In this document: one piece after another, positions 1 to 64,000 of the stretch
Position numbering within the stretch: the stretch's first letter is position 1
Layout of the letters: every line of letters starts with the position of its first letter
Origin: an uncultured Pseudomonadota bacterium
GTDB lineage: Bacteria > Pseudomonadota > Alphaproteobacteria > Rs-D84 > CASDRH01
Length of the DNA stretch: 64,000 nt
Assembly (NCBI GenBank): GCA_949283075.1
Contig: CASDRH010000038.1
Span: forward strand, 44,483 to 108,482
Direction: 5' to 3'
Program-made: the position numbers and the translations under genes
The notes under the pieces: generated by a model
What the model was told of the DNA's origin: nothing
What the model saw: the letters and a program-made list of their open reading frames with translations, nothing else
Database searches by the model: none

Positions 1-782
1 TAAATATAACTACATATAACTTGTGTCGTATAAATATGTTTCTTCATGATATTAATTATAATAAATTTGATATCGCACTTGGAGATACATTGACAAATCC
101 GAAGCATTGGGATGATGAGCCTTTTGATGCTATAGTTTCAAATCCTCCGTATTCAATAAAGTGGGACGGAGATTCGAATCCTTTGTTAATAAATGACCCG
201 CGTTTTTCGCAAGCTGGTATTTTAGCTCCACGTAGTAAGGCAGACTTAGCATTTACGATGCATATATTGTCTTGGTTATCTGAATCAGGTACAGCAGCAA
301 TAGTTGAATTTCCAGGAGTATTATATCGTGGTGGAGCAGAACAAAAGATTCGTAAATATTTGATAGAAAATAATTTTATAGATACGGTAATACAATTACC
401 ACAAAATCTTTTCTTTGGAGTTAGTATTGCGACATGTATTATTGTATTAAAGAAATCTGCAAAGAAAGATAACAACATATTGTTTATAGATGGAAGTAAA
501 GAATTTATTCATTCTGGTAATAAAAATAAGTTATCAAACGATAATATTGACAAAATATTAGAAACTTATAGGAATAGATTACCAATAGAACATTTTGCTA
601 GCTTAATTCCGAATTCAAAAGTTATTGAAAATGATTGTAATTTATCAGTATCTTCATATGTAGAATCAAAAAATACAGAAGAAGAAATAGATATAAATAA
701 ATTGAACTTAGAAATTGCAGAAATTGTAAAAAGGCAATCAAAATTACGTGAGCAAATTGATGCTATAGTTGCAGAATTATAA
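1..782 (+). CDS. hsdM: Type I restriction-modification DNA methyltransferase subunit M; only the C-terminal part is in the window and the 5' end is truncated by the window edge
   Basis: The reading frame is open to position 1. An N6-adenine methyltransferase motif, SNPPYSIKW (NPPY), is present. The gene overlaps the start of the downstream specificity-subunit gene. Confidence 0.85.
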   Translation, partial: NITTYNLCRINMFLHDINYNKFDIALGDTLTNPKHWDDEPFDAIVSNPPYSIKWDGDSNPLLINDPRFSQAGILAPRSKADLAFTMHILSWLSESGTAAIVEFPGVLYRGGAEQKIRKYLIENNFIDTVIQLPQNLFFGVSIATCIIVLKKSAKKDNNILFIDGSKEFIHSGNKNKLSNDNIDKILETYRNRLPIEHFASLIPNSKVIENDCNLSVSSYVESKNTEEEIDINKLNLEIAEIVKRQSKLREQIDAIVAEL

Positions 783-801
783 AAAAGTAAGGATTAGTTT
801 T

Positions 802-1926
802 ATGTCCAAAATTGAAGAATTGATATCAAAATATTGCCCGAATGGTGTTGAGTATAAAGAATTAGGAATGGTATTAGATTATGAACAGCCATCTAAATAT
901 CTTGTTAATTCATCATATTATTGTAATGATGAAAATTTGATACCTGTTCTTACTGCTGGTCAAACTTTTATATTGGGATATACTGATGAAAAATATGGTA
1001 TATATAATGCAAGTAAAGATAATCCTGTAATAATATTTGATGATTTTACAACAGCATCACGTTGGATTGATTTTAATTTTAAAATTAAGTCATCTGCAAT
1101 AAAGTTGCTCACTCCGAAAATAGAATGTGTTTTTAAATATGTTTATTATGCTATGATGGAAATAAAAATTAATAATTTAGAACATTCTAGACAATGGATA
1201 TCTAAATATTCTAAAATTTTAATCCCACTGCCACCAATACCGGTTCAAGAAGAGATTGTTAAAATACTGGATTCTTTTACAGAACTAGAAGCAGAACTAG
1301 AAGCAGAACTAGAAGCAAGAAAAAAACAGTATGAGTATTATAAAAAACAATTATTATCTTTTAATAATGAATATAAAAATTTAAATCATATAAAATATAT
1401 GCCTATTATAGATTTAGCTCCAGTGTATAGAGGTAAACGACTTACAAAATCAGAATTAACTGCAGAGGGAAATTATCCTGTATATCACGGTGGTATTGAA
1501 CCATTAGGATATTATTATTCTAAAAATCGTGATGCTCATACTGTTATGATTATTAATGTAGGAGCATCTGCTGGAACAGTTGGATATAGTGATACTGATT
1601 TTTGGTCATCAGATGGTTGTTTTTGTATAGGTAAATCAGATCTGTTTATACCAAAATACTTATATTATGTTTTATCTTTGAAAGAAAAAGAATTTCGTTC
1701 TAAGGTTAGAAAAGCTGGTATTCCAACATTAGATAATTCTGTTGTTGAGAAAATTGTTGTTCCAATTCCTCCACTTGCTGAACAAGAACGGATTGTTGCA
1801 ATACTTGATAAATTTGATGCTCTGGTTAATGATATTTCTGTTGGATTACCTGCTGAAATTAATGCTCGTCGTAAGCAATATGAATATTGGCGGAATAAAT
1901 TATTAGACTTCAAAAAGGCTGAATGA
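802..1926 (+). CDS. hsdS: Type I R-M specificity subunit S with two target-recognition domains
   Basis: A conserved central repeat region (ELEAELEAELEARKKQYEYYKKQLL) and a C-terminal repeat region (INARRKQYEYWRNKLL) are typical of HsdS. An AAGGA SD precedes the ATG at 802. The gene sits between hsdM and hsdR. Confidence 0.8.
   Translation: MSKIEELISKYCPNGVEYKELGMVLDYEQPSKYLVNSSYYCNDENLIPVLTAGQTFILGYTDEKYGIYNASKDNPVIIFDDFTTASRWIDFNFKIKSSAIKLLTPKIECVFKYVYYAMMEIKINNLEHSRQWISKYSKILIPLPPIPVQEEIVKILDSFTELEAELEAELEARKKQYEYYKKQLLSFNNEYKNLNHIKYMPIIDLAPVYRGKRLTKSELTAEGNYPVYHGGIEPLGYYYSKNRDAHTVMIINVGASAGTVGYSDTDFWSSDGCFCIGKSDLFIPKYLYYVLSLKEKEFRSKVRKAGIPTLDNSVVEKIVVPIPPLAEQERIVAILDKFDALVNDISVGLPAEINARRKQYEYWRNKLLDFKKAE
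1282..1317 (+). repeat. Three perfect tandem copies of a 12-bp unit (GAACTAGAAGCA) encoding (ELEA)x3, in the central conserved region of hsdS
   Basis: Read directly from the sequence. The unit is in frame and perfect in all three copies. Confidence 0.9.
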
Positions 1927-3053
1927 TGGAAAAAAATTTTGAAACAATACAAGATCTTTTCAACTATGTTAAAAAAGATTTTGATGATTCAAATAGAAAA
2001 AATAAAGTTGCTTTAAGACTTATGTTTGCATCTAACACCTCTGGAAAAACGCGTTTGTCGGAGGCTTTTAGAGAAGAAGATAAACAAAATCTTGTAGAAG
2101 ATGATTCTTTAAGTAAGGTTTTATGTTATAACTCTTTCTTTGAAGATTATTTTCACTGGGATAATGAAAAATTTGTATTGAAGCTAGATAAATATTCTTG
2201 GATATCAAAATTTATAGAAGATGAGGGATTAGATGCTCAAATTATTGATAATTTCAAAAATATTACTAATTCTAAATTTAATATAGAATTTAATCAAGAC
2301 GGTGTTTGTTTTGGATATTATCTAGATGGTTATAACGAATTATCTACGATAAAAATTTCAAGAGCAGAAGAAAGTCAATTTATTTGGTGTGTCTTCTATA
2401 CAATTTTAAAAAGGGTAATAGAGTTATTATCAGAAAATAAGGAAAGCCGTTCAACAAATCTGTTTAATGAACTTAAATATATTATTATTGATGATCCAGT
2501 ATCTTCAATGGATGATAATAGGATAATAACACTCGCATTAGATTTAATACAATTAATTAAACAAATAAATATAAATAAACTTAATATATTGATAACAACT
2601 CATCATTGCTTGTTTTACAATATTTTGCATAGTAACTCTATTAAAGAATTTAGTATTAAGAGATCTGTATTAAAGAAAAAAGAAGATAATACACTATCTC
2701 TTGATATTCAAAATAAAGATTCTCCTTTTGCATATCATCTTATCTTATTGGAGGAAATAAAAAAAGCCGTTGATAGTGATAATATAAAAAAATATCATTG
2801 TAACTTTTTAAGAAGTATTTTAGAAAAAACTGCTAATTTTTTTGGATATAATGGTTGGCAGGATTTATTGCATGATAATGCTCTTCAGCATGAGTATATT
2901 GCAAAGCTGTTAAATAGTTATAGTCATAATAGTTTGGCAGAAATAGAATATAGTTCTTTGGAGTTATCTGAAAAAGAGATTTTTAAGAGAGAATTTAATA
3001 ATTTTTTTGAAAAGTTTCACTGGAAGGTTAAGGAGTCTAATGATAAAAATTGA
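1923..3053 (+). CDS. PrrC-like anticodon-nuclease candidate: an ABC-ATPase-like N-domain plus a C-terminal R-x3-E...H nuclease-like motif
   Basis: The N-terminal region has a Walker A-like ASNTSGKT and a Walker B/D-loop IIIDDPVSSMDD. The C-terminal region has LRSILE (R-x3-E) followed about 38 residues later by SYSHNS, resembling the PrrC catalytic R/E/H arrangement. The gene is inserted between hsdS and hsdR, as in the E. coli prr locus. Confidence 0.45.
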   Translation: MMEKNFETIQDLFNYVKKDFDDSNRKNKVALRLMFASNTSGKTRLSEAFREEDKQNLVEDDSLSKVLCYNSFFEDYFHWDNEKFVLKLDKYSWISKFIEDEGLDAQIIDNFKNITNSKFNIEFNQDGVCFGYYLDGYNELSTIKISRAEESQFIWCVFYTILKRVIELLSENKESRSTNLFNELKYIIIDDPVSSMDDNRIITLALDLIQLIKQININKLNILITTHHCLFYNILHSNSIKEFSIKRSVLKKKEDNTLSLDIQNKDSPFAYHLILLEEIKKAVDSDNIKKYHCNFLRSILEKTANFFGYNGWQDLLHDNALQHEYIAKLLNSYSHNSLAEIEYSSLELSEKEIFKREFNNFFEKFHWKVKESNDKN

Positions 3054-6000
3054 TAATATTTCTCAAAATACAAATAGTACTGTTGTAGCAGAATATAAAA
3101 ATGATGGTATTCGCTCAACTAATTATCAATCTGAAGCAGAATTGGAAAAAGAATTTATAAAGTTATTGCAATCGCAATCATATGAATATGTTCATATAAA
3201 AAGTAATGATGATTTAGTTAATAATCTAAGAGCTAAATTATCAGAACTTAATAATTACGAGTTTTCTAATTCTGAATGGAACAAGTTTTTTAATGATAAA
3301 ATTGCTAATAAAAACAATGGAATAGAAGAAAAAACTTCTCTTATCCAAGAAGATTTTATTCAGAATTTGGAAAGAGATAATGGCGAGATAAAAAATATTT
3401 ATTTAATTGATAAAGGAAATATACATAATAATAAATTACAGGTTATCAACCAATATGAAACAGACAATGGACAACGAAAAAATAGGTATGATGTAACTAT
3501 TTTAGTTAATGGTATACCTTTGGTACATATAGAATTAAAACGTCGTGGTGTTGATATAAAAGAAGCTTTTAATCAGATAAATAGATATAACCGTGAAAGT
3601 TTTTGGGCTGATAGTGGTTTGTTTGAATATGTGCAATTATTTGTTATTAGTAATGGAACTTATACAAAATATTACAGCAATACAACAAGAAACCAACATA
3701 TAAAGGAAGCGAAAAATAAAGCTTCTGTAAATATTAAAAAGACAAGTAATAGTTTTGAATTTACTTCTTGGTGGTCTGATGAGAAAAATAAACCTATAAC
3801 TGATTTGATGGATTTTACTAAAACTTTCTTTTCTAAGCATACTTTATTAAGTATTTTGACAAAGTATTGTGTTTTTACTGTTGATAAATTGTTATTAGTA
3901 ATGCGTCCTTATCAAATTGTTGCTACTGAAAAAATTATAAATAAAGTCCAAATTTCACATAATTATAAAAAATATGGTTCTATTGAAGCTGGTGGATATG
4001 TATGGCATACTACTGGTTCTGGTAAGACTTTGACAAGTTTTAAAACGTCGCAATTGGTTGCAAATTTTCCATTTATAAAAAAAGTAATGTTTGTTGTGGA
4101 TCGTAAGGATTTAGATTATCAAACTATGAAAGAATATGATAAATTTGAACAGGGGGCTGCTAATAGTAATACAAATACTGCTATTTTAAAACGTCAGTTA
4201 GAAGATACAAATGTAAAGATAATAATTACTACAATTCAGAAGCTTCATAGATTTATCAATAACAATGGAGATCATAAAATATTTAATGATGAAATTGTTT
4301 TTATTTTTGATGAATGTCATAGATCTCAATTTGGAGATATGCATAAAGCGATTACAAAAAGATTTAAAAAGTATTATTTATTTGGGTTTACAGGAACTCC
4401 TATATTTGCGAAGAATGCTTCTTCAGGAGGTGATATTAAACTAAAAACTACACAGCAAGCTTTTGGAAAGCAGTTGCATACTTATACAATTATTAATGCA
4501 ATTAGAGACAAAAATGTATTACCTTTTAAAGTTGATTATATTTCTACTTTGAGAGAGGCTGAAAATATATCAGATGAAAAAATATCTGATATTAATCGAG
4601 AAAAAATATTGATGGATCCAAAAAGAATTCATAATATTACTGGATATATTTTAGAACATTTTGATCAAAAAACAAAGCGTTCAGATAAAGCATATAATTT
4701 TAGTAAAGTAGATAATATAAAAGAAGTTGTTATTTCAAAAAATAAAGTAAAAGAATCAAAAAAACATGTCTATTTACTCGGTTTTAATTCTTTGTTTTGT
4801 GTTGCTAATATAGATATGGCAAAAGCTTATTATACTGAATTTAAAAAGCAAATGGAGCAATTACCACCTATTAATAGATTAAAAGTAGCTCTTATATACA
4901 GTTTTGGAGTAAATGAAGAAAACGGAATTATAGATGAAAATTCTGAAACAACAGAGGGGTTAGATCAATCTTCACGTGATTTTTTAGAAATTGCTATAAA
5001 GGATTATAATAAAATGTTTAATACAAATTATGATACATCCGCTGATAAATTTCAGAATTATTACAAAGATGTTTCTCTTAGGATGAAGAATAGAGAGATT
5101 GATTTATTAATAGTTGTTAATATGTTTTTGACAGGATTTGATGCTACTACATTAAATACATTATGGGTTGATAAATCGTTGCGTATGCATGGACTATTGC
5201 AAGCATTTTCACGTACAAATAGAATATTAAATTCAGTTAAAACTTATGGAAATATTGTTTGCTTTAGAAATCTTGAAAATATGACAAATGAAGCTTTAGC
5301 TTTATTTGGTGATGAAAATGCTGCTGGAGTTGTTTTATTAAAAACATTTAAAGAGTATTATTCAGATGGTTATAAAGATAAAAATGGGAAATATGTTCCA
5401 AGTTATATAGAGCTTATTCAACAATTACATGAAAAATTTCCAGCAGGAATTGTTATTGAAAGTGAAGAATGTAAAAAAGAATTTATTAAACTTTATAGTG
5501 TGATATTGAAATTAAAGAATATCTTAACTTCATTTGATGAATTTCAAGGAAATGAGATATTGTCTGATAGAGATTATCAAGATTATCACAGTATGTATAT
5601 AGAGCTTTATAATGAATATCGTAATTCAGTAGATAAGGAAAAAGAGGTAGTAAATGATGATATTGTTTTTGAAATGGAACTTATAAAGCAGATAAATATA
5701 AATATTGATTATATATTATCACTTATAAAAAAATATCATAGCTCTCATATGGAAGATAAAGAAATTTTAGTAAGTATATCTAAAGCAATTGATGCAAGTA
5801 TTGAATTACGAAATAAAAAAGATTTAATAATGGCATTTGTAGAAACAATTAATGCAAAAACTGATATAGAACAAGATTGGATTAGTTTTATATCAGAAAA
5901 TCGACAGAAAGAGTTAGATGAGATAATAGAAGATGAGAATTTAAATAAAGAACAAACATATAATTTTATGAAAAATGCTTTTTATAATGGTAATTTGTCA

Positions 6001-6150
6001 ACTGATGGTACAGAGATTGCTGATTTATTACCACCAGTATCTATTTTTGCTGATTCAGATGATAATATAACTGTAAAATTAAAAACTGTTATAAATAAGT
6101 TATTAAATTTCTTTGATAGATTCTTTAATATATCAGATAAAAATTTTTAA
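3040..6150 (+). CDS. hsdR: Type I restriction enzyme R subunit, an SF2 helicase-nuclease
   Basis: A Walker A-like TGSGKT (WHTTGSGKTLTSF) and a DECH box (FIFDECHRSQFG) are present. The length is about 1040 aa. An AAGGAG SD lies 8 nt upstream of the ATG at 3040. The longer ORF from 3007 overlaps the upstream gene. Confidence 0.9.
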   Translation: MIKIDNISQNTNSTVVAEYKNDGIRSTNYQSEAELEKEFIKLLQSQSYEYVHIKSNDDLVNNLRAKLSELNNYEFSNSEWNKFFNDKIANKNNGIEEKTSLIQEDFIQNLERDNGEIKNIYLIDKGNIHNNKLQVINQYETDNGQRKNRYDVTILVNGIPLVHIELKRRGVDIKEAFNQINRYNRESFWADSGLFEYVQLFVISNGTYTKYYSNTTRNQHIKEAKNKASVNIKKTSNSFEFTSWWSDEKNKPITDLMDFTKTFFSKHTLLSILTKYCVFTVDKLLLVMRPYQIVATEKIINKVQISHNYKKYGSIEAGGYVWHTTGSGKTLTSFKTSQLVANFPFIKKVMFVVDRKDLDYQTMKEYDKFEQGAANSNTNTAILKRQLEDTNVKIIITTIQKLHRFINNNGDHKIFNDEIVFIFDECHRSQFGDMHKAITKRFKKYYLFGFTGTPIFAKNASSGGDIKLKTTQQAFGKQLHTYTIINAIRDKNVLPFKVDYISTLREAENISDEKISDINREKILMDPKRIHNITGYILEHFDQKTKRSDKAYNFSKVDNIKEVVISKNKVKESKKHVYLLGFNSLFCVANIDMAKAYYTEFKKQMEQLPPINRLKVALIYSFGVNEENGIIDENSETTEGLDQSSRDFLEIAIKDYNKMFNTNYDTSADKFQNYYKDVSLRMKNREIDLLIVVNMFLTGFDATTLNTLWVDKSLRMHGLLQAFSRTNRILNSVKTYGNIVCFRNLENMTNEALALFGDENAAGVVLLKTFKEYYSDGYKDKNGKYVPSYIELIQQLHEKFPAGIVIESEECKKEFIKLYSVILKLKNILTSFDEFQGNEILSDRDYQDYHSMYIELYNEYRNSVDKEKEVVNDDIVFEMELIKQININIDYILSLIKKYHSSHMEDKEILVSISKAIDASIELRNKKDLIMAFVETINAKTDIEQDWISFISENRQKELDEIIEDENLNKEQTYNFMKNAFYNGNLSTDGTEIADLLPPVSIFADSDDNITVKLKTVINKLLNFFDRFFNISDKNF

Positions 6151-6191
6151 AATTAAATTTCATATTTTGAATAAAAATAAGGAGTATAGAT

Positions 6192-7310
6192 ATGAATGAA
6201 ATTAAAGAACCAAATATATTTAAATATGCAACATCTGAATTATCACAAGACGCTTTTTTATGTTGGTTAATAGAAAATGCAAAAAATGAGTATAAAGAAA
6301 CAGAATTGCATAAATTTGCAAAATTGTTTGTGTCAGAATTATTAGATAATAAAATATCAGAGTTTGAAATAAAAAATATTGAAAAGCAAGATAAAAAAAT
6401 TGATGTGTTTATTGATTTAGAAGATGATAAAGGTAATAAAATAGGAGTAATTATTGAAGATAAGACATCATCATATCTTCACGATGATCAAATATTGAGG
6501 TATGTAGAAAATAAAAAAAAGGAAGATTATAATAAAATATATGTTGTATATTTCAAATCAAGATTTATGTCAAAACAAGAAGAAAAAGATTTGGATAAAT
6601 ACAATGAAGAAAGAAATAAAGATAATTCTAATTATATATTTAATATTTTTAATAATGACAAAATTAATATATTTTTTAATGAAAATGGAAAAGGAATACA
6701 TTATTTATTAGATCAATGGATTTATAATTTTGATCAAAATTATAAAGAAATACAAAATACTATTGAGTATATAAAGAATAATAAATATGACTTTCATGAT
6801 AATTCTCAAAGAAAAGTGTTTTTAGATTATAGAGAAGTTTTTTTAGACTATATAGTTTCTGAAATTCAAAATGATGAAGAATTAAAAACAAAATATAAAG
6901 ATATACGGTGGTATATAACAGATCAAGCAAGGACTCCTCATATAGAAATATATACAAAAAATAAAGATATAAGACAGTATAAGATAGGAACAACTTTATA
7001 TATTATGTTTGATAAAAATGCTTATAATTTATCTATTAAACAACATATATTTACTAAAGATTACAAACGTATTAATGTAAGAAATAATGGATATAAAAAT
7101 GTTCCTTCAAAAGTTATAGAAGAAAAAGAAAAAATTGCTTTAAAGCTATCAAATGTTTGTGAATGGGATGAGCAAAATGATACTAATAAAAGATTAGTTA
7201 TATTTAAAAAAACTTTAAATCAAGAAATAAACGCTAATAATATAATTAACAGTTTAAAAGAAAATAAAGATATTGATAATATTATTCATACACTTGAAAG
7301 TATAGAGTGA
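6192..7310 (+). CDS. Lys-rich hypothetical protein with a PD-(D/E)xK nuclease-like motif
   Basis: The motif DVFIDLEDDKGNKIGVIIEDK (D...IIEDK) matches a PD-(D/E)xK core. The gene sits immediately after hsdR, next to the KAP NTPase. Confidence 0.3.
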   Translation: MNEIKEPNIFKYATSELSQDAFLCWLIENAKNEYKETELHKFAKLFVSELLDNKISEFEIKNIEKQDKKIDVFIDLEDDKGNKIGVIIEDKTSSYLHDDQILRYVENKKKEDYNKIYVVYFKSRFMSKQEEKDLDKYNEERNKDNSNYIFNIFNNDKINIFFNENGKGIHYLLDQWIYNFDQNYKEIQNTIEYIKNNKYDFHDNSQRKVFLDYREVFLDYIVSEIQNDEELKTKYKDIRWYITDQARTPHIEIYTKNKDIRQYKIGTTLYIMFDKNAYNLSIKQHIFTKDYKRINVRNNGYKNVPSKVIEEKEKIALKLSNVCEWDEQNDTNKRLVIFKKTLNQEINANNIINSLKENKDIDNIIHTLESIE

Positions 7311-7393
7311 TATTTAAATTTATTTCAAATATCTATTGTTTTTATTATTATTTGTTAATATCATGTCTGCTATATAACTAATTAGGATATGAT

Positions 7394-9724
7394 ATGAATT
7401 TTATTAAAAAATATTTAAACAAACCATTGTTATGTATAATTAGATTTATTAATCATATTGATAGTATTTATTTTAAAAATTACTATGTAAATCCTGATGA
7501 TATTTACCATATTATTAACAATAATTTAAATAATGAAGATATTTCATATAATGAACAATTAAAAGAATATATTTTAGTTAAATTAATTATCTTATTTAAA
7601 AGTACAATTAAAGTTTCATGTATAGTTGGACTTACTATTTTGATTTTGGGATTATTTAATCTTGTAAATTCTTATTCTTTTATATTTTTATTTGCTATAC
7701 TAATTATAGCCTTATACTGTTTTATTAAATATTTAAAATCTAAGTTAGATATATCTTTTAATAAATCAAAATGTTTTATGATAGAAGGACCATGGGGTAT
7801 AGGTAAAACATATACATTTAATACTAGAATAAAACCGGAATTAGCAAAACTTTTTAAAAATATATATTATGTATCTTTGTCTGGTTTGAAAACTCAAGAT
7901 GAAATCAGAGCTAAAATAATAAGTAAATATAAGATATTCAAAAACTATCACTTCATATTTTTCATATTAGGAGTGTCTTTTTTTATACTTTGGCTTTTTG
8001 CTTTTGTTAATACTAAAGATAGTTTAGCTTTATATAATCAATGTGATAATTGTTTAATTATATCTTTTAATTATTTTCCTAATTTTATATCTAATAAGAT
8101 AATAGAGTTATGGCCGTATATTGGAACTCTTATAAAAACACAATATTTAGAAAATATTATTCAAATAGTTCTATGGATAACAATTGGATATTGGGTATTA
8201 TGTTTACTTGGTTATAAATTTCTTATAAGTTTTATATCAAGCCTATCTAAAAAACACTTCGGTTTTGATATAGCTGATGAAAAATTAGATTTAACATTTA
8301 TAAATAATAAAGATACATTACTTGTATTTGATGATTTAGAAAGAGTTGCCGAAGATACAGATATAAAAAGCATACTAGGCTTTATTGGTAATTTAAAAGA
8401 GGTATATGGATTTAATATTATTTTAATCTGCAATGAAGAAGAGCTTAAAAAAGTATACGAAAGAGATAACTATCAAGTTGAGTTTATAAGTAAAAAAATA
8501 GATGGGCAAGAGGTGCAAATTCCTAAATATGATAAAAATAAGGATGTTAATAATAATTATAAAAGATATAAAGAAAAATTTGTTGATAAGACTTTATATA
8601 AAACTTTGGAATTTAGATTAAAAGTAAAAATATTTAAAGATAAATTTGATGAATATGGTGGGATTTTAATTCTAAAATTTGTAAAAAATATAGAGAATAC
8701 TATAATTTATTCATATGATAAATATGGTGAGAAAGAATATAAAGATGCATTTATAGATAAAATTAAAACAGATATTAGACTTTGGCAAAGAATTGTTGAT
8801 AATATTGATTATTTAATTCAGGAAACAAAGTTTTTTGAAAATATTATAGATGATTTAAAGTATGATAAAAATTGCAAATATTTTTATAATGAAAAAAATA
8901 ATACATATATTTTAGAAGAAGATTTAAAAGATATTGTAATATATATATTATTCTTTTCTGTTGAATATTCTTATGGATCACTTTTAGATTTTAAAGAATA
9001 TGTGATGTGTAGTTATGAATATGCTAAGTATAAAGATAATAAGAATTTAAATACCTTATATAAAGATCATAAGTACTATTTTTTATACAAAAAATTGTCT
9101 TTTATTGCTATAAATACTTCAAATATCTATATAGCAAATATGGCTTATAATTTAGTAATTGGCAAATTTGAAGATGTTAATGCAGATAAATTACTTCAAA
9201 ATAAGTCTGAAGTTTTATTAAGGTATATATTTAAACACTTAGTGTTGTCAAATATATTAGATGATAATAATAAAAAATATTTTATTAATAATTTTTCTGA
9301 AATATCAGAGTTTAGCGTGGATAATTGGGAAATAATCAAGGGATTTATACGTAATCATACATTTGATCAAAATGAAGAAGATAAATTTATAGATGAGTTT
9401 AAAAAATTAATAAAAAAATCTGATATATTTATGTTTTATAGATATTCTCCAAATTATTCTATAAATACAGATAATGAGTTTTTAAATAGAGTTTATAATA
9501 TTTGTTTAGAATATCTAAATAAAAATAGATTAATTAAAACAAAGGAATATTTTGATTCTTTATCTGAGACAAAAACAATAATTAAAAATGATATTATAGA
9601 TTTATTATTTTCTGAAGAATTTAAAACAGATGCTGAAGATTATGTAAAAAAATATCCTATAACTAATAAACAAATAATAGATTATTTAAAAAGTAATGAT
9701 GTTTTTAGGCATTTAAAGTCATAG
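7394..9724 (+). CDS. KAP-family P-loop NTPase with transmembrane segments inserted in the NTPase domain
   Basis: Walker A is EGPWGIGKTYTF. Walker B is LLVFDDLERV (the KAP hhhhDDLDR type). Hydrophobic helices lie before the Walker A motif and again between Walker A and Walker B. Confidence 0.65.
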   Translation: MNFIKKYLNKPLLCIIRFINHIDSIYFKNYYVNPDDIYHIINNNLNNEDISYNEQLKEYILVKLIILFKSTIKVSCIVGLTILILGLFNLVNSYSFIFLFAILIIALYCFIKYLKSKLDISFNKSKCFMIEGPWGIGKTYTFNTRIKPELAKLFKNIYYVSLSGLKTQDEIRAKIISKYKIFKNYHFIFFILGVSFFILWLFAFVNTKDSLALYNQCDNCLIISFNYFPNFISNKIIELWPYIGTLIKTQYLENIIQIVLWITIGYWVLCLLGYKFLISFISSLSKKHFGFDIADEKLDLTFINNKDTLLVFDDLERVAEDTDIKSILGFIGNLKEVYGFNIILICNEEELKKVYERDNYQVEFISKKIDGQEVQIPKYDKNKDVNNNYKRYKEKFVDKTLYKTLEFRLKVKIFKDKFDEYGGILILKFVKNIENTIIYSYDKYGEKEYKDAFIDKIKTDIRLWQRIVDNIDYLIQETKFFENIIDDLKYDKNCKYFYNEKNNTYILEEDLKDIVIYILFFSVEYSYGSLLDFKEYVMCSYEYAKYKDNKNLNTLYKDHKYYFLYKKLSFIAINTSNIYIANMAYNLVIGKFEDVNADKLLQNKSEVLLRYIFKHLVLSNILDDNNKKYFINNFSEISEFSVDNWEIIKGFIRNHTFDQNEEDKFIDEFKKLIKKSDIFMFYRYSPNYSINTDNEFLNRVYNICLEYLNKNRLIKTKEYFDSLSETKTIIKNDIIDLLFSEEFKTDAEDYVKKYPITNKQIIDYLKSNDVFRHLKS

Positions 9725-9868
9725 TTTTATGTTTGAATATAATTGTAAAGGGAATTACAGATTTAGATATAAAATAAGATTTAAAAAATTTTTTGAGAAA
9801 GAATAAAGATAAAATTTAATAAAGTTGTTATAAAAATATATTTTTTTATACTTTTGTAAAATTTATGA

Positions 9869-10105
9869 TTGTCTTTTACTCTTATAAGTTTTGTAGCTTA
9901 TAATTCATTTGCTTTTGATGAATTAGGAAATGAAGTTATAGATAAAAGAGTTGTAAAAGAATTAGATGGTATTGGAGAAAAATCTGATATCAATAAACAA
10001 GATAATGTAAAGGCTGAAAATTCTGTTAAAATATCTTCTTCTGAAAATAGAGATGATAAATTACAGCAGACTAAATATGATGAACAATTAAAAGAATATA
10101 AATAA
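9869..10105 (+). CDS. Small hypothetical protein, acidic and lysine-rich
   Basis: ORF only; no recognisable motif. Confidence 0.2.
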   Translation: MSFTLISFVAYNSFAFDELGNEVIDKRVVKELDGIGEKSDINKQDNVKAENSVKISSSENRDDKLQQTKYDEQLKEYK

Positions 10106-10139
10106 AGAAGAAAAAGATGAAATATAATATTTATCTTAA

Positions 10140-10775
10140 TTAAATATAATTTAGTTTTTTATATCTTTTTCTTATACATTGAATTGATGTTTCATGGACG
10201 CCTTTTGTTATTTCATAATATACAAAGCGTCCTATTTTTTTATATGAAACAAACTCATCTTCTTTTAATTTTTTTAAAAATTGAGACGCTTTTAATGCTT
10301 CCATATTTAAGCCTTTTGATATTTCTGATACGTTACTTTTCCCTTTTACAAGTAGAAATTCTAAAATTCTCATCTTATCTATATGTGAAAATAGTTTTAT
10401 TCTATTAGCTACCATTGTAGTATAATCTTTTGGTAGTATCTTTTTATAATCTTCTTTTAAAAAATAAAAATCGTTTGTCATATATCCAAATAATTTTCTT
10501 ATACACACAAAAATTGATGCAGGGTATTCTTCGAATATTTCATAGTATATGAATATTCCTTTTCTTGTTGTTTTTACTAAATTTGCATCTCTTAACTTCT
10601 TAAGGTTTTGTGATATTATTATTTGTTCTTCGTTTAATCCTTTTGTGATATCTGATACTGATGATTTACCGTTTACATCTAAAAATTCAAGAATTCTTAA
10701 ACGTAAAGGATGTGATATATAACTGATCCCTTTTTCTGCTTTTTGCATTATTTCTTTTGGTAATAAATCTTCCAT
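10140..10775 (-). CDS. Transcriptional regulator with two tandem winged-helix (ArsR/MarR-like) domains
   Basis: Two internal repeats, ILEFLDVNGKSSVSDITKGLN...LKKLRDANLV and ILEFLLVKGKSNVSEISKGLN...LKKLKEDEFV, each resemble an ArsR-type wHTH. Confidence 0.5.
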   Translation of the reverse strand: MEDLLPKEIMQKAEKGISYISHPLRLRILEFLDVNGKSSVSDITKGLNEEQIIISQNLKKLRDANLVKTTRKGIFIYYEIFEEYPASIFVCIRKLFGYMTNDFYFLKEDYKKILPKDYTTMVANRIKLFSHIDKMRILEFLLVKGKSNVSEISKGLNMEALKASQFLKKLKEDEFVSYKKIGRFVYYEITKGVHETSIQCIRKRYKKLNYI

Positions 10776-10875
10776 ATATTTATCCTTATTTTATATAGGG
10801 ATACATTTATTTTTATAATTTTTCAATAAAAAAATCCGTTGTTAAAAACGGACTTATTTTATTTGTTTTTTTTAT

Positions 10876-11244
10876 TTAATATTTGAATTGAATTGCTAAT
10901 TTATCAAATTTGTTTTGACTTTCTTCATTCCAGCCCAATATATAATGTTGCCCCATACATATTAATGGTGTGCCGACGCTTCTTTTATCTATTTCAAATT
11001 TATCTGCACATTCTATCATTAAATTTATGTTTTCTTGATTTGATATGTTTTTAAATTCAATTTTTAAATTTTTATGGTTTTTTGTTATATATTCTTCTGC
11101 TTCTTTACAATATGGACAACTATCTTTTGTGAAAAAGTATATTGTTTTATCGTCTATTTTGTCTGATTTGTATATTTTGCTCATTTGAGCGTTTGCATTA
11201 CTTATCATTATACCTGATAATATTATGTATATTATTTTTTTCAT
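10876..11244 (-). CDS. Secreted glutaredoxin/thioredoxin-fold protein with a CPYC active site
   Basis: An N-terminal signal peptide is followed by DSCPYCKEAEEY, the classic glutaredoxin CPYC motif. Confidence 0.45.
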   Translation of the reverse strand: MKKIIYIILSGIMISNANAQMSKIYKSDKIDDKTIYFFTKDSCPYCKEAEEYITKNHKNLKIEFKNISNQENINLMIECADKFEIDKRSVGTPLICMGQHYILGWNEESQNKFDKLAIQFKY

Positions 11245-11256
11245 TTTTCTTATCCT

Positions 11257-11838
11257 TTATTCAATACAACAATTTACTGCTTTTTTTACAAAGTTTTTCA
11301 TTCTTGTAAATTTGCTTTCATCTGATTTTTTTGTATTATTTGTTTCGGGTTTTATGTTTTCTATTTGTTTTGATATTTTATTTATGTTTTCATTGCCTGT
11401 TTGAATCCACTTAACATCATCAGTATTAATCATACCCATATTTAAACCCCAGAATATGCAATATAATTCATAAGCTTGATTGAATAATTTATATGCTTCT
11501 TCTTTGTTGTTTAAGCTTTGTTGTTTTGTTCCTACTTCCATTAAACGCATTGATGTTGCTAGTAAGTGTTTTGATATACACCAAACTTCTCCTTCATATG
11601 CTGGTATTACTTTTTGCATTAAGTTTTTTCGCATTTCTCTTATATCTTGTATCATATCATAAAATGATGTTTTTTCTGTCTTTGCACCTGAAAAAACTAA
11701 ATGTTCTTCTATTGATATTAAGTTCATTATAGCTATTGTCAAATCTTGATCTGATGATAAGTCTTTTGGATTTACTTTTTTTGCAGCATCATATTTTTCA
11801 ACAAATTCTTTTACGTTTTTTATTTTCTTTATATTCAT
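11257..11838 (-). CDS. Hypothetical protein
   Basis: ORF with coding-like composition; no motif recognised. Confidence 0.3.
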   Translation of the reverse strand: MNIKKIKNVKEFVEKYDAAKKVNPKDLSSDQDLTIAIMNLISIEEHLVFSGAKTEKTSFYDMIQDIREMRKNLMQKVIPAYEGEVWCISKHLLATSMRLMEVGTKQQSLNNKEEAYKLFNQAYELYCIFWGLNMGMINTDDVKWIQTGNENINKISKQIENIKPETNNTKKSDESKFTRMKNFVKKAVNCCIE

Positions 11839-11864
11839 TGTTTACTCCTTTCTTTTTGGTTTTA

Positions 11865-12377
11865 TTAGAATTTCAAATATGTAAAATATATGCTTGTTAT
11901 AATTAGCATTAATACTGGAATTACTACTTTTTCAAATGGGAAGTGTGCGTGTCCTCCATTTTTTACTTTCATATATTGGTATAGCTTTTGTGATATAACG
12001 TATATTATCCATCCTATTATTGCTGAAAATAAAAATTTATCTATGTATAGGATTTTGAGTATTACTTCTGGAGTGTATTTTAAGTCTTTTATATAAATTG
12101 CTCCTATCATTGAAAATGATAATAGTAATAAAATGTAATCTCTTGCTATGAAATTCCATTTCTTCTTTTCAAATAGCAGTATTGTCCAGTAGCCTAGTAA
12201 TGCTAATATTGCTCCTAGCCATATTGCGATTATATTATCATTTACTCCTAGTTTTCTTGCTATTGATAAGCTTGTTCCTATTGCTACTGTGCATACTATA
12301 CATGCTGGATTTGCTAATGCTGTTTTAGATATACTGCTTAATATTCCAATTGTTATTAATGTTTTTTTCATTTTCAA
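11865..12377 (-). CDS. Hypothetical membrane protein with a signal peptide and 3-4 transmembrane helices
   Basis: Hydrophobic segments throughout; no motif recognised. Confidence 0.35.
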   Translation of the reverse strand: MKMKKTLITIGILSSISKTALANPACIVCTVAIGTSLSIARKLGVNDNIIAIWLGAILALLGYWTILLFEKKKWNFIARDYILLLLSFSMIGAIYIKDLKYTPEVILKILYIDKFLFSAIIGWIIYVISQKLYQYMKVKNGGHAHFPFEKVVIPVLMLIITSIYFTYLKF

Positions 12378-12525
12378 CTCCTTTATATACTAAATATAAT
12401 ATATAGTATATTTAATAGATATTAAAAATGCAATATATTTATTTTGATATTATTTGATTATTCTTATAAATCATATGTTTATAATATTATTTTGCTTATT
12501 GATAAATTTATAAGTGATATTTAAT

Positions 12526-12556
12526 TATAAAAAGACGGGGCTTTACAAGCCCCGCT
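12526..12556 (-). terminator. Rho-independent terminator for the gtrA-like gene
   Basis: A GC-rich perfect 8-bp stem (CGGGGCTT/AAGCCCCG) is followed by a T-run on the minus strand, inside an otherwise AT-rich intergenic region. Confidence 0.6.
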
Positions 12557-12644
12557 AAAATGACACTCAAAAATAAAAACACTGCTTTTATTATGTAACA
12601 TATTTGAATGAATGTCAAGTTTTTTAATAATAAATATCTCTTAT

Positions 12645-13061
12645 TTATTTGAATGATATAGATTTATGTATGAAATAACCTAGAATAGCAACTATTATTG
12701 TTGCAATTGGTTGGGCATACATTGGATTTATTCTTAATATTTCTACTAATAAAGCCATTAATCCAGAAGTTATAATCATTAAAATAATCTGCATCGAAAA
12801 AGTTTTAATGAATTGTTTTTTGAAATCTCCTTCTTTTAAAAAGACATAATATTTTAAAGTGAAAATACTTACTGTTATTGATATGAAACTTGAAAAGTAA
12901 TAAATTACTAGGTAATTGAAAATATTTCCAAAAAGATAAAATAATGTTTGATATAAAAATATTCCAAAAACTGTATTAAATCCTCCAACCAAAAAGTATC
13001 TTACTGGTTCTGGTATCTTTATAAAGTTTTTGTATAAAAACATATATATTTTTTTTATCAT
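12645..13061 (-). CDS. gtrA: GtrA-family small membrane protein (polyprenol-sugar flippase-like)
   Basis: The protein is 138 aa with four transmembrane helices and the motif FLVGGFNTVFGIFLYQ. It is directly downstream of the GT2 gene. Confidence 0.55.
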   Translation of the reverse strand: MIKKIYMFLYKNFIKIPEPVRYFLVGGFNTVFGIFLYQTLFYLFGNIFNYLVIYYFSSFISITVSIFTLKYYVFLKEGDFKKQFIKTFSMQIILMIITSGLMALLVEILRINPMYAQPIATIIVAILGYFIHKSISFK

Positions 13062-13063
13062 AT

Positions 13064-14137
13064 TTATCTTTTCTTTTTATTTTCTTTTGTATTGAAATTA
13101 TCTTCACATTCAACAATGAATAAAGGTCTATCTTTTGTTTCTGTATAAATACGACCTATGTATTCTCCTAAAACTCCGATTGAAATAAGTTGTACTCCTC
13201 CGAAGAATAGTATTGTTACCATTAAAGATGGATATCCACGAACTGATGAGCCATATATTAATGTATTAATTATAATCCATAATCCAAAAATGAAAGCTAT
13301 AAATGAAATTAGTGAACCTATAACAAACCAAAAACGTAATGGCATATTTGTGAATGAAAATATTGCATTACTTGCCAATTCAAATAGTTTACGCCAGCTT
13401 TGTGATGGGTTTCCTGCAATTCTGTCTGGCCTGTCAAAGTAAACTAGCTGATATTCAAATCCAATCCAAGCCCAAAGTCCACGAATGTATCTTTGCTTTT
13501 CACATAATTTATTGAATTCATCAATTAGTTGTCTGTCTACTAATCTGAAATCTCCTGTGTTAGATGGTATATCAATGTTTGAAAAAATACGTATACATTT
13601 ATAAAATAAATTACAACCGATACGCTTTAATAATCCTTCACTTCTTGAGAATCTTTTTGCTAAAACTGCTTTATGACCATATTGCCATTCTTTAATCATA
13701 ACAGGTAATAATTCAATAGGATCTTGTAAATCTGCGTCCATAGGAATAGCACATTTTTTTGAAGCGTATTTGAATCCTGCTGCTAATGCAATTTCTTTAC
13801 CAAAGTTTCTTGAAAATTTAACTATTTTTATACGATTATCTTTTTTTGCATATTCTAATAATCTTAAATAAGTATTATCTTTACTTCCATCGTCTACACA
13901 TATGATTTCAAAATCTTTTGTTATTTTTTCCATTGCTGGTATTAGGTTATAAAAGAATATATCTATAACATTGCTTTTTGCTTCGTTGTAAAAAGGAGCA
14001 ATGATAGAAACAGAAATATCTTTATCTGCGATAATTTTTTTATTAAATCCAATGCTTCGTTTTTTGTCAACTTGGATGCGACCATTGTATTTTACAACCA
14101 ATGAATCTTCTTTAATTTTATTTTTATTTTTTACCAT
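13064..14137 (-). CDS. Family-2 glycosyltransferase, polyprenol-phosphate sugar transferase (GtrB/ArnC-like)
   Basis: GT2 motifs are present: VSIIAPFYNE, ICVDDGSKDNT and DADLQDP. There are C-terminal transmembrane helices. Confidence 0.75.
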   Translation of the reverse strand: MVKNKNKIKEDSLVVKYNGRIQVDKKRSIGFNKKIIADKDISVSIIAPFYNEAKSNVIDIFFYNLIPAMEKITKDFEIICVDDGSKDNTYLRLLEYAKKDNRIKIVKFSRNFGKEIALAAGFKYASKKCAIPMDADLQDPIELLPVMIKEWQYGHKAVLAKRFSRSEGLLKRIGCNLFYKCIRIFSNIDIPSNTGDFRLVDRQLIDEFNKLCEKQRYIRGLWAWIGFEYQLVYFDRPDRIAGNPSQSWRKLFELASNAIFSFTNMPLRFWFVIGSLISFIAFIFGLWIIINTLIYGSSVRGYPSLMVTILFFGGVQLISIGVLGEYIGRIYTETKDRPLFIVECEDNFNTKENKKKR

Positions 14138-15642
14138 TTTTCTCCTCTTAATATACCTATAAATAATTTTGTTGATTTTGATTTGTTGAATATATTATCT
14201 GATTTTATTTCAATAATATCAATTAGTTTTAAATTCGGAAAGTTGTTAGTATAACTATCAAATTCATCTTTTGTGTTTGCAAATACTATTATACCTTTGT
14301 TTTTGATGTCAGATAAGACTTCATCATTAACCCAAGAATTTTTATCTAAATTCATTTCAATGAATGTTTTTATTTTTTGATTTGTTTTTCTTTCTAAATT
14401 AACGGCGACTATTGATGCAATCCACATATCTCCGCCTGTGTATAGAAGTTGTTTGTTTCCTGTATGAGTTTCCCATATATCTATTGATTTATTTATTAGT
14501 AAATCTTGATTTATATTAAATTTTAAAGATGGAGTAGTTATTACTATTAAAACGAATATAACCGCATATATGATAGATATTATATAAGTATATTGGATAA
14601 ATTTTTTGAAAATTATTTCTGTATCATTATTAGTTTTAATTTTAAAGTTATAGAATAACCATATCCCAGTCATAAACAACATAGGAGTTCCCCACATTGA
14701 TTTTAAAGAAACTGCTCCTATAAATGAGCCTAGCATAGTTATTATTAAAGGTAAAAAAGTGATACAATTTATAAAAAATGTTTTATCGTTAGATGGTGAA
14801 AAAAATTTATTAAGTGTGATTTTGTTAAATTTGTTTTTATGAATTATGAATATTATTAAAAGTGGAATAATTAAAATAAATTGAGCAAAGAAAAATTTTA
14901 AAGGATAAATTAAATGATTTAATATAAAGTATTCTTGAGGTGAACCTCTTTTTAACATATATGTTAATGTGATAAAGTCATTATTAATTAGCCATTTTAT
15001 ATGTGGTATTAATGTTATTATAAATATTGTTAAAGCTATATACGGGCCTTTGTATTTTAAAGTTTTTCTTGCTTCTTTTGAAAAACAAAAATAAATGAAC
15101 ATAGCAGTAAATAATACGAAAACAAAGTATTTATCTAGAACTGATAAGGCTGCAAATAATCCTGTAAGTATCCAATCTGATGTTTTGTTTTTATGAATAG
15201 CTTGATAAAAATGATATACTAATGCTGGCCATAATAGTAAGAAAACTATGTTAACATTATATTCAACTGATGTTATGTTGTAATATATAATAGTGTCTAA
15301 AATTATTACTGATAGTATTGATAATTTATCTGATAAAAATAATTTACCAATTTTATATATATAAATAAATCCGGATATGATAAAGATTTGGCTTAATATA
15401 TAAACAGATTCTGGCAATCTGCAAAGTAATAAATAAAAGTAATATGCAAACCAACCTGATAGTGGAGGGTGTTTGTCTGTTCCAAATACTATGTTTTTAC
15501 CCCAAGTTATAGCTTCTATGCTATCCATAGGAATGACTCCTCTTAAAAAAGGTAGTAATGACCATACTATAAAGTGAAATAATAAAAATGTAATAAATAG
15601 TTTTAAATCGTTATTCTTTTTTAAAGATTTTAAAAAAATCAT
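14131..15642 (-). CDS. GT-C fold membrane glycosyltransferase (ArnT/PMT/GtrC-like)
   Basis: The protein is 503 aa and polytopic. It has the N-terminal loop motif DSIEAITWGKNIVFGTDKHPPLSGW, typical of GT83/GT39 members. It forms an operon with the GtrB-like and GtrA-like genes. Confidence 0.55.
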   Translation of the reverse strand: MIFLKSLKKNNDLKLFITFLLFHFIVWSLLPFLRGVIPMDSIEAITWGKNIVFGTDKHPPLSGWFAYYFYLLLCRLPESVYILSQIFIISGFIYIYKIGKLFLSDKLSILSVIILDTIIYYNITSVEYNVNIVFLLLWPALVYHFYQAIHKNKTSDWILTGLFAALSVLDKYFVFVLFTAMFIYFCFSKEARKTLKYKGPYIALTIFIITLIPHIKWLINNDFITLTYMLKRGSPQEYFILNHLIYPLKFFFAQFILIIPLLIIFIIHKNKFNKITLNKFFSPSNDKTFFINCITFLPLIITMLGSFIGAVSLKSMWGTPMLFMTGIWLFYNFKIKTNNDTEIIFKKFIQYTYIISIIYAVIFVLIVITTPSLKFNINQDLLINKSIDIWETHTGNKQLLYTGGDMWIASIVAVNLERKTNQKIKTFIEMNLDKNSWVNDEVLSDIKNKGIIVFANTKDEFDSYTNNFPNLKLIDIIEIKSDNIFNKSKSTKLFIGILRGEKW

Positions 15643-15761
15643 AATAAACCTCTGTTTAAATTTAAGTAAATTATATATTTAGATAAAAAATAATCAAATT
15701 AAAATTATTTATTTGATTTATATAGTTTGCAATAAATATTTATTTATTATAAAATTTTTTT

Positions 15762-16310
15762 ATGTGTCTTAATAAATCTTGTCTTAAATGTGGATTATAT
15801 AATTATCAAAAACCTATATATGATGATGAAAAGTTGTCTGATATTATGTGGGTTGGATTGTCTGCTAAATTAATTAATAATGATTTTAAAGCTCCTTTGG
15901 ATTTGAATACTGCTTCTGGAAAAATTATTTCTGATATTGAAATGATGACTTCTGATTTTGTTCATTGTAAAACTAATTTAGTTAAATGTGCTCCTTTAAA
16001 TGATGCTGGTAAATTAAGATATCCTTTTAAATCAGAAATGGATTTTTGCTTTGATAACTTGATTTTAGAAGTTAATAATATAAAGCCTAAAATTATATTT
16101 TTGTTAGGTAAAATTGTATCTGATTTTATTTTATCGAAAAATGGATTTGATAAAATTGCTTTATCTGATAATTTTAAATATAAATCTGTGCAGATAAGTG
16201 ATATTTTATATTATCCTGTTCATCATCCTTCTTATATTTCTGTTTATAAAAAGAAATTTTGTAAGCAATATATTGATAGTATTGTTGATATTATTAAGTC
16301 TAATATTTAA
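15762..16310 (+). CDS. UDG-superfamily protein, family 4/5-like uracil-DNA glycosylase with a 4Fe-4S-type Cys pattern
   Basis: An N-terminal CLKCGL (CxxCxL) plus later Cys residues, IIFLLGK, and a C-terminal VHHPSY (the HPS motif) are present. The motif A position is degenerate (VGLSAK), which is family-5-like. Confidence 0.45.
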   Translation: MCLNKSCLKCGLYNYQKPIYDDEKLSDIMWVGLSAKLINNDFKAPLDLNTASGKIISDIEMMTSDFVHCKTNLVKCAPLNDAGKLRYPFKSEMDFCFDNLILEVNNIKPKIIFLLGKIVSDFILSKNGFDKIALSDNFKYKSVQISDILYYPVHHPSYISVYKKKFCKQYIDSIVDIIKSNI

Positions 16311-16348
16311 TCCTTTATAAATTTTGTTTAATATGTTTATAATTGCTT

Positions 16349-17854
16349 ATGATTATTGATTATAAAGTTTTTACAGATAGAAAAGCTAAATCAAGAGTAT
16401 TGTCTTATATTGCTTTATTGGACAGGGTTTTGTTATGGGAATTTTTTGAATCTGTAAAAAAATATAATGTTAAAGATTTTAAGTTGTCTAGTTTATGTAA
16501 TAAAGAGCAACAATTTAATAAGCTATTAAATGATTTTAATAAAAATCAGAATGTTAGAGATTTTAATTCATATCCTTTTGATTTATTTGGGACTGAGGCT
16601 TTTTTGCATTTCTTATCGAAGCAGATTCAAAATATAAAAAATGATTTTGTTCATTCTTTAAGGTGTAGGCTTTTTATAGATATTCCAGAAAAAGGCTTTC
16701 CAGATTTAAGGAATAAAATTGCTAATATTATGTTGTTAAGACATTATTTTATTCATAACGGCAATCCTCAAAATGGTAATATCGTTATTGATGATAAAGT
16801 TGTTTTAGAAAAGCTTGATATTGTAAAAGCGTTTATTATTTTGTTTGTATTTCTTCCTTATGATTATGCAAATGATATTTTTAATTGTATTAAAGCTTAT
16901 TGTGATAATCCTGATGAATTAAAAACAATATTAGATAAAATTGATAAAAATAAGAAATATGTTAAGGACGATGTTTTAAAAAGTAATCCTGATAATAATT
17001 TTCCAACTTATAAGGATTTATTGGAATCTGATGCTTCGTTAAATAAATTTTTTGAAAGCTATCCTTATATTAGCAGTAAGCGTTTATCTGTTAAGATTAT
17101 GGATAAAAATTTTATCGGAGATTATAATATTGGGCGTATTGAAGCTGTTTTTATGGATTTATATAAATGTAAAGCAGCGGAATTTGTTAAAAAGAAACGT
17201 AAAGATAAATTTTATATGGAACAAATAAAATCTGTTTTTTTCTTGTTCATTAAGATTATTGAAGTTATCCAAAGATATTTTATATTTGAATTTGAAAATG
17301 ATAAAGATAATACAAATAAAAATTATATCAATATAAGGAATGCTGTTTCTCATTCAGATATATTTTTTTATGGAGAAAATAAACAAAAATATCTTGATGA
17401 ATTTGATAAAAATATTAGGGATATTTTATCTTTTTTTGATGAAAAGAAGGATAGAAAATCTTTGAAAATAGAATTTTTAAAAAGTATGGATTCTTTGTTT
17501 GCAAAACGTAATAATTTTAAATTGAAAGTTGTATATGATAAAACGAAGGATAATCATAAAAATCAAATTGAATTATATGATGTTGATGTCAATTTTAATG
17601 AGTTTTTAAAACAAAATGATTTTTCTGATTTTAATAAGTATTCAAGAAAAAGTGTTAATAATAAAATAAAAGAAATTATAAATTCTATATTATCAAATGA
17701 TAATAAAAATAATAGGGTTCAAAGGAAAAATATAAGCTTGGTTAAGTATTCATATTTGTTGGATTTGAAAAAGGAATTGAGAAGAATTTTGAAAAAAGCA
17801 AAAGAGGATAATTATCAGCAATATAATTCTTGTTTTCAGAAAAAAATTGGATAA
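16349..17854 (+). CDS. Compact double-HEPN protein (two R-x4-H motifs) adjacent to a CRISPR-like array; candidate miniature Cas13-like (type VI-like) effector
   Basis: The first HEPN motif is LLRHYFIHNG (R133-x4-H138 in ORF numbering). The second is NIRNAVSHSD (R332-N-x3-H337, the RNxxxH form typical of Cas13 HEPN motifs). The C-terminal tail is Lys-rich. The array starts 88 bp downstream on the same strand. The ORF track start at 16343 is TTG; the first ATG is at 16349. Confidence 0.5.
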   Translation: MIIDYKVFTDRKAKSRVLSYIALLDRVLLWEFFESVKKYNVKDFKLSSLCNKEQQFNKLLNDFNKNQNVRDFNSYPFDLFGTEAFLHFLSKQIQNIKNDFVHSLRCRLFIDIPEKGFPDLRNKIANIMLLRHYFIHNGNPQNGNIVIDDKVVLEKLDIVKAFIILFVFLPYDYANDIFNCIKAYCDNPDELKTILDKIDKNKKYVKDDVLKSNPDNNFPTYKDLLESDASLNKFFESYPYISSKRLSVKIMDKNFIGDYNIGRIEAVFMDLYKCKAAEFVKKKRKDKFYMEQIKSVFFLFIKIIEVIQRYFIFEFENDKDNTNKNYINIRNAVSHSDIFFYGENKQKYLDEFDKNIRDILSFFDEKKDRKSLKIEFLKSMDSLFAKRNNFKLKVVYDKTKDNHKNQIELYDVDVNFNEFLKQNDFSDFNKYSRKSVNNKIKEIINSILSNDNKNNRVQRKNISLVKYSYLLDLKKELRRILKKAKEDNYQQYNSCFQKKIG

Positions 17855-17942
17855 AATCGATTCTAATTCAGGTTATTTTTTTGAAAATAATCTAAAGACT
17901 TTAGAGAATTATATTGCAAAAACACGCATTTACATAATGTGT

Positions 17943-18110
17943 GGGGAGCTTAGGCTCCCTTTTACGTGATATGATTCCTTCTTTATATTATTCTCATACA
18001 AATTTTTAGGGGAGCTTAGGCTCCCTTTTACGTGATATGATTCCGCATGAATATTCTAATGTTTCGAATTGTTCGGGGAGCTTAGGCTCCCTTTTATGTG
18101 ATATGATTCC
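17943..18110 (+). CRISPR. Mini CRISPR array of three 36-nt direct repeats and two 30-nt spacers
   Basis: The repeat is GGGGAGCTTAGGCTCCCTTTTACGTGATATGATTCC at 17943-17978, 18009-18044 and 18075-18110. The last copy has one C-to-T change. Spacers lie at 17979-18008 and 18045-18074, are unique, and are both exactly 30 nt. The repeat contains the palindrome GGGAGC-TTAG-GCTCCC. The period is 66 nt. Confidence 0.7.
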
Positions 18111-18157
18111 TGTTATTTATTCTTGCTTGATTATTTTGTTTTTTATATTTTGTATAT

Positions 18158-18643
18158 ATGTTGATTGGTTTTAATCCTGTTATTGATTTTAATTCTAAAA
18201 GAATTGTTATTGGTTCTATGCCTAGTATTGCTTCTTTAAATGCTCGGCAATATTATGATTTTCCTTATAATGCTTTTTGGAAAATTATTTCGGTATTGTT
18301 TAATTCTTCTAATCCATTTGATAATTATTCTGATAAAATTAATTGCTTGTTAAATAATCGTATCGCTTTATGGGATTCTTTAATGAAATGCAATAGAGTG
18401 GGGAGCTTGGATTCAAATATTACTAATGAAATTCCTAATGATTTTAATGCTTTGTTTGATGAATATAAAAATATTGATTTTTTGATTTTTAATGGGCAAC
18501 AAGCTTTTAAGTTTTTTAAAAAATACAATCCCGTTTTGTTAAAAAGATTCCCTTTCGCAATAATGCCTTCAACTAGTCCGGCTAATGCTTCTGTTGATTT
18601 TTTTGCAAAACTTGATGCTTGGAAAAAAGTGTTGCTGTTTTAA
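18158..18643 (+). CDS. UDG-superfamily DNA glycosylase (Mug/TDG-like or hypoxanthine-DNA-glycosylase-like)
   Basis: GSMPSIASLNARQYYDFPYNAFWKII aligns with Mug GINPG...NRFWKVI. The C-terminal MPSTSPANA matches the family's PS-S-N motif. Confidence 0.6.
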   Translation: MLIGFNPVIDFNSKRIVIGSMPSIASLNARQYYDFPYNAFWKIISVLFNSSNPFDNYSDKINCLLNNRIALWDSLMKCNRVGSLDSNITNEIPNDFNALFDEYKNIDFLIFNGQQAFKFFKKYNPVLLKRFPFAIMPSTSPANASVDFFAKLDAWKKVLLF

Positions 18644-18682
18644 TTATTATGTTATTATTATTTTATTTATTGTGAGGTTATT

Positions 18683-19084
18683 ATGAATGATGTTTTAAAT
18701 TTTTTATCGGAAAATACTATTCAATATTTTGCAACTATCGGTTTAGATGGTAAACCAAAAGTTCGCCCATTCCAGTTTATGATGGAAGTTGATGGAAAGT
18801 TATATTTTGCTACGGCTAATAATAAAAATGTTTTTAAAGAGTTATTGAATAATTCTTCTGTTGCTATGTGTAGTTTGAGTAAGGATTTTAGAGTCTTGAG
18901 AATTTCTGCAGATGTTGAATTTGTTGATGATGTTGATTTTAAAAAAGATTGTGTGGAAAAGCACCCTTTTGTTAAGAAAACTTATCAAAGCGGAGATAAT
19001 CCTTTATTCGAAATGTTCTTTTTGAAAAATGTTGAGGCTTTTATTTCTGATTTAAAAGGGAATATTAAAAAATATCAGTTTTAA
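18683..19084 (+). CDS. Pyridoxamine 5'-phosphate oxidase-like FMN-binding split-barrel protein
   Basis: The protein is 133 aa with GKPKVRPFQFMMEVDGKLYFATANNKNVFKEL, resembling the PNPOx/general-stress-protein-26 fold. Confidence 0.45.
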   Translation: MNDVLNFLSENTIQYFATIGLDGKPKVRPFQFMMEVDGKLYFATANNKNVFKELLNNSSVAMCSLSKDFRVLRISADVEFVDDVDFKKDCVEKHPFVKKTYQSGDNPLFEMFFLKNVEAFISDLKGNIKKYQF

Positions 19085-19086
19085 AA

Positions 19087-19716
19087 TTATTGTTGCTCTT
19101 TTGCTATTTCCCATAGGTAAAATGATGCTATTGTGCAATAGGGTGAATATAACTCTTTGAATTCTTGAAATTTTGCTTTTGTTATTTCTGTTTTATGAAG
19201 TTTTTCTAATCCTTTTTTTAATGCGAAGTCTTTTAAGCTGAATATGTTTTTTCTTTGTAGTGTGAATATTAATAACATCTCTGCTGTCCAGTTGCCGATT
19301 CCTTTAAATGCTGTTAGCTGTTTGATTATTTCTTCGTCTGGTAGATTCCTTATTGCTTCGGGATTGAATTCTTTGTTTTGTATTAGTCTTGCTATTTGTT
19401 TTATGTATTCGATTTTTCTTGTTGGAATTCCTAGCTTGTTTATTATAGTTATGTCTGTATTTATTATTTCTGATGGTGTTATTTGTAGAAATTGATTTTT
19501 GAATTTATGCCATATTTTATCAAGAGAACTTGTTGATATTTGTTGTCCAATTATGTTGTATATGATTGATGAAAATATATTTGGGTTTATTTCTCTTTTT
19601 ATTATTCCGTATTTTTTTATGTATGGTTTTAGTTTTTTATCCTTTTTTATAAGATAATTTGTTTCTTTTTCGCTATATTCAAAATATTGCTTATTTATCA
19701 TATCTTTGTTTTTCAA
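19087..19716 (-). CDS. HhH-GPD family DNA glycosylase (AlkA-like 3-methyladenine DNA glycosylase)
   Basis: The helix-hairpin-helix motif FKGIGNWTAEMLLIF is present. The length is 209 aa. The gene overlaps the ogt stop, forming an operon. Confidence 0.6.
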   Translation of the reverse strand: MKNKDMINKQYFEYSEKETNYLIKKDKKLKPYIKKYGIIKREINPNIFSSIIYNIIGQQISTSSLDKIWHKFKNQFLQITPSEIINTDITIINKLGIPTRKIEYIKQIARLIQNKEFNPEAIRNLPDEEIIKQLTAFKGIGNWTAEMLLIFTLQRKNIFSLKDFALKKGLEKLHKTEITKAKFQEFKELYSPYCTIASFYLWEIAKEQQ

Positions 19717-20161
19717 TTTGTAATAATTTTTGTTTTATTTTTAATCCTCCTGCGTATCCTGTTAGTTCTCCTTTTGAACCAATTACTCTATGGCAAGGGA
19801 TTATTATTCCAATTGGATTTTTGTTGTTTGCATTTCCAACTGCTCTGTATGCTTTTTGATTTTTTATTTTTATAGCTATGTCTTTATATGTTCTTGTTTC
19901 TCCATATGGTATTTTTGTTAATTCATTCCAAACTGATTTTTGAAATTCTGTCCCTTTTGGATTTATTTTTATATTAAATGATTTTCTTGCTCCGTTTAGA
20001 TATTCATTTATTTGTTGTATTGTTTGTTTTATTATTTCTGTTTCTTTGTTTATTGCATCTTTTATTATAGCTTTGTTGTTAAATGATATGTGTGTTATTT
20101 CTTTATCATTTGATATTATTTGTATTTTGCCAATGCTTGTTTTGTATATTTTATAATACAT
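19691..20161 (-). CDS. ogt: Methylated-DNA--protein-cysteine methyltransferase
   Basis: The active-site motif IPCHRVIG is present. The protein is 156 aa. Confidence 0.8.
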   Translation of the reverse strand: MYYKIYKTSIGKIQIISNDKEITHISFNNKAIIKDAINKETEIIKQTIQQINEYLNGARKSFNIKINPKGTEFQKSVWNELTKIPYGETRTYKDIAIKIKNQKAYRAVGNANNKNPIGIIIPCHRVIGSKGELTGYAGGLKIKQKLLQIEKQRYDK

Positions 20162-20164
20162 TTC

Positions 20165-20998
20165 TTAATCTTTATATAGGCTTTTTAATAGTTTTATTTC
20201 TTCTGCGTATCCTTCTAATTCATTTGGGGTTTCTAAATAAAATGGTAGGTGTTTTAATTTTGGATGGTTTATTATTTTTGTTATTGCTTCTATTCCTATA
20301 AAGCCTTGTCCTATTTTTTCATGTCTGTCTTTATGGCTTTTGTATGGATTTTTTGTGTCGTTTAGGTGTATAGCGTATAATTTATTTAATCCAATTATTT
20401 TGTCGAATTCGTATAGAGTGTCGTCTAGTTTGTTTATTATATCGTATCCAGCATCGAATATATGGCAAGTGTCCATACATACTCCGATTTTATCTTGGTA
20501 TTTTGTTTGTGATATTATCTGTTGTATTTCTTGAAATGTTTTTCCGATTTCTGATCCTTTGCCAGCCATTGTTTCGAGCAAAACTATTGTTGTTTGTGTC
20601 GGACTTATTATTTGGTTTAGCATATCTGATATATATTTTATTCCGATTTCTTCTCCTTGGCCTGTATGTGAACCTGGATGAAAGTTATAATAATTATTTG
20701 GTATTAGTTCCATTTTTTGTATGTCGTCTGCCATTGTATTTATTGAAAAATTTCTTATTGCTTCGTCTTTTGAACAAGCATTTAATGTGTATGGTGCGTG
20801 GGCAAGTATAGGTCCAAAATTATTTTCTGACTTTATTTTTAAAAATTCTGATATGTCTTTTTCATCTATGTTTTTTGCATTTCCTCCCCTTGGGTTTCTT
20901 GTGAAAAATTGAAATACATTTGCTCCAATTTTAAGTGCGTCATTAATCATTGCTTTGTATCCTTTTGATGCTGATAAATGACAACCTATTTTTAACAT
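20165..20998 (-). CDS. nfo: Endonuclease IV (AP endonuclease family 2)
   Basis: [19 protein letters not shown] and [25 protein letters not shown] are present. The length is 277 aa. Confidence 0.85.
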
Positions 20999-21130
20999 AA
21001 TTACTCCTTTTGCTTTTAATTATATTTATTTATAATATATTAAAAAAAATATTAAATGCTATAATTTTTTGACTTGTATCATTTTATTATTTTTGTCAAA
21101 ATAATCTTGTTTTTATTGAAAGGATTTTTT

Positions 21131-21676
21131 ATGCGTTGTCCATTTTGCAATTGTTTAGATACTCAGGTTAAGGATTCTCGTATGGCTGATGATGGTTCAT
21201 ATATTCGTCGTCGTAGGTTTTGTCCTGAATGTGGTTCTAGATTTACAACATTTGAAAGAGTTCAATTGCGTGAAGTTATGGTCATTAAAAGTGATAATGT
21301 TGAAGTCCCTTTTGATAGAGAAAAATTATTAAAATCTGTTCAATTGGCTACTCGTAAGCGTGGTATTGATAATGAAAGAATTGATAAAATTGTTTCTAGT
21401 ATACAAAGGCAAATAGAAACTTCTGGTGAAAGTTCTGTTTCTTCAAAATATATTGGTGATTTAGTTTTAAATGCTTTATTGAATTTAGATATAGTTTCTT
21501 ATATAAGATTTGCTTCTGTATATAAGAATTTTAAGTCTGTAGAAGATTTTAATAAGATTATCAATAATATACATTGCTCCGATGATTCTTGTGTTGTTTT
21601 TGAAGATGATAAAAAAGAGCAAAATAAAAATAAATCTTTTGCTCCTAATAATAAATTAAAAGATAGTCTTTTTTAA
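21131..21676 (+). CDS. nrdR: Transcriptional repressor NrdR (zinc-ribbon plus ATP-cone), with a C-terminal extension
   Basis: MRCPFCNCLDTQVKDSRMADDGSYIRRRRFCPECGSRFTTFERVQ is present. The start at 21131 is chosen rather than the longer ORF from 21074. Confidence 0.85.
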   Translation: MRCPFCNCLDTQVKDSRMADDGSYIRRRRFCPECGSRFTTFERVQLREVMVIKSDNVEVPFDREKLLKSVQLATRKRGIDNERIDKIVSSIQRQIETSGESSVSSKYIGDLVLNALLNLDIVSYIRFASVYKNFKSVEDFNKIINNIHCSDDSCVVFEDDKKEQNKNKSFAPNNKLKDSLF

Positions 21677-21678
21677 TT

Positions 21679-22722
21679 TTATATTTTGACAATTACATAT
21701 TGTCCATTGTCTTGTACTCTGTATCCCTTTTGTTGTAGTGATGATATGATGCTGTTTCTATTTGATTGTATTTTTAATGATACTTGCATCATTTGAGGTG
21801 ATAGAGCTTTTACATTATATGATTTTATGAAGTTTAAGTTTTTTAACATATTTTCAATACTTATAACATCATTTATTGAGCGTATTGTAAATACTGCGAT
21901 TAGTTCAGCTCTATTATCTTTATTGTTTATAATATCTTTTTTATATATGGAATTTGTTATTTCTGATACGGCAGCAGCTATGTTTGAATATGGGTCTGCG
22001 TTGTTATCGAATCTTATTGTATAGTCTTCTGATGTGCCAGTATCAATTTTATTTACTTCTATTCTTGCTGATGAATCTGTTATTTCATATATTTTTGCTG
22101 TTATCACATTGTTTGCAGCATATGAGTTTGTTAGATTCATTAATTTTTCTGAATTTTCTTCGAAAGCTAAATTCATTGCTCCTGTTGAATTATTTGTGAT
22201 TGTTTGTATAGGTATTATGTTTGTTTTATCATTTCTGATATATGTGTTTATTGATTGAGCAATTGATGGGCTTTGATTTGATAAACCTCCTGATTGAGCA
22301 TCAATTACATATGGTATTAATAATGTATTTGATGGAGAATCTGTTATAAATTTAATTCCTTTGTTTGATAGGTATGAACCCAAGTTAGATACGCTGAAAT
22401 TAAAATTTATACTTGCTTTATATTTTGTTGCTGATGATTGCTCTTTGTTTATTTCCATACTTGATATAAAAGAATCTAGAGTCTTTAATTCTATACTTTC
22501 ATTTGATACAGAATCGTAATCTCTGCTTGTAAGAATCTTTTTTAATACTGTGTTATATGCAATCTTTTTTGCTTCATTTATTCCTTGTTTTTTAGCTTCT
22601 GATGAAGATGCTCCGTCTTGTTCAATTGTTATGTCTTGAACAGAGAATAAATTATTTGCAAATGTTGAATCTATTAAGCTGATTAATATTAATAGTATTA
22701 AAAATATTTTATTTGTTTTCAT
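21679..22722 (-). CDS. Hypothetical secreted protein
   Basis: A signal peptide is present and the composition is Ser/Asn-rich. No motif was recognised. Confidence 0.35.
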   Translation of the reverse strand: MKTNKIFLILLILISLIDSTFANNLFSVQDITIEQDGASSSEAKKQGINEAKKIAYNTVLKKILTSRDYDSVSNESIELKTLDSFISSMEINKEQSSATKYKASINFNFSVSNLGSYLSNKGIKFITDSPSNTLLIPYVIDAQSGGLSNQSPSIAQSINTYIRNDKTNIIPIQTITNNSTGAMNLAFEENSEKLMNLTNSYAANNVITAKIYEITDSSARIEVNKIDTGTSEDYTIRFDNNADPYSNIAAAVSEITNSIYKKDIINNKDNRAELIAVFTIRSINDVISIENMLKNLNFIKSYNVKALSPQMMQVSLKIQSNRNSIISSLQQKGYRVQDNGQYVIVKI

Positions 22723-22739
22723 TTTATTTCTCCCAGTTT

Positions 22740-23330
22740 TTATTTAGATTTCTTTTCCTCATTTGCTATTAATTCAAATAATTTGTTTGCAACCATTTTT
22801 GATGCTATGTTTGATATATCTGGTGAAAATTGTTTTATAACTCTTGTTTTATTATTTAATTCCATTCCTTTTTCAAGCTCTGTCTTAATTGTGTTTTGAG
22901 TCATATCAAATGTTTTGTCTTTCAAATACTCTGTCATTGGAGCTTTTGATTTTGGAGTTGTTAGCAATGATATTGCATCTGAAACAGACATATCATCTAT
23001 TGCTTTAAATATTATAGGTTCAGCAAGAGATATTCCTTTGTCTGCAATTTCGTTTAAATTTGTTTGTAAATCGTCAAGATTTATTACTATTCCAAATGTT
23101 GATTTTAATGCTGTTAATGCTTTATTTATGTCATTTGATGATAAGTTTATGTTATCACTTGCATTAATAAATTGTTGTTTTCCTTTTTCTACGTAGCTTC
23201 TTAATTTTGTTGATACTTCTTCTTTAGCTTTGCTTTTAAAGAATGCACAAGATGTTATTGTTGTGCTGAATATTGCTAATATTATAAATAAATATACGCT
23301 GTTTAGTTTTAATATATTTTTTAATTGCAT
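22740..23330 (-). CDS. Hypothetical lipoprotein
   Basis: The signal peptide ends in the lipobox-like ITSC. Confidence 0.35.
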   Translation of the reverse strand: MQLKNILKLNSVYLFIILAIFSTTITSCAFFKSKAKEEVSTKLRSYVEKGKQQFINASDNINLSSNDINKALTALKSTFGIVINLDDLQTNLNEIADKGISLAEPIIFKAIDDMSVSDAISLLTTPKSKAPMTEYLKDKTFDMTQNTIKTELEKGMELNNKTRVIKQFSPDISNIASKMVANKLFELIANEEKKSK

Positions 23331-23353
23331 TTTATCTTACCTTTCCTTTGTTT

Positions 23354-25054
23354 TTACATTTCTTTAACTGTTTTCATTCCTAATAAATAGCATAATAATT
23401 CCATTATTTGTTTTGTTAATAATGATATTGGCTCTTTACTTCCGGAAATTATTTCATTTGCATAAAAAGAATTGAATTTTTGTGCAATTTCAAATAAGTA
23501 TTCGCAAATTATATGAGGCTTTTTTAAATCATATGCTCTGTCTATTATATCTGGTAGCTTTACTAATGATAATTGTAAGTCTCTTTCGTATTTGCTTTCT
23601 GGAATTTGTATTTCCTTTTTTTCTAAATCTTCTTCTTTTATGTTATTTTTTTGTAATATTGAATTTATTCTTACTATTGAATATAGAATATATGCTCCTG
23701 TTTTTCCTTCTGAAGCAACAGCTTTTTCCATATTGAATATATAATTTTGTGTTCTGTCGTTCATTAAATCTGCAAATTTTAATGATGATATTCCTATTAT
23801 GGTTCCAATTTCTTTTTTATCTTTTTCTGATATATTTCTATCTTTTAATTTTTCGATTCCTTTTGAAATTGCCTCATTTATGGCTTCGTTTAATGTTATT
23901 GCTGTGCCATCTCTGCTTTTTAATGGTTTACCATCTTCTCCGCATATTGTTCCAAATTTTAGATGCTCTAAATGAGTTTCTGGTTTTACAAGTTTAGTTT
24001 TCCTTACAGCAGCAAATACTTGTTCAAAGTGTAGTGATTGTCTGTCATCAACTACATACAATATTTCATCTGGGTTAAATTTATTCATACGGTCTACTAT
24101 TGTTCCGATATCTGTTGATGCGTACATCAATCCTCCAGATGTTTTTTCCATTATTATTGGTGGTAGCTTTTTACCATCTGTATATTCAGGAGGGAGTTCT
24201 ATTATATATGCTCCGTTATCTAGTATAATTTCTCCTGATTTTTTTAGTTTTTCAATGGTTTCTCTTGTTATTTTATCTGCTGATGCTTCGCCTTCCCATA
24301 GATCGAATCTTGCATCTAATACTTCAATTATTTTCTTTGTGTGTTCTATTGATAAACTTGTAAATTGCTTCCATATTTTTGTTGCTTCTTCTTCCCCGTT
24401 TTGTAAATCATCGGTTGCTTTTAATGCTCTTTTATTGAAGTCTTCATTTTCTTTTGCTTTGTTAGAGGCTGTTGGATATATTTCATTTAAATCTTCTAAT
24501 TTTACTCCTGTTTTATCTAATCCTCTATCTCGAATCTCTTCTATTATTAAACCCATAGGTTTTCCCCAATCGCCAAGATGAACGTCTCCGATTGTTTTAT
24601 CACCTTTTATTTTACATATCCTTACAATTGATTCTCCAATTATAGTTGGCCTTAAATGACCCATATGTAGTTGTTTTCCTATGTTATAGCCGCCGTAATC
24701 TACTATTATTGTTTTGGATTTTTTGTTTTTGTTTATTCTGCTTTCTTTGTTGTGTAAAAGATTATTTGTTGTTTCTGATAAAAATTTATCGCTTAATTTT
24801 AAATTTATAAATCCGTTTCCAGCAACTGATACTTCTGAAAAAGTGTCTTTATCCTTGCTTAACTCTTCCTTTATTTCTTCTGCAATTTTTATTGGAGATT
24901 CTTTTTTTTCTTTTGCTAAACTGAAAGCTATGTTTGATTGGTAATCGCATAAATCTGGTCTGTCGGAAATTCTTATGTATTTTCCGTTTTGATCGGTATT
25001 TATTTTAAGCTTTTTAAATACTGATTTAATTATTTCATTTAGTTGATTTTCCAT
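23354..25054 (-). CDS. argS: Arginine--tRNA ligase
   Basis: The class I HIGH-type motif HMGHLRPTIIGESI and a C-terminal anticodon-binding domain are present. The start at the ATG encoding MENQLNEII has an AAGGG SD. The longer ORF extends to 25105. Confidence 0.9.
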   Translation of the reverse strand: MENQLNEIIKSVFKKLKINTDQNGKYIRISDRPDLCDYQSNIAFSLAKEKKESPIKIAEEIKEELSKDKDTFSEVSVAGNGFINLKLSDKFLSETTNNLLHNKESRINKNKKSKTIIVDYGGYNIGKQLHMGHLRPTIIGESIVRICKIKGDKTIGDVHLGDWGKPMGLIIEEIRDRGLDKTGVKLEDLNEIYPTASNKAKENEDFNKRALKATDDLQNGEEEATKIWKQFTSLSIEHTKKIIEVLDARFDLWEGEASADKITRETIEKLKKSGEIILDNGAYIIELPPEYTDGKKLPPIIMEKTSGGLMYASTDIGTIVDRMNKFNPDEILYVVDDRQSLHFEQVFAAVRKTKLVKPETHLEHLKFGTICGEDGKPLKSRDGTAITLNEAINEAISKGIEKLKDRNISEKDKKEIGTIIGISSLKFADLMNDRTQNYIFNMEKAVASEGKTGAYILYSIVRINSILQKNNIKEEDLEKKEIQIPESKYERDLQLSLVKLPDIIDRAYDLKKPHIICEYLFEIAQKFNSFYANEIISGSKEPISLLTKQIMELLCYLLGMKTVKEM

Positions 25055-25161
25055 TTTTGATTTACCCTTCTTATGCTTTCGTATTTTAGATATTAGAAAA
25101 TACATAAAAAAAAAGCAAGGTATTTCCTTACTTTTATTCAGACTTAATTTTACTTTTTTAA

Positions 25162-26079
25162 TTAAGCCTGAGTTATCCTTTTACGAGAGCTGTTTTCAAT
25201 GAATTGTAGTATTTCATTTGGCTTTGCGTATTTTTCGTATTCTTTTTTTACTCTTTCAAGTCTTATTTTGAATGTATCTTTTTTAGATACAAATAAATCT
25301 TTATAGAAATTTTTTAGTATTCTGATTTCTTCTTCTGATACTCCAGCTCTTTTTAAACCTACTAAATTTAAACCTCTTAATCTGAATGGGTCATATCCAT
25401 CACCAATACAATATGGGACTACGTCGGAATCTACTCCTGACATTCCTCCGATGAATGCACCTTTTCCAATTGTGCAGAATTGAGCAACTGATGCATCCCC
25501 GCTTATTATAGCATTATCGTGAATATATGCCTCGCCAGAGAATTTTGAATAAGCAGAAGCAACTATATTATTTCCGAATATACAATCGTGACCAACATGA
25601 ACATATTGTAAAAATACGCAGTTGTCTCCTATTACTGTTCCTTTATCCATATATTTTTCATCAATTTTTGGGCCGTTTGATGTTAATCCTGTTTCATAGA
25701 ATCGTTTTGGAGTTCCTAATGTTATTGTGCAAGCTTCTCTGATTACGCAATTTTTACCTATTTCTAATGGCATTGATTCTTTTGTTCTGTAATACTTTAA
25801 ATCGTTGTGCATTTCTCCAATAACTGCAAATGGGTATATTTCTGTTCCTTCTCCGATTGTTGTTTGTCCTGTTACAACTACGTGAGATTTTAATACAACA
25901 TTCTTTTTTAAAACTACATCTTTTCCAACTGTGCAGTATGGTCCAATTTTTACACCTTCTTCTATTACTGCGCCTTCTTCAATTATTGCAGTTGGGTGAA
26001 TATTTGTGTTTACTGATGACATATCATCGTCAATTACTGGATACATTTTCATTTTTGTTTTTAGATTTTCTATTGCCAT
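25162..26079 (-). CDS. lpxA: UDP-N-acetylglucosamine O-acyltransferase
   Basis: Hexapeptide repeats are present throughout, with an LpxA-like N-terminus (IHPTAIIEEGAVIEEGVKIGPYCTVG). The true start may be an internal Met. Confidence 0.75.
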   Translation of the reverse strand: MAIENLKTKMKMYPVIDDDMSSVNTNIHPTAIIEEGAVIEEGVKIGPYCTVGKDVVLKKNVVLKSHVVVTGQTTIGEGTEIYPFAVIGEMHNDLKYYRTKESMPLEIGKNCVIREACTITLGTPKRFYETGLTSNGPKIDEKYMDKGTVIGDNCVFLQYVHVGHDCIFGNNIVASAYSKFSGEAYIHDNAIISGDASVAQFCTIGKGAFIGGMSGVDSDVVPYCIGDGYDPFRLRGLNLVGLKRAGVSEEEIRILKNFYKDLFVSKKDTFKIRLERVKKEYEKYAKPNEILQFIENSSRKRITQA

Positions 26080-26179
26080 ATTTTTTTCTTAATCCTTTTG
26101 AAAAATTTTATTTCTTAAAGAGAATATATATAGAATCTGGAAAAATGTGTAATAAAAATATGTTTCAAAATATTACATA

Positions 26180-26433
26180 TTGCAAAAGGTATAAAAAATT
26201 TTATAATACGGATTGGGTTATTTGATATGACCTGAGGTTTGATAGCCTCCATACGAAGTGCCGGCCAGCGCAATGCTGGAAGGTGGTAAAATAAATCATT
26301 AACACAGATTTTTATCTGTGCTCTTGGTGGTGAATATACCACACTATCTCTTCGTATAGCTATCAACTTCCAGTCTGTGAACTGAAAGATGGTTCATTGA
26401 TTCGTTTAATAAAAAACAAGGAAGGAAAGAGCT
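26180..26433 (+). promoter_or_regulatory. Sigma70 promoter (TTGCAA 26180-26185, 16 nt, TATAAT 26202-26207) plus conserved ~220-nt structured 5' leader (copy A) of the cysteine-rich protein cassette
   Basis: The promoter and leader are conserved in all four leader copies in the window. The leader contains CCAGC-loop-GCTGG, GCTGGAAGGTGGTAAAATAA, a variable hairpin, GGTGGTGAATATACCACACTATCT, and AACTTCCAGC, which is complementary to GCTGGAAG. Confidence 0.6.
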
Positions 26434-26979
26434 ATGGAAAATAAGAAAAATAGAAAAGTAAAATTATTTTTATTAGAAATGATTGTTTTAGGAGTTTTTA
26501 ATTTTGTTGGAATAGAGCATGTATTTGCTCAAGATAAAAAAGAAACGCATATAACTATAAAAAAAGGATTAAATGATGAATTCCTTATTTTAAGTGGTAA
26601 TGGTCCAGATGTGGAAGTTTATGAATGCGTTGAAAAGGTATGTGTTGAGACTCAATATTGGTGTGACCCTGGTGTTATTAATTATACTTTAAAAGTTGAT
26701 AGTAGAGTTTGTGGAAATGGAGGAAAAGGAGATCATCCTCAACATGTAAATCTATATCCTGAGGATAATTGTCAGGCTAAAAAAGCGGTACATGTTTTTT
26801 GGAATTATAAAAAAGCTGATTGTGATTGGACAGATGAAGTATTTGGATCTCCGGATTATAAGAAATCGAAATGTTCTAAATATAAGTGCATAGCTTGGAA
26901 AGCTCCAGCAGATAAAGTTTTATCTTTGATGCCTCTTATTGGACAAGCAATGATTGATGTAAATTTAATTGAATATTAG
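26434..26979 (+). CDS. Cysteine-rich secreted protein, LIEY-tail family member 1
   Basis: A signal peptide is followed by about 12 Cys. The C-terminal tail is KAPADKVLSLMPLIGQAMIDVNLIEY. It is a paralog of 37172-37714, with N and C termini nearly identical and a divergent core. Confidence 0.7.
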   Translation: MENKKNRKVKLFLLEMIVLGVFNFVGIEHVFAQDKKETHITIKKGLNDEFLILSGNGPDVEVYECVEKVCVETQYWCDPGVINYTLKVDSRVCGNGGKGDHPQHVNLYPEDNCQAKKAVHVFWNYKKADCDWTDEVFGSPDYKKSKCSKYKCIAWKAPADKVLSLMPLIGQAMIDVNLIEY

Positions 26980-27064
26980 TAGGTTTACTGGTCGGTTGTT
27001 GTTAAGGTTTTGCTCACCTTTATTTTTAAGGAAGATATTTTTAAAGACTTAATAAACACAATAT

Positions 27065-27130
27065 CAGCTGGAAAGTTTGTAAGTTCATAGCACAACCTCC
27101 TTATTTCCTTTCCAGCTGGCCTTTTATTTA
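27065..27130 (+). terminator. Intrinsic terminator with a perfect 11-bp stem and a conserved loop (family copy A)
   Basis: The stem is CAGCTGGAAAG/CTTTCCAGCTG. The loop is tttgTAAGttcataGCACAACCTCCTTAtttc. A T-run follows. Confidence 0.6.
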
Positions 27131-27167
27131 TCTTAATTTAATCTTTTCTAATTTTCTTAAACACTAC

Positions 27168-27467
27168 TTGCAAAAAAATAAAAAAAATCTATAATACGAA
27201 GCAAGTCATTAAAAATTAATGGCCCGAAGGCGTAGAAACCTTTATACAGTAGTAGCCGACCAGCGCAATGCTGGAAGGTGATAAAATAAAAACCAACGTC
27301 TTTGAAAGTGCATTTTTTGCATTTTTATAGGTATCGGGTAATATATCACGCTATCTTCTACTGTATAGTTTCTAACTTCCAGCTGTGAAGTTAAGAAAAG
27401 TAATTTTTTGTTTTTGCTTTTTTTGTTTCTCGGCTTTTGTGAATTTTTATAAGGGAAGGAAAAAGCT
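27168..27467 (+). promoter_or_regulatory. Promoter (TTGCAA 27168-27173, 16 nt, TATAAT 27190-27195) plus conserved structured 5' leader (copy B)
   Basis: The CCGACCAGCGCAATGCTGGAAGGTG...AACTTCCAGC architecture is the same as copy A, with a different central hairpin. Confidence 0.6.
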
Positions 27468-28082
27468 ATGGTAAAAAATAAAATGAATAATAAAACAAAA
27501 TTATTTTTATTTGAGGTGTTTGTTTTTAATTTTTTTTCTCTAATTGGAATTGATTTGGCATTTTCTGAAGAATTAAGTACAAAAGCAGTTTTAAAAAGAG
27601 AGGGACAAAATTTAGTTTTATCTGCAAATAATAAAAATTATAAGTTAAGTTGTAAAACTCCAGGTTGTATTGTTTATAAGTGTGCTCAGTATGGATGTAA
27701 GGATGGAAAACATTATATATCTGGGGAAACATCAGGGGTTAATACAAAATTTACTGCTGAATTTTATGGCTGTAATAATGTAGACAATAAGGTTGTTTGC
27801 TCATTTAGGCCAGGAGCTGTTGGTGGGTGTGGGGATCAAGGTACTCATTGGAAAACAATGGAAAATGGAAATTGTTCAACAGAGTCATTTACTTATTTTG
27901 CTGGTCATCCTATTACGTTTTGTAATAATGGATGGATTAGATTTACTGCTACTCCTTTTTGTGTTCGAACTGAATGTATGACACAGGGATGTACAGAATG
28001 GGAAATAAATGGAAAAGATTTCTTAGCATTATTTCCATCAGTTGGTATGGCTACAATAGATCCAAATAATATAGAATTTTAA
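27468..28082 (+). CDS. Cysteine-rich secreted protein, LIEY-tail family member 2
   Basis: A signal peptide and many Cys are present. The C-terminal tail is CTEWEINGKDFLALFPSVGMATIDPNNIEF. Confidence 0.65.
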   Translation: MVKNKMNNKTKLFLFEVFVFNFFSLIGIDLAFSEELSTKAVLKREGQNLVLSANNKNYKLSCKTPGCIVYKCAQYGCKDGKHYISGETSGVNTKFTAEFYGCNNVDNKVVCSFRPGAVGGCGDQGTHWKTMENGNCSTESFTYFAGHPITFCNNGWIRFTATPFCVRTECMTQGCTEWEINGKDFLALFPSVGMATIDPNNIEF

Positions 28083-28096
28083 CTTTGGAGGATGTT

Positions 28097-28852
28097 ATGA
28101 AAAAGTTTATTATATTTAATATAATATTATTGATTGGGTTGTCAGATTTATATTCAAATACATTTAATTATGATTCTGCTGATGGTAAAGATATAATGAC
28201 AGCTATTGGTGGAAAAGGAAAAAAACAGCTTAAATGTAAAAAGATTGGATGTATATCTAATGCTAATGAGAAAATTTGTGGTGGTAGAGTTTTTTTTAAT
28301 AATACTACTATGGATGGAACTTTCTGTGATAGTTATTATGGTTGTGGATATGGAGGAGATAAAAAGTGTAAGGTTAAAATTTATACTTATGTTGATACAG
28401 ATTTACCTTTATCTTTAATGGGGAAGTTAAGTAAAAAGTATAAGAAAATTGAGAAAATAGAGGTTACTGATGAAAATGGTAATCAGATTGATGAATGTAA
28501 AGTAAGAAAGTGTAGCCAAGGTAATTATAATTGCTCTAATAGTGATTATTCTAATAAAGAAAGTATTAGTGAAATTGAAATATTTAGATATGAAGATCAG
28601 TCTTTAGTCTATAACTATTATCCTACAGATGAAATATATAAAGTACATTTAACAACAGGTAATAATTGCTCTGGATATTATGTAGATTATTCTTCTTCTC
28701 CTTCAGAAAGTAGATATATTACTGCAGAAGTAATTGATTCCCCTTGTTCAAAAGAAGGTTGTATTGAATGGGAAACAGATGCTTTGGATATATTAAGTAT
28801 TATGCCAGATATTGGATTGGAGGCGATTAACACATATTTAATTGAATATTAA
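28097..28852 (+). CDS. Cysteine-rich secreted protein, LIEY-tail family member 3, co-transcribed with member 2
   Basis: A GGAGG SD lies 5 nt upstream of the ATG at 28097, and the gene starts 12 nt after the member-2 stop. The C-terminal tail is CIEWETDALDILSIMPDIGLEAINTYLIEY. Confidence 0.65.
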   Translation: MKKFIIFNIILLIGLSDLYSNTFNYDSADGKDIMTAIGGKGKKQLKCKKIGCISNANEKICGGRVFFNNTTMDGTFCDSYYGCGYGGDKKCKVKIYTYVDTDLPLSLMGKLSKKYKKIEKIEVTDENGNQIDECKVRKCSQGNYNCSNSDYSNKESISEIEIFRYEDQSLVYNYYPTDEIYKVHLTTGNNCSGYYVDYSSSPSESRYITAEVIDSPCSKEGCIEWETDALDILSIMPDIGLEAINTYLIEY

Positions 28853-28937
28853 TCAAGTTTACTGGTCGGTTTCGTTTGTGTTGGAAGCTATTACACCTTA
28901 TATAATTTATGAATATATTTTTATTGTTTCTTGATTA

Positions 28938-29003
28938 TCAGATGAGTGAGTTTTTAAGTTCATAGCACAACCTCCTTATTTCTCATTCATCTGACTTTTT
29001 TTA
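28938..29003 (+). terminator. Intrinsic terminator with a 13-bp stem (one G.U wobble) and a conserved loop (family copy B)
   Basis: The stem is TCAGATGAGTGAG/CTCATTCATCTGA. The loop is tttTAAGttcataGCACAACCTCCTTAtttct. A T-run follows. Confidence 0.6.
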
Positions 29004-29096
29004 TTTTCAATTTCTTTAATTAATATTATTTAATTTTTTTATTATTTAATTTATGGTTATTCTTATTTTATTGAAGCTTTTATGATGGATTTGGTT

Positions 29097-29138
29097 GCCG
29101 AAGAATGATTTTTTTATGCACAACCTCCATTCTTCGGC
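29097..29138 (+). other. Additional hairpin carrying the same conserved loop motif (perfect 11-bp stem GCCGAAGAATG/CATTCTTCGGC, loop containing GCACAACCTCC)
   Basis: Read from the sequence. It lies about 100 bp downstream of the copy-B terminator, before the valS 3' end. Confidence 0.5.
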
Positions 29139-29159
29139 CTTTATAGAAATTTTAAATTT

Positions 29160-31844
29160 TTAGAATTGTTTTAGAATTATTTCTAATTTTTCAATTAAAA
29201 TTATAGTTGATTGTTCTTTTAGTTTCATATCTTCTATTAAATCTTTATCTGCATTATTTATGAAACCTTCATTTGATAGTTTTGATTTTATTCCATTTAA
29301 ATATTTTGTTTTGTTTTCTAATTCTGATTTTAGCATTTCATTTACTTTTTGCCAATCAACAGAATCTATTTTTATAAAAGATATTGTCCCATCTTTTATA
29401 GGTAAATCTACACTTTGTTTGTCTGTGTTTTCACAAATATTTACTCTTCCTAAATTGCTTATCATTTTTTTAGCAATTTTGCTGTTTGATATAAATTCAT
29501 TGTTTATTTTACAATCAATTATTTGTGAAGCTAATCCTATATTTGATTTAAATGACCTTATTTGTTCTATTATTTCAAATGTATCATTTGTTAGTGTCTT
29601 ATTTGCTTTTTTATAATTTTCAAATAAAGAATCGTCTATTTCTGATGGTAAGATTGATGAAGCTATGAATTTATATTCAGTATCTCCTATTTCTTGCCAT
29701 AGATGTTCTGTTATAAATGGCATATATGGATGTAGCAATTGTAATGCTTTTTTGAAAGTATATTTTGCAATTTGTTTTGTTTGTTCTTTTTCTGATTCAT
29801 TTTCTGTATCAGTTAGAATTACTTTTAATGCTTCTATATACCAGCTACAAAAATCGCTCCATATAAATTCGTATATATACATTATTGATTCTGATAGACG
29901 ATAATCTTTTATTGCTGTATCAATTGATTTTATACATTTGTTTAATTTTTCTAAAATCCAGACGTTTATATCAGTTAAGTTATGAAAATCATTTATGATA
30001 TCGTTTTTAGATAAATCTTTTGCTTTTAATATGTCATATCTTTCTAAAAATTTTGTAGCATTATATATTTTAGTGCTGAAATCTCTCCAACCTTCAAGTT
30101 GTTTTTCATTAAACTTTACATCTGCACCTGGCTTTGTTTGAGATACTAAATAAGCTCTTAATGCATCAGCTGAATATTGCTTTATCATATCCATTGGGTC
30201 TATACCATTTCCTTTGGATTTGCTCATTTTTTGACCTTTTGAATCTCTCATTAAGCCGTGTATGAATATGTGTTTAAATGGAGGAACTTTGTTCATACAG
30301 TATGTTCCTGCCATAATCATTCTTGCTACCCAATAGAATATTATGTCGAATCCTGTGATTAAAATTGTATTTGGATAGAATTTTTTTAAATCCGGAGATT
30401 CTGTGTTTGGCCAACCTAATGTCGCAAATGGCCATAGTGCTGATGAAAACCAAGTGTCTAGGACGTTTTCATCTCTTGTCAAATCTGATTTTGATATTTC
30501 TTTACCATATTCTTTGCTTGCAGATTTTATTGCTTCTTCTTCTGATATTTCACAGAACATTTTGCCATCTGGTCCATACCATACTGGAATTTGGTGTCCC
30601 CACCATAAAGACCTTGAAATACACCAAGGTTCTATATTTTCCATAAAGTGGAAATATATATTTTCGCGATATTTTGGTATGAATTTTATGATTTCTTTTT
30701 TTACTACATCTATTGCTCCATATTTTTCAATTAGAGTTTTTGTGTCTACGAACCATTGTTCTGTCATCATTGGTTCAATGATAGTTCCTGACCTTTCTCC
30801 GTATGGGATTACTGATTTTGTTTTTTCTATTTTTTCTAATATTCCCATTTGTTCCAAATCTGATACAACAGCTTTTCTTGCATCAAATCTGTCCATTCCT
30901 TGATATTTTTCAGGTGCATTTTCGTTTAGTTTTGCATTTAAATCAAATACTGAAATCGCTTCTAGGTTATGGCGTTTTCCAACTTCATAGTCGTTGAAAT
31001 CGTGAGCAGGAGTTATTTTTACTGCTCCTGTTCCTTTTTCTGGATCTGCGTATTCATCTGCTATAATAGGAATTTCTTTATTGCTTATAGGAATAATAGC
31101 TGTCTTTCCTATTAAATGTTTAAGTTTTTCATTTTCTGGGTGTATAGCAATTGCTACGTCAACAAATATTGTTTCTGGGCGAGTCGTTGCTATAACTATG
31201 TAATCATCTTTACTATCCTTTAATGCGTATCTGATGTAGTGCATATAATGTGTTTCTTCTTTTGATTCTACTTCTAAATCTGATACTGCTGTTTGTAATC
31301 TTATGTCCCAGTTTATAAGTCTTAATCCTTTATAAATTAAACCTTCTTTATATAGATTGACGAAGAATTGTAAAACTGCTTTTGATAAGCCTTCGTCCAT
31401 AGTAAATCTTTCTCTGTCCCAATCTGGAGAAATTCCTAATGCTTTGAATTGATTTATTATCATTCCGCCAGAGTATTTTTTCCAATCCCAAACCCTTTGT
31501 AAGAATTTTTCTCTTCCTAGGTCGTATCTGGATATACCTTCTTTATCCATTTGTTTTTCTACAACCATTTGAGTCATTATTCCTGCGTGGTCAAGTCCTG
31601 CTTGCCATAAGACATTTTTACCTTTCATCCTGTTATAACGGACTAGGACATCTTGAATTGAGTTATCCATTGCGTGTCCTAAATGAGCAACTCCTGTAAC
31701 ATTTGGAGGAGGCATCATTACACAAAAATTTTCTTCTGGATTGTCTGATGCTTTTGATACATCTGTTTTGAATATTCCTGCTTTTATCCAAGCGTCATAT
31801 ATTTCTTTTTCCAATTTTTCAAAATTGAATCTGTTTTCTAGCAT
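29160..31844 (-). CDS. valS: Valine--tRNA ligase
   Basis: HIGH (PPPNVTGVAHLGHAMD) and KMSKS motifs are present. The length is 894 aa with a C-terminal coiled-coil. Confidence 0.95.
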   Translation of the reverse strand: MLENRFNFEKLEKEIYDAWIKAGIFKTDVSKASDNPEENFCVMMPPPNVTGVAHLGHAMDNSIQDVLVRYNRMKGKNVLWQAGLDHAGIMTQMVVEKQMDKEGISRYDLGREKFLQRVWDWKKYSGGMIINQFKALGISPDWDRERFTMDEGLSKAVLQFFVNLYKEGLIYKGLRLINWDIRLQTAVSDLEVESKEETHYMHYIRYALKDSKDDYIVIATTRPETIFVDVAIAIHPENEKLKHLIGKTAIIPISNKEIPIIADEYADPEKGTGAVKITPAHDFNDYEVGKRHNLEAISVFDLNAKLNENAPEKYQGMDRFDARKAVVSDLEQMGILEKIEKTKSVIPYGERSGTIIEPMMTEQWFVDTKTLIEKYGAIDVVKKEIIKFIPKYRENIYFHFMENIEPWCISRSLWWGHQIPVWYGPDGKMFCEISEEEAIKSASKEYGKEISKSDLTRDENVLDTWFSSALWPFATLGWPNTESPDLKKFYPNTILITGFDIIFYWVARMIMAGTYCMNKVPPFKHIFIHGLMRDSKGQKMSKSKGNGIDPMDMIKQYSADALRAYLVSQTKPGADVKFNEKQLEGWRDFSTKIYNATKFLERYDILKAKDLSKNDIINDFHNLTDINVWILEKLNKCIKSIDTAIKDYRLSESIMYIYEFIWSDFCSWYIEALKVILTDTENESEKEQTKQIAKYTFKKALQLLHPYMPFITEHLWQEIGDTEYKFIASSILPSEIDDSLFENYKKANKTLTNDTFEIIEQIRSFKSNIGLASQIIDCKINNEFISNSKIAKKMISNLGRVNICENTDKQSVDLPIKDGTISFIKIDSVDWQKVNEMLKSELENKTKYLNGIKSKLSNEGFINNADKDLIEDMKLKEQSTIILIEKLEIILKQF

Positions 31845-31941
31845 TATTTTATCCGTTTTTTTATGATGAAATTCTTATTATTTTTGTATTATTAAAGAAT
31901 ATATAAAAGAATTTAAAATACAAGTGAAATATTGTTTTTAA

Positions 31942-32010
31942 AAGGCCAGCTGGAAAGGAAATAAGGAGGTTGTGCTATGAACTTACAAACTTTCCAGCTG
32001 ATATTGTGTT
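31942..32010 (-). terminator. Intrinsic terminator of family member 4; reverse-complement copy, nearly identical to copy A
   Basis: The reverse complement of 31940-32040 matches 27030-27125 almost base for base. Confidence 0.55.
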
Positions 32011-32052
32011 TATTAAGTCTTTAAAAATATCTTCCTTAAAAATAAAGTTTTT

Positions 32053-32580
32053 TTAGTATTCAATTAAGTTTGGGTCTACACGAGAGATACCAATTTCTGG
32101 CATAGCTTTTAATATGTCCATTACATCAAGTTCAATGTATTCAACTTCTCTGTTATTAAAATGATTTGGGTCGCTACTTGTGCTATACATTACACTTCCA
32201 TCAGAAAATTTATGTTCGTATACATCTTTATTTGTGCAATCACTCCATTCTCTTCCATCTATTGTTGATCCTAATTTTGTATACTTTCCACAGAATACTA
32301 TGTTTTGCCAACCTCTATTAGATGATGGGGGATTAATAGAATCATTGAAATTTAGTAGATTTCTACAATTTGAAGTATCAGTAGTACAAAATTTTGTAAC
32401 AGATACTGCTTTACCTTTGCTATATCTTAATTTAATTTTTTGTGATTGTTCTTGAGCTTTAATGTATTGATTACTTGATAAGCATAGAATTGCAATAAAC
32501 ATAAAAGTGATTTTTGCAATTTTGCTTTGTAATTTATTTTCTTTAAAAATACTTGTTTTTTTATTTACTATTTTTTCCAT
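32053..32580 (-). CDS. Cysteine-rich secreted protein, LIEY-tail family member 4
   Basis: A signal peptide is present. The C-terminal tail is VEYIELDVMDILKAMPEIGISRVDPNLIEY. Cys are distributed through the core. Confidence 0.65.
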   Translation of the reverse strand: MEKIVNKKTSIFKENKLQSKIAKITFMFIAILCLSSNQYIKAQEQSQKIKLRYSKGKAVSVTKFCTTDTSNCRNLLNFNDSINPPSSNRGWQNIVFCGKYTKLGSTIDGREWSDCTNKDVYEHKFSDGSVMYSTSSDPNHFNNREVEYIELDVMDILKAMPEIGISRVDPNLIEY

Positions 32581-32834
32581 AGCTTTTTCCTTCCTTGTTT
32601 TTTAGTTTAACAAAAACTGACTACTTTCTTTCAGCAATCAGCTGGAAGTTGAGAACTATGTAAGCTTTATAGTGTGGCATATTCACCACCAAAGGCGCCG
32701 GTTTTCCAGCGTTAATGACTTATTTTACCACCTTCCAGCAATTTATAGCTGGTCGGCTTGCTTACTAAGGCTCTCACACCTCGGGTCGTATTTCGACTTA
32801 GTTTTTATTATAGTTTTTTTTATATCTTTTGCAA
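32581..32834 (-). promoter_or_regulatory. Promoter (TTGCAA 32829-32834 and TATAAT 32807-32812 on the minus strand, 16-nt spacer) plus conserved structured 5' leader (copy D)
   Basis: The reverse complement contains CCGACCAGCtataaattGCTGGAAGGTGGTAAAATAAGTCATTAAC...GGTGGTGAATATGCCACACTAT...AACTTCCAGCTG. Confidence 0.6.
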
Positions 32835-32971
32835 TAATGTTTTTGTTTGCTTTTTATTAGTTTCCTTTTGATATTTATTAAATTGTATTTTTTCTATTTT
32901 TATTATATTGACTTTTGGATATTGTCTATTATAAAATTTTGTCAATTATTTTATTGTAATAATATTTTTAA

Positions 32972-33228
32972 GGAGTTTGTGATGACTGATAGAATTTTAA
33001 AGAAATTATTTAGGGGTAAAAAGATAGATATTTTGGATATATCATATCTTTTTAAGTCTTTTTAAGAGTGGTATTTATATTGATACTAAATATGGTAAAG
33101 CTGTAATTGTTTATCCCGGTATGAAATACTACAATGGGATTGATACAATTATAATACCAGAAAAAGGTGTGATAGTTGAAAGTAGCAACGGAGATATTTA
33201 TAAATATATTTCTGAAAGTAATTTATAA
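32972..33228 (+). pseudogene. Possible frameshifted small gene: two adjacent short reading frames joined across a T-run near 33058-33063
   Basis: Frame 0 reads MTDRILKKLFRGKKIDILDISYLFKSF and stops at 33065. The +1 frame continues as SGIYIDTKYGKAVIVYPGMKYYNGIDTIIIPEKGVIVESSNGDIYKYISESNL and stops at 33228. A T5 run lies at the junction. Confidence 0.2.
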
Positions 33229-33245
33229 AATTTTTGCTTTTAATT

Positions 33246-33288
33246 AAAATAACGCAACTTTTATTTTTGAGTTGCGTTATTTTTTTAT
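33246..33288. terminator. Bidirectional intrinsic terminator
   Basis: The perfect 10-bp stem TAACGCAACT/AGTTGCGTTA is flanked by an A-run upstream and a T-run downstream. It lies between convergent genes. Confidence 0.6.
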
Positions 33289-33310
33289 CTAATTATCAAA
33301 AATTAAATAA

Positions 33311-33760
33311 TTATTCGTTTTCTTCTTTTGCTTTTATTGATGGAGCCTCTTTTTGTTTTATGTTTTTTATTGTTCCATTTATTACCCCACCTTTTTCTAT
33401 AACTAAATTATGGTAAAATAATTTTCCTTTAATATTTCCTGTTGCATAAACATATAATGTCCCTGTTACTGTTAAAGAACCATCAAATTCTCCGCTTATA
33501 TGTGCTTCTTCAACAATTGCTTCTCCGGTGAATAATCCTCCGTTTATTATATCTAATGCTCTTGCATCTTTTATGTTTGCGTTTAATTGGCCTTCTATTA
33601 CTAAGCTGTCGCATACATCAATATCACCAGATATTTTTATGTTTTTTCCTATTACTAATTGCTTTCCATCGTTTTTATTAATTACTGTATGTGTTTGGCT
33701 GTAATTAAATACTGGTGTTTGCATAATTCCAGGTTTTTTATAATCGTTTAGTTTTGACAT
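33311..33760 (-). CDS. Bactofilin-family cytoskeletal protein
   Basis: The protein is 149 aa with beta-helical repeats, such as ISGDIDVCDSLVIEGQLNANI and ISGEFDGSLTVTGTLYVYATGNIKGK, typical of the bactofilin DUF583 domain. Confidence 0.6.
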   Translation of the reverse strand: MSKLNDYKKPGIMQTPVFNYSQTHTVINKNDGKQLVIGKNIKISGDIDVCDSLVIEGQLNANIKDARALDIINGGLFTGEAIVEEAHISGEFDGSLTVTGTLYVYATGNIKGKLFYHNLVIEKGGVINGTIKNIKQKEAPSIKAKEENE

Positions 33761-34090
33761 AATTCCGTTCCTCTTCAGTTCATTAGTTTTATCTTTTATA
33801 TGGTATGGAATTTATTAAAAAAAGCAAGTATGAATTTAATATAACCCTTTATTTATTATATCTTGTAATTTATTCAGAAATCTGGATATATGAAATCCAT
33901 CGCATACTGTGTGATGCACTTATATTGATATAGGTATAAATATTTTCCTATTTTCTTCTGTGTATTTTCCTATTGTAGATATTTGAAGTAAGTAATCATA
34001 TCCTTTTTTATGTTAAGATTAAATACTTAAAAAGTTATCCAAGGTATTATTGATACATTAAATATGTTTTTGGTGTTTGTGGATTTGATA

Positions 34091-34441
34091 TTATATCTTT
34101 ACTGTTTTTATTCTATATATTTTTGAATGTTTCTGTTTCGGAATTAAAATATGTATATAAAGGTCTAATTTATCGTATATTCTAACGATTCCTTTTGTAT
34201 TTGTAGCGATTCTAAATTCTTTGTGTGAATTTACTAATTTTCTTATTAAAAATATTATTGTTTGTGATATTTTTAAATTTAACTCTTTTATTTTTGTTAT
34301 ATCGATTTTAGTGTATATGCTATACATGCAAGGGATATTTTGTGTAAAATGTTTGTAGTAAATATTTCTTTCCCAATTATTTAAATTTATTGCTTTAAAT
34401 ATTAGGATTTCCTTTGTTTTTTTATAAAAATATTTTTGCAT
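34091..34441 (-). CDS. Hypothetical protein, possibly a gene remnant
   Basis: ORF only. It is flanked by long AT-rich non-coding stretches. Confidence 0.25.
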   Translation of the reverse strand: MQKYFYKKTKEILIFKAINLNNWERNIYYKHFTQNIPCMYSIYTKIDITKIKELNLKISQTIIFLIRKLVNSHKEFRIATNTKGIVRIYDKLDLYIHILIPKQKHSKIYRIKTVKI

Positions 34442-34670
34442 TTTTTATTGTTATTTATGTTTTTTGTAAAGTATTATTTGATATTTATTTTTGCTTATAT
34501 TTTTTATTTATTTTTTGATTTGTTTTGTCAATTCTTTTTGTCAAAAAATGCTTGCGGTGATTTTTAATTTTTTGTATAATTCGTCTTATCTGGTTTTTAC
34601 TCAGAATTGTTAAAAGGAATTTTCCATAACATTTTTTGCGTTGGAAAGGGAATATAAAAAGGAAGGAAAA

Positions 34671-35417
34671 ATGAAAAAAGAAAATAATAAAAACTTATCT
34701 AAAAATAATAATGTAACAAATAAGGCTCAGGTTGCTTATTTCTTGTGGTTAGAAAAAGGTTGTCCAGAGAGTATGGAAGAAGCTGTTTATATGTCAGTTG
34801 CTGATCGTCAATGTCCAGCTGGCGTTGATAAAGCAATATGGGATAACGCAAAAGCTAGATTAGCAAAACGTGTTTATGAAATAGCTAATATTAAAAAAGC
34901 TGTTGCTAATGAAGATAAAGTTGAAACTTTGAAATCTGATGTTTCAGTTGATAAAAAAGCAGAAGTTAAGAAACCAGAAGCAAAGAAAGTTGTAAAAGCT
35001 GTTAAAAAAGCAAAAGCAGTTGCTAAAAAGGTTGAAAAGAAAGTTGAAGCTAAAAAAGCTGAAATTAAAGCTGTTGTAAAAGCAGAAGTTAAGAAACCAG
35101 AAGCAAAGAAAGTTGTAAAAGCTGTTAAAAAAGCAAAAGCAGTTGCTAAAAAGGTTGAAAAGAAAGTTGAAGCTAAAAAAGCTGAAGTAAAGAAGATTGC
35201 TGAAAAAGCTAAAGCTCCAGTTATTTCTATTGTTAAAAAAGAAGAAGTAAAAAAAGCTGTTAAATCTGTTAAAGCTAAATCCTCTTCATCTAAACCAGCG
35301 AAGAAAATCGTTAATAAGGTGAAGAAAAATGATCCGCTTACAGAAGCTTTGAATAAAGCAGAAAGCAAAATTGTTTCTATTACAAATCATAATTTGAAGA
35401 AAGTTGTAAATAAATAA
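34671..35417 (+). CDS. Histone H1-like Lys/Ala-rich repeat protein
   Basis: An AAGGAAGG SD precedes the ATG at 34671. The C-terminal two thirds is AKKVEKKVEAKKAE-type repeats. Confidence 0.55.
   Translation: MKKENNKNLSKNNNVTNKAQVAYFLWLEKGCPESMEEAVYMSVADRQCPAGVDKAIWDNAKARLAKRVYEIANIKKAVANEDKVETLKSDVSVDKKAEVKKPEAKKVVKAVKKAKAVAKKVEKKVEAKKAEIKAVVKAEVKKPEAKKVVKAVKKAKAVAKKVEKKVEAKKAEVKKIAEKAKAPVISIVKKEEVKKAVKSVKAKSSSSKPAKKIVNKVKKNDPLTEALNKAESKIVSITNHNLKKVVNK
34959..35204 (+). repeat. Perfect tandem duplication with a 123-nt (41-aa) period, of which about 105 nt are identical, inside the histone-like gene
   Basis: gcagaagttaagaaaccagaagcaaagaaagttgtaaaagctgttaaaaaagcaaaagcagttgctaaaaaggttgaaaagaaagttgaagctaaaaaagctgaa occurs twice, at 34959 and 35082. 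Confidence 0.85.
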
Positions 35418-35440
35418 TTTGTTTTAGAATTTGAATTTTA

Positions 35441-35470
35441 GCTGGATCGAAAGGTCCAGTTTTTTATTTT
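35441..35470 (+). terminator. Intrinsic terminator after the histone-like gene
   Basis: The stem CTGGA-tcgaaagg-TCCAG is followed by a T-run. Confidence 0.5.
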
Positions 35471-35539
35471 TATTTATTGATTATTTTTTATGTTAGCTAT
35501 ATAAAATAAAAGTAATTTAACCGATGAAAGAGGTGTCTT

Positions 35540-36832
35540 ATGTTAGATATAAAATTTATACGTGAAAATGTTGATATTGTTAAAAATGCTATAAAGGTTA
35601 AAGGGGTATCTTGTGATTTGGATGCTTTATTAAAACTTGATGAAAAAATTATTGCTAATAAAACTGAAGTTCAAGGTTATCAAGAAAAAGTTAATGCTTT
35701 GTCAAAGCAAATTCCTGTTGCTTCTGATGATGATAAAAAGAAAATGGTGGAAGAATCTAAAAATTATGGGGATAAAATTAAAGCTTTAGAAAAAGAAATA
35801 GAACCTGATTTAAAAAAATACAATGCTTTGTTGATGAGTGTTCCTCAAATTCCTGATCCTTCTGTTCCTGTTGGGGCTGATGATTCTGAAAATGTTGTTA
35901 TTAAAACTAATGGTGAAATAACAAAATTCGATTTCCAACCTAGAGATCAGATGGAATTAACAGAACTTAATGATTGGGTTGATTTTGACCACATAGCAAA
36001 AGTATCTGGGGCAAGAATTTATGCTTTGAAAGGAGAACTTGCTCGTTTGGAAGTTGCTTTACATATGTATGTTTTAGATAAACTTGCTAAAAAAGGTTTC
36101 CGTCAGATTAGTTGTCCTTCACTTTGCAAAATTGATGCTTTATTTCAAGCTGGGCATTTCGTAGGTGATGATCCGTCTGTTATGGATAATGATGTTTATA
36201 AAATTGAGAAGGATGAGCTTTGTTTAGCTGGAACTTCTGAAATTATTATAAATGCTTTGCATCAAGGTGAAATCTTAAATGAAGATGATTTACCTGTTTT
36301 ATATGCTGGTTATTCTCCTTGTTTCAGAAGGGAAGCTGGGGCTGCTGGTAAAGATACTCGTGGTTTAGTTCGTGTTCATCAATTTATGAAGGTTGAAGAA
36401 TTTGTTATTTGTAAAAATGATATTGAAGAATCTAAAAAATGGCATCAGGTTTTACAAAATTCTATGGAAGAATTATGTGCAGATATGAATATACCTTGCC
36501 ACGTTTTAGAAGCTTGTACAGGTGATATGGGATTTAATAAAATATATATGACTGATGTTGAAGCTTGGGTTCCTTCACAAAATAAATATCGTGAGGTTTC
36601 TTCAACTTCTACTATTGGAGATTTCCAAGCTCGTAGAACAAAGTTAAGATATCGTGAAAATGCTACTGGTAAAGTGCAATATTGCCATACTTTAAATAGT
36701 ACTGGTGTTGCTACTCCTAGGTTTTTAGTTGCTTTTATTGAAAATAATCAGAATGCTGATGGTTCTGTTAATATTCCTGAAAAGCTACGTCCTTATATGG
36801 GAGGAGTTGAAAAAATCGGTGGTAAAAAATAA
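35540..36832 (+). CDS. serS: Serine--tRNA ligase
   Basis: An N-terminal coiled-coil arm and class II core motifs are present. The length is 430 aa. Confidence 0.9.
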   Translation: MLDIKFIRENVDIVKNAIKVKGVSCDLDALLKLDEKIIANKTEVQGYQEKVNALSKQIPVASDDDKKKMVEESKNYGDKIKALEKEIEPDLKKYNALLMSVPQIPDPSVPVGADDSENVVIKTNGEITKFDFQPRDQMELTELNDWVDFDHIAKVSGARIYALKGELARLEVALHMYVLDKLAKKGFRQISCPSLCKIDALFQAGHFVGDDPSVMDNDVYKIEKDELCLAGTSEIIINALHQGEILNEDDLPVLYAGYSPCFRREAGAAGKDTRGLVRVHQFMKVEEFVICKNDIEESKKWHQVLQNSMEELCADMNIPCHVLEACTGDMGFNKIYMTDVEAWVPSQNKYREVSSTSTIGDFQARRTKLRYRENATGKVQYCHTLNSTGVATPRFLVAFIENNQNADGSVNIPEKLRPYMGGVEKIGGKK

Positions 36833-36858
36833 TTATTTTTTCAAATCTTTTATCTTTA

Positions 36859-36890
36859 AAAGCTGGTGTTTATTATCAGCTTTTTTTTAT
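36859..36890 (+). terminator. Intrinsic terminator after serS
   Basis: The stem AAGCTG-gtgtttattat-CAGCTT is followed by T8. Confidence 0.55.
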
Positions 36891-36905
36891 TACTTTTATT
36901 TATCA

Positions 36906-37171
36906 TTGCAAAATTATCATAAAAAACTATAATTGTTTTTTGATTGGGGGATAAACCAATCAGAGGTGTCAGAGCCTTTACATCAAGTAACCGACCGGCG
37001 ATTTGCTGGAAGGTGGTAAAATAAGTCATTTGTCGTGCTGTCTTTCAGTGCGCGTCTTTTGTGGCGAATATGCCACACTATCTCTTGATGTATAGTTCTG
37101 AACTTCCAGCTGTTAGCTGAAAGGTTGATGGCGTTTTTTGTTAATTAAATAAAAAATAGGGAGTGTGAGCT
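36906..37171 (+). promoter_or_regulatory. Promoter (TTGCAA 36906-36911, 16 nt, TATAAT 36928-36933) plus conserved structured 5' leader (copy C)
   Basis: CCGACCgGCGatttGCTGGAAGGTGGTAAAATAAGTCATT...GtGGcGAATATGCCACACTATCTCTT...AACTTCCAGCTG is present. Confidence 0.6.
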
Positions 37172-37714
37172 ATGGAAAATAAAAAGAATAGAAAAGTAAA
37201 AATATTTTTATTTGGAGTGTTTATTTTAGGAGTTTGTAATTTTGTTGGATTAGAGCAAGGTATTGCTCAAGATAAAAAAGAAACGCATATTACTATAAAA
37301 AAAGGTTTAAATGATGATTTTATTATTTTAAGTGGTAATGGTCCGGATGTGAGAATTGCTGAATGTGCTGAAAAGGTATGTGTTCAGATGAGTTATTGGT
37401 GTGATCCGGGTAGTGTTGGATATATTCATGATGTGAATAGTGATGTTTGTGGAAATGGTGGAAGAGGGAAACATCATAAAACAGCATATTTAGATTATAA
37501 TAGTAATTGTCAAGCTAGAGTAAGAACTAAAACTAGTTATAAAACTTGGGAAGGTTGTTATGATTTATATTCAATAGTTGGCTCGCCATCTTATAAGAGA
37601 TCTGGATGTTCTAAATATAGATGTATAGCATGGAAAGCTCCAGCAGATAAGGTTTTATCTTTGATGCCTCTTATTGGACAATCAATGATTGATGTTAATT
37701 TAATTGAATATTAG
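37172..37714 (+). CDS. Cysteine-rich secreted protein, LIEY-tail family member 5 (close paralog of member 1)
   Basis: The N-terminal 50 aa and C-terminal 30 aa are nearly identical to member 1, and the core is divergent. Confidence 0.7.
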   Translation: MENKKNRKVKIFLFGVFILGVCNFVGLEQGIAQDKKETHITIKKGLNDDFIILSGNGPDVRIAECAEKVCVQMSYWCDPGSVGYIHDVNSDVCGNGGRGKHHKTAYLDYNSNCQARVRTKTSYKTWEGCYDLYSIVGSPSYKRSGCSKYRCIAWKAPADKVLSLMPLIGQSMIDVNLIEY

Positions 37715-37773
37715 TAAATTTTTTGGTCGGTTTCCTGCTTAAATTTATGTGTCTATTTTTATGGTTTTGAATG

Positions 37774-37826
37774 ACGACTTGTGAGTAATTTTTGCACAAC
37801 CTCTTATTCACAGGTCGATTTTTTTA
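37774..37826 (+). terminator. Intrinsic terminator with a 14-bp stem (two G.U/U.G wobbles) and a conserved loop (family copy C)
   Basis: The stem is CGACTTGTGAGTAA/TTATTCACAGGTCG. The loop is tttttGCACAACCTC. T7 follows. Confidence 0.55.
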
Positions 37827-37828
37827 TT

Positions 37829-37859
37829 AAAAAAAGCCTGATTAAAACAGGCTTTTTAA
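37829..37859. terminator. Bidirectional terminator between family member 5 and rplY
   Basis: The stem AAGCCTG-attaaaa-CAGGCTT is flanked by A/T runs. Confidence 0.55.
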
Positions 37860-37879
37860 AGTTTTGATGTTTAGAAGTT

Positions 37880-38557
37880 TTATTCTTTATCTTTTTCCTT
37901 ATCTTCTTCTTTTTCATCTTTAACTTTTGTAGCAGGAACTTCTGTTGCTTCTGGAGCTTCATCAGAAATTACCTCTTCTTCTTGTGGAGGTGCTATTGTC
38001 AATACAGTAGGATTGTGTTCTTCTGTAATTGTTTCAACAAGCTTTGCTCCTGATGGTAGCTTCAAGTCTGCCATTGTTATTGAATCTGCTATTTCCAAAT
38101 CTGTGATATCTATTACTATACTTTCTGGAATGTTTGATGGTAGACATTTAATTTTTACTTCTCTGTGAACTATGTTTAATAGTCCGCCAAGTTTGATTCC
38201 TTTACATACATCTGTTCCAATTATTTCTAATGGAATTTCGATTTCGATTTCTTTCTTTGGATCAATTCTTAAAAAATCTACGTGTAATGGTGTATCTTTT
38301 ACTTTGTGATATTGTATATTATGACAAAGTGTTAATTCTTCTTCTTTACCATCTATTTTTAATACGAATTGTCTTGTTTTAAATCCCTTTATCTTTGTTT
38401 GAACTATTAATGCTCTTGGGTCTAGTTCTATTGATATAGGGGCTTGTTTGTTTCCGTATATTATGGCTGGTATTAATCCATTTCTTCTGATGCTACGTGC
38501 GACCCCCTTGCCAACACCTGCTCTTGAAGAAACTTCTAGTGTTACTTTATTTGACAT
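37880..38557 (-). CDS. rplY: 50S ribosomal protein L25 / general stress protein Ctc (long form with an acidic C-terminal tail)
   Basis: The N-terminal region matches L25 (LEVSSRAGVGKGVARSIRRNGLIPAIIYG). Confidence 0.8.
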   Translation of the reverse strand: MSNKVTLEVSSRAGVGKGVARSIRRNGLIPAIIYGNKQAPISIELDPRALIVQTKIKGFKTRQFVLKIDGKEEELTLCHNIQYHKVKDTPLHVDFLRIDPKKEIEIEIPLEIIGTDVCKGIKLGGLLNIVHREVKIKCLPSNIPESIVIDITDLEIADSITMADLKLPSGAKLVETITEEHNPTVLTIAPPQEEEVISDEAPEATEVPATKVKDEKEEDKEKDKE

Positions 38558-38837
38558 TTTATTTTCCTTTTATTTTTTGTTTATTTAAATTGGAAGCCTC
38601 CAAGGGTGTCTTCCCAATTTGACTTATTAGAGTATATTTATTTCTTGTAAAAATCAATATAAATATGTTTTTTTTATAATTTATATGCTATGTTTCCTTG
38701 TAATCATTTCTTTTACATGGTATTATTTTACTTGTTTTTTTATGAATTAAAACCTTGAAAAATTAAAACTTTAATGTATTATTATGTTGATTTTAGTTAA
38801 TATTGTTTCAAGAATAAGATTTTTGCGGGGGTAATAT

Positions 38838-39428
38838 ATGACTGTTATGATGCCGAAAGCTACGGCTGTGTGGTTAATTGAAAATACAACTTTGACTTTT
38901 GAACAAATTGCAAGATTTTGTGATATGCACGAATTAGAAGTGCAGGCAATTGCTGATGGTGATGCTGGAAATATTATTGGTATTTCTCCTATTCAAAATG
39001 GACAATTGACTGCTGAAGGTATTGCTGAATGTGAGAAAAATCCTAATAAGCATTTGAAATTAGACGAAGGTGTTAAGCACTTTATTGAAGAAAGTAAAAA
39101 GGTTAAACATAAATATACTCCTTTGATACAAAGAAAAGATAGACCTGATGCTATCGCTTGGATTTTGAAAAATCATCCTGAAATATATGATGCTCAGATT
39201 TGTAAGATTTTAAGAACTACTAAAAATACAATTGAGTCTATTCGTAATAAAACTCACGCTGATATTATTAATATTAAGCCTAGAAATCCTATTGCTTTGG
39301 GATTGTGTACAGAAGAGCAATTACGAAAAGCTATTGATATGGGGTTAAAACGTTCTAAAAGAGCTCCGATTGTTGTTGAAGCTCCTGTTTTTGATGAAGA
39401 TGATAAGTCTTCTGATGATTTAGAATAA
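38838..39428 (+). CDS. Conserved alphaproteobacterial protein of the DUF1013 family
   Basis: [38 protein letters not shown] matches the DUF1013 N-terminus, a family restricted to alphaproteobacteria. It lies immediately upstream of rpoD. Confidence 0.5.
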
Positions 39429-39514
39429 TTATTTTTTGTTTTTATTATGCTCGAAACTTTCTTTTTGATAGTGCGAGCTTTTGTTATAAATTGTTTTTTG
39501 TTCGGGGAAAGTGT

Positions 39515-41626
39515 ATGTCAGATAAAAAAATTGATGATTTAACAAATAATTTCTTTATAGATTCTTTAAGTGATAATATTAAAAAATTAATACGTAAACA
39601 TCAATCAACAGAGATTATTTCTCATAAGTTGATTTGTATTGCTTCTGAAAAAGATGGTTTGTCTAGTGATGAGTTGGAAGAGGTTATTGCAACTTTAGAT
39701 GATATGAACTGGACTATTGAATATGATGATGACGATTCTGCAGAATTTTCTGATGATGATATAGATGATGATATTACAGAACCAGATGAAGATGGTAGTT
39801 TATATATGGGTTCTGATGATGATGATGATACTTCTTCAAAAAATGTTTCTAATGTTGAACAATATGATGAAGATTCTGATGTAGGAACTGTTAATGATGA
39901 CCCTAAATTAAGAGAGTTTTTAAATTCTCATAAGGATATTTCTGATACATCTTCTTTATCAATGATACGTAGTGTTGACCCATTTAGAACTTATGTTCGT
40001 AATATGGGTAATATTGATTTATTGACTAAAGCTGGGGAAATTACTATTGCAAAGCGTATTGAGGCTGGTCGTAAGCTTATGATTGAGGGTATTTGTAAAT
40101 GCCCTATGTGTTTGCAGATGATTTTATCTTGGTATGATGATTTAATTGCTGAACGTGTGCAGTTGAGAGATATTATTAATTTGGATTTAATGTATAATGG
40201 CTCTGGTCCAGAAGATGTTGATGATAATATTGACGATATAGACCCTGATGAAATGGATGCTGAAATGGCTATGGATGGTAAGATGTCAGATGATTCAGAA
40301 CTTGATGATATGGAAGATTCTGATGAATCTGAAGATTCTGATTATGAGGATTCTTCTTCTGTTTCTAATGCTTATATGGAAGAGGCTTTACGTCCTGTGG
40401 TTATTGAAACTATGGAGAATGTTAAAAAGGTATTCGCAAAGCTTTATAAAATACAAATGGCTAATTTAGAAGGATTTATTGAAAATGCTAAATTTACTCC
40501 TGATTATGGTAAAAAGTACACTTCTAATCTTTCTTCTTTGGTTGAACTTTTGAATACTATTAAGCTTAATGATGCAAGAGTTGCTGAAATTTTAGATGCT
40601 TTAACTCAAAATCATAGACACTTGATTACTCTTGAAGGTAAAATTTTACGTATTGCAGAAAATTGCAGAATATCTCGTGATGATTTCTTAAATAATTACA
40701 CTGACGAGGAAATGAATCCTAAATGGCTTTCTAAAATAGCTAAAAGTTCTGATAAAAAATGGCAAAAGTTTGCTACTGTTCATAAAGATGAAGTTTCAAA
40801 TATTAGAAATGATATTTTGAAAGTTTGTAGAACTACTGGTTTGCCTGTTGCTGAATATAAAAAAGTTGTTGAGATTGTTTTAAAAGGTGATAGGGAATCT
40901 AATAAAGCTAAACAAGAAATGATTGAAGCTAATTTACGTTTGGTTATTTCTATTGCTAAACGCTATCAGAATCGTGGTTTACAGTTCTTGGATTTGACTC
41001 AAGAAGGTAATATCGGTTTGATGAAAGCTGTTGATAAGTTTGAATATCGTCGTGGTTATAAGTTTTCTACTTATGCTACTTGGTGGATTCGTCAGGCTAT
41101 TACTAGGTCTATTGCTGATCAAGCAAGAGTTATTAGAATTCCAGTTCATATGATTGAAACTATTAATAAGTTGAAAAAGATTTCTAGGCAGATTATGCAC
41201 GAAACTGGAAGGGAAGCTACCTATGAAGAATTGGCTGCTAAAATACACTTGCCAGTTGAAAAGGTTCGTAAGGTTATGAAAACTAAAAATAATCCTATTA
41301 GTTTGGAGTCTCCTGTTGGTGAAGATAATGAAAGCTCTTTTGGAGATATATTAGAAGATGAAAATGCTTTACGTCCGCTGGATGTTACAATTTATTCTAA
41401 TTTAAAAGAAATTACTACTCGTATTCTTTCTACTTTAAGTCCTCGTGAGGAAAAGGTTTTGCGTATGCGATTTGGTATTGGTATGAATACAGATCATACT
41501 TTGGAAGAAGTCGGTAAACAATTTGCTGTTACAAGGGAAAGAATTCGCCAGATTGAAGCAAAAGCTTTGAAAAAATTAAAACATCCTACTAGAGCAAAAC
41601 GTTTAAAAACATTCTTGGAAAATTAA
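39515..41626 (+). CDS. rpoD: RNA polymerase sigma factor RpoD (sigma70) with long acidic insertions
   Basis: Regions 2.x-4.2 are conserved ([39 protein letters not shown], and the C-terminal HTH). Two Asp/Glu-rich low-complexity stretches lie in the N-terminal and non-conserved regions. Confidence 0.95.
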
Positions 41627-41718
41627 TTGTTTATTGCTTGTTTTATAAGTATTTACCTATTGAAAATAGGCTTCTTTTTTGGTATAATTTTTTATTGAGA
41701 TATTATTGGAGAGAGAGA

Positions 41719-42639
41719 ATGTATAAAAATAAACTAAAAATATTCATAGTATTTATTCTTGTTTTGTCTTTTGGAATTGTTAATTTGAATGGAGCTTATG
41801 CAGAAGATAGATGGGGTGGAGTTAATACTCAACAATCAACTCTTCCTTCTGTTACTTCTGATGGAATGAGTCAGAGTTATGCTTCTCAAAATGTAGAAGT
41901 AAGAAAGGATTTAGAAAAAGTTAATAAAAGTAAAAAGGGGTGGGATATAACTAAAGCTGTTATGGGTGCTACTGCTGCTTTGGGTGCTGGTGTTGCAATA
42001 GCTGGCTTTGTTGCTCCTGGTTTGGATCAAAATGCAAGAACTGCAATGATTGCTACAGGCTTACCTGTTGCTGCTGGAGCTGGTGTAACAGCTTTTATTG
42101 CAGATGGTCAGTCTAAAGAATTGAGAAGAAAATCTTTAAATTTAGAAGGAAGAATTGAGGATAATTGGGATGCTATGACAAGAAATGCTCAAGTCGGTCA
42201 GGATATAGTTTTAGCAAATAATATGAAACAATCAGGACTTTCAAATAGTTCTACAAATGCTATGCATGCTGGAGCAGTTGAGGATATATATTTTGGACCA
42301 GTTGGGGGAGGTAATGTTCCTAATCAAAATGGAAATAATCCTCCTAATAATCCGCCTGCTACACCTCCGACTAGAGATATTCCTTCAGGTGGAAATGCTG
42401 AAAATGGAGGAACTGGAAATAATTTATGTTGTTTTGTTTATACTTATGATAGTGTAGATATGTTTCGTGTGGTTCGCGAAATGCTTAAATATTCTGTTGT
42501 TCCTTGTAGTCCTGATCCTGGTGATGCTAAATTTATTTATCATAGAACTCCATCAAATGGAGAATCTTATTCAGATTTAGAGAGAATTTGTTATAATAAA
42601 TATATCGAAGTTTTTAATAAGCGTAGAGCTTCTAGATAA
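41719..42639 (+). CDS. Hypothetical secreted protein with a Gly/Ala-rich and Asn/Pro-rich central region and a Cys-containing C-terminus
   Basis: A GGAGAGAG SD precedes the ATG at 41719, and a signal peptide follows. Confidence 0.4.
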   Translation: MYKNKLKIFIVFILVLSFGIVNLNGAYAEDRWGGVNTQQSTLPSVTSDGMSQSYASQNVEVRKDLEKVNKSKKGWDITKAVMGATAALGAGVAIAGFVAPGLDQNARTAMIATGLPVAAGAGVTAFIADGQSKELRRKSLNLEGRIEDNWDAMTRNAQVGQDIVLANNMKQSGLSNSSTNAMHAGAVEDIYFGPVGGGNVPNQNGNNPPNNPPATPPTRDIPSGGNAENGGTGNNLCCFVYTYDSVDMFRVVREMLKYSVVPCSPDPGDAKFIYHRTPSNGESYSDLERICYNKYIEVFNKRRASR

Positions 42640-43117
42640 ACCTATCTAATATTAATTTTGCGGAAAGGGAATTTATGTTCTCTTTCTTTTTTTTTCTTGT
42701 TATTTTTGCTTCGTTATCTAATAAATTGTTTTGCATTTCTTCTGCGGATTTTGATGTTCCTGCTTCATTTATAAATGATATATATTTTTCTATGTTTTCT
42801 GATATTAATTCTTCGTTTAATTTATTTGTAAATTCTTTTATAGATTCTATTGTTTCGTTTTTATATCCATCTTTTTCTTTATGCTCTGGAAGACCTATTA
42901 TTATTGCTGTTGGATTATATTCTTTTATTAAGTTTGTCCAAAAGTTTTCTTTTTGTCTTATTTCATTTTGTATTACCGGTTTTATTGGTATTGTAAATGT
43001 GGCATTTTCATCAGTTATTGCTAATCCTATACATTTTTTTCCCCAATCTATTCCTAGAATAGTTTTATTTTTTTCTGTTGTTATAATTTCTTTTAATTTG
43101 TTGCAATTTACTATCAT
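42632..43117 (-). CDS. ruvX: Putative pre-16S rRNA nuclease / Holliday-junction resolvase-like YqgF (RuvX)
   Basis: ILGIDWGKKCIGLAITDE and a downstream acidic motif fit a RuvC-like fold. Confidence 0.65.
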   Translation of the reverse strand: MIVNCNKLKEIITTEKNKTILGIDWGKKCIGLAITDENATFTIPIKPVIQNEIRQKENFWTNLIKEYNPTAIIIGLPEHKEKDGYKNETIESIKEFTNKLNEELISENIEKYISFINEAGTSKSAEEMQNNLLDNEAKITRKKKKENINSLSAKLILDRFI

Positions 43118-43210
43118 TGATGTTAAATTCTTTTCTATTGTAATTTTGATATTTTATCATTATTTCATTTTTCTAATTTGAAGATAACAATAAATAAAAG
43201 GGTAAGTCAA

Positions 43211-43519
43211 ATGAGTTTTTCTAAAGATGATGTTAAAAATGTTGCTATGTTAGCTAGATTATCATTTGATGATGATAAATTGCAAAAAATGCAAACTGAA
43301 TTGAGTGCTATCATTGATTGGGCGGATGCTTTGCAAAGTGTTAATACAGACGATGTTGAACCTTTATTCAATGTTTCTGATAAAAATGCTCCTATGCGTG
43401 AAGATAAAGTTGTTATGATGAATAATCGTAATGATGTTTTGCAAAATGCTCCTGATTCAGATGATAATGATGATATTTTGAATAGACAATTTTTTGCTGT
43501 TCCTAAAATGATAGAATAA
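43211..43519 (+). CDS. gatC: Glu-tRNA(Gln)/Asp-tRNA(Asn) amidotransferase subunit C
   Basis: The size is ~100 aa and it sits directly upstream of gatA. The start at 43211 (MSFSKDD) is preferred over the ORF track start at 43178. Confidence 0.7.
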   Translation: MSFSKDDVKNVAMLARLSFDDDKLQKMQTELSAIIDWADALQSVNTDDVEPLFNVSDKNAPMREDKVVMMNNRNDVLQNAPDSDDNDDILNRQFFAVPKMIE

Positions 43520-43541
43520 CTTTTTTGTTTGTGAGGGTATT

Positions 43542-45047
43542 ATGACTATTTTAACAGATTTGACTATGCTTGAAGTAAAAAAATCTTTGGAAAATAAAGA
43601 TTTTTCTGCTGTTGAATTAACAAATGCTTATATTGATAATATTAAAAAGCATAAAGATTTGAATTGTTTTATTACTGAAACTTTTGATAGAGCTATTGAT
43701 GATGCAAAAGCTACTGATGATCGTATATCAAAAGGTGAAAGTTTGAAGTTACTAGATGGTATTCCTATCGCAATGAAAGATTTGTTTTGTACAAAAGGAA
43801 TATTGACTACTGCTTCTTCTAAAATATTAGGTAATTTTATTCCTACTTACGAATCTACTGTTTCTCAAAAATTGATTGATGTAGGTTCTGTTTTGTTAGG
43901 TAAAGTTGCTTTAGATGAATTTGCTATGGGTGGTTCTACTAAAACATCTTATTATGGTATAGTTAAAAACCCTTATAAAGATAAAACTCGCCCTGATAAA
44001 ATTTTAGTTCCTGGTGGTTCTTCGGGTGGTTCTTCTTCTGCTGTTGCTGCTGGACTTGCTTTGGGAGCTACTGCTACTGATACTGGTGGTTCTGTTCGTC
44101 AACCTTCTGCTTTTACTGGTATTGTTGGTATTAAACCTACTTATGGAAGAGTTTCTCGTTGGGGATGTGTTGCTTTCGCTTCTTCTCTTGATACTTGTTC
44201 TGTTATGGGGCGTAATGTTATAGATGCTGCTTTAATGTTGCAGGCTGTTTCTGGATATGATGAAAAAGATTCTACTTCTTTTAAATCTGATGTCCCTAAT
44301 TGGTTTGATGATTTACAAAAAAATTCAGATCAATCTTTAAAAGGTATTAAAATTGGTTTACCAAAAGAATATTTTGAAAATATATCAGAAGAGTTAATGA
44401 ATGTTATACAGGCTCGTATTAATGATATGAAAAATTTAGGGGCAGAGTTTATTGATATTTCTCTTCCTTCTACTAAATATGCTTTGCCTGTGTATTATAT
44501 AATTGCTCCTGCTGAAGCTAGTGCTAATTTGGCAAGATATGACGGTGTTCGTTTCGGATTTAGAAGTTTAAATGATAATAAAGAATTCGAATCTTTAAAT
44601 GATATGTATATAAAAACTAGAACAGAAGGATTCGGTGAAGAAGTTAAACGTCGTTTGATGATTGGAACTGCTGTTTTATCTTCTGGTATGTATGACCATT
44701 ATTTCTTAAAAGCTGCAAAAGTTCGTCGTATAATATCTAATGAATTTGCTGATGCTTTTAGTAAGGTTGATGTGATTATGACACCAACTGCTACTGGTGG
44801 CGCTTTTGCTGTTGATGATGTGATGAGCCCTATTGATATGTATATGAATGATGTATTTACTGTAGCATCTAATTTAGCTGGGGTTCCTGCAATTTCTATA
44901 CCAGCAGGTAATGATAGCAAAACTGGATTGCCTTTTGGTATGCAGTTGATTGGTAAAATGTTTGATGAAAGTTCTATTTTAAGAACTGCTAATATTGTTG
45001 AAAAGACTGTTGCATTTGATAACCGTCCAAGTAAATTATTTTGTTAA
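43542..45047 (+). CDS. gatA: Glutamyl-tRNA(Gln) amidotransferase subunit A
   Basis: The amidase signature GGSSGGSSSAVAAG is present, with a catalytic Ser-cisSer-Lys context. Confidence 0.95.
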   Translation: MTILTDLTMLEVKKSLENKDFSAVELTNAYIDNIKKHKDLNCFITETFDRAIDDAKATDDRISKGESLKLLDGIPIAMKDLFCTKGILTTASSKILGNFIPTYESTVSQKLIDVGSVLLGKVALDEFAMGGSTKTSYYGIVKNPYKDKTRPDKILVPGGSSGGSSSAVAAGLALGATATDTGGSVRQPSAFTGIVGIKPTYGRVSRWGCVAFASSLDTCSVMGRNVIDAALMLQAVSGYDEKDSTSFKSDVPNWFDDLQKNSDQSLKGIKIGLPKEYFENISEELMNVIQARINDMKNLGAEFIDISLPSTKYALPVYYIIAPAEASANLARYDGVRFGFRSLNDNKEFESLNDMYIKTRTEGFGEEVKRRLMIGTAVLSSGMYDHYFLKAAKVRRIISNEFADAFSKVDVIMTPTATGGAFAVDDVMSPIDMYMNDVFTVASNLAGVPAISIPAGNDSKTGLPFGMQLIGKMFDESSILRTANIVEKTVAFDNRPSKLFC

Positions 45048-45070
45048 TCTTTTAGTTAAGTGAGGGTAAT

Positions 45071-46549
45071 ATGCCATATGTTATAAAAGGAAATACTGCT
45101 GATTGGGAAGCTGTTATCGGTTTGGAAGTTCACTGTCAGGTTATATCTAAAAGTAAATTGTTTTCTTCTTCTTCTGCGGAATTTGGAGCTCAACCTAATG
45201 AACATGTTTCTTTGGTTGATGCTGCTATGCCTGGAATGCTTCCTGTGCTTAATGAGTTTTGTATTAGACAAGCTGTTAAAACAGGTTTTGGTTTGAACGC
45301 TAAAATCAATAAGCTTTCAAGATTTGATAGAAAAAGTTATTTTTATGCTGATTTACCTTCTGGATATCAGATTACTCAACAATATGCTCCGATAGTTACT
45401 GATGGTTATCTTGATATACTTGATGATGATGGTAATACTAAACGAATCAGAATTAACAGATTACATGTTGAACAGGATGCTGGTAAATCTGTCCATGATA
45501 TGGATCCTGATAAGTCTTTTATTGATTTGAATCGTGCTGGTGTTGCTTTGATGGAGATTGTTTCTGAACCTGATTTATCTTCTCCATTTGAAGTGTCTGA
45601 GTATTTGAAAAAAATGCGTCAGTTAGTTCGTTATTTAAAAACTTGTGATGGTAATATGGATGAAGGTTCTATGCGTTGTGATTTAAATGTTTCTGTGCGT
45701 AAAGTTGGAGAAACTAAATTTGGAACTCGTGTAGAAGTTAAAAATGTTAACTCTGTGAAATATGCTGCTACTGCTTTAGAGTATGAAATTAAGCGTCAAA
45801 TTAATGCACTTGAAAATGGTGAAGAATTAGTTCAGGAAACTAGATTATTTAATCCTAATACTGGAGAAACTCGTTCTATGCGTAGTAAGGAAAATGCAAA
45901 TGATTATAGATATTTTCCTGATCCTGATTTATTACCTGTTGTCTTATCTGATGAATTATTACAGGAAGTTAAAAATGAAATGCCTATGTTGCCAGATGAA
46001 AGAAAGGCTTTCTTGATTGATAATTATTCTTTGTCTGCTTATGATGCTGATGTTTTGTCTTTGGAAAAAGAAGTTGCCGATTTCTTTGAAAAATCTGTTT
46101 CTTTATCTAAACATAAAAATGGTAAGCATATTTGTAATTTGATGACATCTGAATTGTTTGCTTATTTGAATAAGGATAATTTGACTATTGAGCAAAGTTT
46201 TGTTAGCGAACAACAATTAGCTGATATTGCTGATAATGTTTTAGATAATGTTATATCTGGTAAAATTGCAAAGGATTTATTTAAGTTATTATATGAGAAT
46301 CCTGATATTAGAACTGATAAAATATCTGATATAATTGAAAAACAAGGTTTGAAGCAGGTATCTGATACTGGTGCAATAGAAAAATGTATTGATGATGTGA
46401 TTGCTAATAATACTGACAATTGGAATCAATTAAAATCTGGAAAAGATAAATTAATTGGTTGGTTTGTTGGTCAAGTTATGAAAGAAATGAAAGGTAAAGG
46501 TAATCCTTCTATTATAAATGAATTAATTATTAAAAAGGTTAAAGAATAG
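45071..46549 (+). CDS. gatB: Aspartyl/glutamyl-tRNA amidotransferase subunit B
   Basis: GatB/YqeY domain architecture; 492 aa. Confidence 0.95.
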   Translation: MPYVIKGNTADWEAVIGLEVHCQVISKSKLFSSSSAEFGAQPNEHVSLVDAAMPGMLPVLNEFCIRQAVKTGFGLNAKINKLSRFDRKSYFYADLPSGYQITQQYAPIVTDGYLDILDDDGNTKRIRINRLHVEQDAGKSVHDMDPDKSFIDLNRAGVALMEIVSEPDLSSPFEVSEYLKKMRQLVRYLKTCDGNMDEGSMRCDLNVSVRKVGETKFGTRVEVKNVNSVKYAATALEYEIKRQINALENGEELVQETRLFNPNTGETRSMRSKENANDYRYFPDPDLLPVVLSDELLQEVKNEMPMLPDERKAFLIDNYSLSAYDADVLSLEKEVADFFEKSVSLSKHKNGKHICNLMTSELFAYLNKDNLTIEQSFVSEQQLADIADNVLDNVISGKIAKDLFKLLYENPDIRTDKISDIIEKQGLKQVSDTGAIEKCIDDVIANNTDNWNQLKSGKDKLIGWFVGQVMKEMKGKGNPSIINELIIKKVKE

Positions 46550-46557
46550 TTTAAGTT

Positions 46558-47913
46558 ATGTCTGAAATGAAAACTTTTTATTTGAAAACTTTTGGTTGCC
46601 AAATGAATATATATGATAGTCATCGTGTATATGATTTAATGCAATCTAATGGGTATTCTTTTGTTGATAATCCTGTTGATGCTGATGTTGTTATTTTGAA
46701 TACTTGTTATATTCGCGAAAAAGCAAGTGAAAAAATATTTTCTGAACTTGGCAGAATTAAAGTTGCTAAAAAACACTCTGGTAAATTTGATAATTTTGTT
46801 GTTGCTGTTATTGGCTGTGTTGCAAAAGCAGAAGAAAATAATATATTTGATAGAGTCCCTTATGTGAATATAGTTTTAAGTCCTTCAAAATATCATTTGC
46901 TACCTGAAAAAATTTCTATTGCTTTTAATAATCCTGATGAAAAGATTATTGATGTCGGCTTAAATGGAGTTGAAAAGTTTGATTATTTAACTGATATATC
47001 TTTATCTTCTTTGTCTGATTATTCTGCTTTTATTTCTGTCCAAGAAGGATGCGATAAGTTTTGTACTTATTGTGTAGTCCCTTATACTAGGGGTAGAGAG
47101 GTTTCTCGACCTTTTGAAGATGTTATTGAAGAAGCTAAAAAATTAGATAATGGGAAAACTATTGAAATTACTTTGTTGGGACAAAATGTTTCTGCTTATA
47201 ATGGAAAAGATGCTTCTGGTAATCAACGTTGTTTAGCTGATTTAATCGAAGAAATTGCTAAATTTGATTTTGTTAAGCGTATAAGATATATTACTTCTTA
47301 TCCAACTCAACTTGGAGATAGGCTTATAAAATTACATTCAACTGAAAAAAAATTACAACCTTTATTATTTGTTCCTATTCAATCTGGTTCTGATAATGTG
47401 TTGAAAAAAATGAATCGTAGATATAATCAACAACAATACAAGCAAATGATTGATGATGTGTTATCTGTTTTTCCTGATGCAAAGTTTTCTTCTGATTTTA
47501 TTGTTGGTTTTCCAGGTGAAACTGATGATGATTTTAAACAAACTTTGAAAATAGTTGATGAGGTTGAGTTTATAAATTCTTTTTCTTTTAAGTATTCTCC
47601 TAGACCTCATACTCCTGCACAGAAAATGGATAATCAGGTTCCTGAAGATGTTAAAACTAAACGTTTGATTGAGCTTCAAAAGCTTTTATCAGATAAGCAA
47701 CTTGCTTTTAATAAATCTTTGATTGGTAAAGTTATACCTGTTTTATTTGAATCTGTTGCTAAAAAAGAAAAGAATTCTATGTTTGGTAAATCTGAATTTA
47801 TGCAGACGGTTATTGCTGATTATAATGAAAATTGTATCGGTAAAATTGTTGATGTTAAAATTTTAGAAGCAGATGCTTTTACTTTAAAAGGTGAATTAAT
47901 TGAAAAAAAATAA
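46558..47913 (+). CDS. miaB: tRNA-i6A37 methylthiotransferase (radical SAM)
   Basis: An N-terminal MTTase domain, the radical-SAM motif CDKFCTYC, and a C-terminal TRAM domain are present. Confidence 0.85.
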   Translation: MSEMKTFYLKTFGCQMNIYDSHRVYDLMQSNGYSFVDNPVDADVVILNTCYIREKASEKIFSELGRIKVAKKHSGKFDNFVVAVIGCVAKAEENNIFDRVPYVNIVLSPSKYHLLPEKISIAFNNPDEKIIDVGLNGVEKFDYLTDISLSSLSDYSAFISVQEGCDKFCTYCVVPYTRGREVSRPFEDVIEEAKKLDNGKTIEITLLGQNVSAYNGKDASGNQRCLADLIEEIAKFDFVKRIRYITSYPTQLGDRLIKLHSTEKKLQPLLFVPIQSGSDNVLKKMNRRYNQQQYKQMIDDVLSVFPDAKFSSDFIVGFPGETDDDFKQTLKIVDEVEFINSFSFKYSPRPHTPAQKMDNQVPEDVKTKRLIELQKLLSDKQLAFNKSLIGKVIPVLFESVAKKEKNSMFGKSEFMQTVIADYNENCIGKIVDVKILEADAFTLKGELIEKK

Positions 47914-48337
47914 TTTATTATTTTTAGTAAATGATGATAGATGGAAGCAAATTATTCCTGATTATAGTAAAATTGCTGAAAAAATTTGTGATTTATTAAA
48001 TTTGCAAAATAAAGAAATAAGTTTTTTATTGACTAATGATGATGAAATTCACATATTAAATCGTGATTATAGAAATGTTGATAAGCCTACGAATGTTTTA
48101 TCTTTTGAAAGTGAAGATGATTTTATGTTGGGGGATGTTATTGTTTCTATTGATACTTTGATTATTGAAGCTGAAGAAAAAAATATTCCTGTTGAAAATC
48201 ATTTTACTCATTTGATTTTACATGGGATTTTACATTTATTAGGGTATGATCATATTGAAAATGATGAAGCGGAAATTATGGAGAGTAAGGAAATTGATAT
48301 TTTACAAAAACTTGGAATATCTAATCCTTATGTTTAG
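47900..48337 (+). CDS. ybeY: Endoribonuclease YbeY
   Basis: The motif HLILHGILHLLGYDH (HxxxHxxGxxH) is present. Confidence 0.8.
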   Translation: MKKNNLLFLVNDDRWKQIIPDYSKIAEKICDLLNLQNKEISFLLTNDDEIHILNRDYRNVDKPTNVLSFESEDDFMLGDVIVSIDTLIIEAEEKNIPVENHFTHLILHGILHLLGYDHIENDEAEIMESKEIDILQKLGISNPYV

Positions 48338-48345
48338 GAGAGTTT

Positions 48346-51300
48346 ATGTTTTTAAGTTTAAAAAAAATATATTTGAATTTTATTAATACAAAATTTGGGC
48401 CTTATTTTATGATGTTAATCTTCGGATTGTTAGCATCATTGGCTTTGCCTCCTTTTCAATTTTATTTTATTTCTGCTTTAGGATTTATTTTTGCTTTTAT
48501 TTATATAAATAAAATTTCTTCAAAAAGACGTAGTGTTTTTTTGATGATGTTTTTTTATTTTGGATTTTTTATTTTATCTAGTTCGTGGTTATTACATTCT
48601 TTTATAAATAGTTTTACTATTTATATAAAAATTATGGGTTGGATTTCTTTTCTTGGATTTTTCTTTGCTTCTACTATTTATGCTTTGCCTTTTTTTATAT
48701 TACCTTTATTTAAAAATGTTTTTGGTAAAGCTTTAGGTTTTGCTGCTTTGTTTGCTATTTCAGAATGGATTAGGTCATTTATATTTGTTGGTTTTGGTTA
48801 TAATATGCTTGGTTCTATGTGGTATGATGTTTTACCTATTGTCCAGTCTGCTGCTTTGTATGGAGTTTATGGGTTAACTTTCTTTTCAGTTTTGTTGTTT
48901 TTATTACCTTATGTTTTGTTTTTCTATCGTAAATGTTTAAGTAGAATTATTATTCCCGTATTACTTTTATTTTCTTTTTATGCTTTTATCGTATCTTGGG
49001 GATTTTGGAGATTACATTTTGCAGAAGAATCTTTAAGAGAGGATTTTAAAGTTAGAATTATTCAACCTGATTTTCCTCCTGTTTATAAAGCTATAACAGA
49101 GCTTATTCAAAAGAATACTCAAAATTTAAGAGATTTAACTACTGTTAAACCTCTTGATAATATAGATATGGTTTTTTATCACGAAACTGCTTTTAGATAT
49201 TTTATTTCTAATTTTTATGAATACAGAATTAAGGAAGAATTAGATGGCTTAATACCTGAAAAAGGCTTCTTTGTTTCTGGAATGCCTAGATTAGAATATG
49301 TTTTTAATCAGAAAAAGCAGGATATTGATAAAATGCTTTATAATTCTGTTGTCGGTATTGATAGTAATTTTGAATTACAAACAAAGTATTTTAAACATAG
49401 ATTAGTTCCTTTTGGTGAATATATTCCACAATTTTTTAAGATGTTTTTACCTAGTGTTTTGACTGCTGGTGGTTCTTTTTCTTTTCCTGAAGATAATAAA
49501 AATTTATTGATTTTCCCTGATATTGTTAAATATCCTTCTATTTTGGCAACTATATGTAATGAAGATAATTATGCTGGTCAGCTTGCTGGTTTTGATATTA
49601 AGAAAAATGCTGATGTTATGTTGAATGTTGCTAATTTAGCTTGGTTTGGTGATAAGTTTGTTCAAAAACAAAATTTAGCTGTTGGTGTTTTAAGAGCTAT
49701 TGAAGAAGGTATGCCTTTTGTTCGTGTCATTAATAATGGTTATAGTTCTGTTATTAGTCCTTATGGTAAAATGATTTCTGGTGATGTTGTTGTGGTTGGA
49801 CATGATTATAAGACTATATTAGAAGAAAAAATTGATAATCATATTGGACCTTTCCAAATTGGAATTATGGATGTTAAAGTCCCTAATAGAATTAAGTATA
49901 CTTTATATTCTATGACTGGAAATTATTTGATTATTTCTTCTTTATTTATTCTTGTGATTTTATTATTGCTTTTTTCAAAAAAGGATTCTGTTTGTAAAAC
50001 TGATTTTGATACTAAATCTTTTAAAAATTGTGTTTTGAAAAATCGTGATGCTTCAAATAAATTTTTGTTTTGCTTTTTCCAAAGTTTAAAAGAATTTATT
50101 TTATTTAAATTTAATAAAAATAAATATTTGTTTATGAAATTATTTAATTACTTTGTTATTATGCTTTTTGGTATGTTTATGGTTTTGGCTACTCCGCCTT
50201 ATAACTTATTTTTTCCTGCTGTTGTTTCTATTATGGTTTTTTATTATTTTTATAGTGAAAAAACAGATTCAGCTTTGGATATTTATTTATTATCTTTTTC
50301 ATTTTTCTTTGGATATTTTTTAATTGGTTCTTTATGGCTTACTGGGCCGATGAGACTTGCAGGAGTCCATAATGCTTTTAATAGATATGCTTTATTATTT
50401 ACATTTTTAATTCCGTTTTTTGTTGCTTTTTTTACAAGTCTCCCTTTTATTTTTGCTAATAGAAAAAATCAGATTTGTAAATTATTGATTTTTGCTTTTG
50501 CTTTTGCTCTTGGAGAATTTATACGTTCTAGATCTGAAATATTAACAGGGTTCCCTTATATATATATTGGCGCAATTTGGATTCCTGTAAAGTCTGTTTT
50601 GCAATTTGCATCTTTATTTGGAATATATGGGTTAGCTTTTATTACCTCTTTAATTTTTGCTTTTCCAGTTTGGTTATTTGTTAATTTTAAAAGACTTTCT
50701 AAAAAAATATTGCTTTATGTTTCTGCTTTTGTATTGATGTTATTTTCTTTTATATTTTTATGGGGAATATTTAGAATTCCTGACAAAATTGAGTTTAATC
50801 AAAATTTGAATTTGAGGCTGGTTCAACCTATGAAAAGCCGTAGGTTAGATTTGTATGATATGCCTTATTTATTAAATGATTTTAATAAGGTAATTGATTT
50901 AGTTAATTTTGAAAAGGATGCTAAAACAAATCTTGTTATTTTAGCGGAAAATGTTGTTCCTTTTAATTATGCTAGTGATAGTTTACTTGCAGCTGATAAA
51001 GATAAGTTTGATTTATTGAAAAAAATTACTCCTGATAATTCTTATTTAATAATGGGATTTGTTGGTAAATATGTTAATGGTAGTTTGTTTTTTAATGATG
51101 CTACGGTTAAGCATTATAATATGATTGCTGTTTTTAATTCTGATGCAAAAATGATTATGGATTATAAAAAAGTTCACCTTGCTCCGCTTGGAGAGTATGT
51201 GCCAAAATATCTTGCTAATTTATTTCCAAGAAAGATTACAGCCGGTGATGCAGATATTATATCAGGAAAAGTTAGAAATGTTTTATTTAATTTTGAAGAT

Positions 51301-51879
51301 GCTGAAATTATTCCTCCGTTTGTTGGTAATTTGTGTTATGAGGAAAATTATAGTTCTTATATAACTGATAAAGATATTATGAATAATAATAAAGTTGATT
51401 GGTTATTAAATTTAACTGATGATATTTGGTTTAGAGATTCTGTTTTGCCTTATCAACATTTTGATGCTTCTTATTTGCGTGCTGTTGAAGAGGGATTGCC
51501 TTATGTCAGAGTTTCAAATGATGGACCTACTGCTGTTTTAGATGCTTATGGGCGTTTGGTTGAGGGTAATGCTAAACTTATGGAGTTTGCTTCTGATGGA
51601 AAATGGCATAAAATATCAGATGAGAAAAGAAATAAATTGGATTATTCAGAAATTGGTGTTTTGGATGTAAAACTTCCTTTGCCTCCTGAACATAGGACTT
51701 TATATTCAAAAACTGGAGATGTTTTGATTAAATATATTTTAATATCTGGTTTGATTATAGTTTTATTGATAGATTTATTGATTTCTAATTACTTTAAGAA
51801 AAAATATATTCAGATATTAGATTTATTTTATAAAGTTAAATGTGGTTTTAAACAAATATTAAATGCTAGAAAGAGTTAG
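48346..51879 (+). CDS. lnt: Apolipoprotein N-acyltransferase: two complete Lnt modules fused in one 1177-aa ORF
   Basis: Module 1 (about aa 1-545) has the CN-hydrolase catalytic context YHETAF, KHRLVPFGEYIP, ICNEDNY. Module 2 (about aa 598-1177) has LAENVVPF, KKVHLAPLGEYVP, LCYEENY. Each module has its own N-terminal transmembrane bundle. Confidence 0.75.
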   Translation: MFLSLKKIYLNFINTKFGPYFMMLIFGLLASLALPPFQFYFISALGFIFAFIYINKISSKRRSVFLMMFFYFGFFILSSSWLLHSFINSFTIYIKIMGWISFLGFFFASTIYALPFFILPLFKNVFGKALGFAALFAISEWIRSFIFVGFGYNMLGSMWYDVLPIVQSAALYGVYGLTFFSVLLFLLPYVLFFYRKCLSRIIIPVLLLFSFYAFIVSWGFWRLHFAEESLREDFKVRIIQPDFPPVYKAITELIQKNTQNLRDLTTVKPLDNIDMVFYHETAFRYFISNFYEYRIKEELDGLIPEKGFFVSGMPRLEYVFNQKKQDIDKMLYNSVVGIDSNFELQTKYFKHRLVPFGEYIPQFFKMFLPSVLTAGGSFSFPEDNKNLLIFPDIVKYPSILATICNEDNYAGQLAGFDIKKNADVMLNVANLAWFGDKFVQKQNLAVGVLRAIEEGMPFVRVINNGYSSVISPYGKMISGDVVVVGHDYKTILEEKIDNHIGPFQIGIMDVKVPNRIKYTLYSMTGNYLIISSLFILVILLLLFSKKDSVCKTDFDTKSFKNCVLKNRDASNKFLFCFFQSLKEFILFKFNKNKYLFMKLFNYFVIMLFGMFMVLATPPYNLFFPAVVSIMVFYYFYSEKTDSALDIYLLSFSFFFGYFLIGSLWLTGPMRLAGVHNAFNRYALLFTFLIPFFVAFFTSLPFIFANRKNQICKLLIFAFAFALGEFIRSRSEILTGFPYIYIGAIWIPVKSVLQFASLFGIYGLAFITSLIFAFPVWLFVNFKRLSKKILLYVSAFVLMLFSFIFLWGIFRIPDKIEFNQNLNLRLVQPMKSRRLDLYDMPYLLNDFNKVIDLVNFEKDAKTNLVILAENVVPFNYASDSLLAADKDKFDLLKKITPDNSYLIMGFVGKYVNGSLFFNDATVKHYNMIAVFNSDAKMIMDYKKVHLAPLGEYVPKYLANLFPRKITAGDADIISGKVRNVLFNFEDAEIIPPFVGNLCYEENYSSYITDKDIMNNNKVDWLLNLTDDIWFRDSVLPYQHFDASYLRAVEEGLPYVRVSNDGPTAVLDAYGRLVEGNAKLMEFASDGKWHKISDEKRNKLDYSEIGVLDVKLPLPPEHRTLYSKTGDVLIKYILISGLIIVLLIDLLISNYFKKKYIQILDLFYKVKCGFKQILNARKS

Positions 51880-52848
51880 ACTCATTAAAATAGCATCTTC
51901 TTTATTTGAGTAATAGTTTTTTCTGATAGAATCTTGTTTAAATCCATATTTTGTGTATATATGTTTTGCTGTTTCATTTGATTTTCTTACTTCTAATAAT
52001 ATTTTATTTTTTTCCTGTTTTTTCATTTGTGATATGAAATATGTTAGCAAATATTTACCTGCTCCTTTATTTTGGTATTGTTTTTCTATTTCTATATTTA
52101 TTATTTCTGCTGTATCACAGTCTATTATTTGATATTCTATAAATCCTATTTCTTTTTCTTCGTTTGATATTGTATATTTAGGATATTTTTGAGTGTTATT
52201 TTCTTTTATTATATATGATATTGGCTTTGCATAATGTGGCCTTATATAGCAAGGTAGTAATGGTTGATTTATAAAATCTTTTAATTCTGTAATTGAGTTT
52301 GTTATGTATTTATATAATTCTTTTATATCATAATTTTTATTTGTTTCTATTATTTCGTTTTTGTCGTATGTTTTTAGCAAGTTTTCAAAATCTGTTTTTG
52401 TATATTCGTAAGGATTTGTAATTGCTTTTAAATTATTATATGAAAATATTTGTGCGTATGTTGTGTCATTATTAGTGTTTATTTTTACTATTTTATAATT
52501 TGTATCATTAGTTTTATTTTTTATTTCTGTGTATAAGTAAGCTTGGAATAAAGATAATTGTATTATATTAAATTTATTTTTTGTTGTTGATTGAACACCT
52601 GTTTTTAATCCACTTAAAAATGCCATTGATAATCTTATTCCTGTAAATGAACCTGGGCCTGTGATACATATTGCATAATCTATATCTTTTGTTTTTATTT
52701 TAAGATTATTTAATGCTTCGTTATATATTTCTATTATTTCTTCGCTTGTGTTTTTTGAGTTATCTATTTCTTTTGTATATTGAGTTTTATCATCTTTAAA
52801 TAATGATAGCTTTAAATTTGATGTGGAATCTATTATTAATATTATCAT
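51859..52848 (-). CDS. Fusion protein: TsaB-like N-domain (t6A biosynthesis) plus RimI-type GNAT acetyltransferase C-domain
   Basis: The N-terminus MIILIIDSTSN...AICITGPGSFTGIRL is TsaB/YeaZ-like. The C-terminus LEVRKSNETAKHIYTKYGFK is GNAT-like. Confidence 0.65.
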   Translation of the reverse strand: MIILIIDSTSNLKLSLFKDDKTQYTKEIDNSKNTSEEIIEIYNEALNNLKIKTKDIDYAICITGPGSFTGIRLSMAFLSGLKTGVQSTTKNKFNIIQLSLFQAYLYTEIKNKTNDTNYKIVKINTNNDTTYAQIFSYNNLKAITNPYEYTKTDFENLLKTYDKNEIIETNKNYDIKELYKYITNSITELKDFINQPLLPCYIRPHYAKPISYIIKENNTQKYPKYTISNEEKEIGFIEYQIIDCDTAEIINIEIEKQYQNKGAGKYLLTYFISQMKKQEKNKILLEVRKSNETAKHIYTKYGFKQDSIRKNYYSNKEDAILMSLTLSSI

Positions 52849-52944
52849 TTATATTTGCTTTTTACTGCTTTTGTCGTTGATTTTTTTATGTTTTTTATAT
52901 TAGAATATCATATATTAAAAGTAAAGTTTTGATTTGTTGTATTT

Positions 52945-53907
52945 ATGGAGGGAATTTTGGCAAATAAAATATTTTCATCTTTGAATAGATTAGCTTTTGA
53001 TTTAAATGATTTGAATTCTTTGGCTTCTGGTATATTTGAATTGTCTATGGAACCTATGATGGTTTTGGATTCTTTGGGAAGAGTTGCTGCTATTAATCCT
53101 GCTTTTTGTCAGATGACTGGTTATACAGATGCTTATTTACAAGGTAAAAATTTAGGCTTCTTATTTGCTGGATATGATGACCCTGATACTGCCGTTCAAA
53201 GCTTTTTAAGTGAATTGATGAAAGATGGATATTGGCACGGACAAATAGTTTCTCGTGCTGTTGACGGTCATCTTATTAATTTAGAGGCTAAGTTTGCTGA
53301 TGTGTTAAATCAAGATTCTTTAAATCAATTTTATTTTGGGGTTTGTTCTCAATTAAATCGTATAAATCCTTCCGAACAATGTTCTGATGGTATTAACTTT
53401 AATCCTAATATTGATTCTTTGACTGGGGTTTTAAATCTTGGTTCTTTTATGTATAGGTTGGAATATGCTATCAGAATGTCTGAAAAATATAAATTGAATC
53501 TATCTTTATTATTGATTGATATTGATAATTTCCACAATTTGAATGAACAATTTGGTTATGTTTTTGGTGATAGACTTATTAAAAAATTTGCTATTGAATT
53601 AAATAAATTGTTAGATAAAGCTGATACTGTTGCTCGTATTAAAGATGATAAATTTTTGATACTTGTTAATGATGTTAAAAGTCAAAAACAGATTGAATTA
53701 AAAGCTAATCAAATTTTTGGGCATTTCCAAAATAAAGGACTATTTGGAAATATGTTAAATACTTTGCCTTTTACTATGGCGATTGCTTCTTATCCTGTGT
53801 CTGGTAAAACTGCATCTGATTTAATAAAAGCTGCTGTTGACATTGTTGCAAAAGGAAAAGATAATGGAGGTAATCAAATAGTTTATGATAAGTTATTGGT
53901 GAAATAA
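52945..53907 (+). CDS. PAS-domain protein with a degenerate GGDEF domain, probably non-catalytic
   Basis: The PAS core is PMMVLDSLGRVAAINPAFCQMTGY. The GGDEF-domain upstream motif FGYVFGDRL is present, but the GG(D/E)EF position reads IKDDKF. Confidence 0.5.
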   Translation: MEGILANKIFSSLNRLAFDLNDLNSLASGIFELSMEPMMVLDSLGRVAAINPAFCQMTGYTDAYLQGKNLGFLFAGYDDPDTAVQSFLSELMKDGYWHGQIVSRAVDGHLINLEAKFADVLNQDSLNQFYFGVCSQLNRINPSEQCSDGINFNPNIDSLTGVLNLGSFMYRLEYAIRMSEKYKLNLSLLLIDIDNFHNLNEQFGYVFGDRLIKKFAIELNKLLDKADTVARIKDDKFLILVNDVKSQKQIELKANQIFGHFQNKGLFGNMLNTLPFTMAIASYPVSGKTASDLIKAAVDIVAKGKDNGGNQIVYDKLLVK

Positions 53908-54797
53908 TGAGATGTTTATTTTTGGGTGATATTGTTGGTTTAAATGCTGTTAAAGAATTGGTATCAAAGCTTTCTATTATTCGCGAAAATTTGAATTTAG
54001 ATTTTGTTATTGCTAATGCTGAAAATTCTTTTAATGGTTTTGGAATTACAACAGAAATTGCTGATACTTTATTAAAATATGGTGTCGATGTATTGACTAC
54101 TGGCGATCATATTTGGAATCAAAAAGATATTTTTAAATATATTGGTAATCAGCCAAAGCTTTTGCGTCCTATGAATTTGATAAATCGTAAAGATGGGATC
54201 GGTTTTAATAAGTATAGAATTGCTGATAAATATGATGTTGTTGTTGCTAATATGTTAGGGCAGGTTTTTGTTGAAAATGATACTACTAAAAAGATTTCTA
54301 GTCCTTTTAATTCGGTTGAAAATATTTTCAAAAAATTTGTTTTAAAGAAAAATTTTGATGCGGTTAAAAGCTCTTTGCTTTCAGATGAAAATGGTAATTT
54401 AGTTTTGCCTGAACCTGTTGATGCTATTATTATAGATTTTCACGCAGAAGCTACTTCTGAGAAAATGACGTTTACTCATTTTGTTGATGGTAAAGTTTCT
54501 GCTGTTATTGGAACTCATACTCATATTCCTACTGCTGATACTTGCATTTTTAATAATGGAACTGGTTTCCAATCTGATGCTGGAATGTGTGGGGATTATG
54601 ATTCTTCTATTGGTATGACTTTTGACACCTCTTTAAATCTTTTTACTGTTAGAAATCCTGAAATACGTTTGACTGTTGCTGATAAGAGTATTTCTTTGTG
54701 TGGAGTTGTTATTGATATAAATGATAATACTGGCTTGACTGATAAAATTGAACCTTTTAGAATTAGCGATAGGTTAAGCAATACTCATAATTTTTAG
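53907..54797 (+). CDS. YmdB-like metallophosphoesterase (TIGR00282 family)
   Basis: MRCLFLGDIVG, VIANAENSFNGFGIT and VLTTGDHIWN match the family. Confidence 0.65.
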   Translation: MRCLFLGDIVGLNAVKELVSKLSIIRENLNLDFVIANAENSFNGFGITTEIADTLLKYGVDVLTTGDHIWNQKDIFKYIGNQPKLLRPMNLINRKDGIGFNKYRIADKYDVVVANMLGQVFVENDTTKKISSPFNSVENIFKKFVLKKNFDAVKSSLLSDENGNLVLPEPVDAIIIDFHAEATSEKMTFTHFVDGKVSAVIGTHTHIPTADTCIFNNGTGFQSDAGMCGDYDSSIGMTFDTSLNLFTVRNPEIRLTVADKSISLCGVVIDINDNTGLTDKIEPFRISDRLSNTHNF

Positions 54798-54802
54798 TTG
54801 AT

Positions 54803-56011
54803 ATGAAAACATCAAAAATTGATAGACTTATTTTAAGTAATTTTAGATCTTATTCTGATTTTTCTGTTGATTTAGATAATGCAGATAATATTGTTATTTG
54901 TGGAAATAATGGGGTAGGTAAAACTAATTTACTTGAAGCTATTTGTCAGTTTGGTTCTTTATCTAGTTTTTCCCCTATATTTCGTAAAGCAAAATTTTCT
55001 GATATGGGGAATGTAAAAGTTGATAATTTAGATAAATGGCAGGTGTTTTGTTCTATTAGAAATGATGATGTTAATTATAATTTATCTGTTCAATACAAAT
55101 ATCCTTTGAAAAATAAGAATAAGTTGTCTGATAATTTAGAAAGAGAAGCTTCTGATTTAGATTTTGATGGAGATTTTCAAAAAGAATCTGCTGAAAAACT
55201 TTTGTTTATTAATGGTAAAAAAATATCTGATAAAAGTAATATTTTTGATTATGTTCGTATGGTTTGGTTAACTCCTTTTATGGATAGAATTTTTACTGAT
55301 GCTTCTTCTGATAGAAGAAAATTTTTTGATGGACTTATTGGTTCTTTTAATCCTTTATATTTTGGTATGTTAAATGATTACAATAATGCTTTAAGACAAA
55401 GGTCAAAATTATTAAAAACTTCTGTTAAAGATTTGTCTTGGTTGGATGCTATTGAATCTAATCTTGCTGGCTTGGGTGTTGCAATTGCAGTTGCTAGATT
55501 GGAATTTGTTGAGTCTATTAATAAGTTATTATCTGTTTCTTTTGATGGATTTCCTAAAATATTATTGCGTATTGATGGGGTTATTGAAAATAAACTAATT
55601 GAAAATATTTCTGCATTAGAAGTTGAAATGTTTTTTAAAGATTTATTATTAAAAAATCGTAGTGATTTTGAAAAATCATCTTTTGCTTTTTCTCCTGGGG
55701 TTCATAGAAGTGATTTTTATGCTTTTCATATTGTTAATGATATTCCTGTTTCTCTATGTTCAACTGGGGAACAGAAATTATCTTTATTATCTGTTATAAT
55801 GGCTTATTCAAAAATGATTAAATTAGTTTTTAATATTCCTCCAATCGTTTTGATTGATGAAGCTCCTGCGCATATTGATTCTGATAAAAGAGACTTGTTT
55901 TTTGCTGAATTGCAAAAATTAGGAAGTCAGACTTTTTTTACAGGAACAAACAAAGAGTATTTTAATTTTTTAGATAAGTTTAATACAAAGATTTTAGAAT
56001 TATCTAAATAA
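54803..56011 (+). CDS. recF: DNA replication and repair protein RecF
   Basis: Walker A GNNGVGKTNLLEA, the ABC signature region CSTGEQKLSLL, and Walker B VLIDEAPAHID are present. Confidence 0.85.
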   Translation: MKTSKIDRLILSNFRSYSDFSVDLDNADNIVICGNNGVGKTNLLEAICQFGSLSSFSPIFRKAKFSDMGNVKVDNLDKWQVFCSIRNDDVNYNLSVQYKYPLKNKNKLSDNLEREASDLDFDGDFQKESAEKLLFINGKKISDKSNIFDYVRMVWLTPFMDRIFTDASSDRRKFFDGLIGSFNPLYFGMLNDYNNALRQRSKLLKTSVKDLSWLDAIESNLAGLGVAIAVARLEFVESINKLLSVSFDGFPKILLRIDGVIENKLIENISALEVEMFFKDLLLKNRSDFEKSSFAFSPGVHRSDFYAFHIVNDIPVSLCSTGEQKLSLLSVIMAYSKMIKLVFNIPPIVLIDEAPAHIDSDKRDLFFAELQKLGSQTFFTGTNKEYFNFLDKFNTKILELSK

Positions 56012-56548
56012 TTAAAACTTACTATAATTTAATAATTCTAATAGTTTTGTTGTTTCTTTTTCAATTGTTAGCTTTATTAAGCTGTCTATTTCTGAACTTG
56101 ATTTTGCTATTGATAGAATTGTTAAAGTTTCTCTGAATGCTAAAATTGCGGTTTCTATTTCTGGGATTATTATATTTTCTGTATTTTGTGCTTCTGTTTT
56201 TATTTTATTGTATATATCATCAAATGATTTTTTTAAAGTTTTGAATATTTCTTCTTTTTCTGTTTGTGAAATTTCTTCTTGCTTGTTATTGAATTGAAAT
56301 GGATTTATTTGCTCTTTTACAGATGTTGATTTTTTCATAAATCCATTGTTGTTTATTATCCAGTCTATGCTGTATCCTTTTTCTGATAATATTTCTAAAA
56401 CTTTTGATGATGGAGTGTTTTTTCCATATTCGTAATTTTGCCATGTTGGTAAACTTACTTTTGTAAGTGTAGCAATATCGTATTGAGATAATCTCAAATC
56501 TTTTCTTATCTGCCTTAATCTTGTTGCTATTGTTGATTGTTCTGTCAT
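56012..56548 (-). CDS. XRE-family HTH transcriptional regulator
   Basis: An N-terminal HTH is present (LRQIRKDLRLSQYDIATLTKVSLPTWQNYEYGKN). Confidence 0.55.
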   Translation of the reverse strand: MTEQSTIATRLRQIRKDLRLSQYDIATLTKVSLPTWQNYEYGKNTPSSKVLEILSEKGYSIDWIINNNGFMKKSTSVKEQINPFQFNNKQEEISQTEKEEIFKTLKKSFDDIYNKIKTEAQNTENIIIPEIETAILAFRETLTILSIAKSSSEIDSLIKLTIEKETTKLLELLNYSKF

Positions 56549-56730
56549 TATTTTTAGTTTAACATAATAAATTATATATTTTTATTGACAATACATAAAA
56601 TATTATGTATATTTTAATTATTATTCAATTTATATTTAAAAAAGCTTTATTAAAAACTTATTTAATTATGTTATTTGCTTTTATTATATATAAATAATTA
56701 TATTGTGTCAATTTATATAAAGAGGGTTTT

Positions 56731-57090
56731 ATGAACAATTTATTAAGTAAAAACAATTTTGTTAATAAATATATTGGTGAAAAAATTAAATTTTTTAGAA
56801 AACAGTTAAATATGACTCAAAAAGATTTAGGGGATATTATAGGAATTTCATTTCAGCAAATACAAAAATATGAGCAAGGTGTGAATAGTATTTCATTTAA
56901 TAAATTATTGGATATAGCTAATGCTTTGAATGTTGATGTTAATCTTTTTATTGATGGTTTATTAAAAGTTAAATCTGCGAACTTTTCTGTATGTAAATTT
57001 AATGACGATTCTTATGAGTTTTTATTTAAATATAATAAATTATCTGATGAGTTAAAAAGTAGTATAAAATACATAGTTAACGCTTTATAA
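56731..57090 (+). CDS. XRE-family HTH transcriptional regulator, divergently oriented from the previous one
   Basis: An HTH is present (IKFFRKQLNMTQKDLGDIIGISFQQIQKYEQGVN). Confidence 0.55.
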   Translation: MNNLLSKNNFVNKYIGEKIKFFRKQLNMTQKDLGDIIGISFQQIQKYEQGVNSISFNKLLDIANALNVDVNLFIDGLLKVKSANFSVCKFNDDSYEFLFKYNKLSDELKSSIKYIVNAL

Positions 57091-57161
57091 CTTGTTTTAT
57101 TTGCTTTTTTGACATTTCGTTATATAATTATTAATGTTTACTTTCAACAGAGGAGGATAAT

Positions 57162-57317
57162 ATGAAAAAAATTGCTATTATATCTTTTGTATTTGCTGTG
57201 GTTGTTGCTAATGCGAATGCTGTTATGGCTAATGTAGAGTGTTTAGATAAAGAATTTAATGAATGTATTGATTGTATGGGCGGCCCAGAAGCAAAAGATG
57301 CTGCTTTGTGTGATTAA
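57162..57317 (+). CDS. Small secreted Cys-containing peptide (51 aa), gene 1 of 7
   Basis: The SD AGGAGGA lies 6 nt upstream of the ATG. It encodes MKKIAIISFVFAVVVANANAVMANVECLDKEFNECIDCMGGPEAKDAALCD. An upstream TATATAAT box and a downstream hairpin plus T-run are present. Confidence 0.5.
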   Translation: MKKIAIISFVFAVVVANANAVMANVECLDKEFNECIDCMGGPEAKDAALCD

Positions 57318-57432
57318 TTTTATATAATTTTTATTTAAAGTTTGGTTTTTACCAAACTTTTATTTTTTGTTGAATATATTCTTGATTCGTGATATAGTAT
57401 TATTGTTTATAATGCTAACTAAGGAGACTGAT

Positions 57433-57576
57433 ATGAAAAAAATGGTTATTGGATTATTTGCATTAGTTGCTATTTTATCTGCTGGTAATGCTTTTGCAGG
57501 TTGCACTCAATGTTTGGATAAATGTGGTGGTGATGGTATGGCTTGTCAGCAAAAATGTGCTTCACAATGTAGATAG
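57433..57576 (+). CDS. Small secreted Cys-rich peptide (47 aa), gene 2 of 7
   Basis: The SD AAGGAG precedes MKKMVIGLFALVAILSAGNAFAGCTQCLDKCGGDGMACQQKCASQCR, and a terminator hairpin follows. Confidence 0.5.
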   Translation: MKKMVIGLFALVAILSAGNAFAGCTQCLDKCGGDGMACQQKCASQCR

Positions 57577-57691
57577 TTTTTTATAAAAGATTTTTATTTG
57601 TCGCCTTTTAAGGCGATTTTTTATTGCCTTTTTATTTGCTAGTGCTATAATTTTATTGTTTCTATTAAAAATATTAACAATGGAGGCGGAT

Positions 57692-57823
57692 ATGAAAAAA
57701 TTAGTTGCTTTAACTTTAGTTGCTTGTGCTTTATGTGTTTCTGCTGGTGCTTTAATGGCTGCTCCTTCAGAAAAAAGCTTGAAAGCTCAATGTAATTCAG
57801 GTGTTGCTTGTGATAAAAGATAA
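57692..57823 (+). CDS. Small secreted Cys-containing peptide (43 aa), gene 3 of 7
   Basis: The SD GGAGG precedes MKKLVALTLVACALCVSAGALMAAPSEKSLKAQCNSGVACDKR. Confidence 0.45.
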   Translation: MKKLVALTLVACALCVSAGALMAAPSEKSLKAQCNSGVACDKR

Positions 57824-57889
57824 TCTTTTATACTAGTTATATAATAAAGCTCTACGTAAGTAGGGCTTTTTGTTTATATTGGAGTTTTA

Positions 57890-58514
57890 TATGTTTAAGC
57901 TAATTTTTATTTGTCCTGATAAATTTAATAATTCTTATAGCTTACCATCTTTTGGTAATTTAATAAAATTAAATGAAATTATTAGTGCTTCTAAACAAAG
58001 TTGTAATATAAAAAAAGGTATTATTATTTTTATTGGTGAATTTTGTGATAGCTTTGGAAAAAGTTTTTTTAATTACTTTTTATCATTTAATCATTCTGAT
58101 TATTGGAAGTTTTATATAACTTTTAATGGTAGTAAATATTTTATAGATTTATTAAAAAGATTTTATAGTTATGATTTTAAAATCTATGTTGTTGCTCATA
58201 GCTGGGGTGCTAATGAGCTTATTATGGCTTTATCGAAACAAAATAATTTTGATATAAGAATTGATTATATGTTAACTTTGGATCCAGTTGGTTATCGTAG
58301 AGTGAAATTTAAACCAAATTGTGTGAAATTGTGGGAGAATATTTATATTAAGAATCATTTGTCTTTAATTAAATGGCCTAATATTCTTGCTTTGATTGGT
58401 CATCCTAAAAAGTATATAAAATATGCTGATATTAATAACTTTTTTAACTCTCCATTTCATCATAATAATATTAATTTTTTTATTAATTCTTCTAGTTTGT
58501 TAAAATTACTTTAA
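57890..58514 (+). CDS. Alpha/beta-hydrolase-like protein (lipase/esterase-like AHSWG nucleophile elbow)
   Basis: VVAHSWGANELIM resembles a GxSxG motif. The start is probably the ATG at 57890 (MFKLIFICPD). Confidence 0.35.
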
Positions 58515-58611
58515 TTTTATTTTTTATATGTATGTTATAATATGATTCGTTAATAGTAACTTATTAATATTAACTTTTTATTAATATAAACAATTAAGAA
58601 TGGAGGAAAAT

Positions 58612-58842
58612 ATGAAAAAAATATTATTTACTTTATTAGCAGTTTTGCTTTCTGCAAATATTGTTATGGCTCAAGAAGGCCCTGAAGGTAAAGGAAAAGG
58701 TAAAGGCGGAAAAATGCCTCCTGAATGTAAAAAATGTTTAGAAGATAATGGTATGGTTAAAGGTGATAAAGCTTCTATGAAAGCTGCTCTTGAAAAATGT
58801 CAAGCAGAATGCCCAAAACCTGAAGCTGCACCTGCTGAATAA
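58612..58842 (+). CDS. Small secreted peptide (76 aa), gene 4 of 7
   Basis: An extended -10 TGTTATAAT at about 58530 and the SD GGAGGA are present. It encodes MKKILFTLLAVLLSANIVMAQEGPEGKGKGKGGK...CQAECPKPEAAPAE. A terminator lies at 58863-58900. Confidence 0.55.
   Translation: MKKILFTLLAVLLSANIVMAQEGPEGKGKGKGGKMPPECKKCLEDNGMVKGDKASMKAALEKCQAECPKPEAAPAE

Positions 58843-64000: not shown

Follow-up and report, generated by a model that had tools for sequence, protein, structure and literature searches.

Three perfect copies of a 12-bp unit, within the gene for the specificity subunit (HsdS) of a type I restriction-modification system in an uncultured bacterium, encode the peptide (ELEA)x3 in the middle of the predicted helix that links the two target-recognition domains (TRDs) of that protein, and a second allele from the same species shares these TRDs but has two units. 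The array, which lies within the 64-kb stretch of DNA that was analysed (referred to throughout as the window), very probably corresponds to the tetra-amino-acid repeat of type IC HsdS proteins, with ELEA/EAEL in place of TAEL, and by analogy with characterized enzymes a change in its unit number would alter the length of the spacer within the recognition site. The feature is real but ordinary: it represents a known way for such enzymes to change their target site, and it calls for no new mechanism.

The array and the helix that contains it

The hsdS gene (positions 802-1926, forward strand) encodes a specificity subunit of 374 amino acids, in the order N-terminal TRD, central helix D1, C-terminal TRD and C-terminal helix D2, and its start codon (ATG at 802) is preceded by the sequence AAGGA. 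Tandem Repeats Finder places the array at positions 1280-1317 of the same strand, with a period of 12, 3.2 copies of the unit GAACTAGAAGCA, 100% matches and no indels. The three units (GAA CTA GAA GCA at 1282-1293, 1294-1305 and 1306-1317) display no mismatch among themselves and are translated, in frame with the open reading frame that begins at ATG 802, as residues E161 to A172 (ELEAELEAELEA); the CA of the preceding Thr160 codon (ACA), two bases 5' of the units, carries the periodicity back to position 1280. The coordinates, unit, copy number, reading frame and placement in the central conserved region that had been claimed in an earlier note on this DNA all proved to be correct, both by reading of the sequence and by Tandem Repeats Finder.

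A three-unit, in-frame repeat of this type is beyond chance. When arrays with a period of 7 to 30 and at least three perfect copies were sought, the hsdS array was the sole instance in the 64-kb window, and the window was simulated 200 times with a first-order Markov model without a single such array. Similarly, the perfect period-12 run in hsdS extends for 38 bp, as compared to a longest simulated run that averaged 21 bp and reached a maximum of 27 bp (200 simulations). The identity of the three units at the level of individual codons has a probability of 0.022 under independent codon choice with the window's own codon usage, and all three units employ the leucine codon CTA, which accounts for only 7.7% of the leucine codons in the window.

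The surrounding protein is recognised as a specificity subunit by two Pfam Methylase_S matches and by the PADLOC Specificity_I profile (E 9e-104), and its top match in the PDB is the HsdS subunit of EcoR124 (7bst_A, E 1e-71). An AlphaFold2 model of HsdS, built on an alignment of 59 homologues and displaying a mean pLDDT of 87.8, superposes best (Foldseek) on the same EcoR124I chain, with a TM score of 0.80 and an rmsd of 3.5 A. TRD1 (residues ~15-143; positions 844-1230, forward strand) is related to the GAA-recognising N-terminal TRD of EcoR124I, with 57% identity across 129 aligned residues, while TRD2 (residues ~190-322; 1369-1767, forward strand) falls in the region of a Pfam Methylase_S stretch at residues 199-354.

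In the AlphaFold2 model the central conserved region, or D1 connector helix (residues 146-186; 1237-1359, forward strand), which links the two TRDs, is predicted to be a single unbroken helix of 41 residues, in which the repeat (residues 161-172) is centrally placed. The C-terminal conserved region (1774-1902, forward strand) is predicted to contain the D2 helices (residues 325-343 and 348-367 in the secondary structure of the model), which are the partner of D1 in an antiparallel coiled coil; the motif ILDxF...RKKQYEYY is found in both conserved regions. In type I S subunits generally, the two conserved regions form such an antiparallel coiled coil, which sets the distance between the TRDs (PMC3874165). 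The central region of the window protein aligns without gaps to that of EcoR124I (FTELEAELEAELEARKKQY versus FTALTAELTAELNMRKKQY), and this gap-free alignment includes the repeat itself (FT-ELEAELEAELEA-RKKQY in the window HsdS versus FT-ALTAELTAELNM-RKKQY in EcoR124), with a distance from ILDxF to RKKQY of 13 residues in both proteins.

The restriction-modification locus and its characterized relatives

The array resides in a locus with the gene order hsdM-hsdS-prrC-hsdR, and the order hsdM-hsdS-hsdR is typical of type IC systems. The first of these genes is represented by its 3' part (positions 1-782, forward strand; the last 259 codons, its 5' end being cut by the start of the window). The HsdM fragment matches Pfam N6_Mtase (E 6e-79) and the NCBIfam hsdM equivalog (E 1e-112), and its top match among solved structures is EcoR124 HsdM (7bst_D, E 5e-90, for the C-terminal 259 amino acids only). 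The hsdR gene (3040-6150, forward strand) encodes a motor and nuclease subunit of 1036 amino acids, in which the Pfam domains HSDR_N, SWI2_SNF2/ResIII, T1R_D3-like and EcoR124_C (E 4e-62) were identified, and which matches EcoR124I HsdR (2w00) across its full length with an E value of 2e-250 (phmmer). Because EcoR124 is the best match of all three subunits, HsdR carries the EcoR124_C domain, the modelled fold of HsdS agrees with 7bst_A and a prrC gene is embedded in the locus, the system is assigned to type IC on the basis of sequence and predicted fold, as the earlier note had proposed. Tandem repeats such as TAEL, LEAT, SEAL and TSEL in the central conserved region have been treated as a hallmark of type IC (PMC10030836), and (ELEA)x3 is a tandem tetra-amino-acid repeat of the same description at the same location.

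Between the end of hsdS at 1926 and the start of hsdR at 3040 lies prrC (1926-3053, forward strand), the 375-residue product of which was identified by PADLOC as a homologue of the latent anticodon nuclease (PrrC profile, E 9e-94, residues 15-373); Pfam and NCBIfam returned no match for it at the thresholds used. A pattern search located the PrrC motifs, namely a Walker A sequence (ASNTSGKT), IIIDDP (with DDP at residue 189), R296-SIL-E300-K and S-H334. The residues R296, E300 and H334 are the counterparts of Arg320, Glu324 and His356, the triad described for E. coli PrrC (PMC1484252), with a Glu-to-His spacing of 34 residues, versus 32 in the E. coli protein. What had been described as a PrrC-like neighbour is accordingly named here as a predicted PrrC anticodon nuclease homologue, and it occupies the same position in the gene order as in the EcoprrI system.

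The closest characterized precedent for the array is provided by EcoR124I and EcoR124II, which carry two and three TAEL units and recognise GAA-N6-RTCG and GAA-N7-RTCG, respectively, a difference produced by unequal crossing-over at a 12-bp repeat (PMC3874165); the solved EcoR124 HsdS chain, with 404 residues and two TAEL units, represents the EcoR124I state. The enzymes of this pair are the closest solved relatives of the window system in all three subunits, possess an in-frame 12-bp unit at the equivalent position of helix D1, and constitute, like the alleles described below, a natural pair with the same TRDs that are one unit apart (although five additional hsdS substitutions accompany the difference in the present species). 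EcoR124I in particular shares with the window protein the 13-residue connector, the gap-free central region and the related TRD1. The systems differ in the sequence of the unit (ELEA/EAEL in the window, TAEL in EcoR124), in their unrelated TRD2 domains, in the presence of prrC in the window system, and in their genomic location, on an E. coli plasmid in one case and on the chromosome of an uncultured bacterium with a 27% GC genome segment in the other. They also differ in how the same length is reached, with two TAEL units and degenerate flanks in EcoR124I being equal to three perfect DNA units in the window. Since three ELEA units correspond to the EcoR124I (N6) length, the connector of the other allele of this species falls one step below it (9 residues) rather than above. 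The parallel with EcoR124I and EcoR124II that had been drawn at the outset holds in that alleles with the same TRDs differ by one unit, and calls for one small adjustment in the mapping of copy numbers, as (ELEA)x3 has the length of EcoR124I rather than that of EcoR124II.

By analogy with these enzymes, the repeat in the middle of D1 would form part of the coiled coil that D1 makes with the C-terminal D2 and that holds the two TRDs apart. Each 12-bp unit would add four residues to D1 (approximately one helical turn), and the gain or loss of one unit would shift the non-specific spacer of the bipartite site by 1 bp; such in-frame gain or loss might proceed either by slipped-strand mispairing or by unequal crossing-over between identical units. 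Because the 13-residue connector has the EcoR124I length and TRD1 is more than half identical to a GAA domain, the window enzyme is predicted to recognise, probably, GAA-N6-(TRD2 half-site), and the 2-unit allele would then recognise a site with an N5 spacer. That the methylated motif would change with unit number we infer from EcoR124I/II and NgoAV, and any rate of switching is likewise a matter of extrapolation.

Two additional systems bear upon this comparison. For NgoAV of Neisseria gonorrhoeae, SMRT analysis established that one LEAT unit corresponds to GAC-N6-TGC and two LEAT units to GAC-N7-TGC, and natural gonococcal strains were found to carry from zero to three LEAT/EATL units (PMC6789123). 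NgoAV resembles the window system in its type IC membership, in the polymorphism of unit number between strains, and in the inactivation by nonsense or frameshift mutations that is likewise common among strains; it differs in its unit (LEAT/EATL, rather than ELEA) and in possessing a poly-G tract that truncates HsdS, a true phase-variable element of which there is no equivalent in the window hsdS. EcoprrI, a type IC system encoded by the prrABCD locus of E. coli CT196, contains a prrC gene embedded between hsdS and hsdR and tetra-amino-acid repeats in D1 (PMC3874165, PMC1484252), and its gene order, hsdM-hsdS-prrC-hsdR, is identical to that of the window. It differs in carrying three TAEL units and recognising CCA-N7-RTGC, whereas the window system belongs to the shorter, 13-residue class, and in that prrC in the window species is present in some strains (contigs L060, L065 and L066) and absent from others (contigs L001 and L059).

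Unit number within the species and across the family

Sequences from the same species were reached by two routes: (i) from the closest database protein (P0012), which led to contigs L001-L003; and (ii) from an exact look-up of a conserved gene of 211 codons located 8 kb downstream, which led to contigs L059 and L060. These contigs represent the same chromosomal locus as the window, at 96-99.7% nucleotide identity. The hsdS gene of L059 possesses the same TRD1 and TRD2 as the window, but two units rather than three (FT-ELEA-ELEV-RKKQY versus FT-ELEAx3-RKKQY), a difference that corresponds to a single 12-bp indel and that is accompanied, across window positions 1-1933, by seven point differences (two in hsdM and five in hsdS). 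The 370-residue product of this allele (P0241) is identical in three independent assemblies, and the check that the earlier note had proposed, a search for other copy numbers in other isolates, therefore gave a positive result. The hsdS genes of L001-L003 share with L059 the 2-unit central region and TRD2, but join them to an unrelated TRD1; in L001, the window segment 859-1213 (TRD1) is swapped for unrelated sequence, and TRD2 of the window is 96-99% identical, in nucleotides, to that of L001 and L059. Both 2-unit haplotypes carry 1239G and 1316T and therefore share ancestry, and one indel event only is documented in this species.

The systems that carry both of these 2-unit alleles look disabled, as judged from their coding sequences, and neither contains prrC. 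In L059, a TAA codon interrupts hsdM inside its GGEFFTP motif (AGKSGG(E)FFTP), and in L001-L003 the hsdS gene contains an in-frame TGA ('FAG*TPN'). An alternative genetic code (4 or 25), as suggested by that TGA in L001, was considered and rejected in favour of the standard code; the TGA is read as a nonsense codon because the long genes of the window contain approximately no internal TGA and many TGG codons.

Given that the 2-unit alleles are found in disabled systems, the loss of a unit may have been neutral decay. The corresponding interpretation, in which the ELEA units represent a conserved coiled coil of the family at its common length of 13 residues, playing no part at present in switching in this organism and with the 2-unit allele as a by-product of decay, retains some weight because the 2-unit systems look disabled and lack prrC, because the species has yielded a single indel event, and because the 9-residue class is rare (6 of ~84 homologues, 3 of 34 genome loci and none of ~28 environmental ELEA arrays). 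It is nonetheless unlikely when set against the behavior of the repeat elsewhere in the family, where many otherwise identical alleles that encode intact, full-length proteins are one unit apart, and where 9-residue connectors are themselves found in full-length proteins of several other lineages (P0030, P0031, P0098, P0112 and P0117). In addition, the NgoAV and EcoR124 enzymes are active at each unit number, with the spacer shifted (PMC3874165, PMC6789123).

The evidence from the family is extensive. The D1 connector has a length of 9, 13 or 17 residues in the 120 best homologues, and the equivalent segment of D2 has a constant length of 17 residues in nearly all of them. In at least seven lineages, alleles that are 99.8-100% identical outside the masked repeat are exactly one unit apart (P0035/P0058, P0038/P0054, P0040/P0057, P0043/P0053, P0085/P0090 from Streptococcus pluranimalium, P0106/P0117 and P0021/P0030), and intact full-length proteins are found among these otherwise identical alleles. 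Such stepwise movement of the connector, four residues at a time on otherwise identical alleles, upholds the initial reading of the array as a specificity-switching spacer.

The DNA sequences of the arrays provide a second line of evidence. In species-representative genomes, the perfect period-12 run reaches at least 24 bp in 26 of 34 arrays and at least 36 bp in 17 of the 34. Across these 34 arrays the units are codon-identical within a gene, synonymous sites included, and the choice of codons differs between genes, which implies that the gain and loss of units is continuing and argues against a purely structural repeat. In JGI metagenomes, 55 loci contain two copies of exactly the 12-mer present in the window, and ~28 of these loci are HsdS central regions; in these environmental hsdS genes the same 12-mer builds both 3-unit and 4-unit arrays, and connectors of 13 and 17 residues are evenly split. 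Taken at the level of gene sequences, the family shows continuing turnover of units in working genes.

The preferred reading of the array, as a spacer whose length changes by units, might be extended to that of a true contingency locus, in which fast and reversible slippage within a clone would give rise to N5, N6 and N7 sub-populations in the manner of a phasevarion. The perfection of the array at the DNA level would be compatible with such behavior, as would the common occurrence in other lineages of alleles that are 100% identical outside the repeat and differ in unit number; furthermore, neither a second hsdS copy, nor an hsdS fragment, nor an inversion system that could provide variation was found within the 64-kb window. 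Three copies of a 12-mer, however, form a short tract, the same 2-unit allele recurs in three independent assemblies with no mixture among assemblies, and the conspecific 2- and 3-unit alleles are separated by five further hsdS substitutions, so that a recent switch between otherwise identical alleles is not what separates them. Moreover, the 12-bp unit is a multiple of three and therefore produces no ON/OFF frameshift: every unit number stays in frame, and a change in length that shifts either the reading frame or the spacing of a promoter, as is expected of a contingency locus, is not found here. Atack et al. left repeats divisible by three out of their set of phase-variable genes, and flagged them as an open question (PMC7383803). 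On balance a contingency locus in this strict sense is improbable, and of the label 'phase-variable' that the array had been given, what survives is that copy number differs between strains, while the strict sense of rapid and reversible switching inside a clone goes beyond the evidence.

A variant of that idea, equally doubtful, postulates an active in-frame switch between N5, N6 and N7 in populations, in which the rare 2-unit (9-residue) state might be a geometric 'off', or otherwise crippled. If so, strains that arrived at two units would have lost prrC, which would otherwise punish the loss of the restriction-modification complex, and would then have acquired the nonsense mutations in hsdM or hsdS.

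Mis-assembly of the repeat, whether in the window or among the contigs compared with it, is a very remote explanation for the observed copy numbers: although every sequence used comes from a metagenome or MAG assembly and the exact window HsdS is absent from a collection of 15 billion proteins, the entire array spans only 38 bp (typical read lengths in short-read metagenomes being well above that value), the 2-unit state is identical across L001-L003 and across L073-L075, which derive from different samples and were built with different assemblers, and unrelated assemblies commonly carry this 12-mer in arrays of three and four units.

Significance and genomic setting

The natural pair of 2- and 3-unit alleles, derived from an uncultured AT-rich bacterium, joins a short list of such pairs (EcoR124I/II and NgoAV). 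The broader weight of the analysis resides in the results for the family, namely the 4-residue steps of the connector across phyla, the codon-identical units within genes and the allele pairs that are one unit apart, and this family-wide turnover bears on the gap left by Atack et al. with respect to repeats divisible by three (PMC7383803). For the window organism itself, the repeat predicts the spacing of the methylation motif to expect (GAA-N6-...), and would identify the locus as a barrier to gene exchange at the level of strains.

The window is chromosomal, with a GC content of 27%, and among its genes are those for a class I aminoacyl-tRNA synthetase, ArgS, GatA/GatB, a MiaB-like enzyme, Lnt and RecF; neither Rfam nor a tRNA scan gave a match anywhere in its 64 kb. 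GatB is matched by one database protein at 100% identity, then by proteins at 70-72%, and thereafter by numerous proteins from alphaproteobacterial MAGs at approximately 60%. The collection of 15 billion proteins contains no exact match to the window HsdS or to hypothetical 2-unit or 4-unit versions of it. Exact look-ups of HsdR and of a neighbour of 372 residues matched no record, and those of PrrC and of a neighbour of 776 residues matched only contigs that end short of the repeat. A flanked pattern with one to five units gave no matches in JGI metagenomes, which indicates that the species is absent there; it is likewise absent from the species-representative genome collection, in which the best HsdS match is 56%. 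The species is encountered repeatedly within a single series of ENA and Logan assemblies.

Exchange of a recognition domain and nonsense codons among strains

A comparison of hsdS between the window and contigs of sister strains of the same species demonstrated that the first target recognition domain (TRD1) of the window and of strain L059 is unrelated to that of strains L001 to L003, while the sequence flanking it is 96-99% identical. The exchanged cassette corresponds to positions 859-1213 of the window versus 2018-2414 of L001, and its breakpoints coincide with the edges of the hsdS conserved regions; as judged from this alignment, the N-terminal TRD cassette is swapped within the species.

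The sister strains L059 and L001 to L003 carry nonsense codons that are predicted to be inactivating. In the hsdM gene of L059, a TAA (equivalent to L001 position 988) replaces a glutamate codon of the intact L001 gene, within the conserved AGKSGGEFFTP motif, and in L001 (2054-2056), L002 and L003 an in-frame TGA interrupts TRD1 of hsdS ('FAG*TPN'). An alternative genetic code, considered at first because of that TGA, was excluded by the codon statistics of the window.

Variable presence of prrC

Comparison of the window with the sister contigs further established that strains of the species differ in whether they possess prrC. A 1.1 kb prrC segment (window 1934-3035) is also carried by L060 (L060/L071), L065 and L066, while in L001 to L003 and L059 approximately 67 bp (L001 3123-3189) stands in its place between hsdS and hsdR. 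The L060 copy ends 16 codons earlier. Both haplotypes that lack prrC harbor a nonsense codon in a restriction-modification gene, and the window, which possesses prrC, has intact hsdS and hsdR; this association, based on three haplotypes only, would fit a role for PrrC in stabilising its restriction-modification partner.

Homologous HsdS proteins and the shared central repeat

Many strong HsdS homologues (P0018-P0061, P0070-P0076, P0082 and others) are approximately 600 residues long (573-617 aa) and appear to contain three TRDs each, because each has three ILDxF...RxKQYEY conserved regions; their tetra-amino-acid repeat, of 2-4 units, is confined to the first connector. 'Extended' HsdS proteins with three TRDs are mentioned by Atack et al. 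(PMC7383803).

The exact 12-mer GAACTAGAAGCA, including its rare CTA codon, forms the central repeat of approximately 28 hsdS genes on JGI and IMG/VR contigs (among L077-L131; for example L082, L088, L091, L086, L089 and L104) from lake, marine and other metagenomes. These genes differ in their TRDs, and the common 12-mer suggests that the DNA of the hsdS conserved region is itself horizontally mobile or constrained at the nucleotide level.

Downstream genes and additional tandem repeats

Two forward-strand genes adjoin the 3' side of hsdR (window 6192-7310 and 7394-9724), neither with a match in Pfam or NCBIfam. In PADLOC, the 776-aa product encoded downstream of hsdR was matched by PDC-S49, a profile for candidate defence genes (E 9e-18), with a weak additional match to mad8, and its gene may be a second defence gene of the hsd island; the 3' part (window ~8470-9870) is unconserved in L001, where the counterpart is 764 aa.

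Elsewhere in the window, a 66-bp tandem repeat (17943-18110; 2.5 copies, 85% identity) matches no Rfam family, and each unit opens with a GC-rich palindrome, GGGGAGCTTAGGCTCCC, in a genome that is otherwise 27% GC. A perfect 123-bp tandem duplication (34955-35186; 1.9 copies, 100% identity) lies within a forward-strand ORF (34614-35417), in a lysine- and alanine-rich coding stretch of AKK/AEAKK-type repeats.

Follow-up and report, generated by a model that had tools for sequence, protein, structure and literature searches.

The closest described system is the prr locus of Escherichia coli, in which a latent anticodon nuclease, PrrC, is released upon phage interference (PMC1484252, PMC3710099, PMC12707154); the account of this mechanism in an earlier, sequence-only reading of the DNA described here agrees with these three sources. 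The E. coli protein (EcoPrrC) cleaves within the anticodon loop to leave 2',3'-cyclic phosphate and 5'-OH ends, its latency is imposed by the restriction-modification (R-M) enzyme, and an anti-restriction factor activates it together with GTP and dTTP, properties established for EcoPrrC alone (PMC1484252). Asp287, Phe292 and Tyr294 of EcoPrrC take part in tRNA(Lys) recognition (PMC1950546), 33 residues are essential for its toxicity (Meineke et al., Table 1; PMC3025547) and the PrrC box, a motif unique to PrrC proteins, has been defined (PMC3025547). Passages of PMC3025547 and PMC2610378 describe RloC as combining a homologous ABC NTPase with a HEPN-type nuclease that carries the same Arg-Glu-His residues; it differs, according to a passage of PMC3458546, in being about twice as long as PrrC, in its Rad50-like coiled coil with a zinc hook and in being rarely linked to R-M genes. 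PARIS (the ABC ATPase AriA with the Toprim tRNase AriB) is likewise an ABC-ATPase-controlled tRNA nuclease freed by a phage anti-restriction protein, and has been grouped with PrrC as an 'RM guardian' in a review (PMC12707154); however, its nuclease has an unrelated fold (Toprim) and it is a two-protein system found outside hsd operons, and the protein described below is not a member.

The window, that is, the whole stretch of 64,000 nucleotides from an uncultured Pseudomonadota bacterium (GCA_949283075.1 CASDRH010000038.1:44483-108482) that was analysed, contains an ATG-initiated open reading frame (ORF) of 376 amino acids at positions 1923..3053 (+ strand), which was present in the ORF list where the sequence-only reading had placed it. 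This gene was annotated as prrC, encoding a PrrC-family anticodon nuclease, on the basis of the PADLOC PrrC profile, a BLASTP comparison with the E. coli protein and the essential residues. Translation may start at ATG 1923 or at the alternative ATG 1926 (an identical database protein, P0001, has 375 amino acids). The reading frame is intact and the length is typical of the family (376 amino acids vs a median of 364).

The gene lies between hsd genes on the same strand. Upstream is the 3' part of hsdM (1..782, + strand), encoding the Type I methyltransferase subunit (Pfam N6_Mtase, E=3.3e-76, profile positions 92-310/311); its 5' end is outside the window, and the ORF is listed from position 21 only because its frame extends past the window edge. 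It is followed by hsdS (769..1926, + strand; start at TTG 769 or ATG 802), which encodes a specificity subunit with two target-recognition domains and matches Pfam Methylase_S in two stretches (E=6e-34). Downstream is hsdR (3040..6150, + strand), encoding a restriction subunit of 1036 amino acids with HSDR_N, SWI2_SNF2, ResIII, T1R_D3-like and EcoR124_C domains (Pfam) and a PADLOC REase_I score of 1129 bits. The Type IC hsd domains were matched by Pfam with E-values from 2e-46 to 4e-62 and full profile coverage, and the domain architecture of HsdR (HSDR_N, SF2 motor, T1R_D3, EcoR124_C) is that of a Type IC enzyme. Compared with its counterpart in the E. coli prr locus, the window HsdR shows 42% identity over the entire protein. 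Apart from hsdM crossing the window edge, the flanking hsd genes are intact.

Successive reading frames in this operon overlap. In the DNA, the TGA stop of hsdS (1924-1926) overlaps the ATG of prrC (1923-1925), and the last 14 nt of prrC are overlapped by hsdR when the latter is read from ATG 3040. This is most likely the hsdR start, rather than TTG 3007, with AAGGAG (3030-3035) lying four bases upstream, and the resulting length of 1036 amino acids is the same as that of the HsdR beside the closest prrC homologue. No terminator-like sites were found on the + strand inside the four-gene operon; the number of promoter-like sites (87) showed no excess over the shuffled expectation (95±10) and is uninformative on regulation. 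The best explanation of the arrangement is that prrC is co-transcribed and translationally coupled with the hsdM-hsdS-prrC-hsdR Type IC operon.

When the protein was searched against PADLOC profiles, the PrrC model matched with 313 bits (E=7.4e-94) over protein residues 15-374 and profile positions 23-353/372. It was the best PADLOC profile, with a margin of over 80 orders of magnitude; matches to the long PDC-S06 models were weak. The profile check proposed in the sequence-only reading thus assigned the whole protein, C-terminal domain included, to PrrC, and assignment to an unrelated ATPase family was not seen. Relatives in a large protein database numbered over 3,300 at E<=0.001, and most of these carry a precomputed match to PF13166 (AAA_13); few have a name, which is then 'anticodon nuclease', 'AAA family ATPase' or 'wobble nucleotide-excising tRNase'. 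The PHROGs family 23661 ('unknown function') also matched the window protein, at 1e-73. Membership of the PrrC family far beyond chance is supported by these results.

Pfam and NCBIfam assigned no family to the window PrrC, with AAA_13 absent even at E<=10, so that a standard pipeline would label the protein hypothetical. As its nearest non-identical relative (P0002; 67% identity) matches Pfam AAA_13, the PrrC/RloC family, from the Walker B motif to the C-terminal nuclease region, the Pfam miss was taken as one of sensitivity and not as counter-evidence. Searches of the PDB with the single sequence and with a 26-sequence profile returned nothing useful (FtsE, E=0.86; Parp14, E=0.18), and no PrrC structure was found there by sequence. 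A 41-amino-acid composite of EcoPrrC motif strings (PMC3025547) yielded no candidates when searched against the large protein database.

The order hsdM-hsdS-X-hsdR had been likened to that of the E. coli prr locus, and the likeness was borne out both in E. coli and among relatives. An E. coli reference locus (L085; NZ_CP157955.1), recovered by a distant DNA search with a Pseudomonadales prrC-hsdR locus, has the order subunit M, subunit S, a 396-amino-acid 'anticodon nuclease' and HsdR. GTDB genomes, one for each species, were scanned and gave 80 loci, which are spread over many phyla of bacteria and also occur in several archaea. The prrC homologue is adjoined by one or more hsd genes in 80/80 loci, reproducing the 'invariable linkage' of prrC to hsd reported in the literature (PMC1484252, PMC1950546). 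Where 1.5 kb or more was available on either side of the gene (65 loci), the order was M-S-C-R in 60, M-C-S-R in two, C-M-S in two and S-C-R in one. The closest homologue, found at four metagenomic loci, is preceded by hsdM, a 203-amino-acid ORF and hsdS and followed by hsdR, with prrC and hsdR overlapping. One chromosomal island of E. coli is found both in a version that contains prrC (L085) and in one that lacks it (L086), and the gene is therefore optional.

The 396-amino-acid E. coli protein carries the EcoPrrC motifs at their published positions (YYNAF 82, LSKGE 169, SSLD 219, KFIITTH 245 and KYGDSNKSFSY 284; PMC3025547) and was used for comparison. By BLASTP the window PrrC is 35% identical to it over 378 residues, across the full length (E=1e-66). 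Both are two-domain proteins, with an ABC-type NTPase bearing a PrrC box and a C-terminal R-E-H nuclease, and both are encoded in M-S-C-R loci with overlapping or abutting reading frames and a Type IC HsdR. The window protein differs in being 20 residues shorter, in a 2-residue insertion between the positions of E324 and R349, and in a loop 2 residues shorter at the anticodon-recognition stretch.

The complete set of ABC-type NTPase motifs (Walker A, signature, Walker B, D-loop and H-loop) is present in the window PrrC. The Walker A motif or P-loop, ASNTSGKT (residues 36-43; 2028..2051, + strand), supplies K42 and T43 (Eco K46 and T47), with R44 (Eco R48) just beyond it; these three are identical to EcoPrrC, and G41, K42 and T43 do not vary among 121 sequences. 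In the PrrC box, CYNSFFEDYFHWDNE (residues 68-82; 2124..2168, + strand), all four essential residues are identical to EcoPrrC (E74, W79, D80 and N81, corresponding to Eco E88, W93, D94 and N95). The ABC signature region, KISRAE (residues 144-149; 2352..2369, + strand), has K144 for Eco K168 and R147 for Eco K171. The Walker B motif and D-loop, IIIDDPVSSMDDNR (residues 187-200; 2481..2522, + strand), contain D190, D191, S194, S195, D197, D198 and N199, equivalent to Eco D215, D216, S219, S220, D222, D223 and N224. The H-loop, NILITTH (residues 221-227; 2583..2603, + strand), provides T226 and H227 (Eco T250 and H251), with Asn in place of Eco K245, and N233, downstream of it, is identical to Eco N257. 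The two ABC-ATPase-like motifs quoted in the sequence-only reading, ASNTSGKT and IIIDDPVSSMDD (residues 187-198), were both located.

In the C-terminal region, the nuclease active-site helix, HCNFLRSILEK (residues 292-302; 2796..2828, + strand), carries H292, R297, E301 and K302 (Eco H315, R320, E324 and K325) and has S298 for Eco N321. The HEPN-type motif, KLLNSYSH (residues 328-335; 2904..2927, + strand), carries K328, N331 and H335 (Eco R349, N352 and H356), so that the HEPN R-x4-6-H position reads K328-x6-H335, in which the His is invariant. The R-x3-E reported earlier corresponds to R297-x3-E301 within LRSILE (residues 296-301), and the His said to lie about 38 residues downstream is H335 in SYSHNS (residues 332-337), exactly 38 after R297; the spacing in EcoPrrC is 36, with a 2-residue insertion in the loop between. 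R297, E301 and H335 align with Eco Arg320, Glu324 and His356 and are invariant in 121/121 sequences, and a lack of conservation of these positions among homologues was not seen. The observation as first made (the ORF, the quoted motifs and the flanking genes) was confirmed.

The 33 residues essential for EcoPrrC toxicity were examined in a 122-sequence alignment, of which 121 are non-E. coli sequences. The window PrrC is identical to EcoPrrC at 25/33 positions, including D255 (Eco D276), H272, H292, R297, E301, N331 and H335 in the nuclease domain, and differs at eight: K171→R, H225→R, K245→N, E262→N, H297→I, K299→L, N321→S and R349→K. In EcoPrrC, K171R is active, and R349K and every tested change of N321 are inactivating; H297 and K299 are variable among the homologues that were tested (PMC3025547). 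Position 349 is Lys in 85/121 sequences and Arg in 29/121, position 321 is Ala or Ser in 89/121 and position 225 is Arg in 91/121; as these are the majority states of the clade, the residues at all three positions were read as lineage-specific. The only minority state is K245→N (Asn in 9/121, Lys in 97/121). Most of the differing residues, judged by their distribution in the alignment, look like clade-specific states rather than decay.

The part of the window protein that aligns with the anticodon-recognition region (LARP) of EcoPrrC is QNKDS--PFAYH (residues 263-272; 2709..2738, + strand), in which D266, S267, F269, Y271 and H272 correspond to Eco D287, S288, F292, Y294 and H295. It contains a 2-residue deletion and keeps 4/11 LARP positions (D, S, F and Y); the equivalents of Asp287, Ser288, Phe292, Tyr294 and His295 are conserved in most of the clade too. 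A loss of Asp287, suggested by an ungapped reading of the LARP, was ruled out by the gapped family alignment and by BLASTP. Since the equivalents of Asp287, Phe292 and Tyr294 are kept, the target of the window PrrC, by analogy with EcoPrrC, is probably tRNA(Lys), which is the least certain step of the proposal. Scanning the window for Rfam families and tRNA genes gave no matches, and hence no host tRNA(Lys) to examine.

These same residues bear on the alternative that survives best, namely that the protein belongs to the PrrC family and acts on another tRNA or RNA, or has an altered catalytic arrangement, and is not a tRNA(Lys) nuclease. The Lys at the HEPN Arg (Eco R349), the Ser at Eco N321, the recognition loop shortened by 2 residues with only 4/11 LARP positions kept, and the presence of tRNA(Lys) recognition residues in some homologues only, together with the diverse specificities that have been proposed (PMC1484252), all favour it. 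Against it, the window protein and the majority of its clade keep the equivalents of Asp287, Ser288, Phe292, Tyr294 and His295, and the catalytic triad is intact; this alternative was regarded as possible yet rather unlikely. It was considered a little more doubtful still that the clade with Lys at 349, Ala or Ser at 321 and a short recognition loop, as defined by these sequence features, might constitute a functionally distinct PrrC subtype with a modified catalytic arrangement or a target other than tRNA(Lys); the suggestion starts from the inactivation of EcoPrrC by such changes. The PrrC clade to which the window protein belongs is widespread, in bacteria and archaea.

A PrrC relic, decayed or permanently silent and with no RNA-cutting activity left, is an improbable reading of the gene. 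The eight differences at essential residues, among them R349K, which is inactive in EcoPrrC, the Asn at position 245 even though 97/121 relatives have Lys, and the finding that NmePrrC is non-toxic in yeast (PMC3025547) could be read in this way; on the other side stand the intact frame and family-typical length, the 58 invariant columns of a 26-sequence family alignment (by definition kept in the window PrrC), the intact hsd neighbours, and the fact that the substitutions recur in the majority of a widespread clade, a distribution that speaks for function.

In the structural model, the N-terminus is predicted to form a Rad50/SMC-type ABC head and the C-terminus a HEPN-like helical bundle, the latter comprising the C-terminal 120 residues as a separate bundle with the invariant R/E/H. 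It is very improbable that the protein is an RloC-type nuclease, sensing DNA damage by itself and adjoining R-M genes by accident. It would share the ABC-plus-HEPN domain family (AAA_13 in homologues), and weak PADLOC PDC-S06 matches point the same way; however, the window PrrC is without the extra length (376 amino acids, with about 100 residues from Walker A to the signature motif), its best profile is PrrC by the margin given above and the hsd linkage extends to all 80 loci. No long coiled coil was present in the model and no CxxC of a zinc hook in the sequence, and the RloC architecture is therefore excluded. Scarcely credible, too, is the reading of the protein as a generic ATPase of the ABC/SMC type that assists the restriction enzyme and has no nuclease function. 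The Rad50/SMC/ABC heads dominating the whole-protein fold search and the weak FtsE match in the PDB sequence search favour it; the separate C-terminal HEPN-like bundle with its invariant R/E/H and the full-length match to PrrC speak against it. HEPN toxins (HEPN-MNT, the HEPN domains of Csm6/Csx1 and other R-M-linked HEPN proteins) were also compared: the Arg of their motif is Lys in the window PrrC, and the window protein differs from them in its extra R-x3-E helix, which is specific to PrrC and RloC, and in that its domain shares a polypeptide with an ABC NTPase and is not paired with an MNT antitoxin.

The window protein is thus very likely a PrrC-family anticodon nuclease coupled to the Type IC R-M enzyme and acting as a guard in the manner of EcoPrrC; family membership, folds, residues and operon position were observed, and the action is proposed by analogy. 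The interpretation offered in the sequence-only reading is thereby supported. Following the E. coli model, the window PrrC would oligomerise via its Rad50/ABC-type NTPase head, and the oligomers would be bound to the HsdMSR complex with the C-terminal HEPN-type RNase kept silent. Should a phage anti-restriction factor disable the Type I enzyme, the NTPase domain would read nucleotide signals and the RNase would be released. The freed RNase would then cut a tRNA anticodon loop by metal-independent transesterification, with R297, E301 and H335 as the putative catalytic set, whereupon translation would stop and infection abort. By homology, the locus may constitute a two-layer defence that combines DNA restriction with abortive tRNA cleavage. 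Unlike the E. coli prr locus (EcoprrI), it belongs to an uncultured bacterium of about 26% GC, and an equivalent of T4 Stp is not expected as the trigger.

The window protein is an ordinary, previously unnamed member of the well-described PrrC family, with no new biology. Its recognition fills an annotation gap, a clear PrrC guard nuclease being present where Pfam and NCBIfam are silent, and adds a low-GC example from an uncultured lineage to a family already known as widespread. The clade-wide Lys-for-Arg variant of the HEPN motif is mildly unusual and testable and opens no new question; the only other mildly unusual point is that neither Pfam nor NCBIfam recognises the window PrrC. GC content is 22-31% throughout the window; the prrC locus does not stand out from its surroundings in composition, which therefore offers no evidence for recent transfer. 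Outside the locus the window has the content of an ordinary chromosome, with ArgRS, a class I Val/Ile-type tRNA synthetase, SerRS, RpoD with the non-essential region, a GatA-like amidase and Lnt.

The PrrC protein of the window (376 amino acids; positions 1923-3053) was screened against the PHROGs collection of viral protein families, where it was matched over its full length by phrog_23661, a family annotated as 'unknown function', with an E-value of 1e-73. Because of this match, phrog_23661 is a PrrC-like viral family, and copies of PrrC exist in phage or prophage. The protein was recognised neither by the Pfam family AAA_13 nor by NCBIfam.

The closest homologue of the window protein (67% identity) is carried by four metagenomic loci (L001-L004, positions 1-17152), in which an additional ORF of 203 amino acids separates hsdM from hsdS. 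This locus looks like a mobile defence island, and is flanked by genes for a UvrD-type helicase, a serine recombinase and GmrSD (Type IV restriction), as well as by a terminase fragment. Variant gene orders were observed among related loci, with hsdM-prrC-hsdS-hsdR found in two (L021 and L027) and a prrC homologue located 5' of hsdM-hsdS in another two (L062 and L073).

Two E. coli chromosomes (loci L085 and L086) were found to have an island in common, comprising McrB, DUF4942, a Type IC hsd system and CbtA/YeeU; a 396-amino-acid anticodon nuclease is present in the island of L085 (5423-6613) and absent from that of L086. The motif of EcoPrrC is printed as YYNAFYEDLF in PMC3025547, while the RefSeq E. 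coli anticodon nuclease reads YYNAFTEDLF, a discrepancy at position 87.

Immediately 3' of hsdR in the window lies an ORF of 372 amino acids (6192-7310, + strand; GC content approximately 20%), which may be a component of a defence island. There was no match for this ORF in Pfam, NCBIfam, PADLOC, PHROGs or the PDB sequences searched. Visual inspection of its sequence shows a D...E-D-K pattern (DVFIDL...VIIEDKT) that recalls PD-(D/E)xK nucleases. The 776-amino-acid ORF at 7394-9724 (+ strand), in which a Walker A motif (GPWGIGKT) is followed by hydrophobic segments, looks on inspection like a KAP-type P-loop NTPase; its matches are to PDC-S49, a defence candidate in PADLOC (9e-18), and to phrog_4740 in PHROGs (3e-17), with no Pfam family among them.

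Across the whole 64 kb window (1-64000) no tRNA genes and no Rfam families at the gathering threshold were found, in contrast to the presence of three aminoacyl-tRNA synthetase genes in this chromosomal window. An ORF of 1177 amino acids (48346-51879, + strand), with two LNT_N and two CN_hydrolase stretches, apparently encodes a tandem or duplicated apolipoprotein N-acyltransferase.

Follow-up and report, generated by a model that had tools for sequence, protein, structure and literature searches.

Introduction

The locus examined here pairs a gene for a small protein with two HEPN motifs and a short downstream array of 36-nt repeats. It lies in the window, which is the whole 64,000-nt stretch of DNA analysed. 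The question is whether this pair is a miniature type VI CRISPR-Cas system, with the protein as an RNA-guided RNase, or a HEPN toxin that happens to neighbour an unrelated array.

The closest standard of comparison is Cas13an, reported in 2024 and biochemically characterised. Cas13an proteins are 429–577 aa long; the repeats of their arrays measure 36 nt and the spacers 30 nt, and the loci lack other cas genes (PMC12165695). The assertion in an earlier, sequence-only reading of this DNA that no Cas13 falls below about 775 aa is therefore outdated. In the Cas13an crRNA the spacer is 5' of the repeat, the HEPN site cleaves its own pre-crRNA inside the spacer, and mature guides are 23–24 nt (PMC12165695). 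The 36/30-nt layout, which the same reading took as typical of Cas13b/bt-type loci, is real, but the comparison with Cas13b/bt is less apt than that with Cas13an because Cas13an combines this layout with small proteins and the lack of cas1/cas2.

Results

Effector gene and protein

The open reading frame is real and intact. Its product is 501 aa long. The count of 503 aa first given starts at a TTG at 16343, ahead of the ATG; copies of the protein in databases begin with MIIDYK. The protein contains 6 His and 21 Arg in total. It has exactly two R-x4-H motifs, RHYFIH and RNAVSH, at a spacing of 199 residues, in agreement with the two motifs about 200 aa apart that had been noticed before. The C-terminus is Lys/Arg-rich, as the basic tail described earlier would have it. 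Family members are 24–35% identical, yet the catalytic residues R131, H136, R330 and H335 are unchanged in 8 of 8 sequences. Searches of Pfam, NCBIfam, PADLOC and PDB sequences with the window protein return no match, and none of the Cas13 models in Pfam, NCBIfam and PADLOC matches it. The features of the locus are listed in Table 1.

Table 1. Coordinates of the effector gene, its catalytic motifs and the array (window positions)
Feature	Position	Strand	Remarks
Effector gene, 501-aa double-HEPN protein, predicted divergent Cas13an-like	16349..17854	+	ORF with ATG at 16349, stop at 17854
HEPN1 catalytic motif RHYFIH, residues 131-136	16739..16756	+	Aligns with Cas13an RNYLEH
HEPN2 catalytic motif RNAVSH, residues 330-335	17336..17353	+	Aligns with Cas13an IRNxIAHNGxFW
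Putative leader, gene end to first repeat	17855..17942	+	Last 60 nt identical in five strains
CRISPR repeat 1, 36 nt	17943..17978	+	7-bp hairpin at 17943-17960, U-tract, 3' tail
Spacer 1, 30 nt, TTCTTTATATTATTCTCATACAAATTTTTA	17979..18008	+	Unique in window
CRISPR repeat 2, 36 nt	18009..18044	+	
Spacer 2, 30 nt, GCATGAATATTCTAATGTTTCGAATTGTTC	18045..18074	+	
Terminal repeat 3, C-to-T at 18097	18075..18110	+	Same variant ends the L049 array

Homology to Cas13an and predicted fold

Two profiles were compared, one built from the window protein and six relatives and one from the first 400 residues of each of 12 published Cas13an sequences. In the hhalign comparison, 307 collinear columns of the two profiles align at a probability of 98.4% (E 6.4e-15). 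The alignment spans the N-terminal helix, HEPN1, a conserved F-x-G-x-x-N motif and HEPN2. Leaving out the window species does not alter the result, and reversed-profile controls reach a probability of 0.3–0.7%. Among individual Cas13an sequences, Cas13an4 and Cas13an8 score best (93% probability, E 3e-7). At the level of BLAST or phmmer, there is no similarity between the window protein and published Cas13an. Comparisons of single sequences score weakly or without significance; pairwise BLASTP against the AT-rich Cas13an12 and Cas13an9 is not significant, and no published Cas13an is among the 7 matches from 1.84 billion representatives. Judged from these profiles, the window protein is related to Cas13an at a very great distance and is a divergent variant.

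The AlphaFold model of the window protein has a pLDDT of 70 and a pTM of 0.76; that of the relative P0003 has a pLDDT of 78.5 and a pTM of 0.83. Model confidence is moderate, and the long fold matches of both independent models are to Cas13 structures only. Profile search and structure prediction, two of the checks proposed by the sequence-only reading, both point to Cas13. The predicted structure is not that of a single-HEPN toxin of the Abi/RnlA type, the outcome that would have told against that reading. In a Foldseek search of the PDB, nothing is found at E≤0.001. Foldseek was likewise without matches for the Cas13an proteins in the paper that describes them (PMC12165695), and a sequence search of the PDB for a Cas13an structure finds none.

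The CRISPR array

The repeat, GGGGAGCTTAGGCTCCCTTTTACGTGATATGATTCC, is 36 nt long and present in three copies, the first of which begins 88 nt past the stop codon. The array is as first described, with two spacers of exactly 30 nt and a distal repeat that is off by one base. The number of repeat matches expected in shuffled sequence is zero. On both strands of the 64-kb window there are no further copies, and the possibility that the unit is a dispersed, REP-like element finds no support in the window and related contigs. A search of two public genome and metagenome collections gives zero matches; the species is absent from those collections, so only the window and related contigs are informative about dispersed copies. 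An Rfam scan of the array gives sub-threshold matches to unrelated families only. The locus has the generic properties of a CRISPR array: constant repeats, unique spacers of fixed length that vary among strains, and no dispersal. A REP element or a set of tandem terminators was also considered and is rejected, since the spacers are hypervariable at a fixed length and the repeats are linked to the gene throughout the family.

Relatives of the locus

In all relatives with enough contig, 36-nt repeats lie 60–250 nt downstream of the gene on the same strand. Loci L003, L005, L007 and L009 have downstream repeats with at least one 30-nt spacer each in unrelated neighbourhoods, and the contigs of L004 and L008 stop inside the first repeat. 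The neighbours of the relatives are unrelated housekeeping or repair genes. The alternative of an orphan array beside an unrelated toxin is rejected, as the gene is accompanied by the repeats in five or more unrelated genomic contexts. The hosts are low-GC, uncultured, gut-associated Alphaproteobacteria. A word-indexed search for homologues recovers only the protein's own 98% cluster, from the single sequence as well as from the profile, and a degenerate-peptide scan of metagenome contigs finds no further relatives.

The repeat hairpin covaries within the family. In the alignment, 97% of cells are paired and compensatory changes occur at 5 of 6 pairs; 0 of 500 shuffles reach this level, and slid controls reach at most one pair. 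A GC hairpin followed by 4–6 T is kept in most family repeats, with ATTCA in the place of the T-run in L005.

Spacer turnover among strains

Five near-identical strains carry four arrays, with 2, 3, 4 and 5 spacers. These arrays hold 14 spacers of 29–30 nt, none of which is common to two different arrays. Spacer 1 is common to the window and L045 only, which have the same array, and is missing from the arrays of L001, L047 and L049. The effector genes of the five strains are 1–12 nt apart (99.2–99.9% identical), with an intact ORF in all, and the 60 nt before the first repeat are identical in 5 of 5 strains.

These data bear on whether the locus is a decaying or inactive remnant, that is, a genuine Cas13an-type locus whose immunity has been lost in this organism. 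The arrays are very short, with 2–5 spacers, and no adaptation genes are found nearby. Signs of decay are also present among the relatives: in a human-gut lineage the array is down to a single degenerate repeat, a 308-aa truncated variant is present on 12 contigs, and a frameshift divides the gene of L005. Within the species, pN/pS is near 1, a value that rests on only 8–12 differences (about 10 substitutions) and carries little weight. Against loss of immunity stand the intact ORF in every strain and the invariant catalytic residues of a family this divergent. Spacers have been replaced completely between strains whose genes differ by 8–12 nt in 1.5 kb, which requires ongoing acquisition. Decay of the window locus is very improbable.

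Array polarity and spacer targets

At all loci examined, the array is co-oriented with the gene and the degenerate repeat is at the gene-distal end, so the leader adjoins the gene. The C-to-T variant of the terminal repeat also closes the otherwise different array of L049, which marks that end as the trailer. The placement of leader and trailer first deduced from the window array alone holds across these loci.

On the + strand, the repeat folds into a 7-bp hairpin at its 5' end (GGGGAGC/GCUCCCU, -12.7 kcal/mol), followed by a U-tract and an unpaired tail of about 15–19 nt. Of the 14 spacers read on the + strand, 11 have more T than A and 12 are rich in pyrimidines (P=0.0045, with host sense-strand 30-mers as the reference). 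This bias is as expected of guides that would be antisense to mRNAs. The sequence-only reading proposed to seek the targets in phage and plasmid databases and in this genome. The BLAST comparison with 50,697 phage records, in two runs, yields chance-level matches only and no protospacer. Eight spacer 20-mers scanned in IMG/VR give zero matches, and the spacers have no self-matches within the window. With no protospacer found, RNA targeting and the type of target are without support from spacer matches.

The same system could instead have its array transcribed from the - strand, with guides made of a 5' handle (the complement of the tail plus the hairpin) and then the spacer, as in Cas13a/c/d and Cas12a, and not of a spacer followed by the repeat as in Cas13an and Cas13b. 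The hairpin is at one extreme end of the repeat and abuts the spacer, which on the - strand gives the order handle, hairpin, spacer, and on that strand no U-tract follows the hairpin to terminate transcription. The published ortholog Cas13an9 was also cloned repeat-then-spacer. This orientation is nonetheless unlikely, given the gene-distal degenerate repeat and the constant co-orientation of gene and array. Guides from the - strand would be mostly sense to purine-rich mRNAs, the - strand stem lacks the additional G-U closing pair and is weaker (-10.9 kcal/mol), and the characterised Cas13an crRNAs are spacer-first (PMC12165695).

Signals for transcription

Transcription from the gene-proximal leader is the preferred reading, and the alignment of leaders from six loci is too ragged to define a conserved promoter. 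A promoter-like TTGAAA-17-GAGAAT at 17881-17909 is a consensus match at background frequency: 19 such matches are found and 19.8 are expected in DNA of 25% GC. The hairpin and U-tract on the + strand resemble a weak intrinsic terminator, and a terminator scan flags the variant third repeat only.

It is conceivable that the repeat itself is a self-contained expression signal. In Neisseria type II-C arrays, promoters are carried within the repeats. Here the repeat tail GTGATATGAT would act as an extended -10-like element, with transcription beginning just inside the next spacer, by a few nucleotides, and ending at the next hairpin and U-tract, which would give unit-length guides without nuclease processing. 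The window repeat has TGnTATGAT at its 3' end and L003 has TGnTACTTT at the same position. The conserved hairpin and T-run fit such a device, and terminal repeats retain both and lose the tail, which is the part with no spacer after it. A start about 7 nt past the -10 would leave about 26 nt of spacer, near the length of mature Cas13an guides. Nevertheless, the repeats of L005, L007 and L009 have a poor -10-like hexamer or none, and promoter-like matches occur no more often than the background given above. The Cas13an HEPN site processes its own pre-crRNA, so no such device is needed. Repeat-driven transcription is improbable.

Genomic neighbourhood

The flanking DNA-repair genes are two UDG-family genes, HhH-GPD, MGMT and AP endonuclease 2. 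The repair cluster reported at this site is thus confirmed, but a defence island (a type I R-M system with PrrC) is only 6.6 kb upstream. Among the larger ORFs scanned in the 64-kb window no Cas1-like ORF is found, and neither cas1 nor cas2 is seen in the window, as had been stated.

Comparison with known systems

The window locus resembles Cas13an in most aspects of its layout. Its 501-aa chain is within the range of about 430–580 aa and has two HEPN R-phi-x3-H motifs; the adjacent array combines 36-nt repeats with 30-nt spacers, other cas genes are lacking from the locus, and the relatives have the same layout. In Cas13an, the order of the HEPN helices is rearranged to N-2-3-4-1-C in both domains. 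The repeats are built differently. Canonical Cas13an repeats fold over their whole length into a hairpin with a stem of about 14 bp and a U-rich loop, in a GTTG...UUUU...GTGAC frame (-17.7 to -19.6 kcal/mol), whereas the window repeat has a 6–7-bp hairpin at the spacer-proximal end, a U-tract and an unpaired tail, without GTTG or GTGAC, and is not a repeat of the Cas13an type. The window family also differs in its hosts, the low-GC gut-associated lineages named above.

Cas13b and Cas13bt (Cas13X/Y) of subtype VI-B have effectors of at least 775 aa, extra helical and lid domains, and a GTTG...CAAC whole-repeat hairpin. The window protein is smaller, has no profile match to them and a different repeat; the resemblance is at the fold level only. 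Cas13e (Cell 2025), which is miniature, defines subtype VI-E in the 2025 classification (PMC12669027). Secondary descriptions make it much the smallest of the Cas13s and place it midway from AbiF to the larger ones, with a crRNA that both guides and restrains the enzyme (PMC12669027, PMC12737573). The window clade may be a member of VI-E, a sister branch or neither. In the literature, within which Cas13e (VI-E) was covered by secondary description, no description was found of the window branch and its differently built repeat.

AbiD/F proteins have one HEPN per chain, act as homodimers and are preceded by a conserved abiF ncRNA without variable spacers. A further alternative is an AbiF-like HEPN toxin restrained by a repeat-derived antitoxin RNA, following type III toxin-antitoxin logic; the inserts would then have no guide function. 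Antitoxin repeats, however, need no hypervariable inserts of a fixed 29–30 nt, and here 14 different spacers lie between identical repeats. The window protein carries two HEPN domains in one chain, in contrast to a homodimer of a protein of about 300 aa. The RNA elements are downstream of the gene and not upstream, and a search of the array for RF03085, the abiF RNA motif, finds nothing up to E 10. This toxin-antitoxin reading is hardly credible.

Discussion

The preferred reading, which we put at roughly 80%, is that the locus is a minimal type VI CRISPR-Cas system of the Cas13an kind, made up of a small effector and the array that belongs to it, other cas genes being absent from the vicinity. 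The miniature Cas13-like effector with its own array that was proposed from the window sequence is supported by the Cas13an profile homology, the Cas13 fold matches, the family-wide repeats and the spacer turnover. By analogy with Cas13an, we infer that the window protein functions as an RNA-guided RNase.

By homology with Cas13an, the array would be transcribed on the + strand from the gene-proximal leader, and a guide would consist of a spacer and then a repeat, with the 6–7-bp GC hairpin as the handle that the protein binds. Within one chain, the two HEPN domains would together make up a single composite RNase site (R131/H136 and R330/H335) that would also trim the pre-crRNA. On pairing of the 30-nt spacer with an invader transcript, the composite site would cut that RNA and probably bystander RNA. 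The spacers would come from an integrase encoded elsewhere or by another insertion route, one of which must supply them because spacers are replaced fast in nature.

A bolder version is doubtful. It would make the family a subtype-level miniature type VI branch restricted to uncultured low-GC gut Alphaproteobacteria, with a guide scaffold reduced to a hairpin of about 16 nt and rapid spacer renewal without linked adaptation genes. Its repeats might serve as promoter and terminator, so that each spacer would be a transcription unit in its own right and nuclease processing would not be needed to make guides.

The concept of a miniature RNA-guided RNase is already known, since Cas13an was described in 2024, and the locus opens no new category; the principle was established in 2024–2025. 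If active, the system on the preferred reading would widen the set of smallest RNA-guided RNases by a branch that sequence searches cannot connect with its published members. Compared with Cas13an, in which the whole 36-nt repeat forms the hairpin, the guide handle may be much shorter here, which would be relevant to compact RNA-targeting tools and to the change in guide RNA from AbiF-type toxins to Cas13. The turnover of spacers at 99% gene identity, with no cas1/cas2 in 64 kb, makes the locus a clean natural case for spacer acquisition by an orphan type VI system.

Effector gene and repeat array

The effector ORF is intact, as first described, and encodes 501 aa; the earlier figure of 503 is reached when a TTG further 5' (16343) is taken as the start. 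In the databases, the protein begins at MIIDYK. The sequence-only reading proposed two R-x4-H motifs, and exactly two are present; the protein has only six histidines. Both Arg/His pairs are invariant in an eight-sequence family alignment. The YPFDxFG motif and the F-x-G-x-x-N motif between the two HEPN halves are likewise invariant.

The first repeat begins 88 nt past the effector stop codon. The three near-identical 36-nt repeats, the two 30-nt spacers (both unique) and the degenerate distal copy, with one C-to-T change at 18097, are all found as described in that reading. No such repeat match occurs in shuffled sequence.

Features of the window and repeats on the contigs of relatives
Feature	Position	Strand	Description
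hsdM, C-terminal part	21-782	+	type I R-M
hsdS	769-1926	+	type I R-M
prrC	1923-3053	+	PADLOC PrrC, E 7e-94
hsdR	3007-6150	+	type I R-M
ORF	6192-7310	+	no matches
776-aa ORF	7394-9724	+	candidate system PDC-S49, E 9e-18
UDG-family gene	15762-16310	+	upstream of effector/array
Effector ORF	ATG 16349 to stop 17854	+	intact, 501 aa
HEPN motif RHYFIH	residues 131-136	+	R-x4-H
HEPN motif RNAVSH	residues 330-335	+	R-x4-H
36-nt repeat GGGGAGCTTAGGCTCCCTTTTACGTGATATGATTCC	starts 17943, 18009, 18075	+	three copies, 66-nt period
UDG-family gene	18158-18643	+	weak UDG match; downstream of array
258-aa ORF	34641-35417	+	Lys/Ala-rich
1,177-aa ORF	48346-51879	+	Lnt N-terminal and CN-hydrolase domains
L003 repeat AGGGAGGTAACTCCCTTTTTTAAGTGTTACTTTCCC		same as gene	two copies
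L005 repeat GGAGGGGCAACCCTCCATTCAGATGGTTACGTCACC		same as gene	two copies
L007 repeat GGGGGGCTAGCCCCCCATTTTTCATATAGATTTACC		same as gene	three copies
L009 repeat GGAGGGCTTGCCCTCCATTTTTATGGTGTCTATAGC		same as gene	three copies

Relationship to Cas13an

Searches of Pfam, NCBIfam, PADLOC and PDB sequences give no match to the window protein. When 5.8 billion clusters are searched by word index, its own 98% cluster is the sole match. Exhaustive phmmer comparison with 1.84 billion representatives returns seven proteins, namely its own cluster and six relatives (464-568 aa, 24-35% identity), and no published Cas13an is among them. Two family members, MDR2685633.1 and MCL2566713.1, carry the label 'hypothetical protein' in NCBI nr, and earlier surveys may therefore have come across them.

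The Cas13an proteins reported in Science in 2024 number thirteen and are 429-577 aa long, which makes the stated lower limit of about 775 aa for characterised Cas13 proteins outdated (PMC12165695). Ten of the thirteen adjoin arrays of 36-nt repeats and 30-nt spacers; cas1, cas2 and all other cas genes are absent. In Cas13an crRNAs the spacer precedes the repeat, one HEPN active site serves both to trim pre-crRNA within the spacer and to cut target RNA, and Cas13an shields E. coli against diverse phages (PMC12165695). A 2025 preprint adds two further Cas13an proteins, 32-50% identical to Cas13an2, with a 'classic hairpin' repeat. The description of subtype VI-E in a 2025 classification calls its effector, Cas13e, 'by far the smallest' Cas13 (PMC12669027).

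The Cas13an profile was built from twelve sequences (Table S3 of PMC12165695) and covers residues up to 400. The window protein alone matches it weakly (37% probability, E 3.5e-4), but the match is collinear and both catalytic motifs are in register. The family profile matches it with 98.4% probability (E 6.4e-15) over 307 columns. The score is the same when the window species is left out, and reversed-profile controls give 0.3-0.7%. The nearest single orthologs are Cas13an4 and Cas13an8.

In the two fold searches, with AlphaFold models of the window protein and of its relative P0003, alignments of 228-293 residues are to Cas13 effectors only. These structural alignments would place the two catalytic motifs near each other. 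Foldseek against the PDB gives no match at E<=0.001; Cas13an proteins likewise have no Foldseek matches, according to their authors (PMC12165695). The proposal of a miniature Cas13-like effector with its own array is well supported. With a probability of roughly 80%, the locus is of an established kind, miniature ancestral Cas13 (Cas13an, possibly Cas13e).

Linkage of gene and array in relatives

The contigs of all six relatives were examined. They place the gene in mutually unrelated neighbourhoods, which include ABC transporters, an AAA ATPase, an HTH protein, ankyrin-repeat proteins and RNA polymerase. Wherever the contig is long enough, 36-nt repeats follow the gene at a distance of 60-250 nt and on the same strand, with a 66-nt period where there is more than one repeat. 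The L004 and L008 contigs stop within the first repeat, and the L006 contig stops 25 nt past the stop codon.

The repeats are built alike: a tetraloop-capped 6-bp GC stem is followed by (A)UUUU and by a tail of some 15 nt, in most cases with CC at its end. In an alignment of six repeats, 97% of stem cells are paired and five of the six pairs show compensatory double changes. This covariation is reached by none of 500 shuffles, and slid controls give at most one pair. This is strong evidence that the hairpin is a conserved RNA structure co-evolving with the protein.

Of six leaders compared (the window, L003, L004, L005, L007 and L009), five have a run of T and then a TTATGT[GC]T-like motif before the first repeat. 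The window version is TTATATTGC, in the leader at 17855-17942, and the L009 version is similar to the 3' tail of the L009 repeat itself. The leader alignment is noisy, and the motif may be a promoter, a relic half-repeat or chance.

In L005, the P0004 homologue (5001-6705) is apparently split by a frameshift. An overlapping ORF at 6397-6705 encodes the conserved C-terminal helix of the family (KITWLNLIRTQMHGELLQIRRENKKK). Either this is a pseudogene or the assembly is wrong at this point.

Spacer turnover and polarity

The 90% cluster of the window protein has eight members on different contigs, and five loci of the species were compared (the window, L001, L045, L047 and L049). Over the 1,506 nt of the effector gene, these loci differ by only 1-12 nt. 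The 60 nt 5' of the first repeat are identical, and two of 40 positions vary downstream. The window and L045 contain the same two spacers, and L047, L001 and L049 contain three, four and five. These four array types hold 14 spacers of 29-30 nt, none of which is common to two types. Such array differences among near-identical strains indicate continuing spacer gain and loss.

The sequence-only reading would have yielded to a dispersed, REP-like repeat. Neither the repeat nor its hairpin core is found elsewhere in the 64-kb window, and a REP element is excluded by the 14 unshared spacers between strains with near-identical genes and flanks. The spacer differences also exclude tandem terminators and an antitoxin repeat of type III.

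The repeat with the C-to-T change is the last one in the window array and also in that of L049, which differs otherwise. The gene-distal end is thus the old, trailer end, as the earlier reading of the degenerate copy had it. The distal repeat in L003, L005 and L007 has lost its 3' half.

No Cas1-like ORF was found among the larger ORFs of the window, so spacer uptake would occur in trans or by another route. Cas13an loci share this gap, and their authors suggested borrowing from type II systems (PMC12165695).

Strand, guide layout and targets

Transcription of the + strand from the gene-adjoining leader would yield guides with the spacer ahead of the repeat, the Cas13an order. This strand is supported by where the degenerate repeat lies and by the constant co-orientation of array and gene. 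On the + strand, T exceeds A in 11 of 14 spacers and 12 of 14 are pyrimidine-rich, compared with 41% of host-gene sense-strand 30-mers with T>A (P=0.0045). Such a composition would be expected of guides antisense to mRNAs. If the - strand were transcribed, guides would have a handle-hairpin-spacer order like that of Cas13a/d, and the + strand hairpin and U-tract do resemble a weak intrinsic terminator; repeat position, co-orientation and spacer composition all favour the + strand, however, and make the - strand improbable. A more speculative and still less probable arrangement has each spacer served by a promoter in the repeat tail (TGATATGAT, extended -10-like) and a terminator in the hairpin that follows, but the -10-like element is unconserved in three of five complete family repeats.

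All 14 spacers give only chance-level BLAST matches (E at least 0.9) to 50,697 phage records. IMG/VR contains no exact match to any of eight spacer 20-mers, of which six are from this species and two are from relatives. The spacers have no match in the window, where the closest site has 6 mismatches.

Host, neighbourhood and decay

The window has a GC content of about 25%, and its housekeeping genes include rpoD, valS, serS, argS, gatA/B, miaB, lnt and lpxA. Its GatB is 49-62% identical to that of rumen, other animal-gut and termite-gut MAGs labelled Alphaproteobacteria or Holosporaceae. Sources of the relatives are human-gut (Hadza), termite-gut-type and other metagenomes.

The effector and array lie exactly between two UDG-family genes, within a repair cluster (PNPOx, HhH-GPD, MGMT, AP endonuclease 2, NrdR), which agrees with the placement first given. 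They look like an insertion into a uracil-DNA-glycosylase pair. A defence island (21-9724, +) ends 6.6 kb before the Cas13an-like gene; it includes a type I R-M system in which the anticodon nuclease PrrC is embedded.

Two other ORFs are unusual. The 1,177-aa ORF is about twice the length of an apolipoprotein N-acyltransferase, has two matched stretches for each domain and may be a tandem-fused double Lnt. The 258-aa ORF contains a perfect 123-nt tandem duplication (34955-35186; 1.9 copies, 100% identity) and further 15-42-nt periodicities, and may encode a histone-like or DNA-binding basic protein.

In the window species, the gene is intact and the arrays are turning over. Within-species pN/pS is about 1 (range 0.5-1.9) on only 8-12 mostly non-synonymous substitutions, too few to tell relaxed from diversifying selection. 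Most strains of a human-gut lineage, the relatives of P0002, retain one degenerate repeat after the gene and no spacer, as in the five strains L051-L055. L003 keeps a full repeat and a single spacer ahead of the same degenerate repeat. A truncated 308-aa form, P0015, is common in the human-gut lineage (12 contigs). This lineage looks like a case of array collapse and gene decay, and some lineages are evidently losing the system.

Comparison with published Cas13an repeats

Cas13an repeats, taken from cloning oligos (Data S2 of PMC12165695), have a GTTG...GTGAC frame and form whole-repeat hairpins of about 14 bp with a U-rich loop (-17.7 to -19.6 kcal/mol). The window repeat, in contrast, has a 7-bp hairpin at one end only (-12.7 kcal/mol) and a 19-nt unpaired tail. 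Because the repeat differs and there is no sequence-level link to Cas13an, the clade is a divergent variant and not another ortholog. It possibly belongs to Cas13e/VI-E. The new elements are a deep, rare branch whose repeat is built differently, and clean natural evidence of rapid spacer turnover.

Follow-up and report, generated by a model that had tools for sequence, protein, structure and literature searches.

What joins five genes for small cysteine-rich proteins that lie scattered among the housekeeping genes of one chromosome, and how might they be expressed? They lie in a 64-kb stretch of DNA, analyzed as a whole and called the window here. A preliminary description had placed family members at 26434-26979, 27468-28082, 28097-28852, 32053-32580 (minus strand) and 37172-37714, had given every copy a promoter and a terminator of its own, and had mentioned the leader only as a part of the cassette. 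All five open reading frames (ORFs) were present at these coordinates. The TTGCAA-16-TATAAT promoter was found at 26180, 27168, 32834 (minus strand) and 36906, and none was found for gene 3; the claim of separate signals for each copy was dropped, as gene 3 has neither promoter nor leader and gene 2 has no terminator. Four cassettes, with four promoters and leaders, carry the five ORFs. Gene 3 is co-transcribed with gene 2; it starts at 28097, 14 nt past the end of gene 2, with its own GGAGG Shine-Dalgarno sequence (SD), a search with CM R1 gave no leader match ahead of it, and two terminators follow it (28938-29005 and 29097-29145). The cassettes are neighbored by housekeeping genes (ArgRS/LpxA, ValRS, SerRS, L25), synteny around them is kept in other strains, and the 64-kb window showed neither an integrase nor attC. 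A tblastn search with 29 family proteins gave no further family copies in the window beyond the five genes. On the best reading, one regulon comprises at least six chromosomal cassettes, and the window holds four of them. The features are given below.

26180..26207, plus strand: promoter of cassette 1 (TTGCAA-16-TATAAT; promoter scan)
26215..26433, plus strand: leader 1, structured 5' leader (CM R1 84 bits, alignment, covariation)
26231-26375: conserved core of leader 1, with H1, P2, b, c (GCTGGAAGG), P4/P5, P6 and d (CTTCCAG)
~26418, plus strand: SD of cassette 1, AAGGAAGG
26434..26979, plus strand: family gene 1, 181 aa, 8 mature Cys, tail ending LMPLIGQAMIDVNLIEY, identical to P0001
26989..26997, plus strand: 3'UTR motif TGGTCGGTT after gene 1, complementary to leader segment b, CCG(A/G)CCA
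27065..27130, plus strand: terminator hairpin 1, 16-nt loop ending GCACAACCTCC, loop motif at 27090-27099
27168..27195, plus strand: promoter of cassette 2
27203..27467, plus strand: leader 2, structured 5' leader, core 27223-27384, CM R1 77.4 bits
27468..28082, plus strand: family gene 2, 204 aa, 12 Cys, tail ending LFPSVGMATIDPNNIEF
28097..28852, plus strand: family gene 3, 251 aa, 12 Cys, GGAGG SD, no leader
28863..28871, plus strand: 3'UTR motif TGGTCGGTT after gene 3
28938..29005, plus strand: terminator hairpin 3a, loop motif at 28965-28974
29097..29145, plus strand: terminator hairpin 3b, the second with the same loop motif (29118-29127)
31940..32000, minus strand: terminator hairpin 4, loop motif at 31966-31975, fold z-score -2.5
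32053..32580, minus strand: family gene 4, 175 aa, 4 mature Cys, tail ending AMPEIGISRVDPNLIEY, identical to P0008
32581..32800, minus strand: leader 4, structured 5' leader, core 32640-32785, CM R1 85.2 bits
32615-32643, minus strand: terminator inside leader 4 (terminator scan)
32807..32834, minus strand: promoter of cassette 3
36906..36933, plus strand: promoter of cassette 4
36941..37171, plus strand: leader 5, structured 5' leader, core 36960-37111, CM R1 89.5 bits
37109-37132, plus strand: terminator inside leader 5 (terminator scan)
37172..37714, plus strand: family gene 5, 180 aa, 8 mature Cys, closest paralogue gene 1 (66% aa identity)
37724..37732, plus strand: 3'UTR motif TGGTCGGTT after gene 5
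37775..37828, plus strand: terminator hairpin 5, loop motif at 37794-37803

The main new finding is the leader RNA, which had not been analyzed in the earlier description. This element of ~200-220 nt is a conserved, strongly covarying structured RNA in its own right, and it was found ahead of all eight family transcription units checked (CM R1 72-90 bits), namely the four window copies and those upstream of P0010 (L004), P0019 (L137), P0050 (L141) and P0051 (L142). It has two mutually exclusive conserved folds and is capable of forming a pseudoknot. The long-range helix was recovered by RNAalifold. In the strand-only alignment A10, 98.7% of cells were paired and compensatory changes were seen in 17 of 28 pairs, the pairing being somewhat inflated because the anchor rules used to pick out the strands allowed slight freedom in the offset and because five sequences were hand-corrected; none of 500 shuffles reached the observed pairing, and slid controls gave 37-46%. 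Fold B was scored on the CM alignment A11, with c/d and P6 absent from the CM's own structure, and had 99.1% of cells paired and 6 of 18 pairs compensatory. The unpaired nucleotides AAUA, CAC and UAG are invariant in the leader core. Leader 4 had a minimum free energy (MFE) of -69.3 kcal/mol (z-score -4.9); in this fold d and the SD form a pairing of only 5 bp, and SDs are purine-rich in any case. A terminator was placed by the scan directly after d in leaders 4 and 5, with a terminator-d overlap of only 1-3 nt, and is visible in all relatives; in leaders 1 and 2 the terminators are weak or absent.

On balance, we favor a putative regulon in which a common two-state riboregulator would control variable proteins that are secreted or lie at the surface. 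Each cassette runs from a sigma-70 promoter through a ~220-nt leader and a AAGGAAGG-type SD to one or two genes and a 3'UTR, in which TGGTCGGTT is followed by a terminator with a large loop ending in GCACAACCUCC. The structured leader would act in cis. Fold B has a sRNA-Xcc1-like core in which c (GCUGGAAG) pairs with d (CUUCCAGC), with P4/P5 bearing two AAUA loops, the hairpin P6, and the 5' part folded as hairpin H1. In fold A, the H1 loop and the next strand invade the P6 loop and the junction to give one long helix, and the upstream strand b captures c. Because the terminator and then the SD directly follow the switch, we propose that the fold adopted governs read-through, access to the SD, or both; access could be affected because d, an anti-SD-like CUUCC, is paired with the SD in the MFE fold. 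A short stable RNA would result in one case and the full mRNA in the other.

In gut and rumen Alphaproteobacteria, leader homologues precede genes for type IVb pilins and for BspA-type LRR proteins; Pfam assigned the downstream genes to Bundlin/PilS pilins, which have the class III signal, and to LRR_5. The leader therefore appears to be a device of surface-structure genes. Some relatives (L019, L032a, L124a, L132) have no downstream gene, and L032a is flanked by a gene on its upstream side and by nagB, which runs toward it. Orphan copies of this kind, without a same-strand gene (e.g. L032a), and the strong terminator after d in all relatives would suit an RNA that is mainly a trans-acting small RNA gene, with the family genes expressed by incidental read-through and the copies serving dosage or titrating an RNA-binding protein or ribosomes through GGA/GGAAGG motifs. 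The detection of sRNA-Xcc1 of Xanthomonas campestris as a ~100-nt RNA (PMC2996969) and its seven copies in Xylella (PMC12189769) are in line with such a role. We regard it as unlikely, albeit deserving of attention: the sole consensus promoter lies upstream of the RNA in 8/8 family transcription units, the distance from RNA to SD is just 40-60 nt, and leader and gene remain linked throughout the family and also, in other orders, at pilin and LRR genes. True sRNA-Xcc1, too, lies directly upstream of genes, with copies reported before symE (bioRxiv 10.1101/2025.06.18.660453) and one found here before a BRO gene.

In architecture, the leader is best read as a distant, 5'-extended relative of sRNA-Xcc1 (RF02221), alike in the 3' core but below threshold. 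L032a (L032:1289-1369), closely related to the window leaders, aligned over the full length of RF02221 at 39.7 bits (E 8.6e-6), the best score among the relatives; no window match reached the gathering threshold of 53 bits, and leaders 1-2 gave no match at E<=10. The positive control L143, a true sRNA-Xcc1, scored 72.6 bits against RF02221, and in the reciprocal search CM R1 gave true sRNA-Xcc1 only 2.7 bits. Segments complementary to the junction, P6 loop and c strand of this true sRNA-Xcc1 lie upstream of it, ordered as in the leader; judged from these strands, the locus carries a matching 5' extension that is unmodelled in Rfam. Both RNAs have a closing helix P1 (c/d), P4 flanked by AAUA-type internal loops, a P5 hairpin (short in the model), P6 and a U-rich junction, with a purine-rich 5' strand of P1 and its 3' strand after the junction, and both are multicopy within a genome, with accessory genes immediately downstream. 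In contrast to sRNA-Xcc1, c and d are fixed in the window leaders as GCUGGAAGG and CUUCCAG, and the window clade has a far longer P5. Whereas sRNA-Xcc1 resides on integron cassettes, plasmids and transposons and precedes symE and BRO, the window cassettes are chromosomal, amid housekeeping genes, and leaders of their type precede secreted variable proteins, pilins and LRR proteins. The literature, as represented by PMC2996969 and by Chen 2011 as relayed in PMC12189769, treats sRNA-Xcc1 as a trans-acting 88-nt RNA; a two-state leader of ~200 nt is proposed here.

The covarying, pseudoknot-capable and highly conserved core, with its invariant unpaired AAUA, CAC and UAG, and the terminator downstream of it also recall a metabolite or second-messenger riboswitch (e.g. 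for a cyclic dinucleotide) that controls surface-structure genes. The regulon would consist of pilins, adhesins and secreted proteins, and a PAS-GGDEF cyclase is encoded at 52945-53907. Riboswitches for c-di-GMP (GEMM-I, c-di-GMP-II) occur upstream of pilin, adhesin and flagellar genes (review PMC11477304), and are likewise structured leaders with a terminator before surface-structure genes in several copies per genome; in Rfam scans, however, they have no sequence or structure similarity to the leader, nor does any other Rfam riboswitch. Aptamer and terminator are without clear overlap, and the wider Xcc1-like class precedes unrelated genes (the symE toxin, BRO) with no coherent ligand logic. 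Such heterogeneous downstream genes (symE, BRO, pilins, LRR proteins and the present family) argue against a metabolite-specific riboswitch, which we consider distinctly unlikely.

Under the favored two-state riboregulator, the products would be Sec-exported, disulfide-bonded, beta-rich proteins with a variable core and a fixed C-terminal module, probably extracellular or surface-exposed. All five have signal-peptide-like N-termini with A/S-x-A/S-type cleavage contexts (judged by inspection), as had been claimed, and all share the C-terminal pattern C.C..W(E/K)....D.L..(M/F)P.(I/V)G...(I/V)(D/N)..(L/N)IE(Y/F), a module of ~35 aa ending (L/N)IE(Y/F). The range of 8-14 Cys given earlier fits genes 1, 2, 3 and 5 but not gene 4; the mature counts for genes 1 to 5 (8, 12, 12, 4, 8) are even throughout. 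An AF2 model placed a helix at residues 5-32 and gave the core a largely beta structure; pLDDT was ~88 over residues 80-140 and 65 overall (moderate confidence), and the tail was poorly modelled. The invariant tail would most likely serve sorting, anchoring or assembly, and it matches no known sorting signal. In ...MIDVNLIEY the terminal aromatic fits the beta-signal of outer-membrane beta-barrels (terminal aromatic and hydrophobic residues at -3, -5, -7 and -9), but with N at 5 and D at 7 from the end (Y = 1) the tail does not meet the pattern.

The absence of any Pfam, NCBIfam or fold match agrees with the earlier statement that the family could not be placed, and no homology search led to a known family of mundane function. 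The family is tiny: a set of 1.84 billion proteins contains 26 clusters of it at 50% identity. One contig fuses a member to a phage-type ART-PolyVal/PBECR3 protein; the fusion retains profile positions 1-67 of 140, with the join at a shared PYIEAD motif and at the contig end, and the same locus in another assembly is a plain 270-aa gene. This fusion is probably a chimera. It is nonetheless the kind of evidence that secreted toxins or bacteriocins would offer, with an active core and a tail for secretion or processing, and the small, Cys-rich, predicted secreted, strain-variable and multicopy proteins resemble polymorphic toxins in these respects. The analogy, drawn in the preliminary description, is given very little credence here. 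No toxin domain was found in 26/26 cluster representatives (Pfam/NCBIfam), the adjacent genes (aaRS, LpxA, SerRS, L25) include none that is immunity-like, and conservation at both ends is the reverse of polymorphic-toxin architecture.

Subunits of a fiber or surface layer, with the conserved C-terminal strand or helix making contacts to other subunits or a machine, would fit the homologous leaders that drive type IVb major pilins elsewhere, the predicted disulfide-bearing, beta-rich core (AF2) and the conserved ends with a variable middle, as in major pilins. This reading is highly unlikely. Type IV pilin identity was rejected, as no N_methyl or pilin Pfam match was obtained in the family; the class III signal (G/FxxxE; G at -1, E at +5) is absent, with no conserved G/E in the N-termini. 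No structural match to pilins was found, and no chaperone, usher or assembly genes occur in the window. A single polymer fits poorly because there are at least seven paralogues of very different length (114-272 aa).

Core variability was evident from the family alignment and from a comparison of the window with L002 from a second strain, with substitution rates by NG86. DNA identity was 98.4-99.8% for ArgRS, LpxA, ValRS and bactofilin and 98.8-100% for the leaders, against 64%, 52%, 78% and 88% for the family gene cores. Housekeeping dS was 0.011-0.075 (dN <=0.002); in the cores dS was 0.27-0.9, 5-40x the housekeeping dS, with dN 0.09-0.52 and dN/dS 0.33-0.76. Over the last 33 codons, dN/dS was 0.11-0.22 or the sequences were identical, and the C-terminal tail is under purifying selection. 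Members 1 and 5, described as nearly identical at both ends, shared 96% over the last 90 nt and only 86-91% over the first 180 nt; their cores were dissimilar as claimed (38-73% nt identity across most of the core). Collapse of repeats in assembly was ruled out, since the same loci carry different alleles in independent assemblies of several samples.

These data point to old divergent alleles recombined at conserved flanks, under relaxed or diversifying selection. Of the diversifying selection or cassette shuffling suggested earlier, the divergent cores and probable recombination at flanks stand; the values do not point to rapid in-situ positive selection, and dN/dS never exceeds 1. Relaxed constraint with recombination would yield the same dN/dS numbers. 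New cores may enter by homologous recombination, with leader/N-terminus and tail/3'UTR as arms, and phage, host immunity or competitors could uphold the polymorphism through frequency-dependent pressure. Conserved ends around a hypervariable center are shared with Anaplasma Msp2/P44, Neisseria pilin and chaperone-usher major pilins; as in Msp2/P44- and pilin-type variation, allelic divergence is far above the genome background and recombination in the flanks is plausible. The family has no pilin signal, and neither homology nor a fold match links it to these proteins. Antigenic variation by gene conversion (pilE/pilS, msp2-like) was not supported within the 64-kb window, where tblastn found no promoterless silent donor copies; in contrast to pilE/pilS-type systems, every family copy is reported as a complete expression unit (gene 3 shares that of gene 2). 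A diversity-generating retroelement target was rejected, with no reverse transcriptase (Pfam, 20 larger neighboring ORFs), no extra copy of a family gene in the window, and many indels where such an element would confine variation to adenine-templated substitutions.

Further complementarity was found in the 3'UTRs. The motif UGGUCGG is complementary to leader segment b, and the loop GCACAACCUCC(UUA) resembles the 16S anti-SD tail and is complementary to the SD and start codon region in three cassettes. Duplex energies between 5'UTR and 3'UTR were not better than those of shuffled loops (z ~ -1), and no covariation was seen. In S. aureus icaR, an anti-SD motif in the 3'UTR pairs with the SD. 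The cassettes are alike in complementarity, but gene 4 lacks the second 3'UTR motif, TGGTCGGTT, and with it UGGUCGG. The common loop motif reported for the terminators was borne out in five hairpins, all beside family genes, though gene 2 has no terminator; this motif, GCACAACCTC, had five exact occurrences vs. 1.04 expected by chance, each adjoining family genes.

The preliminary description had reported five family genes, every copy under its own TTGCAA-16-TATAAT promoter. All five open reading frames were borne out, and four such promoters were located. Gene 3 has neither promoter nor leader and begins 14 nt past gene 2, with its own GGAGG in front; the five genes are therefore carried on four cassettes, each with one promoter upstream of a leader RNA (leaders 1, 2, 4 and 5 are named after the genes that they precede).

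Promoters and family genes in the window (position, strand where minus, feature)
26180, promoter of the gene 1 cassette
26434, gene 1
27168, promoter of the gene 2–gene 3 cassette
27468, gene 2
28097, gene 3
32053, minus strand, gene 4
32834, minus strand, promoter of the gene 4 cassette
36906, promoter of the gene 5 cassette
37172, gene 5

All five products carry a signal-peptide-like segment (a basic, then hydrophobic start with an A/S-x-A/S-type cleavage context) and share the C-terminal module, in which the L, P, G, I and E positions are invariant and the end reads (L/N)IE(Y/F), both as first described. Mature cysteine counts were 8, 12, 12, 4 and 8 for genes 1–5, even in every protein; the range of 8–14 originally given holds for four members but not for member 4. 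Protein identity to gene 1 was 66% for gene 5 and 24–28% for the others, the latter in a weak overall alignment. Members 1 and 5, said to be near-identical at their ends, were 96% identical over the last 90 nt and less close (86–91%) over the first 180 nt; divergence of their cores was upheld, with 38–73% identity over most of the core. The common terminator loop motif, GCACAACCTC, was found as five exact copies against 1.04 expected, each in a terminator hairpin adjoining a family gene. A second 3'UTR motif, TGGTCGGTT, lies 8–11 nt past the stop codons of genes 1, 3 and 5. Both 3'UTR motifs are restricted to the clade of the window leaders, and L141, a related locus, keeps them together with the promoter.

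The five proteins had no match in Pfam or NCBIfam. A word-indexed profile search of 5.8 billion proteins returned 11 clusters, and an exhaustive HMMER search of 1.84 billion representatives returned 26; each of these (114–234 aa) opens with a signal-peptide-like segment and closes with the tail ...MP.IG...(I/V)DPNLIEY, on either side of a variable core that contains Cys. At least two further paralogues lie elsewhere in the same organism, a low-GC (~27%) Gram-negative with LpxA, Lnt and AsmA that is seen only in metagenome assemblies: P0010 (200 aa, contig L004) adjoins BacA and CarD, and P0019 (270 aa, contig L137) lies between ComEC and AsmA.

For strain variation, the window was compared with the syntenic contig L002. 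Assembly collapse as the source of variability was excluded by independent assemblies from other samples with the same synteny.

Window versus L002: DNA identity, and substitution rates (Nei-Gojobori)
ArgRS, LpxA, ValRS, bactofilin: identity 98.4–99.8%
Leaders covered by L002 (n = 3): identity 98.8–100%
Gene 1 core: identity 64%
Gene 2 core: identity 52%
Gene 3 core: identity 78%
Gene 4 core: identity 88%
3'UTRs: identity 70–88%
Housekeeping genes: dS 0.011–0.075, dN ≤ 0.002, dN/dS 0.0–0.08
Family gene cores: dS 0.27–0.90, dN 0.09–0.52, dN/dS 0.33–0.76
Last 33 codons: dS 0.23 where different, dN 0.01–0.05, dN/dS 0.11–0.22 where calculable, otherwise identical

With dS at 5–40 times the background, the core sequences represent alleles that diverged long ago, not recent in-situ mutations; recombination within the conserved flanks appears to have carried them from strain to strain or from locus to locus. 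The raised dN/dS of the cores shows relaxed or diversifying selection, at values never above 1. Of the diversifying selection or cassette shuffling initially proposed, recombination of old alleles and a raised dN/dS are in agreement, and a dN/dS that never exceeds 1 points away from rapid in-situ positive selection. Silent donor copies of family genes were absent from the 64-kb window, where DGR and silent-cassette mechanisms were likewise without support; since synteny on the chromosome is conserved, a reading as integron cassettes was rejected as well.

As judged from sequence, the proteins fit best as exposed and polymorphic, with a tail that would serve sorting, anchoring or assembly. This reading is based on the Sec-type signals, even Cys counts and predicted beta-rich core, on an invariant tail under purifying selection beside extreme allelic divergence, and on a leader that elsewhere precedes pilin and adhesin genes. 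Two more specific readings were rejected: an OMP beta-signal in the tail, whose residue pattern does not fit, and a type IV pilin N-terminus. Toxins or pilus subunits, and for the RNA a trans-acting sRNA, were weighed as less likely alternatives. If the preferred reading of exposed, polymorphic proteins is true, these hypervariable secreted proteins, which differ between strains and keep one invariant C-terminal tail, form a family not described before; the tail would be a candidate for a new signal in sorting or anchoring, and the proteins themselves may be targets of pressure from phage or host. On L004, an ORF cut by the contig end (16121–17215, minus strand) joins part of a phage-type polyvalent protein (a weak PBECR3 match; ART-PolyVal, E = 8.8e-16, covering only profile positions 1–67 of 140) to the C-terminal two thirds of a seventh family paralogue. 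The join falls exactly at a PYIEAD motif common to both parts, and in L137, another assembly, this locus holds an unfused gene of 270 aa. The L004 ORF could be a chimera of the metagenome assembly or a genuine recombinant; the ART-PolyVal fusion was rejected as a functional clue, being a probable chimera.

The four window leaders have invariant blocks in common. A long-range helix with compensatory changes was predicted by RNAalifold, the folding z-score of leader 4 (32581–32800, minus strand) was −4.9, and an Rfam scan gave no match in the window. Relatives were sought with the invariant block GCTGGAAGGTG in a genome scan and a better metagenome scan, followed by a model search; the genome scan pattern was loose (15 specified bases), and only ~7 of the 113 loci listed were real, the rest being mostly chance matches. 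Leader homologues were found in gut and rumen Alphaproteobacteria MAGs (RGIG3823, RGIG4773, UBA3773, two SGB bins and RUG11221) and on several metagenome contigs. The gene 3' of the leader encodes a type IVb major pilin at L030 and L007 (Pfam Bundlin/PilS) and at L121 and L032b, a leader copy on L032 (N-terminal sequence), and a BspA-type LRR protein at L020 and weakly at L037 (Pfam LRR_5); L083, a homologue of the L020 protein, had no Pfam match. Some copies, such as L032a, are without a same-strand gene. All the family transcription units examined carried a leader, distant ones from other studies among them, and R1, a covariance model made from the leader RNA, scored 72–74 bits at L137, L141 and L142. 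A literature search for a pilin-associated RNA motif found nothing relevant.

Three further observations concern these loci. The LRR proteins of L020 (7450–7540), L083 and L037 share a C-terminal tail of their own, ...YTP.EA..V....N....I.(F/Y)R(K); it bears no relation to the LIEY tail and may be a further sorting signal specific to a lineage. The P0019 leaders (L139:230–377; L137:5800–5944; L138:326–465) differ between samples in helix P2 (CTAAAGGA/TCCTTTAG vs. ATGCAGTAA/TTACTGCAT), and the L139 leader has the 5' half of one variant with the 3' half of the other, leaving P2 broken and R1 down to 55 bits; leaders may have recombined, or the short contig may be chimeric. A 6S RNA (L007:3014–3171, minus strand; 66.8 bits) lies ~1.8 kb from the leader-pilin unit of rumen MAG RUG11221.

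Order of leader segments, 5' to 3'
1, variable hairpin P0
2, hairpin H1 (GAGG...CCUC)
3, strand P2-5', then variable hairpins
4, strand b, then invariant c (GCUGGAAGG)
5, P4 (GUGNU/ANCAC) around two AAUA loops and variable P5
6, ACUAU, strand P2-3', UAG
7, junction, 6–7 nt, complementary to the H1 loop
8, d (CUUCCAGC), hairpin and U-run; SD and ATG 40–60 nt beyond

Two sets of helices are conserved in the leader and are mutually exclusive. In fold A, one long interrupted helix is made by the H1 loop and P2-5' on one side and the junction and P2-3' on the other, and b pairs with c. In fold B, H1 is closed, c pairs with d, and ACUAU/AUAGU form P6 with P2-3' as its loop. As R1 was built from sequences minus the variable region and misplaces the 5' domain in relatives with long inserts, the 5' helices were analyzed on anchor-extracted strands. 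In the resulting alignment (A10, 16 sequences, strands taken by anchor rules with five sequences fixed by hand), 98.7% of cells were paired across H1, the loop-junction helix, P2, c/d and P4, with 17 of 28 pairs compensatory; 0 of 500 shuffles reached the observed pairing, and slid controls gave 37–46%. In the model-made alignment (A11), 99.1% of cells were paired across c/d, P4 and P6 (6/18 pairs compensatory; slid controls 28–51%), c/d and P6 being absent from the model structure. By inspection, strand b was complementary to c in every sequence, in a varying register.

A terminator directly 3' of d was found by scan in leaders 4 and 5 and is evident in all relatives, and d (CUUCC) is base-paired to the SD GGAAGG in the MFE fold. 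The choice of fold may thus set transcription read-through and/or access to the SD, and the outcome would be the full mRNA or else a stable RNA of short length, like the sRNA-Xcc1 that has been detected. Under a broader and improbable reading given further on, the 3'UTR would also feed back on the 5' leader: UGGUCGG would capture b, and a loop resembling an anti-SD would act on the SD. UGGUCGG in the 3'UTR is complementary to strand b, the terminator loop CACAACCUCC is a candidate partner in such putative 5'-3' UTR cross-talk, and in 3 cassettes the 3'UTR loop has complementarity to both SD and start codon. In duplex prediction against the leader and translation start, the energies of the loop were no better than those of shuffled loops and no consistent site emerged; the UGGUCGG/b and loop/SD pairings were without statistical or phylogenetic support. 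As to the signal, the genes behind the RNAs of the wider class are mixed, which speaks against a metabolite-specific riboswitch, and the SD-like and anti-SD-like character of c, b, d and a' hints at a role for the ribosome or an RNA-binding protein. A PAS-GGDEF diguanylate cyclase is encoded in the window (52945–53907, plus strand), so c-di-GMP signalling exists in the organism and a cyclic-dinucleotide signal is possible.

The nearest known RNA was sRNA-Xcc1 (RF02221), an 88-nt RNA detected by Northern blot in X. campestris (PMC2996969). It is found on the most widespread Xanthomonas integron cassette, upstream of symE (bioRxiv 10.1101/2025.06.18.660453), and in seven copies in Xylella (PMC12189769); Chen 2011, as cited in these papers, has it acting in trans under HrpG/HrpX control. 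In a permissive Rfam scan, the c-to-d half of L032a aligned end to end with RF02221 at 39.7 bits (gathering threshold 53; E = 1e-3 over 37 kb and 8.6e-6 over 301 nt), with the same helices, AAUA loops and UUUGAG junction. A true sRNA-Xcc1 copy on a P. aeruginosa plasmid (72.6 bits) lies 38 nt upstream of a BRO-family gene, and the 120 nt in front of the RNA hold three segments ordered as in the window leaders: TAAGAAAC, CAAGCAG and CTCCCGA, complementary to its junction, second hairpin loop and c strand, respectively. A generic shuffle test for any three 7-mers was weak (67/5000), and the chance of these three specific targets being matched in order is far lower, ~1e-7 by our own rough estimate. 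The reciprocal search of true sRNA-Xcc1 with R1 failed (2.7 bits) and the window leaders do not reach RF02221, so they fall outside formal membership; what they have in common with sRNA-Xcc1 is architecture, including the unmodelled 5' extension. At L143:1380–1497 (P. aeruginosa plasmid NZ_CP093017), a terminator-like hairpin (CCGCT...AGCGG followed by TTTTTT) stands between the putative 5' extension and the core, so that one transcript may not in every case span both at true sRNA-Xcc1 loci.

The leader appears to re-scope RF02221. A much broader proposal, which we hold to be improbable but worth stating, is that the leader is the full-length form of a widespread, mis-scoped RNA class, of which the 88-nt "sRNA-Xcc1" covers no more than the 3' core: a riboregulator of ~200 nt, with two states, that would sense a signal and gate accessory and surface-variation genes across Proteobacteria, here joined to a dedicated 3'UTR that feeds back on the leader and driving a regulon of hypervariable secreted proteins with a new C-terminal sorting signal. 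If the main reading, of a variable-protein regulon under a shared two-state leader, is correct, sRNA-Xcc1, of obscure function since 2010, would be the central part of a longer leader that acts in cis and has two conserved, exclusive folds; the class would extend to Alphaproteobacteria, ahead of major pilin and adhesin genes; concrete helices would be open to test (b/c vs. c/d; P2/PK vs. P6/H1); and the window would be a compact natural case of a whole regulon from one promoter-leader-tail-3'UTR template. The interest lies in an orphan hypervariable protein family, a templated, complete expression cassette and a leader tied to an obscure Rfam family; variable secreted protein families and structured 5' leaders are both known, and the system that joins them is not categorically new.

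Other features of the window were recorded. A type I restriction-modification system (21–6150, plus strand; specificity subunit 769–1926, R subunit 3007–6150) is grouped with three large ORFs (1923–3053, 6192–7310 and 7394–9724), without Pfam match or unscanned, in a region of ~20% GC. At 34091–34441 (minus strand) lies a 116-aa ORF whose L002 counterpart matches Pfam CAT (chloramphenicol acetyltransferase); at a length far below that of a full CAT, the window ORF is probably a gene fragment. The 258-aa Lys/Ala-rich ORF at 34641–35417 (plus strand) has no Pfam match, an internal ~40-aa direct repeat (KKPEAKKVVKAVKKAKAVAKKVEKKVEAKKAE) and a composition like that of a histone H1-like or nucleoid protein. 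The 1177-aa ORF at 48346–51879 (plus strand) contains LNT_N and CN_hydrolase stretches, two of each, and looks like an apolipoprotein N-acyltransferase that was fused or duplicated in tandem.

Follow-up and report, generated by a model that had tools for sequence, protein, structure and literature searches.

In translational riboswitches such as the thiM TPP riboswitch, the closing helix of the aptamer frees or sequesters the SD. The leader RNA described here resembles them in that its 5' UTR domain is conserved, multi-helix and aptamer-like and is closed by a helix, P1, whose 3' strand also complements the SD; as in riboswitches, its platform varies while the core is conserved, and its predicted alternative states are near-isoenergetic. 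Unlike them, it matches none of the Rfam riboswitches in sequence or structure, it would regulate secreted hypervariable proteins rather than metabolic or transport genes, and it has been seen in one lineage only. Of the features by which riboswitches are generically recognised, a structured 5' UTR domain supported by covariation is present, whereas an association with genes for the metabolism or transport of a ligand is not.

Comparative-genomics motif surveys have described orphan riboswitch candidates and lineage-restricted structured leaders (PMC1950547, PMC6429828) which are likewise defined by covariation, 5' UTR position and gene association alone. The present leader departs from the surveyed motifs in being multi-copy, with at least 10 types within one genome, and in having as its counterpart a conserved 3' hairpin, antisense to the ribosome-binding sites of the gene family. 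It also matches no Rfam entry, whereas the motifs of such surveys are reportedly catalogued there.

Two further systems invite comparison. With T-box leaders it shares a long structured leader and alternative terminator/antiterminator-like pairings, and its GGUGGU(A) resembles the T-box core GGGUGGUACC. This candidate was rejected: RF00230 gave no match even at E <= 10, no Specifier-loop architecture was found, and the cargo is not aminoacyl-tRNA-related. Moreover, since the UGGU pairs internally with ACCA and covaries with it (CGAU:AUCG in type I), it is not a conserved tRNA-acceptor binding site. The leader-peptide attenuators of the trp/his kind also place alternative hairpins ahead of a possible terminator, and were rejected in turn, as no ORF is common to the copies: the short ORFs in A, B and E differ, copy D has no AUG-initiated short ORF, and copy C has only a TTG ORF of 4 codons. 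What the analysis describes is an uncatalogued structured leader RNA that stands one-to-one with the transcription units of a hypervariable secreted-protein family, and that is a candidate for a new class of cis-regulatory RNA.

The leaders and their gene units

The window, that is the whole stretch of 64,000 nucleotides that was analysed, has 27% G+C and carries argS, lpxA, valS, serS, L25, rpoD, gatCAB and a TrcR-family regulator. TrcR (PF06242) is an alphaproteobacterial marker; the genes and base composition suggest an AT-rich Gram-negative bacterium, probably of alphaproteobacterial kind, that is reduced and probably host-associated. Four leader copies reported in an earlier note were recovered at their places by alignment and by matches to the 20-mer GCTGGAAGGTGRTAAAATAA, which occurs exactly four times in the window (26275+, 27270+, 37005+ and 32739-, against 0.02 in shuffles). 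The four align over their whole length of about 230-280 nt with a mean column identity of 70%. The sequence blocks that the earlier note had quoted are present in all of them with small deviations, namely CCGGCCAGC and, in place of ...AGCTG, AACTTCCAGTCTG in copy A (the 12-mer ending ...AGCTG has only three copies in the window), GGTGAT and ATCGGGTAATATATCACGCTAT in copy B, and CCGACCGGC in copy C. Copy B is the most divergent leader of the window: its P4 arm is longer, and it is extended by a U-rich stretch ahead of the SD. The features are collected in Table 1.

Table 1. Position of the leaders, their helices in copy A, and the associated promoters, genes and hairpins in the window
Feature	Position	Strand	Remarks
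Promoter, unit A	26180..26207	+	TTGCAA/16-nt spacer/TATAAT; 10/12 match
Leader copy A	26208..26433	+	predicted TSS to base before ATG; models R1/R2, 244-247 bits
Copy A, P0	26216-26221/26227-26232	+	
Copy A, P1	26234-26246/26359-26370	+	
Copy A, P2	26251-26258/26350-26357	+	
Copy A, P3	26261-26269/26275-26283	+	
Copy A, P5'	26284-26287/26338-26341	+	
Copy A, P6	26295-26299/26327-26331	+	
Copy A, P4	26304-26309/26314-26319	+	
Copy A, AACUUCCAG	26365..26373	+	3' end of P1 and candidate switching/anti-SD segment
Copy A, downstream hairpin H1	26377-26382/26392-26397	+	
Gene A, translation initiation region	26418..26436	+	AAGGAAGG SD ... GCUAUG
Family gene A	26434..26979	+	181 aa; signal peptide, cysteine-rich variable core, conserved C-terminus ...MPLIGQAMIDVNLIEY
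3' hairpin, unit A	27065..27118	+	arms CAGCUGGAAAG/CUUUCCAGCUG, loop ...UUCAUAGCACAACCUCCUUAUUU, U-rich tail
Promoter, unit B	27168..27195	+	10/12 match
Leader copy B	27196..27467	+	core 27203-27414; 125.6 bits, 13-sequence model R3
Family gene B	27468-28082	+	204 aa
Family gene B2	28085/28097-28852	+	
3' hairpin 1, unit B/B2	28938..28994	+	different complementary arms, loop GCACAACCUCC, U-run tail
3' hairpin 2, after B2	29097..29138	+	same loop motif GCACAACCUCC
3' hairpin, unit D	31947..32000	-	54-nt sequence identical to that after gene A
Family gene D	32053..32580	-	175 aa
Leader copy D	32581..32806	-	core 32613-32799; 155.3 bits
Terminator-like hairpin and U run, leader D	32643-32609	-	directly after CUUCC
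Promoter, unit D	32807..32834	-	10/12 match
Promoter, unit C	36906..36933	+	10/12 match
Leader copy C	36934..37171	+	core 36941-37138; 154.5 bits
Terminator-like hairpin and U run, leader C	37109-37142	+	
Family gene C	37172..37714	+	180 aa
3' hairpin, unit C	37775..37817	+	different arms, loop UUUUUGCACAACCUC, U7 tail

All four leaders are preceded by the promoter TTGCAA-16 nt-TATAAT, with the predicted TSS about 7 nt past the TATAAT, and the same hexamers also precede most of the related leader types; a natural promoter deletion was observed on contig L015. About 45 nt separate CUUCCAG from the SD (AAGGAAGG) that follows it in copy A. The window holds five family genes and four leaders, so that the claim of a leader upstream of every family gene stands for the four transcription units and fails for the fifth gene, B2, which has no leader of its own. 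B2 starts within a few bases of the end of gene B, and the two genes form an operon behind a single leader. A covariance model from 13 sequences found no further copy in the window.

The family proteins are secreted and cysteine-rich, with a variable core and the conserved C-terminal pattern C-x4-C-I-x-W...L-S-x-M-P-x-I-G-x3-I-D-x-N-L-I-E-Y. No Pfam or NCBIfam domain was matched, and an AlphaFold model of modest confidence (pLDDT 65.6) had no match in the PDB. The family is small, with 11 clusters in a word-indexed search of 5.8 billion sequences and 24 in an HMM search of 1.84 billion representatives. No gene for metabolism or transport of a ligand is among the associated genes, all of which belong to this one secreted cysteine-rich family, and since its proteins match nothing in Pfam, NCBIfam or the PDB, the gene context offers no clue to a ligand.

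Further leaders were located with covariance models built from copy A, on contigs of one metagenome project (ENA/Logan assemblies), which is also the source of all contigs that are identical or nearly identical to the window. Related contigs from the same uncultured population carry at least seven more diverged leader types, which makes at least 11: A-D in the window, E in L010, F, G, H and I in L070, J in L068 and K in L077. Scores ran from 247 down to 21 bits with the single-sequence model and from 198 to 60 bits with the 13-sequence model. On the fetched contigs a leader lies directly upstream of every family gene or operon that has enough upstream sequence, and at the loci examined every model match directly adjoins the start of a family gene on its upstream side. 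Outside this population, the two most conserved blocks gave 51 single matches in 185,579 species-representative genomes; these fall in unrelated taxa, and since none fits the covariance model they are chance matches. Scans with three-block patterns returned nothing from JGI metagenomes (two scans) or from viral contigs (one scan), and the leader is so far specific to one uncultured lineage. The earlier note had recognised no named riboswitch class, and this was borne out, as Rfam 15 gave no match at gathering thresholds over the whole window. In E-value mode, types A, B, F and J produced only noise (10-20 bits against thresholds of 41-95), a tRNA/tmRNA scan found no match, and neither a comparable RNA nor the protein motif was found in the literature.

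A covarying fold

Each family transcription unit opens with a folded leader of about 190 nt. Its conserved aptamer-like domain, of about 150 nt, consists of a P0 hairpin, a closing stem P1-P2, and a three-way junction with P3 and an arm formed by P5', P6 and P4. P0 is the 5'-terminal hairpin and is variable in sequence. The closing stem is long-range: in P1, GAGGU-n-U-NNNN-GC pairs with GC-NNNN-A-ACUUC, and P2 has 6-12 bp of a different sequence in each type. P3 (CC-GA-CCAGC / loop / GCUGG-AA-GG) contains a conserved 2x2 purine internal loop. Directly 3' of it, UGGU pairs with ACCA about 50 nt downstream to form P5', RUCAU pairs with GUGGY in P6, and the arm ends in the variable hairpin P4; the internal loop between P5' and P6 has a near-invariant AAUA on both strands (AAAAUAA / GAAUAU), and CRCUAU links P5' back to P2. 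Folds of single sequences surpass those of shuffled ones in stability (z = -5.6 and -3.5), the former value being that of copy D, whose MFE fold yields P0-P4 together with a local P5 hairpin.

The fold is a real, selected RNA structure and is well supported. Pairing was counted over 17 distinct sequences and 54 pairs (890 pair cells); standard pairs make up 94.3% of these cells, in alignments fitted to the model and therefore with somewhat inflated pairing, against 30-45% when the 3' partners are slid by 1-3 columns. At 39 of the 54 pairs changes occur on both sides, and none of 500 shuffles reaches any of the observed measures. The 13-sequence alignment shows the same pairing picture, and these helices are found again by RNAalifold, whose covariation term is -10.7 kcal/mol. 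For P2, P4 and P0, the evidence can be read in the raw sequences, which are wholly different yet complementary in each type. P5' is paired at 100%, with compensatory GUGAU:AUCAC in B and GCGAU:AUCGC in I, and P3 at 99%, with compensatory changes in J and K. In type J, AACUUC has become AAGUUC while its P1 5' partner has changed from G to C (pair 37:251), and the outer P3 pair is A:U instead of C:G; type K has CUGAU:AUUGG for the CCAGC:GCUGG of P3, and GCUGA:UUGGC as P6. Types J and K are natural compensatory variants of the leader. The copies all belong to one uncultured population, as paralogs or alleles, so that the covariation derives from paralog divergence and not from phylogenetic depth; strong covariation can evidently be obtained from paralogs inside a single metagenomic population.

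The strong covariation confirms the structured sense-strand RNA that the earlier note had seen in the 5' leader, and, as the helices keep pairing through compensatory changes, it disposes of the objection that conservation reflects only recent duplication. The self-complementary variable hairpin proposed there, which corresponds to P4, is real in all four copies. That helix map was incomplete in that the main long-range helices P1 and P2 had been missed. Two of its other elements did not hold. A local hairpin written as GGTGGTGAATAT..CCAC is paired at 85-88%, as against the compensated 100% of the long-range P5', and P6; in the form of a local P5 hairpin, GGUGGU-GAAUAU-ACCAC, it was rejected, since it fails in B, F and I, and the long-range P5' and P6 pair better and covary. 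The CTAT...ATAG element flanks the 3' strand of P2 and for that reason cannot pair while P2 is formed.

G-U pairs are numerous on the sense strand, from which it follows that the structure belongs to RNA transcribed together with the gene. This bears on the idea that the element is an independent trans-acting small RNA gene, or a repeat or mobile element acting at the DNA level, for which the own promoter, the terminator-like end of some types and the many copies per genome could be cited. In most types, however, the hairpin and the SD lie only about 25-40 nt apart and no promoter match is listed between them, so that the gene must be transcribed through the element; orientation and position are fixed relative to the family genes, neither flanking repeats nor transposase genes were found, and the G-U pairs are strand-specific. 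An explanation of this kind is highly improbable.

A predicted switch at the base of P1

Of the conserved segments, UUCCAG is invariant in all 11 types, as is CUGGAA. (C/G)UUCC provides the last five pairs of P1, its first base being G only in type J, and the same segment is also complementary to the SD (GGAAG, GGGAG or GGAGG). Since one segment both serves P1 and complements the SD, the leader may toggle between two states. The explanation that we favour, at a probability of roughly 0.45, is a lineage-specific, cis-acting 5' leader with its own sigma-70-type promoter, which would alternate between closure of P1 and sequestration of the ribosome-binding site. A cis-regulatory role of the leader is likely, and it probably switches the family genes on and off. 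In the first state, the base of P1 would be closed (GAGG:CUUC) and the ribosome-binding site free; in the second, CUUCC would mask the ribosome-binding site, the stretch that lies between them forming two small hairpins, and in several types pairing of CAUAG with the start-codon CUAUG would add to the sequestration. An effector, be it a small molecule, a protein or an RNA, that stabilised the conserved junction and loops would shift the balance and keep P1 closed, and such a shift would co-regulate the whole gene family.

The evidence for the two states is thermodynamic prediction. Boltzmann ensembles computed for complete leaders divide CUUCC between two partners, the 5' strand and the SD region, and give it virtually no pairing with P3. 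Leaders A, A2, B, C, D2, E and H prefer the SD (probability 0.6-0.98), the initiation region of type A pairing with CUUCC at 0.98, and D, F, G, I and J prefer P1; the SD is not paired with CUUCC in G, I and J, nor, for the most part, in D and F. The alternative partner in type J is a downstream GAACUU and not the SD. Under constraints, the two states differ by 0-5 kcal/mol in 11 of the 12 leaders folded, and in 10 of these 12 no downstream partner does better than the SD. The CAUAG at the P2/P1 boundary can pair with the conserved start-codon GCUAUG in seven types. Because CU-rich segments complement any SD, the CUUCC:SD pairing carries no covariation support of its own; taken together, folding and covariation speak for the 5' GAGG strand and the SD as the partners of CUUCCAG, which is a plausible switching segment.

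Mutually exclusive pairings had already been proposed in the earlier note, in a different form: the GCUGG would pair either with the local CCAGC, as in P3, or, as GCUGGAAG, with the distant CUUCCAGC. The idea of a switch at CUUCCAG is retained from that proposal, and several observations are in keeping with its long-range partner, namely the invariance of both CUGGAA and UUCCAG in all 11 types, a flanking G:C pair that is replaced by A:U in J and K (the other flank in J being U-G), a complementarity that reaches 10 bp in G and 9 bp in I, and the use of the same two arms by the 3' hairpin after genes A and D. The pairing of GCUGGAAG with CUUCCAGC nevertheless has an ensemble probability of about 0, and pairing of CUUCC inside the aptamer one of 0.00 in all types. 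As it crosses P1 and P2, the whole covariation-supported fold would have to unfold, and P3 itself is paired at 99% with compensation in J and K. The folding thus points to a pairing that is sterically and thermodynamically disfavoured, and this version of the switch is very unlikely.

Downstream of the conserved core the platforms vary between types, and the conserved core followed by variable expression platforms with possible alternative pairings agrees with what had been described for the window. Some of these pairings suggest transcription attenuation instead, in an OFF switch where, with P1 closed, a hairpin formed from the ...CAGC after CUUC, together with a U run, would terminate transcription, and where, with the base of P1 open, CUUCCAGC would pair with a downstream GCUGAAAG (GAAGUU in B, GAGGUU in G, GAACUU in J) and block termination. 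A consensus scan found a terminator-like hairpin with a U run in leaders C and D, of a strength that matches other terminator-like sites of the region, for example one just after serS, and types E, F, G, H and K also show a hairpin and U run by eye. The stems covary, with double changes at 6 of 6 pairs of helix 8 and 90.6% of its cells paired, and the anti-P1 hairpins follow the change from AACUUC to AAGUUC in J and are fully complementary in G and in B, where AACUUC can pair with the downstream GAAGUU. Conversely, the scan accepts no site in copies A and B, a U run is absent from type J, full-leader folds pair the U run with an A run ahead of the SD, and the hairpin of CUUCCAGC with GCUGAAAG reaches an ensemble probability of 0.11 at most. 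Attenuation as the general explanation is therefore unlikely, if still a serious contender; under the preferred translational switch, the first downstream hairpin and its U run could also attenuate as a terminator in several types, and the two mechanisms could coexist.

Exchanged cargo, the 3' hairpin and the control of the family

A comparison of the window with three other strains separates the leader from its cargo. Housekeeping genes are 98-99% identical between strains and leaders 99-100% in four orthologous comparisons, whereas genes A and B have 77-78% identity, D 94% and B2 87-98%. The divergence of gene A is concentrated in a core of about 180 nt with 46-55% identity. At the D locus, contigs L073 and L074 carry a different cargo, a pair of genes of 190 aa and 300 aa, behind a chimeric leader that combines a D-type core with an A-type platform. 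With leaders near-identical between strains and cargo divergent or replaced, the leader is conserved while the cargo is swapped, which points to selection on the leader itself. The variable core was also considered as the target of a diversity-generating retroelement and rejected as such, the substitution spectrum being mixed and not adenine-specific; no reverse transcriptase is listed in the Pfam annotations of the fetched loci.

Near-identical leaders in front of differing cargo, in the gene A core as well as at the D locus, the existence of the chimeric leader and a gene content without a clue to a ligand would also suit a constitutive structural leader that does not switch, and that stabilises the mRNA, sets translation efficiency or binds a housekeeping factor, or whose conservation serves at the DNA level as a homology anchor for the swapping of variable gene cores. 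A mere stabiliser, however, needs neither about 150 nt nor near-invariant junction and loop nucleotides, and has no use for an invariant segment that complements its own 5' strand as well as the SD, and DNA homology alone cannot account for compensatory changes among paralogs. We consider a leader of this passive kind rather unlikely, and retain the translational switch as the preferred reading.

The leader has a companion at the other end of the unit. In the window, each family unit is closed by a hairpin whose arms differ yet remain complementary, and whose large loop contains GCACAACCUCC(UUAUUU). The window holds five exact copies of the loop, each just downstream of a family unit and on the gene strand, and similar 3' elements follow family genes in L010, L070 and L073. 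The loop is the reverse complement of the ribosome-binding region of the family (GGAGGUUGUGCUAUG in G, I and J), and it resembles the 16S anti-SD tail. Its predicted duplex with the SD-to-AUG region has -16.6 kcal/mol for the own gene and -24 to -33 kcal/mol for the paralogs E, J, I and G, the best being that with type G (up to 18 contiguous bp, about -33 kcal/mol). The 3' hairpin may be a relic of inverted gene starts, or it may be a functional anti-ribosome-binding-site element that acts in cis or in trans.

These predicted duplexes allow a more far-reaching reading, in which the leader would be a true sensor, as a new riboswitch or factor-binding class, that subjects the entire hypervariable secreted family to a single signal, and the 3' loops would silence paralogous mRNAs in trans. 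Such a combination is quite unlikely. If true, expression of one member would silence the others in an RNA-level circuit of mutual exclusion or dosage, with a 5' switch and a 3' anti-ribosome-binding-site decoy as its parts, and functionally analogous to the control of antigenic variation. More generally, that a 3' hairpin antisense to ribosome-binding sites accompanies the 5' leader hints at RNA-RNA cross-talk within the gene family, of a kind for which we know of no description.

Should the candidate class be confirmed, it would be riboswitch-like with an unusual regulon, made up not of metabolic genes but of every examined transcription unit of a fast-diversifying family of secreted disulfide-rich proteins. 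The leader thereby gives a handle on how families of effector or surface proteins are co-ordinated in such bacteria.

Hairpins closing the family units

Each transcription unit of the cysteine-rich family carries at its 3' end a hairpin with variable yet complementary arms, both within the window and on related metagenome contigs of the same population (L010, L070, L073). The loop, of 25-30 nt, contains GCACAACCUCC, is antisense to the SD-to-AUG region of the family, and is predicted to form duplexes with the ribosome-binding sites of paralogs down to -33 kcal/mol; it also bears a likeness to the 16S anti-SD tail.

Positions of 3' hairpins at the ends of family units
Feature	Location	Position	Strand
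3' hairpin	window	27065-27118	+
3' hairpin	window	28938-28994	+
3' hairpin	window	29097-29138	+
3' hairpin	window	37775-37817	+
3' hairpin	window	31947-32000	-
3' hairpin	L010	10723	
3' hairpin	L010	16027	-
3' hairpin	L070	6993	
3' hairpin	L073		

One strain has lost the promoter of unit B through a deletion of 75 nt (L015:9090-9110; window equivalent 27118-27195), and the first bases of its leader B now immediately adjoin the gene A 3' hairpin. This is a naturally occurring promoter-less variant.

Family proteins and alleles of gene A

Common to all family members (the window genes and proteins P0002-P0037) are a signal peptide and, at the C-terminus, a module of some 35 aa that closes with (V/I)DPNLIEY; between the two lies a cysteine-rich, hypervariable middle. 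Among 1.84 billion representatives the family forms 24 clusters at 50% identity; searches of Pfam and NCBIfam found no domain in its proteins, and an all-beta AlphaFold model (pLDDT 65.6) had no match in the PDB. Close to family genes there is a type II secretion/pilus-like cluster on L070 and, on L068, one that is MacB/OEP efflux-like.

Gene A occurs in the population as two allele classes (seen on comparing window 26434-26979 with L008:8394-8936, L015, L016 and L073), whose flanks are 90-100% identical while about 180 nt of the core reach just 46-55%; adjoining housekeeping genes are 98-99% identical. The spectrum of substitutions is mixed and does not look DGR-like.

Scans of the window and contig ends

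No tRNA, tmRNA or Rfam-detectable RNA genes were found across window 1-64000 (64 kb). A weak hit at 58840-58891 (8.8 bits, E = 0.88 with the earlier covariance model R1) did not recur with the better model R3, built from 13 sequences, and is regarded as noise. All six fetched serS-bearing contigs (L001-L006) start about 390-510 nt upstream of serS, within or just past a Lys/Ala/Glu-rich tandem-repeat gene (KKAEVKK... repeats; window 34641-35417), which apparently breaks assemblies.

Possible rearrangement at the D locus

In other strains the D locus holds a different cargo, a 190-aa family gene and a 300-aa gene (L073:1888-3595 and L074:3664-7266, versus window 32053-32806), preceded by a leader that is chimeric, its core being D-type and its platform A-type. 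On L074 this cargo is followed directly by genes B and B2, and no valS separates it from them. This arrangement points to family cassettes having recombined or inverted with one another.
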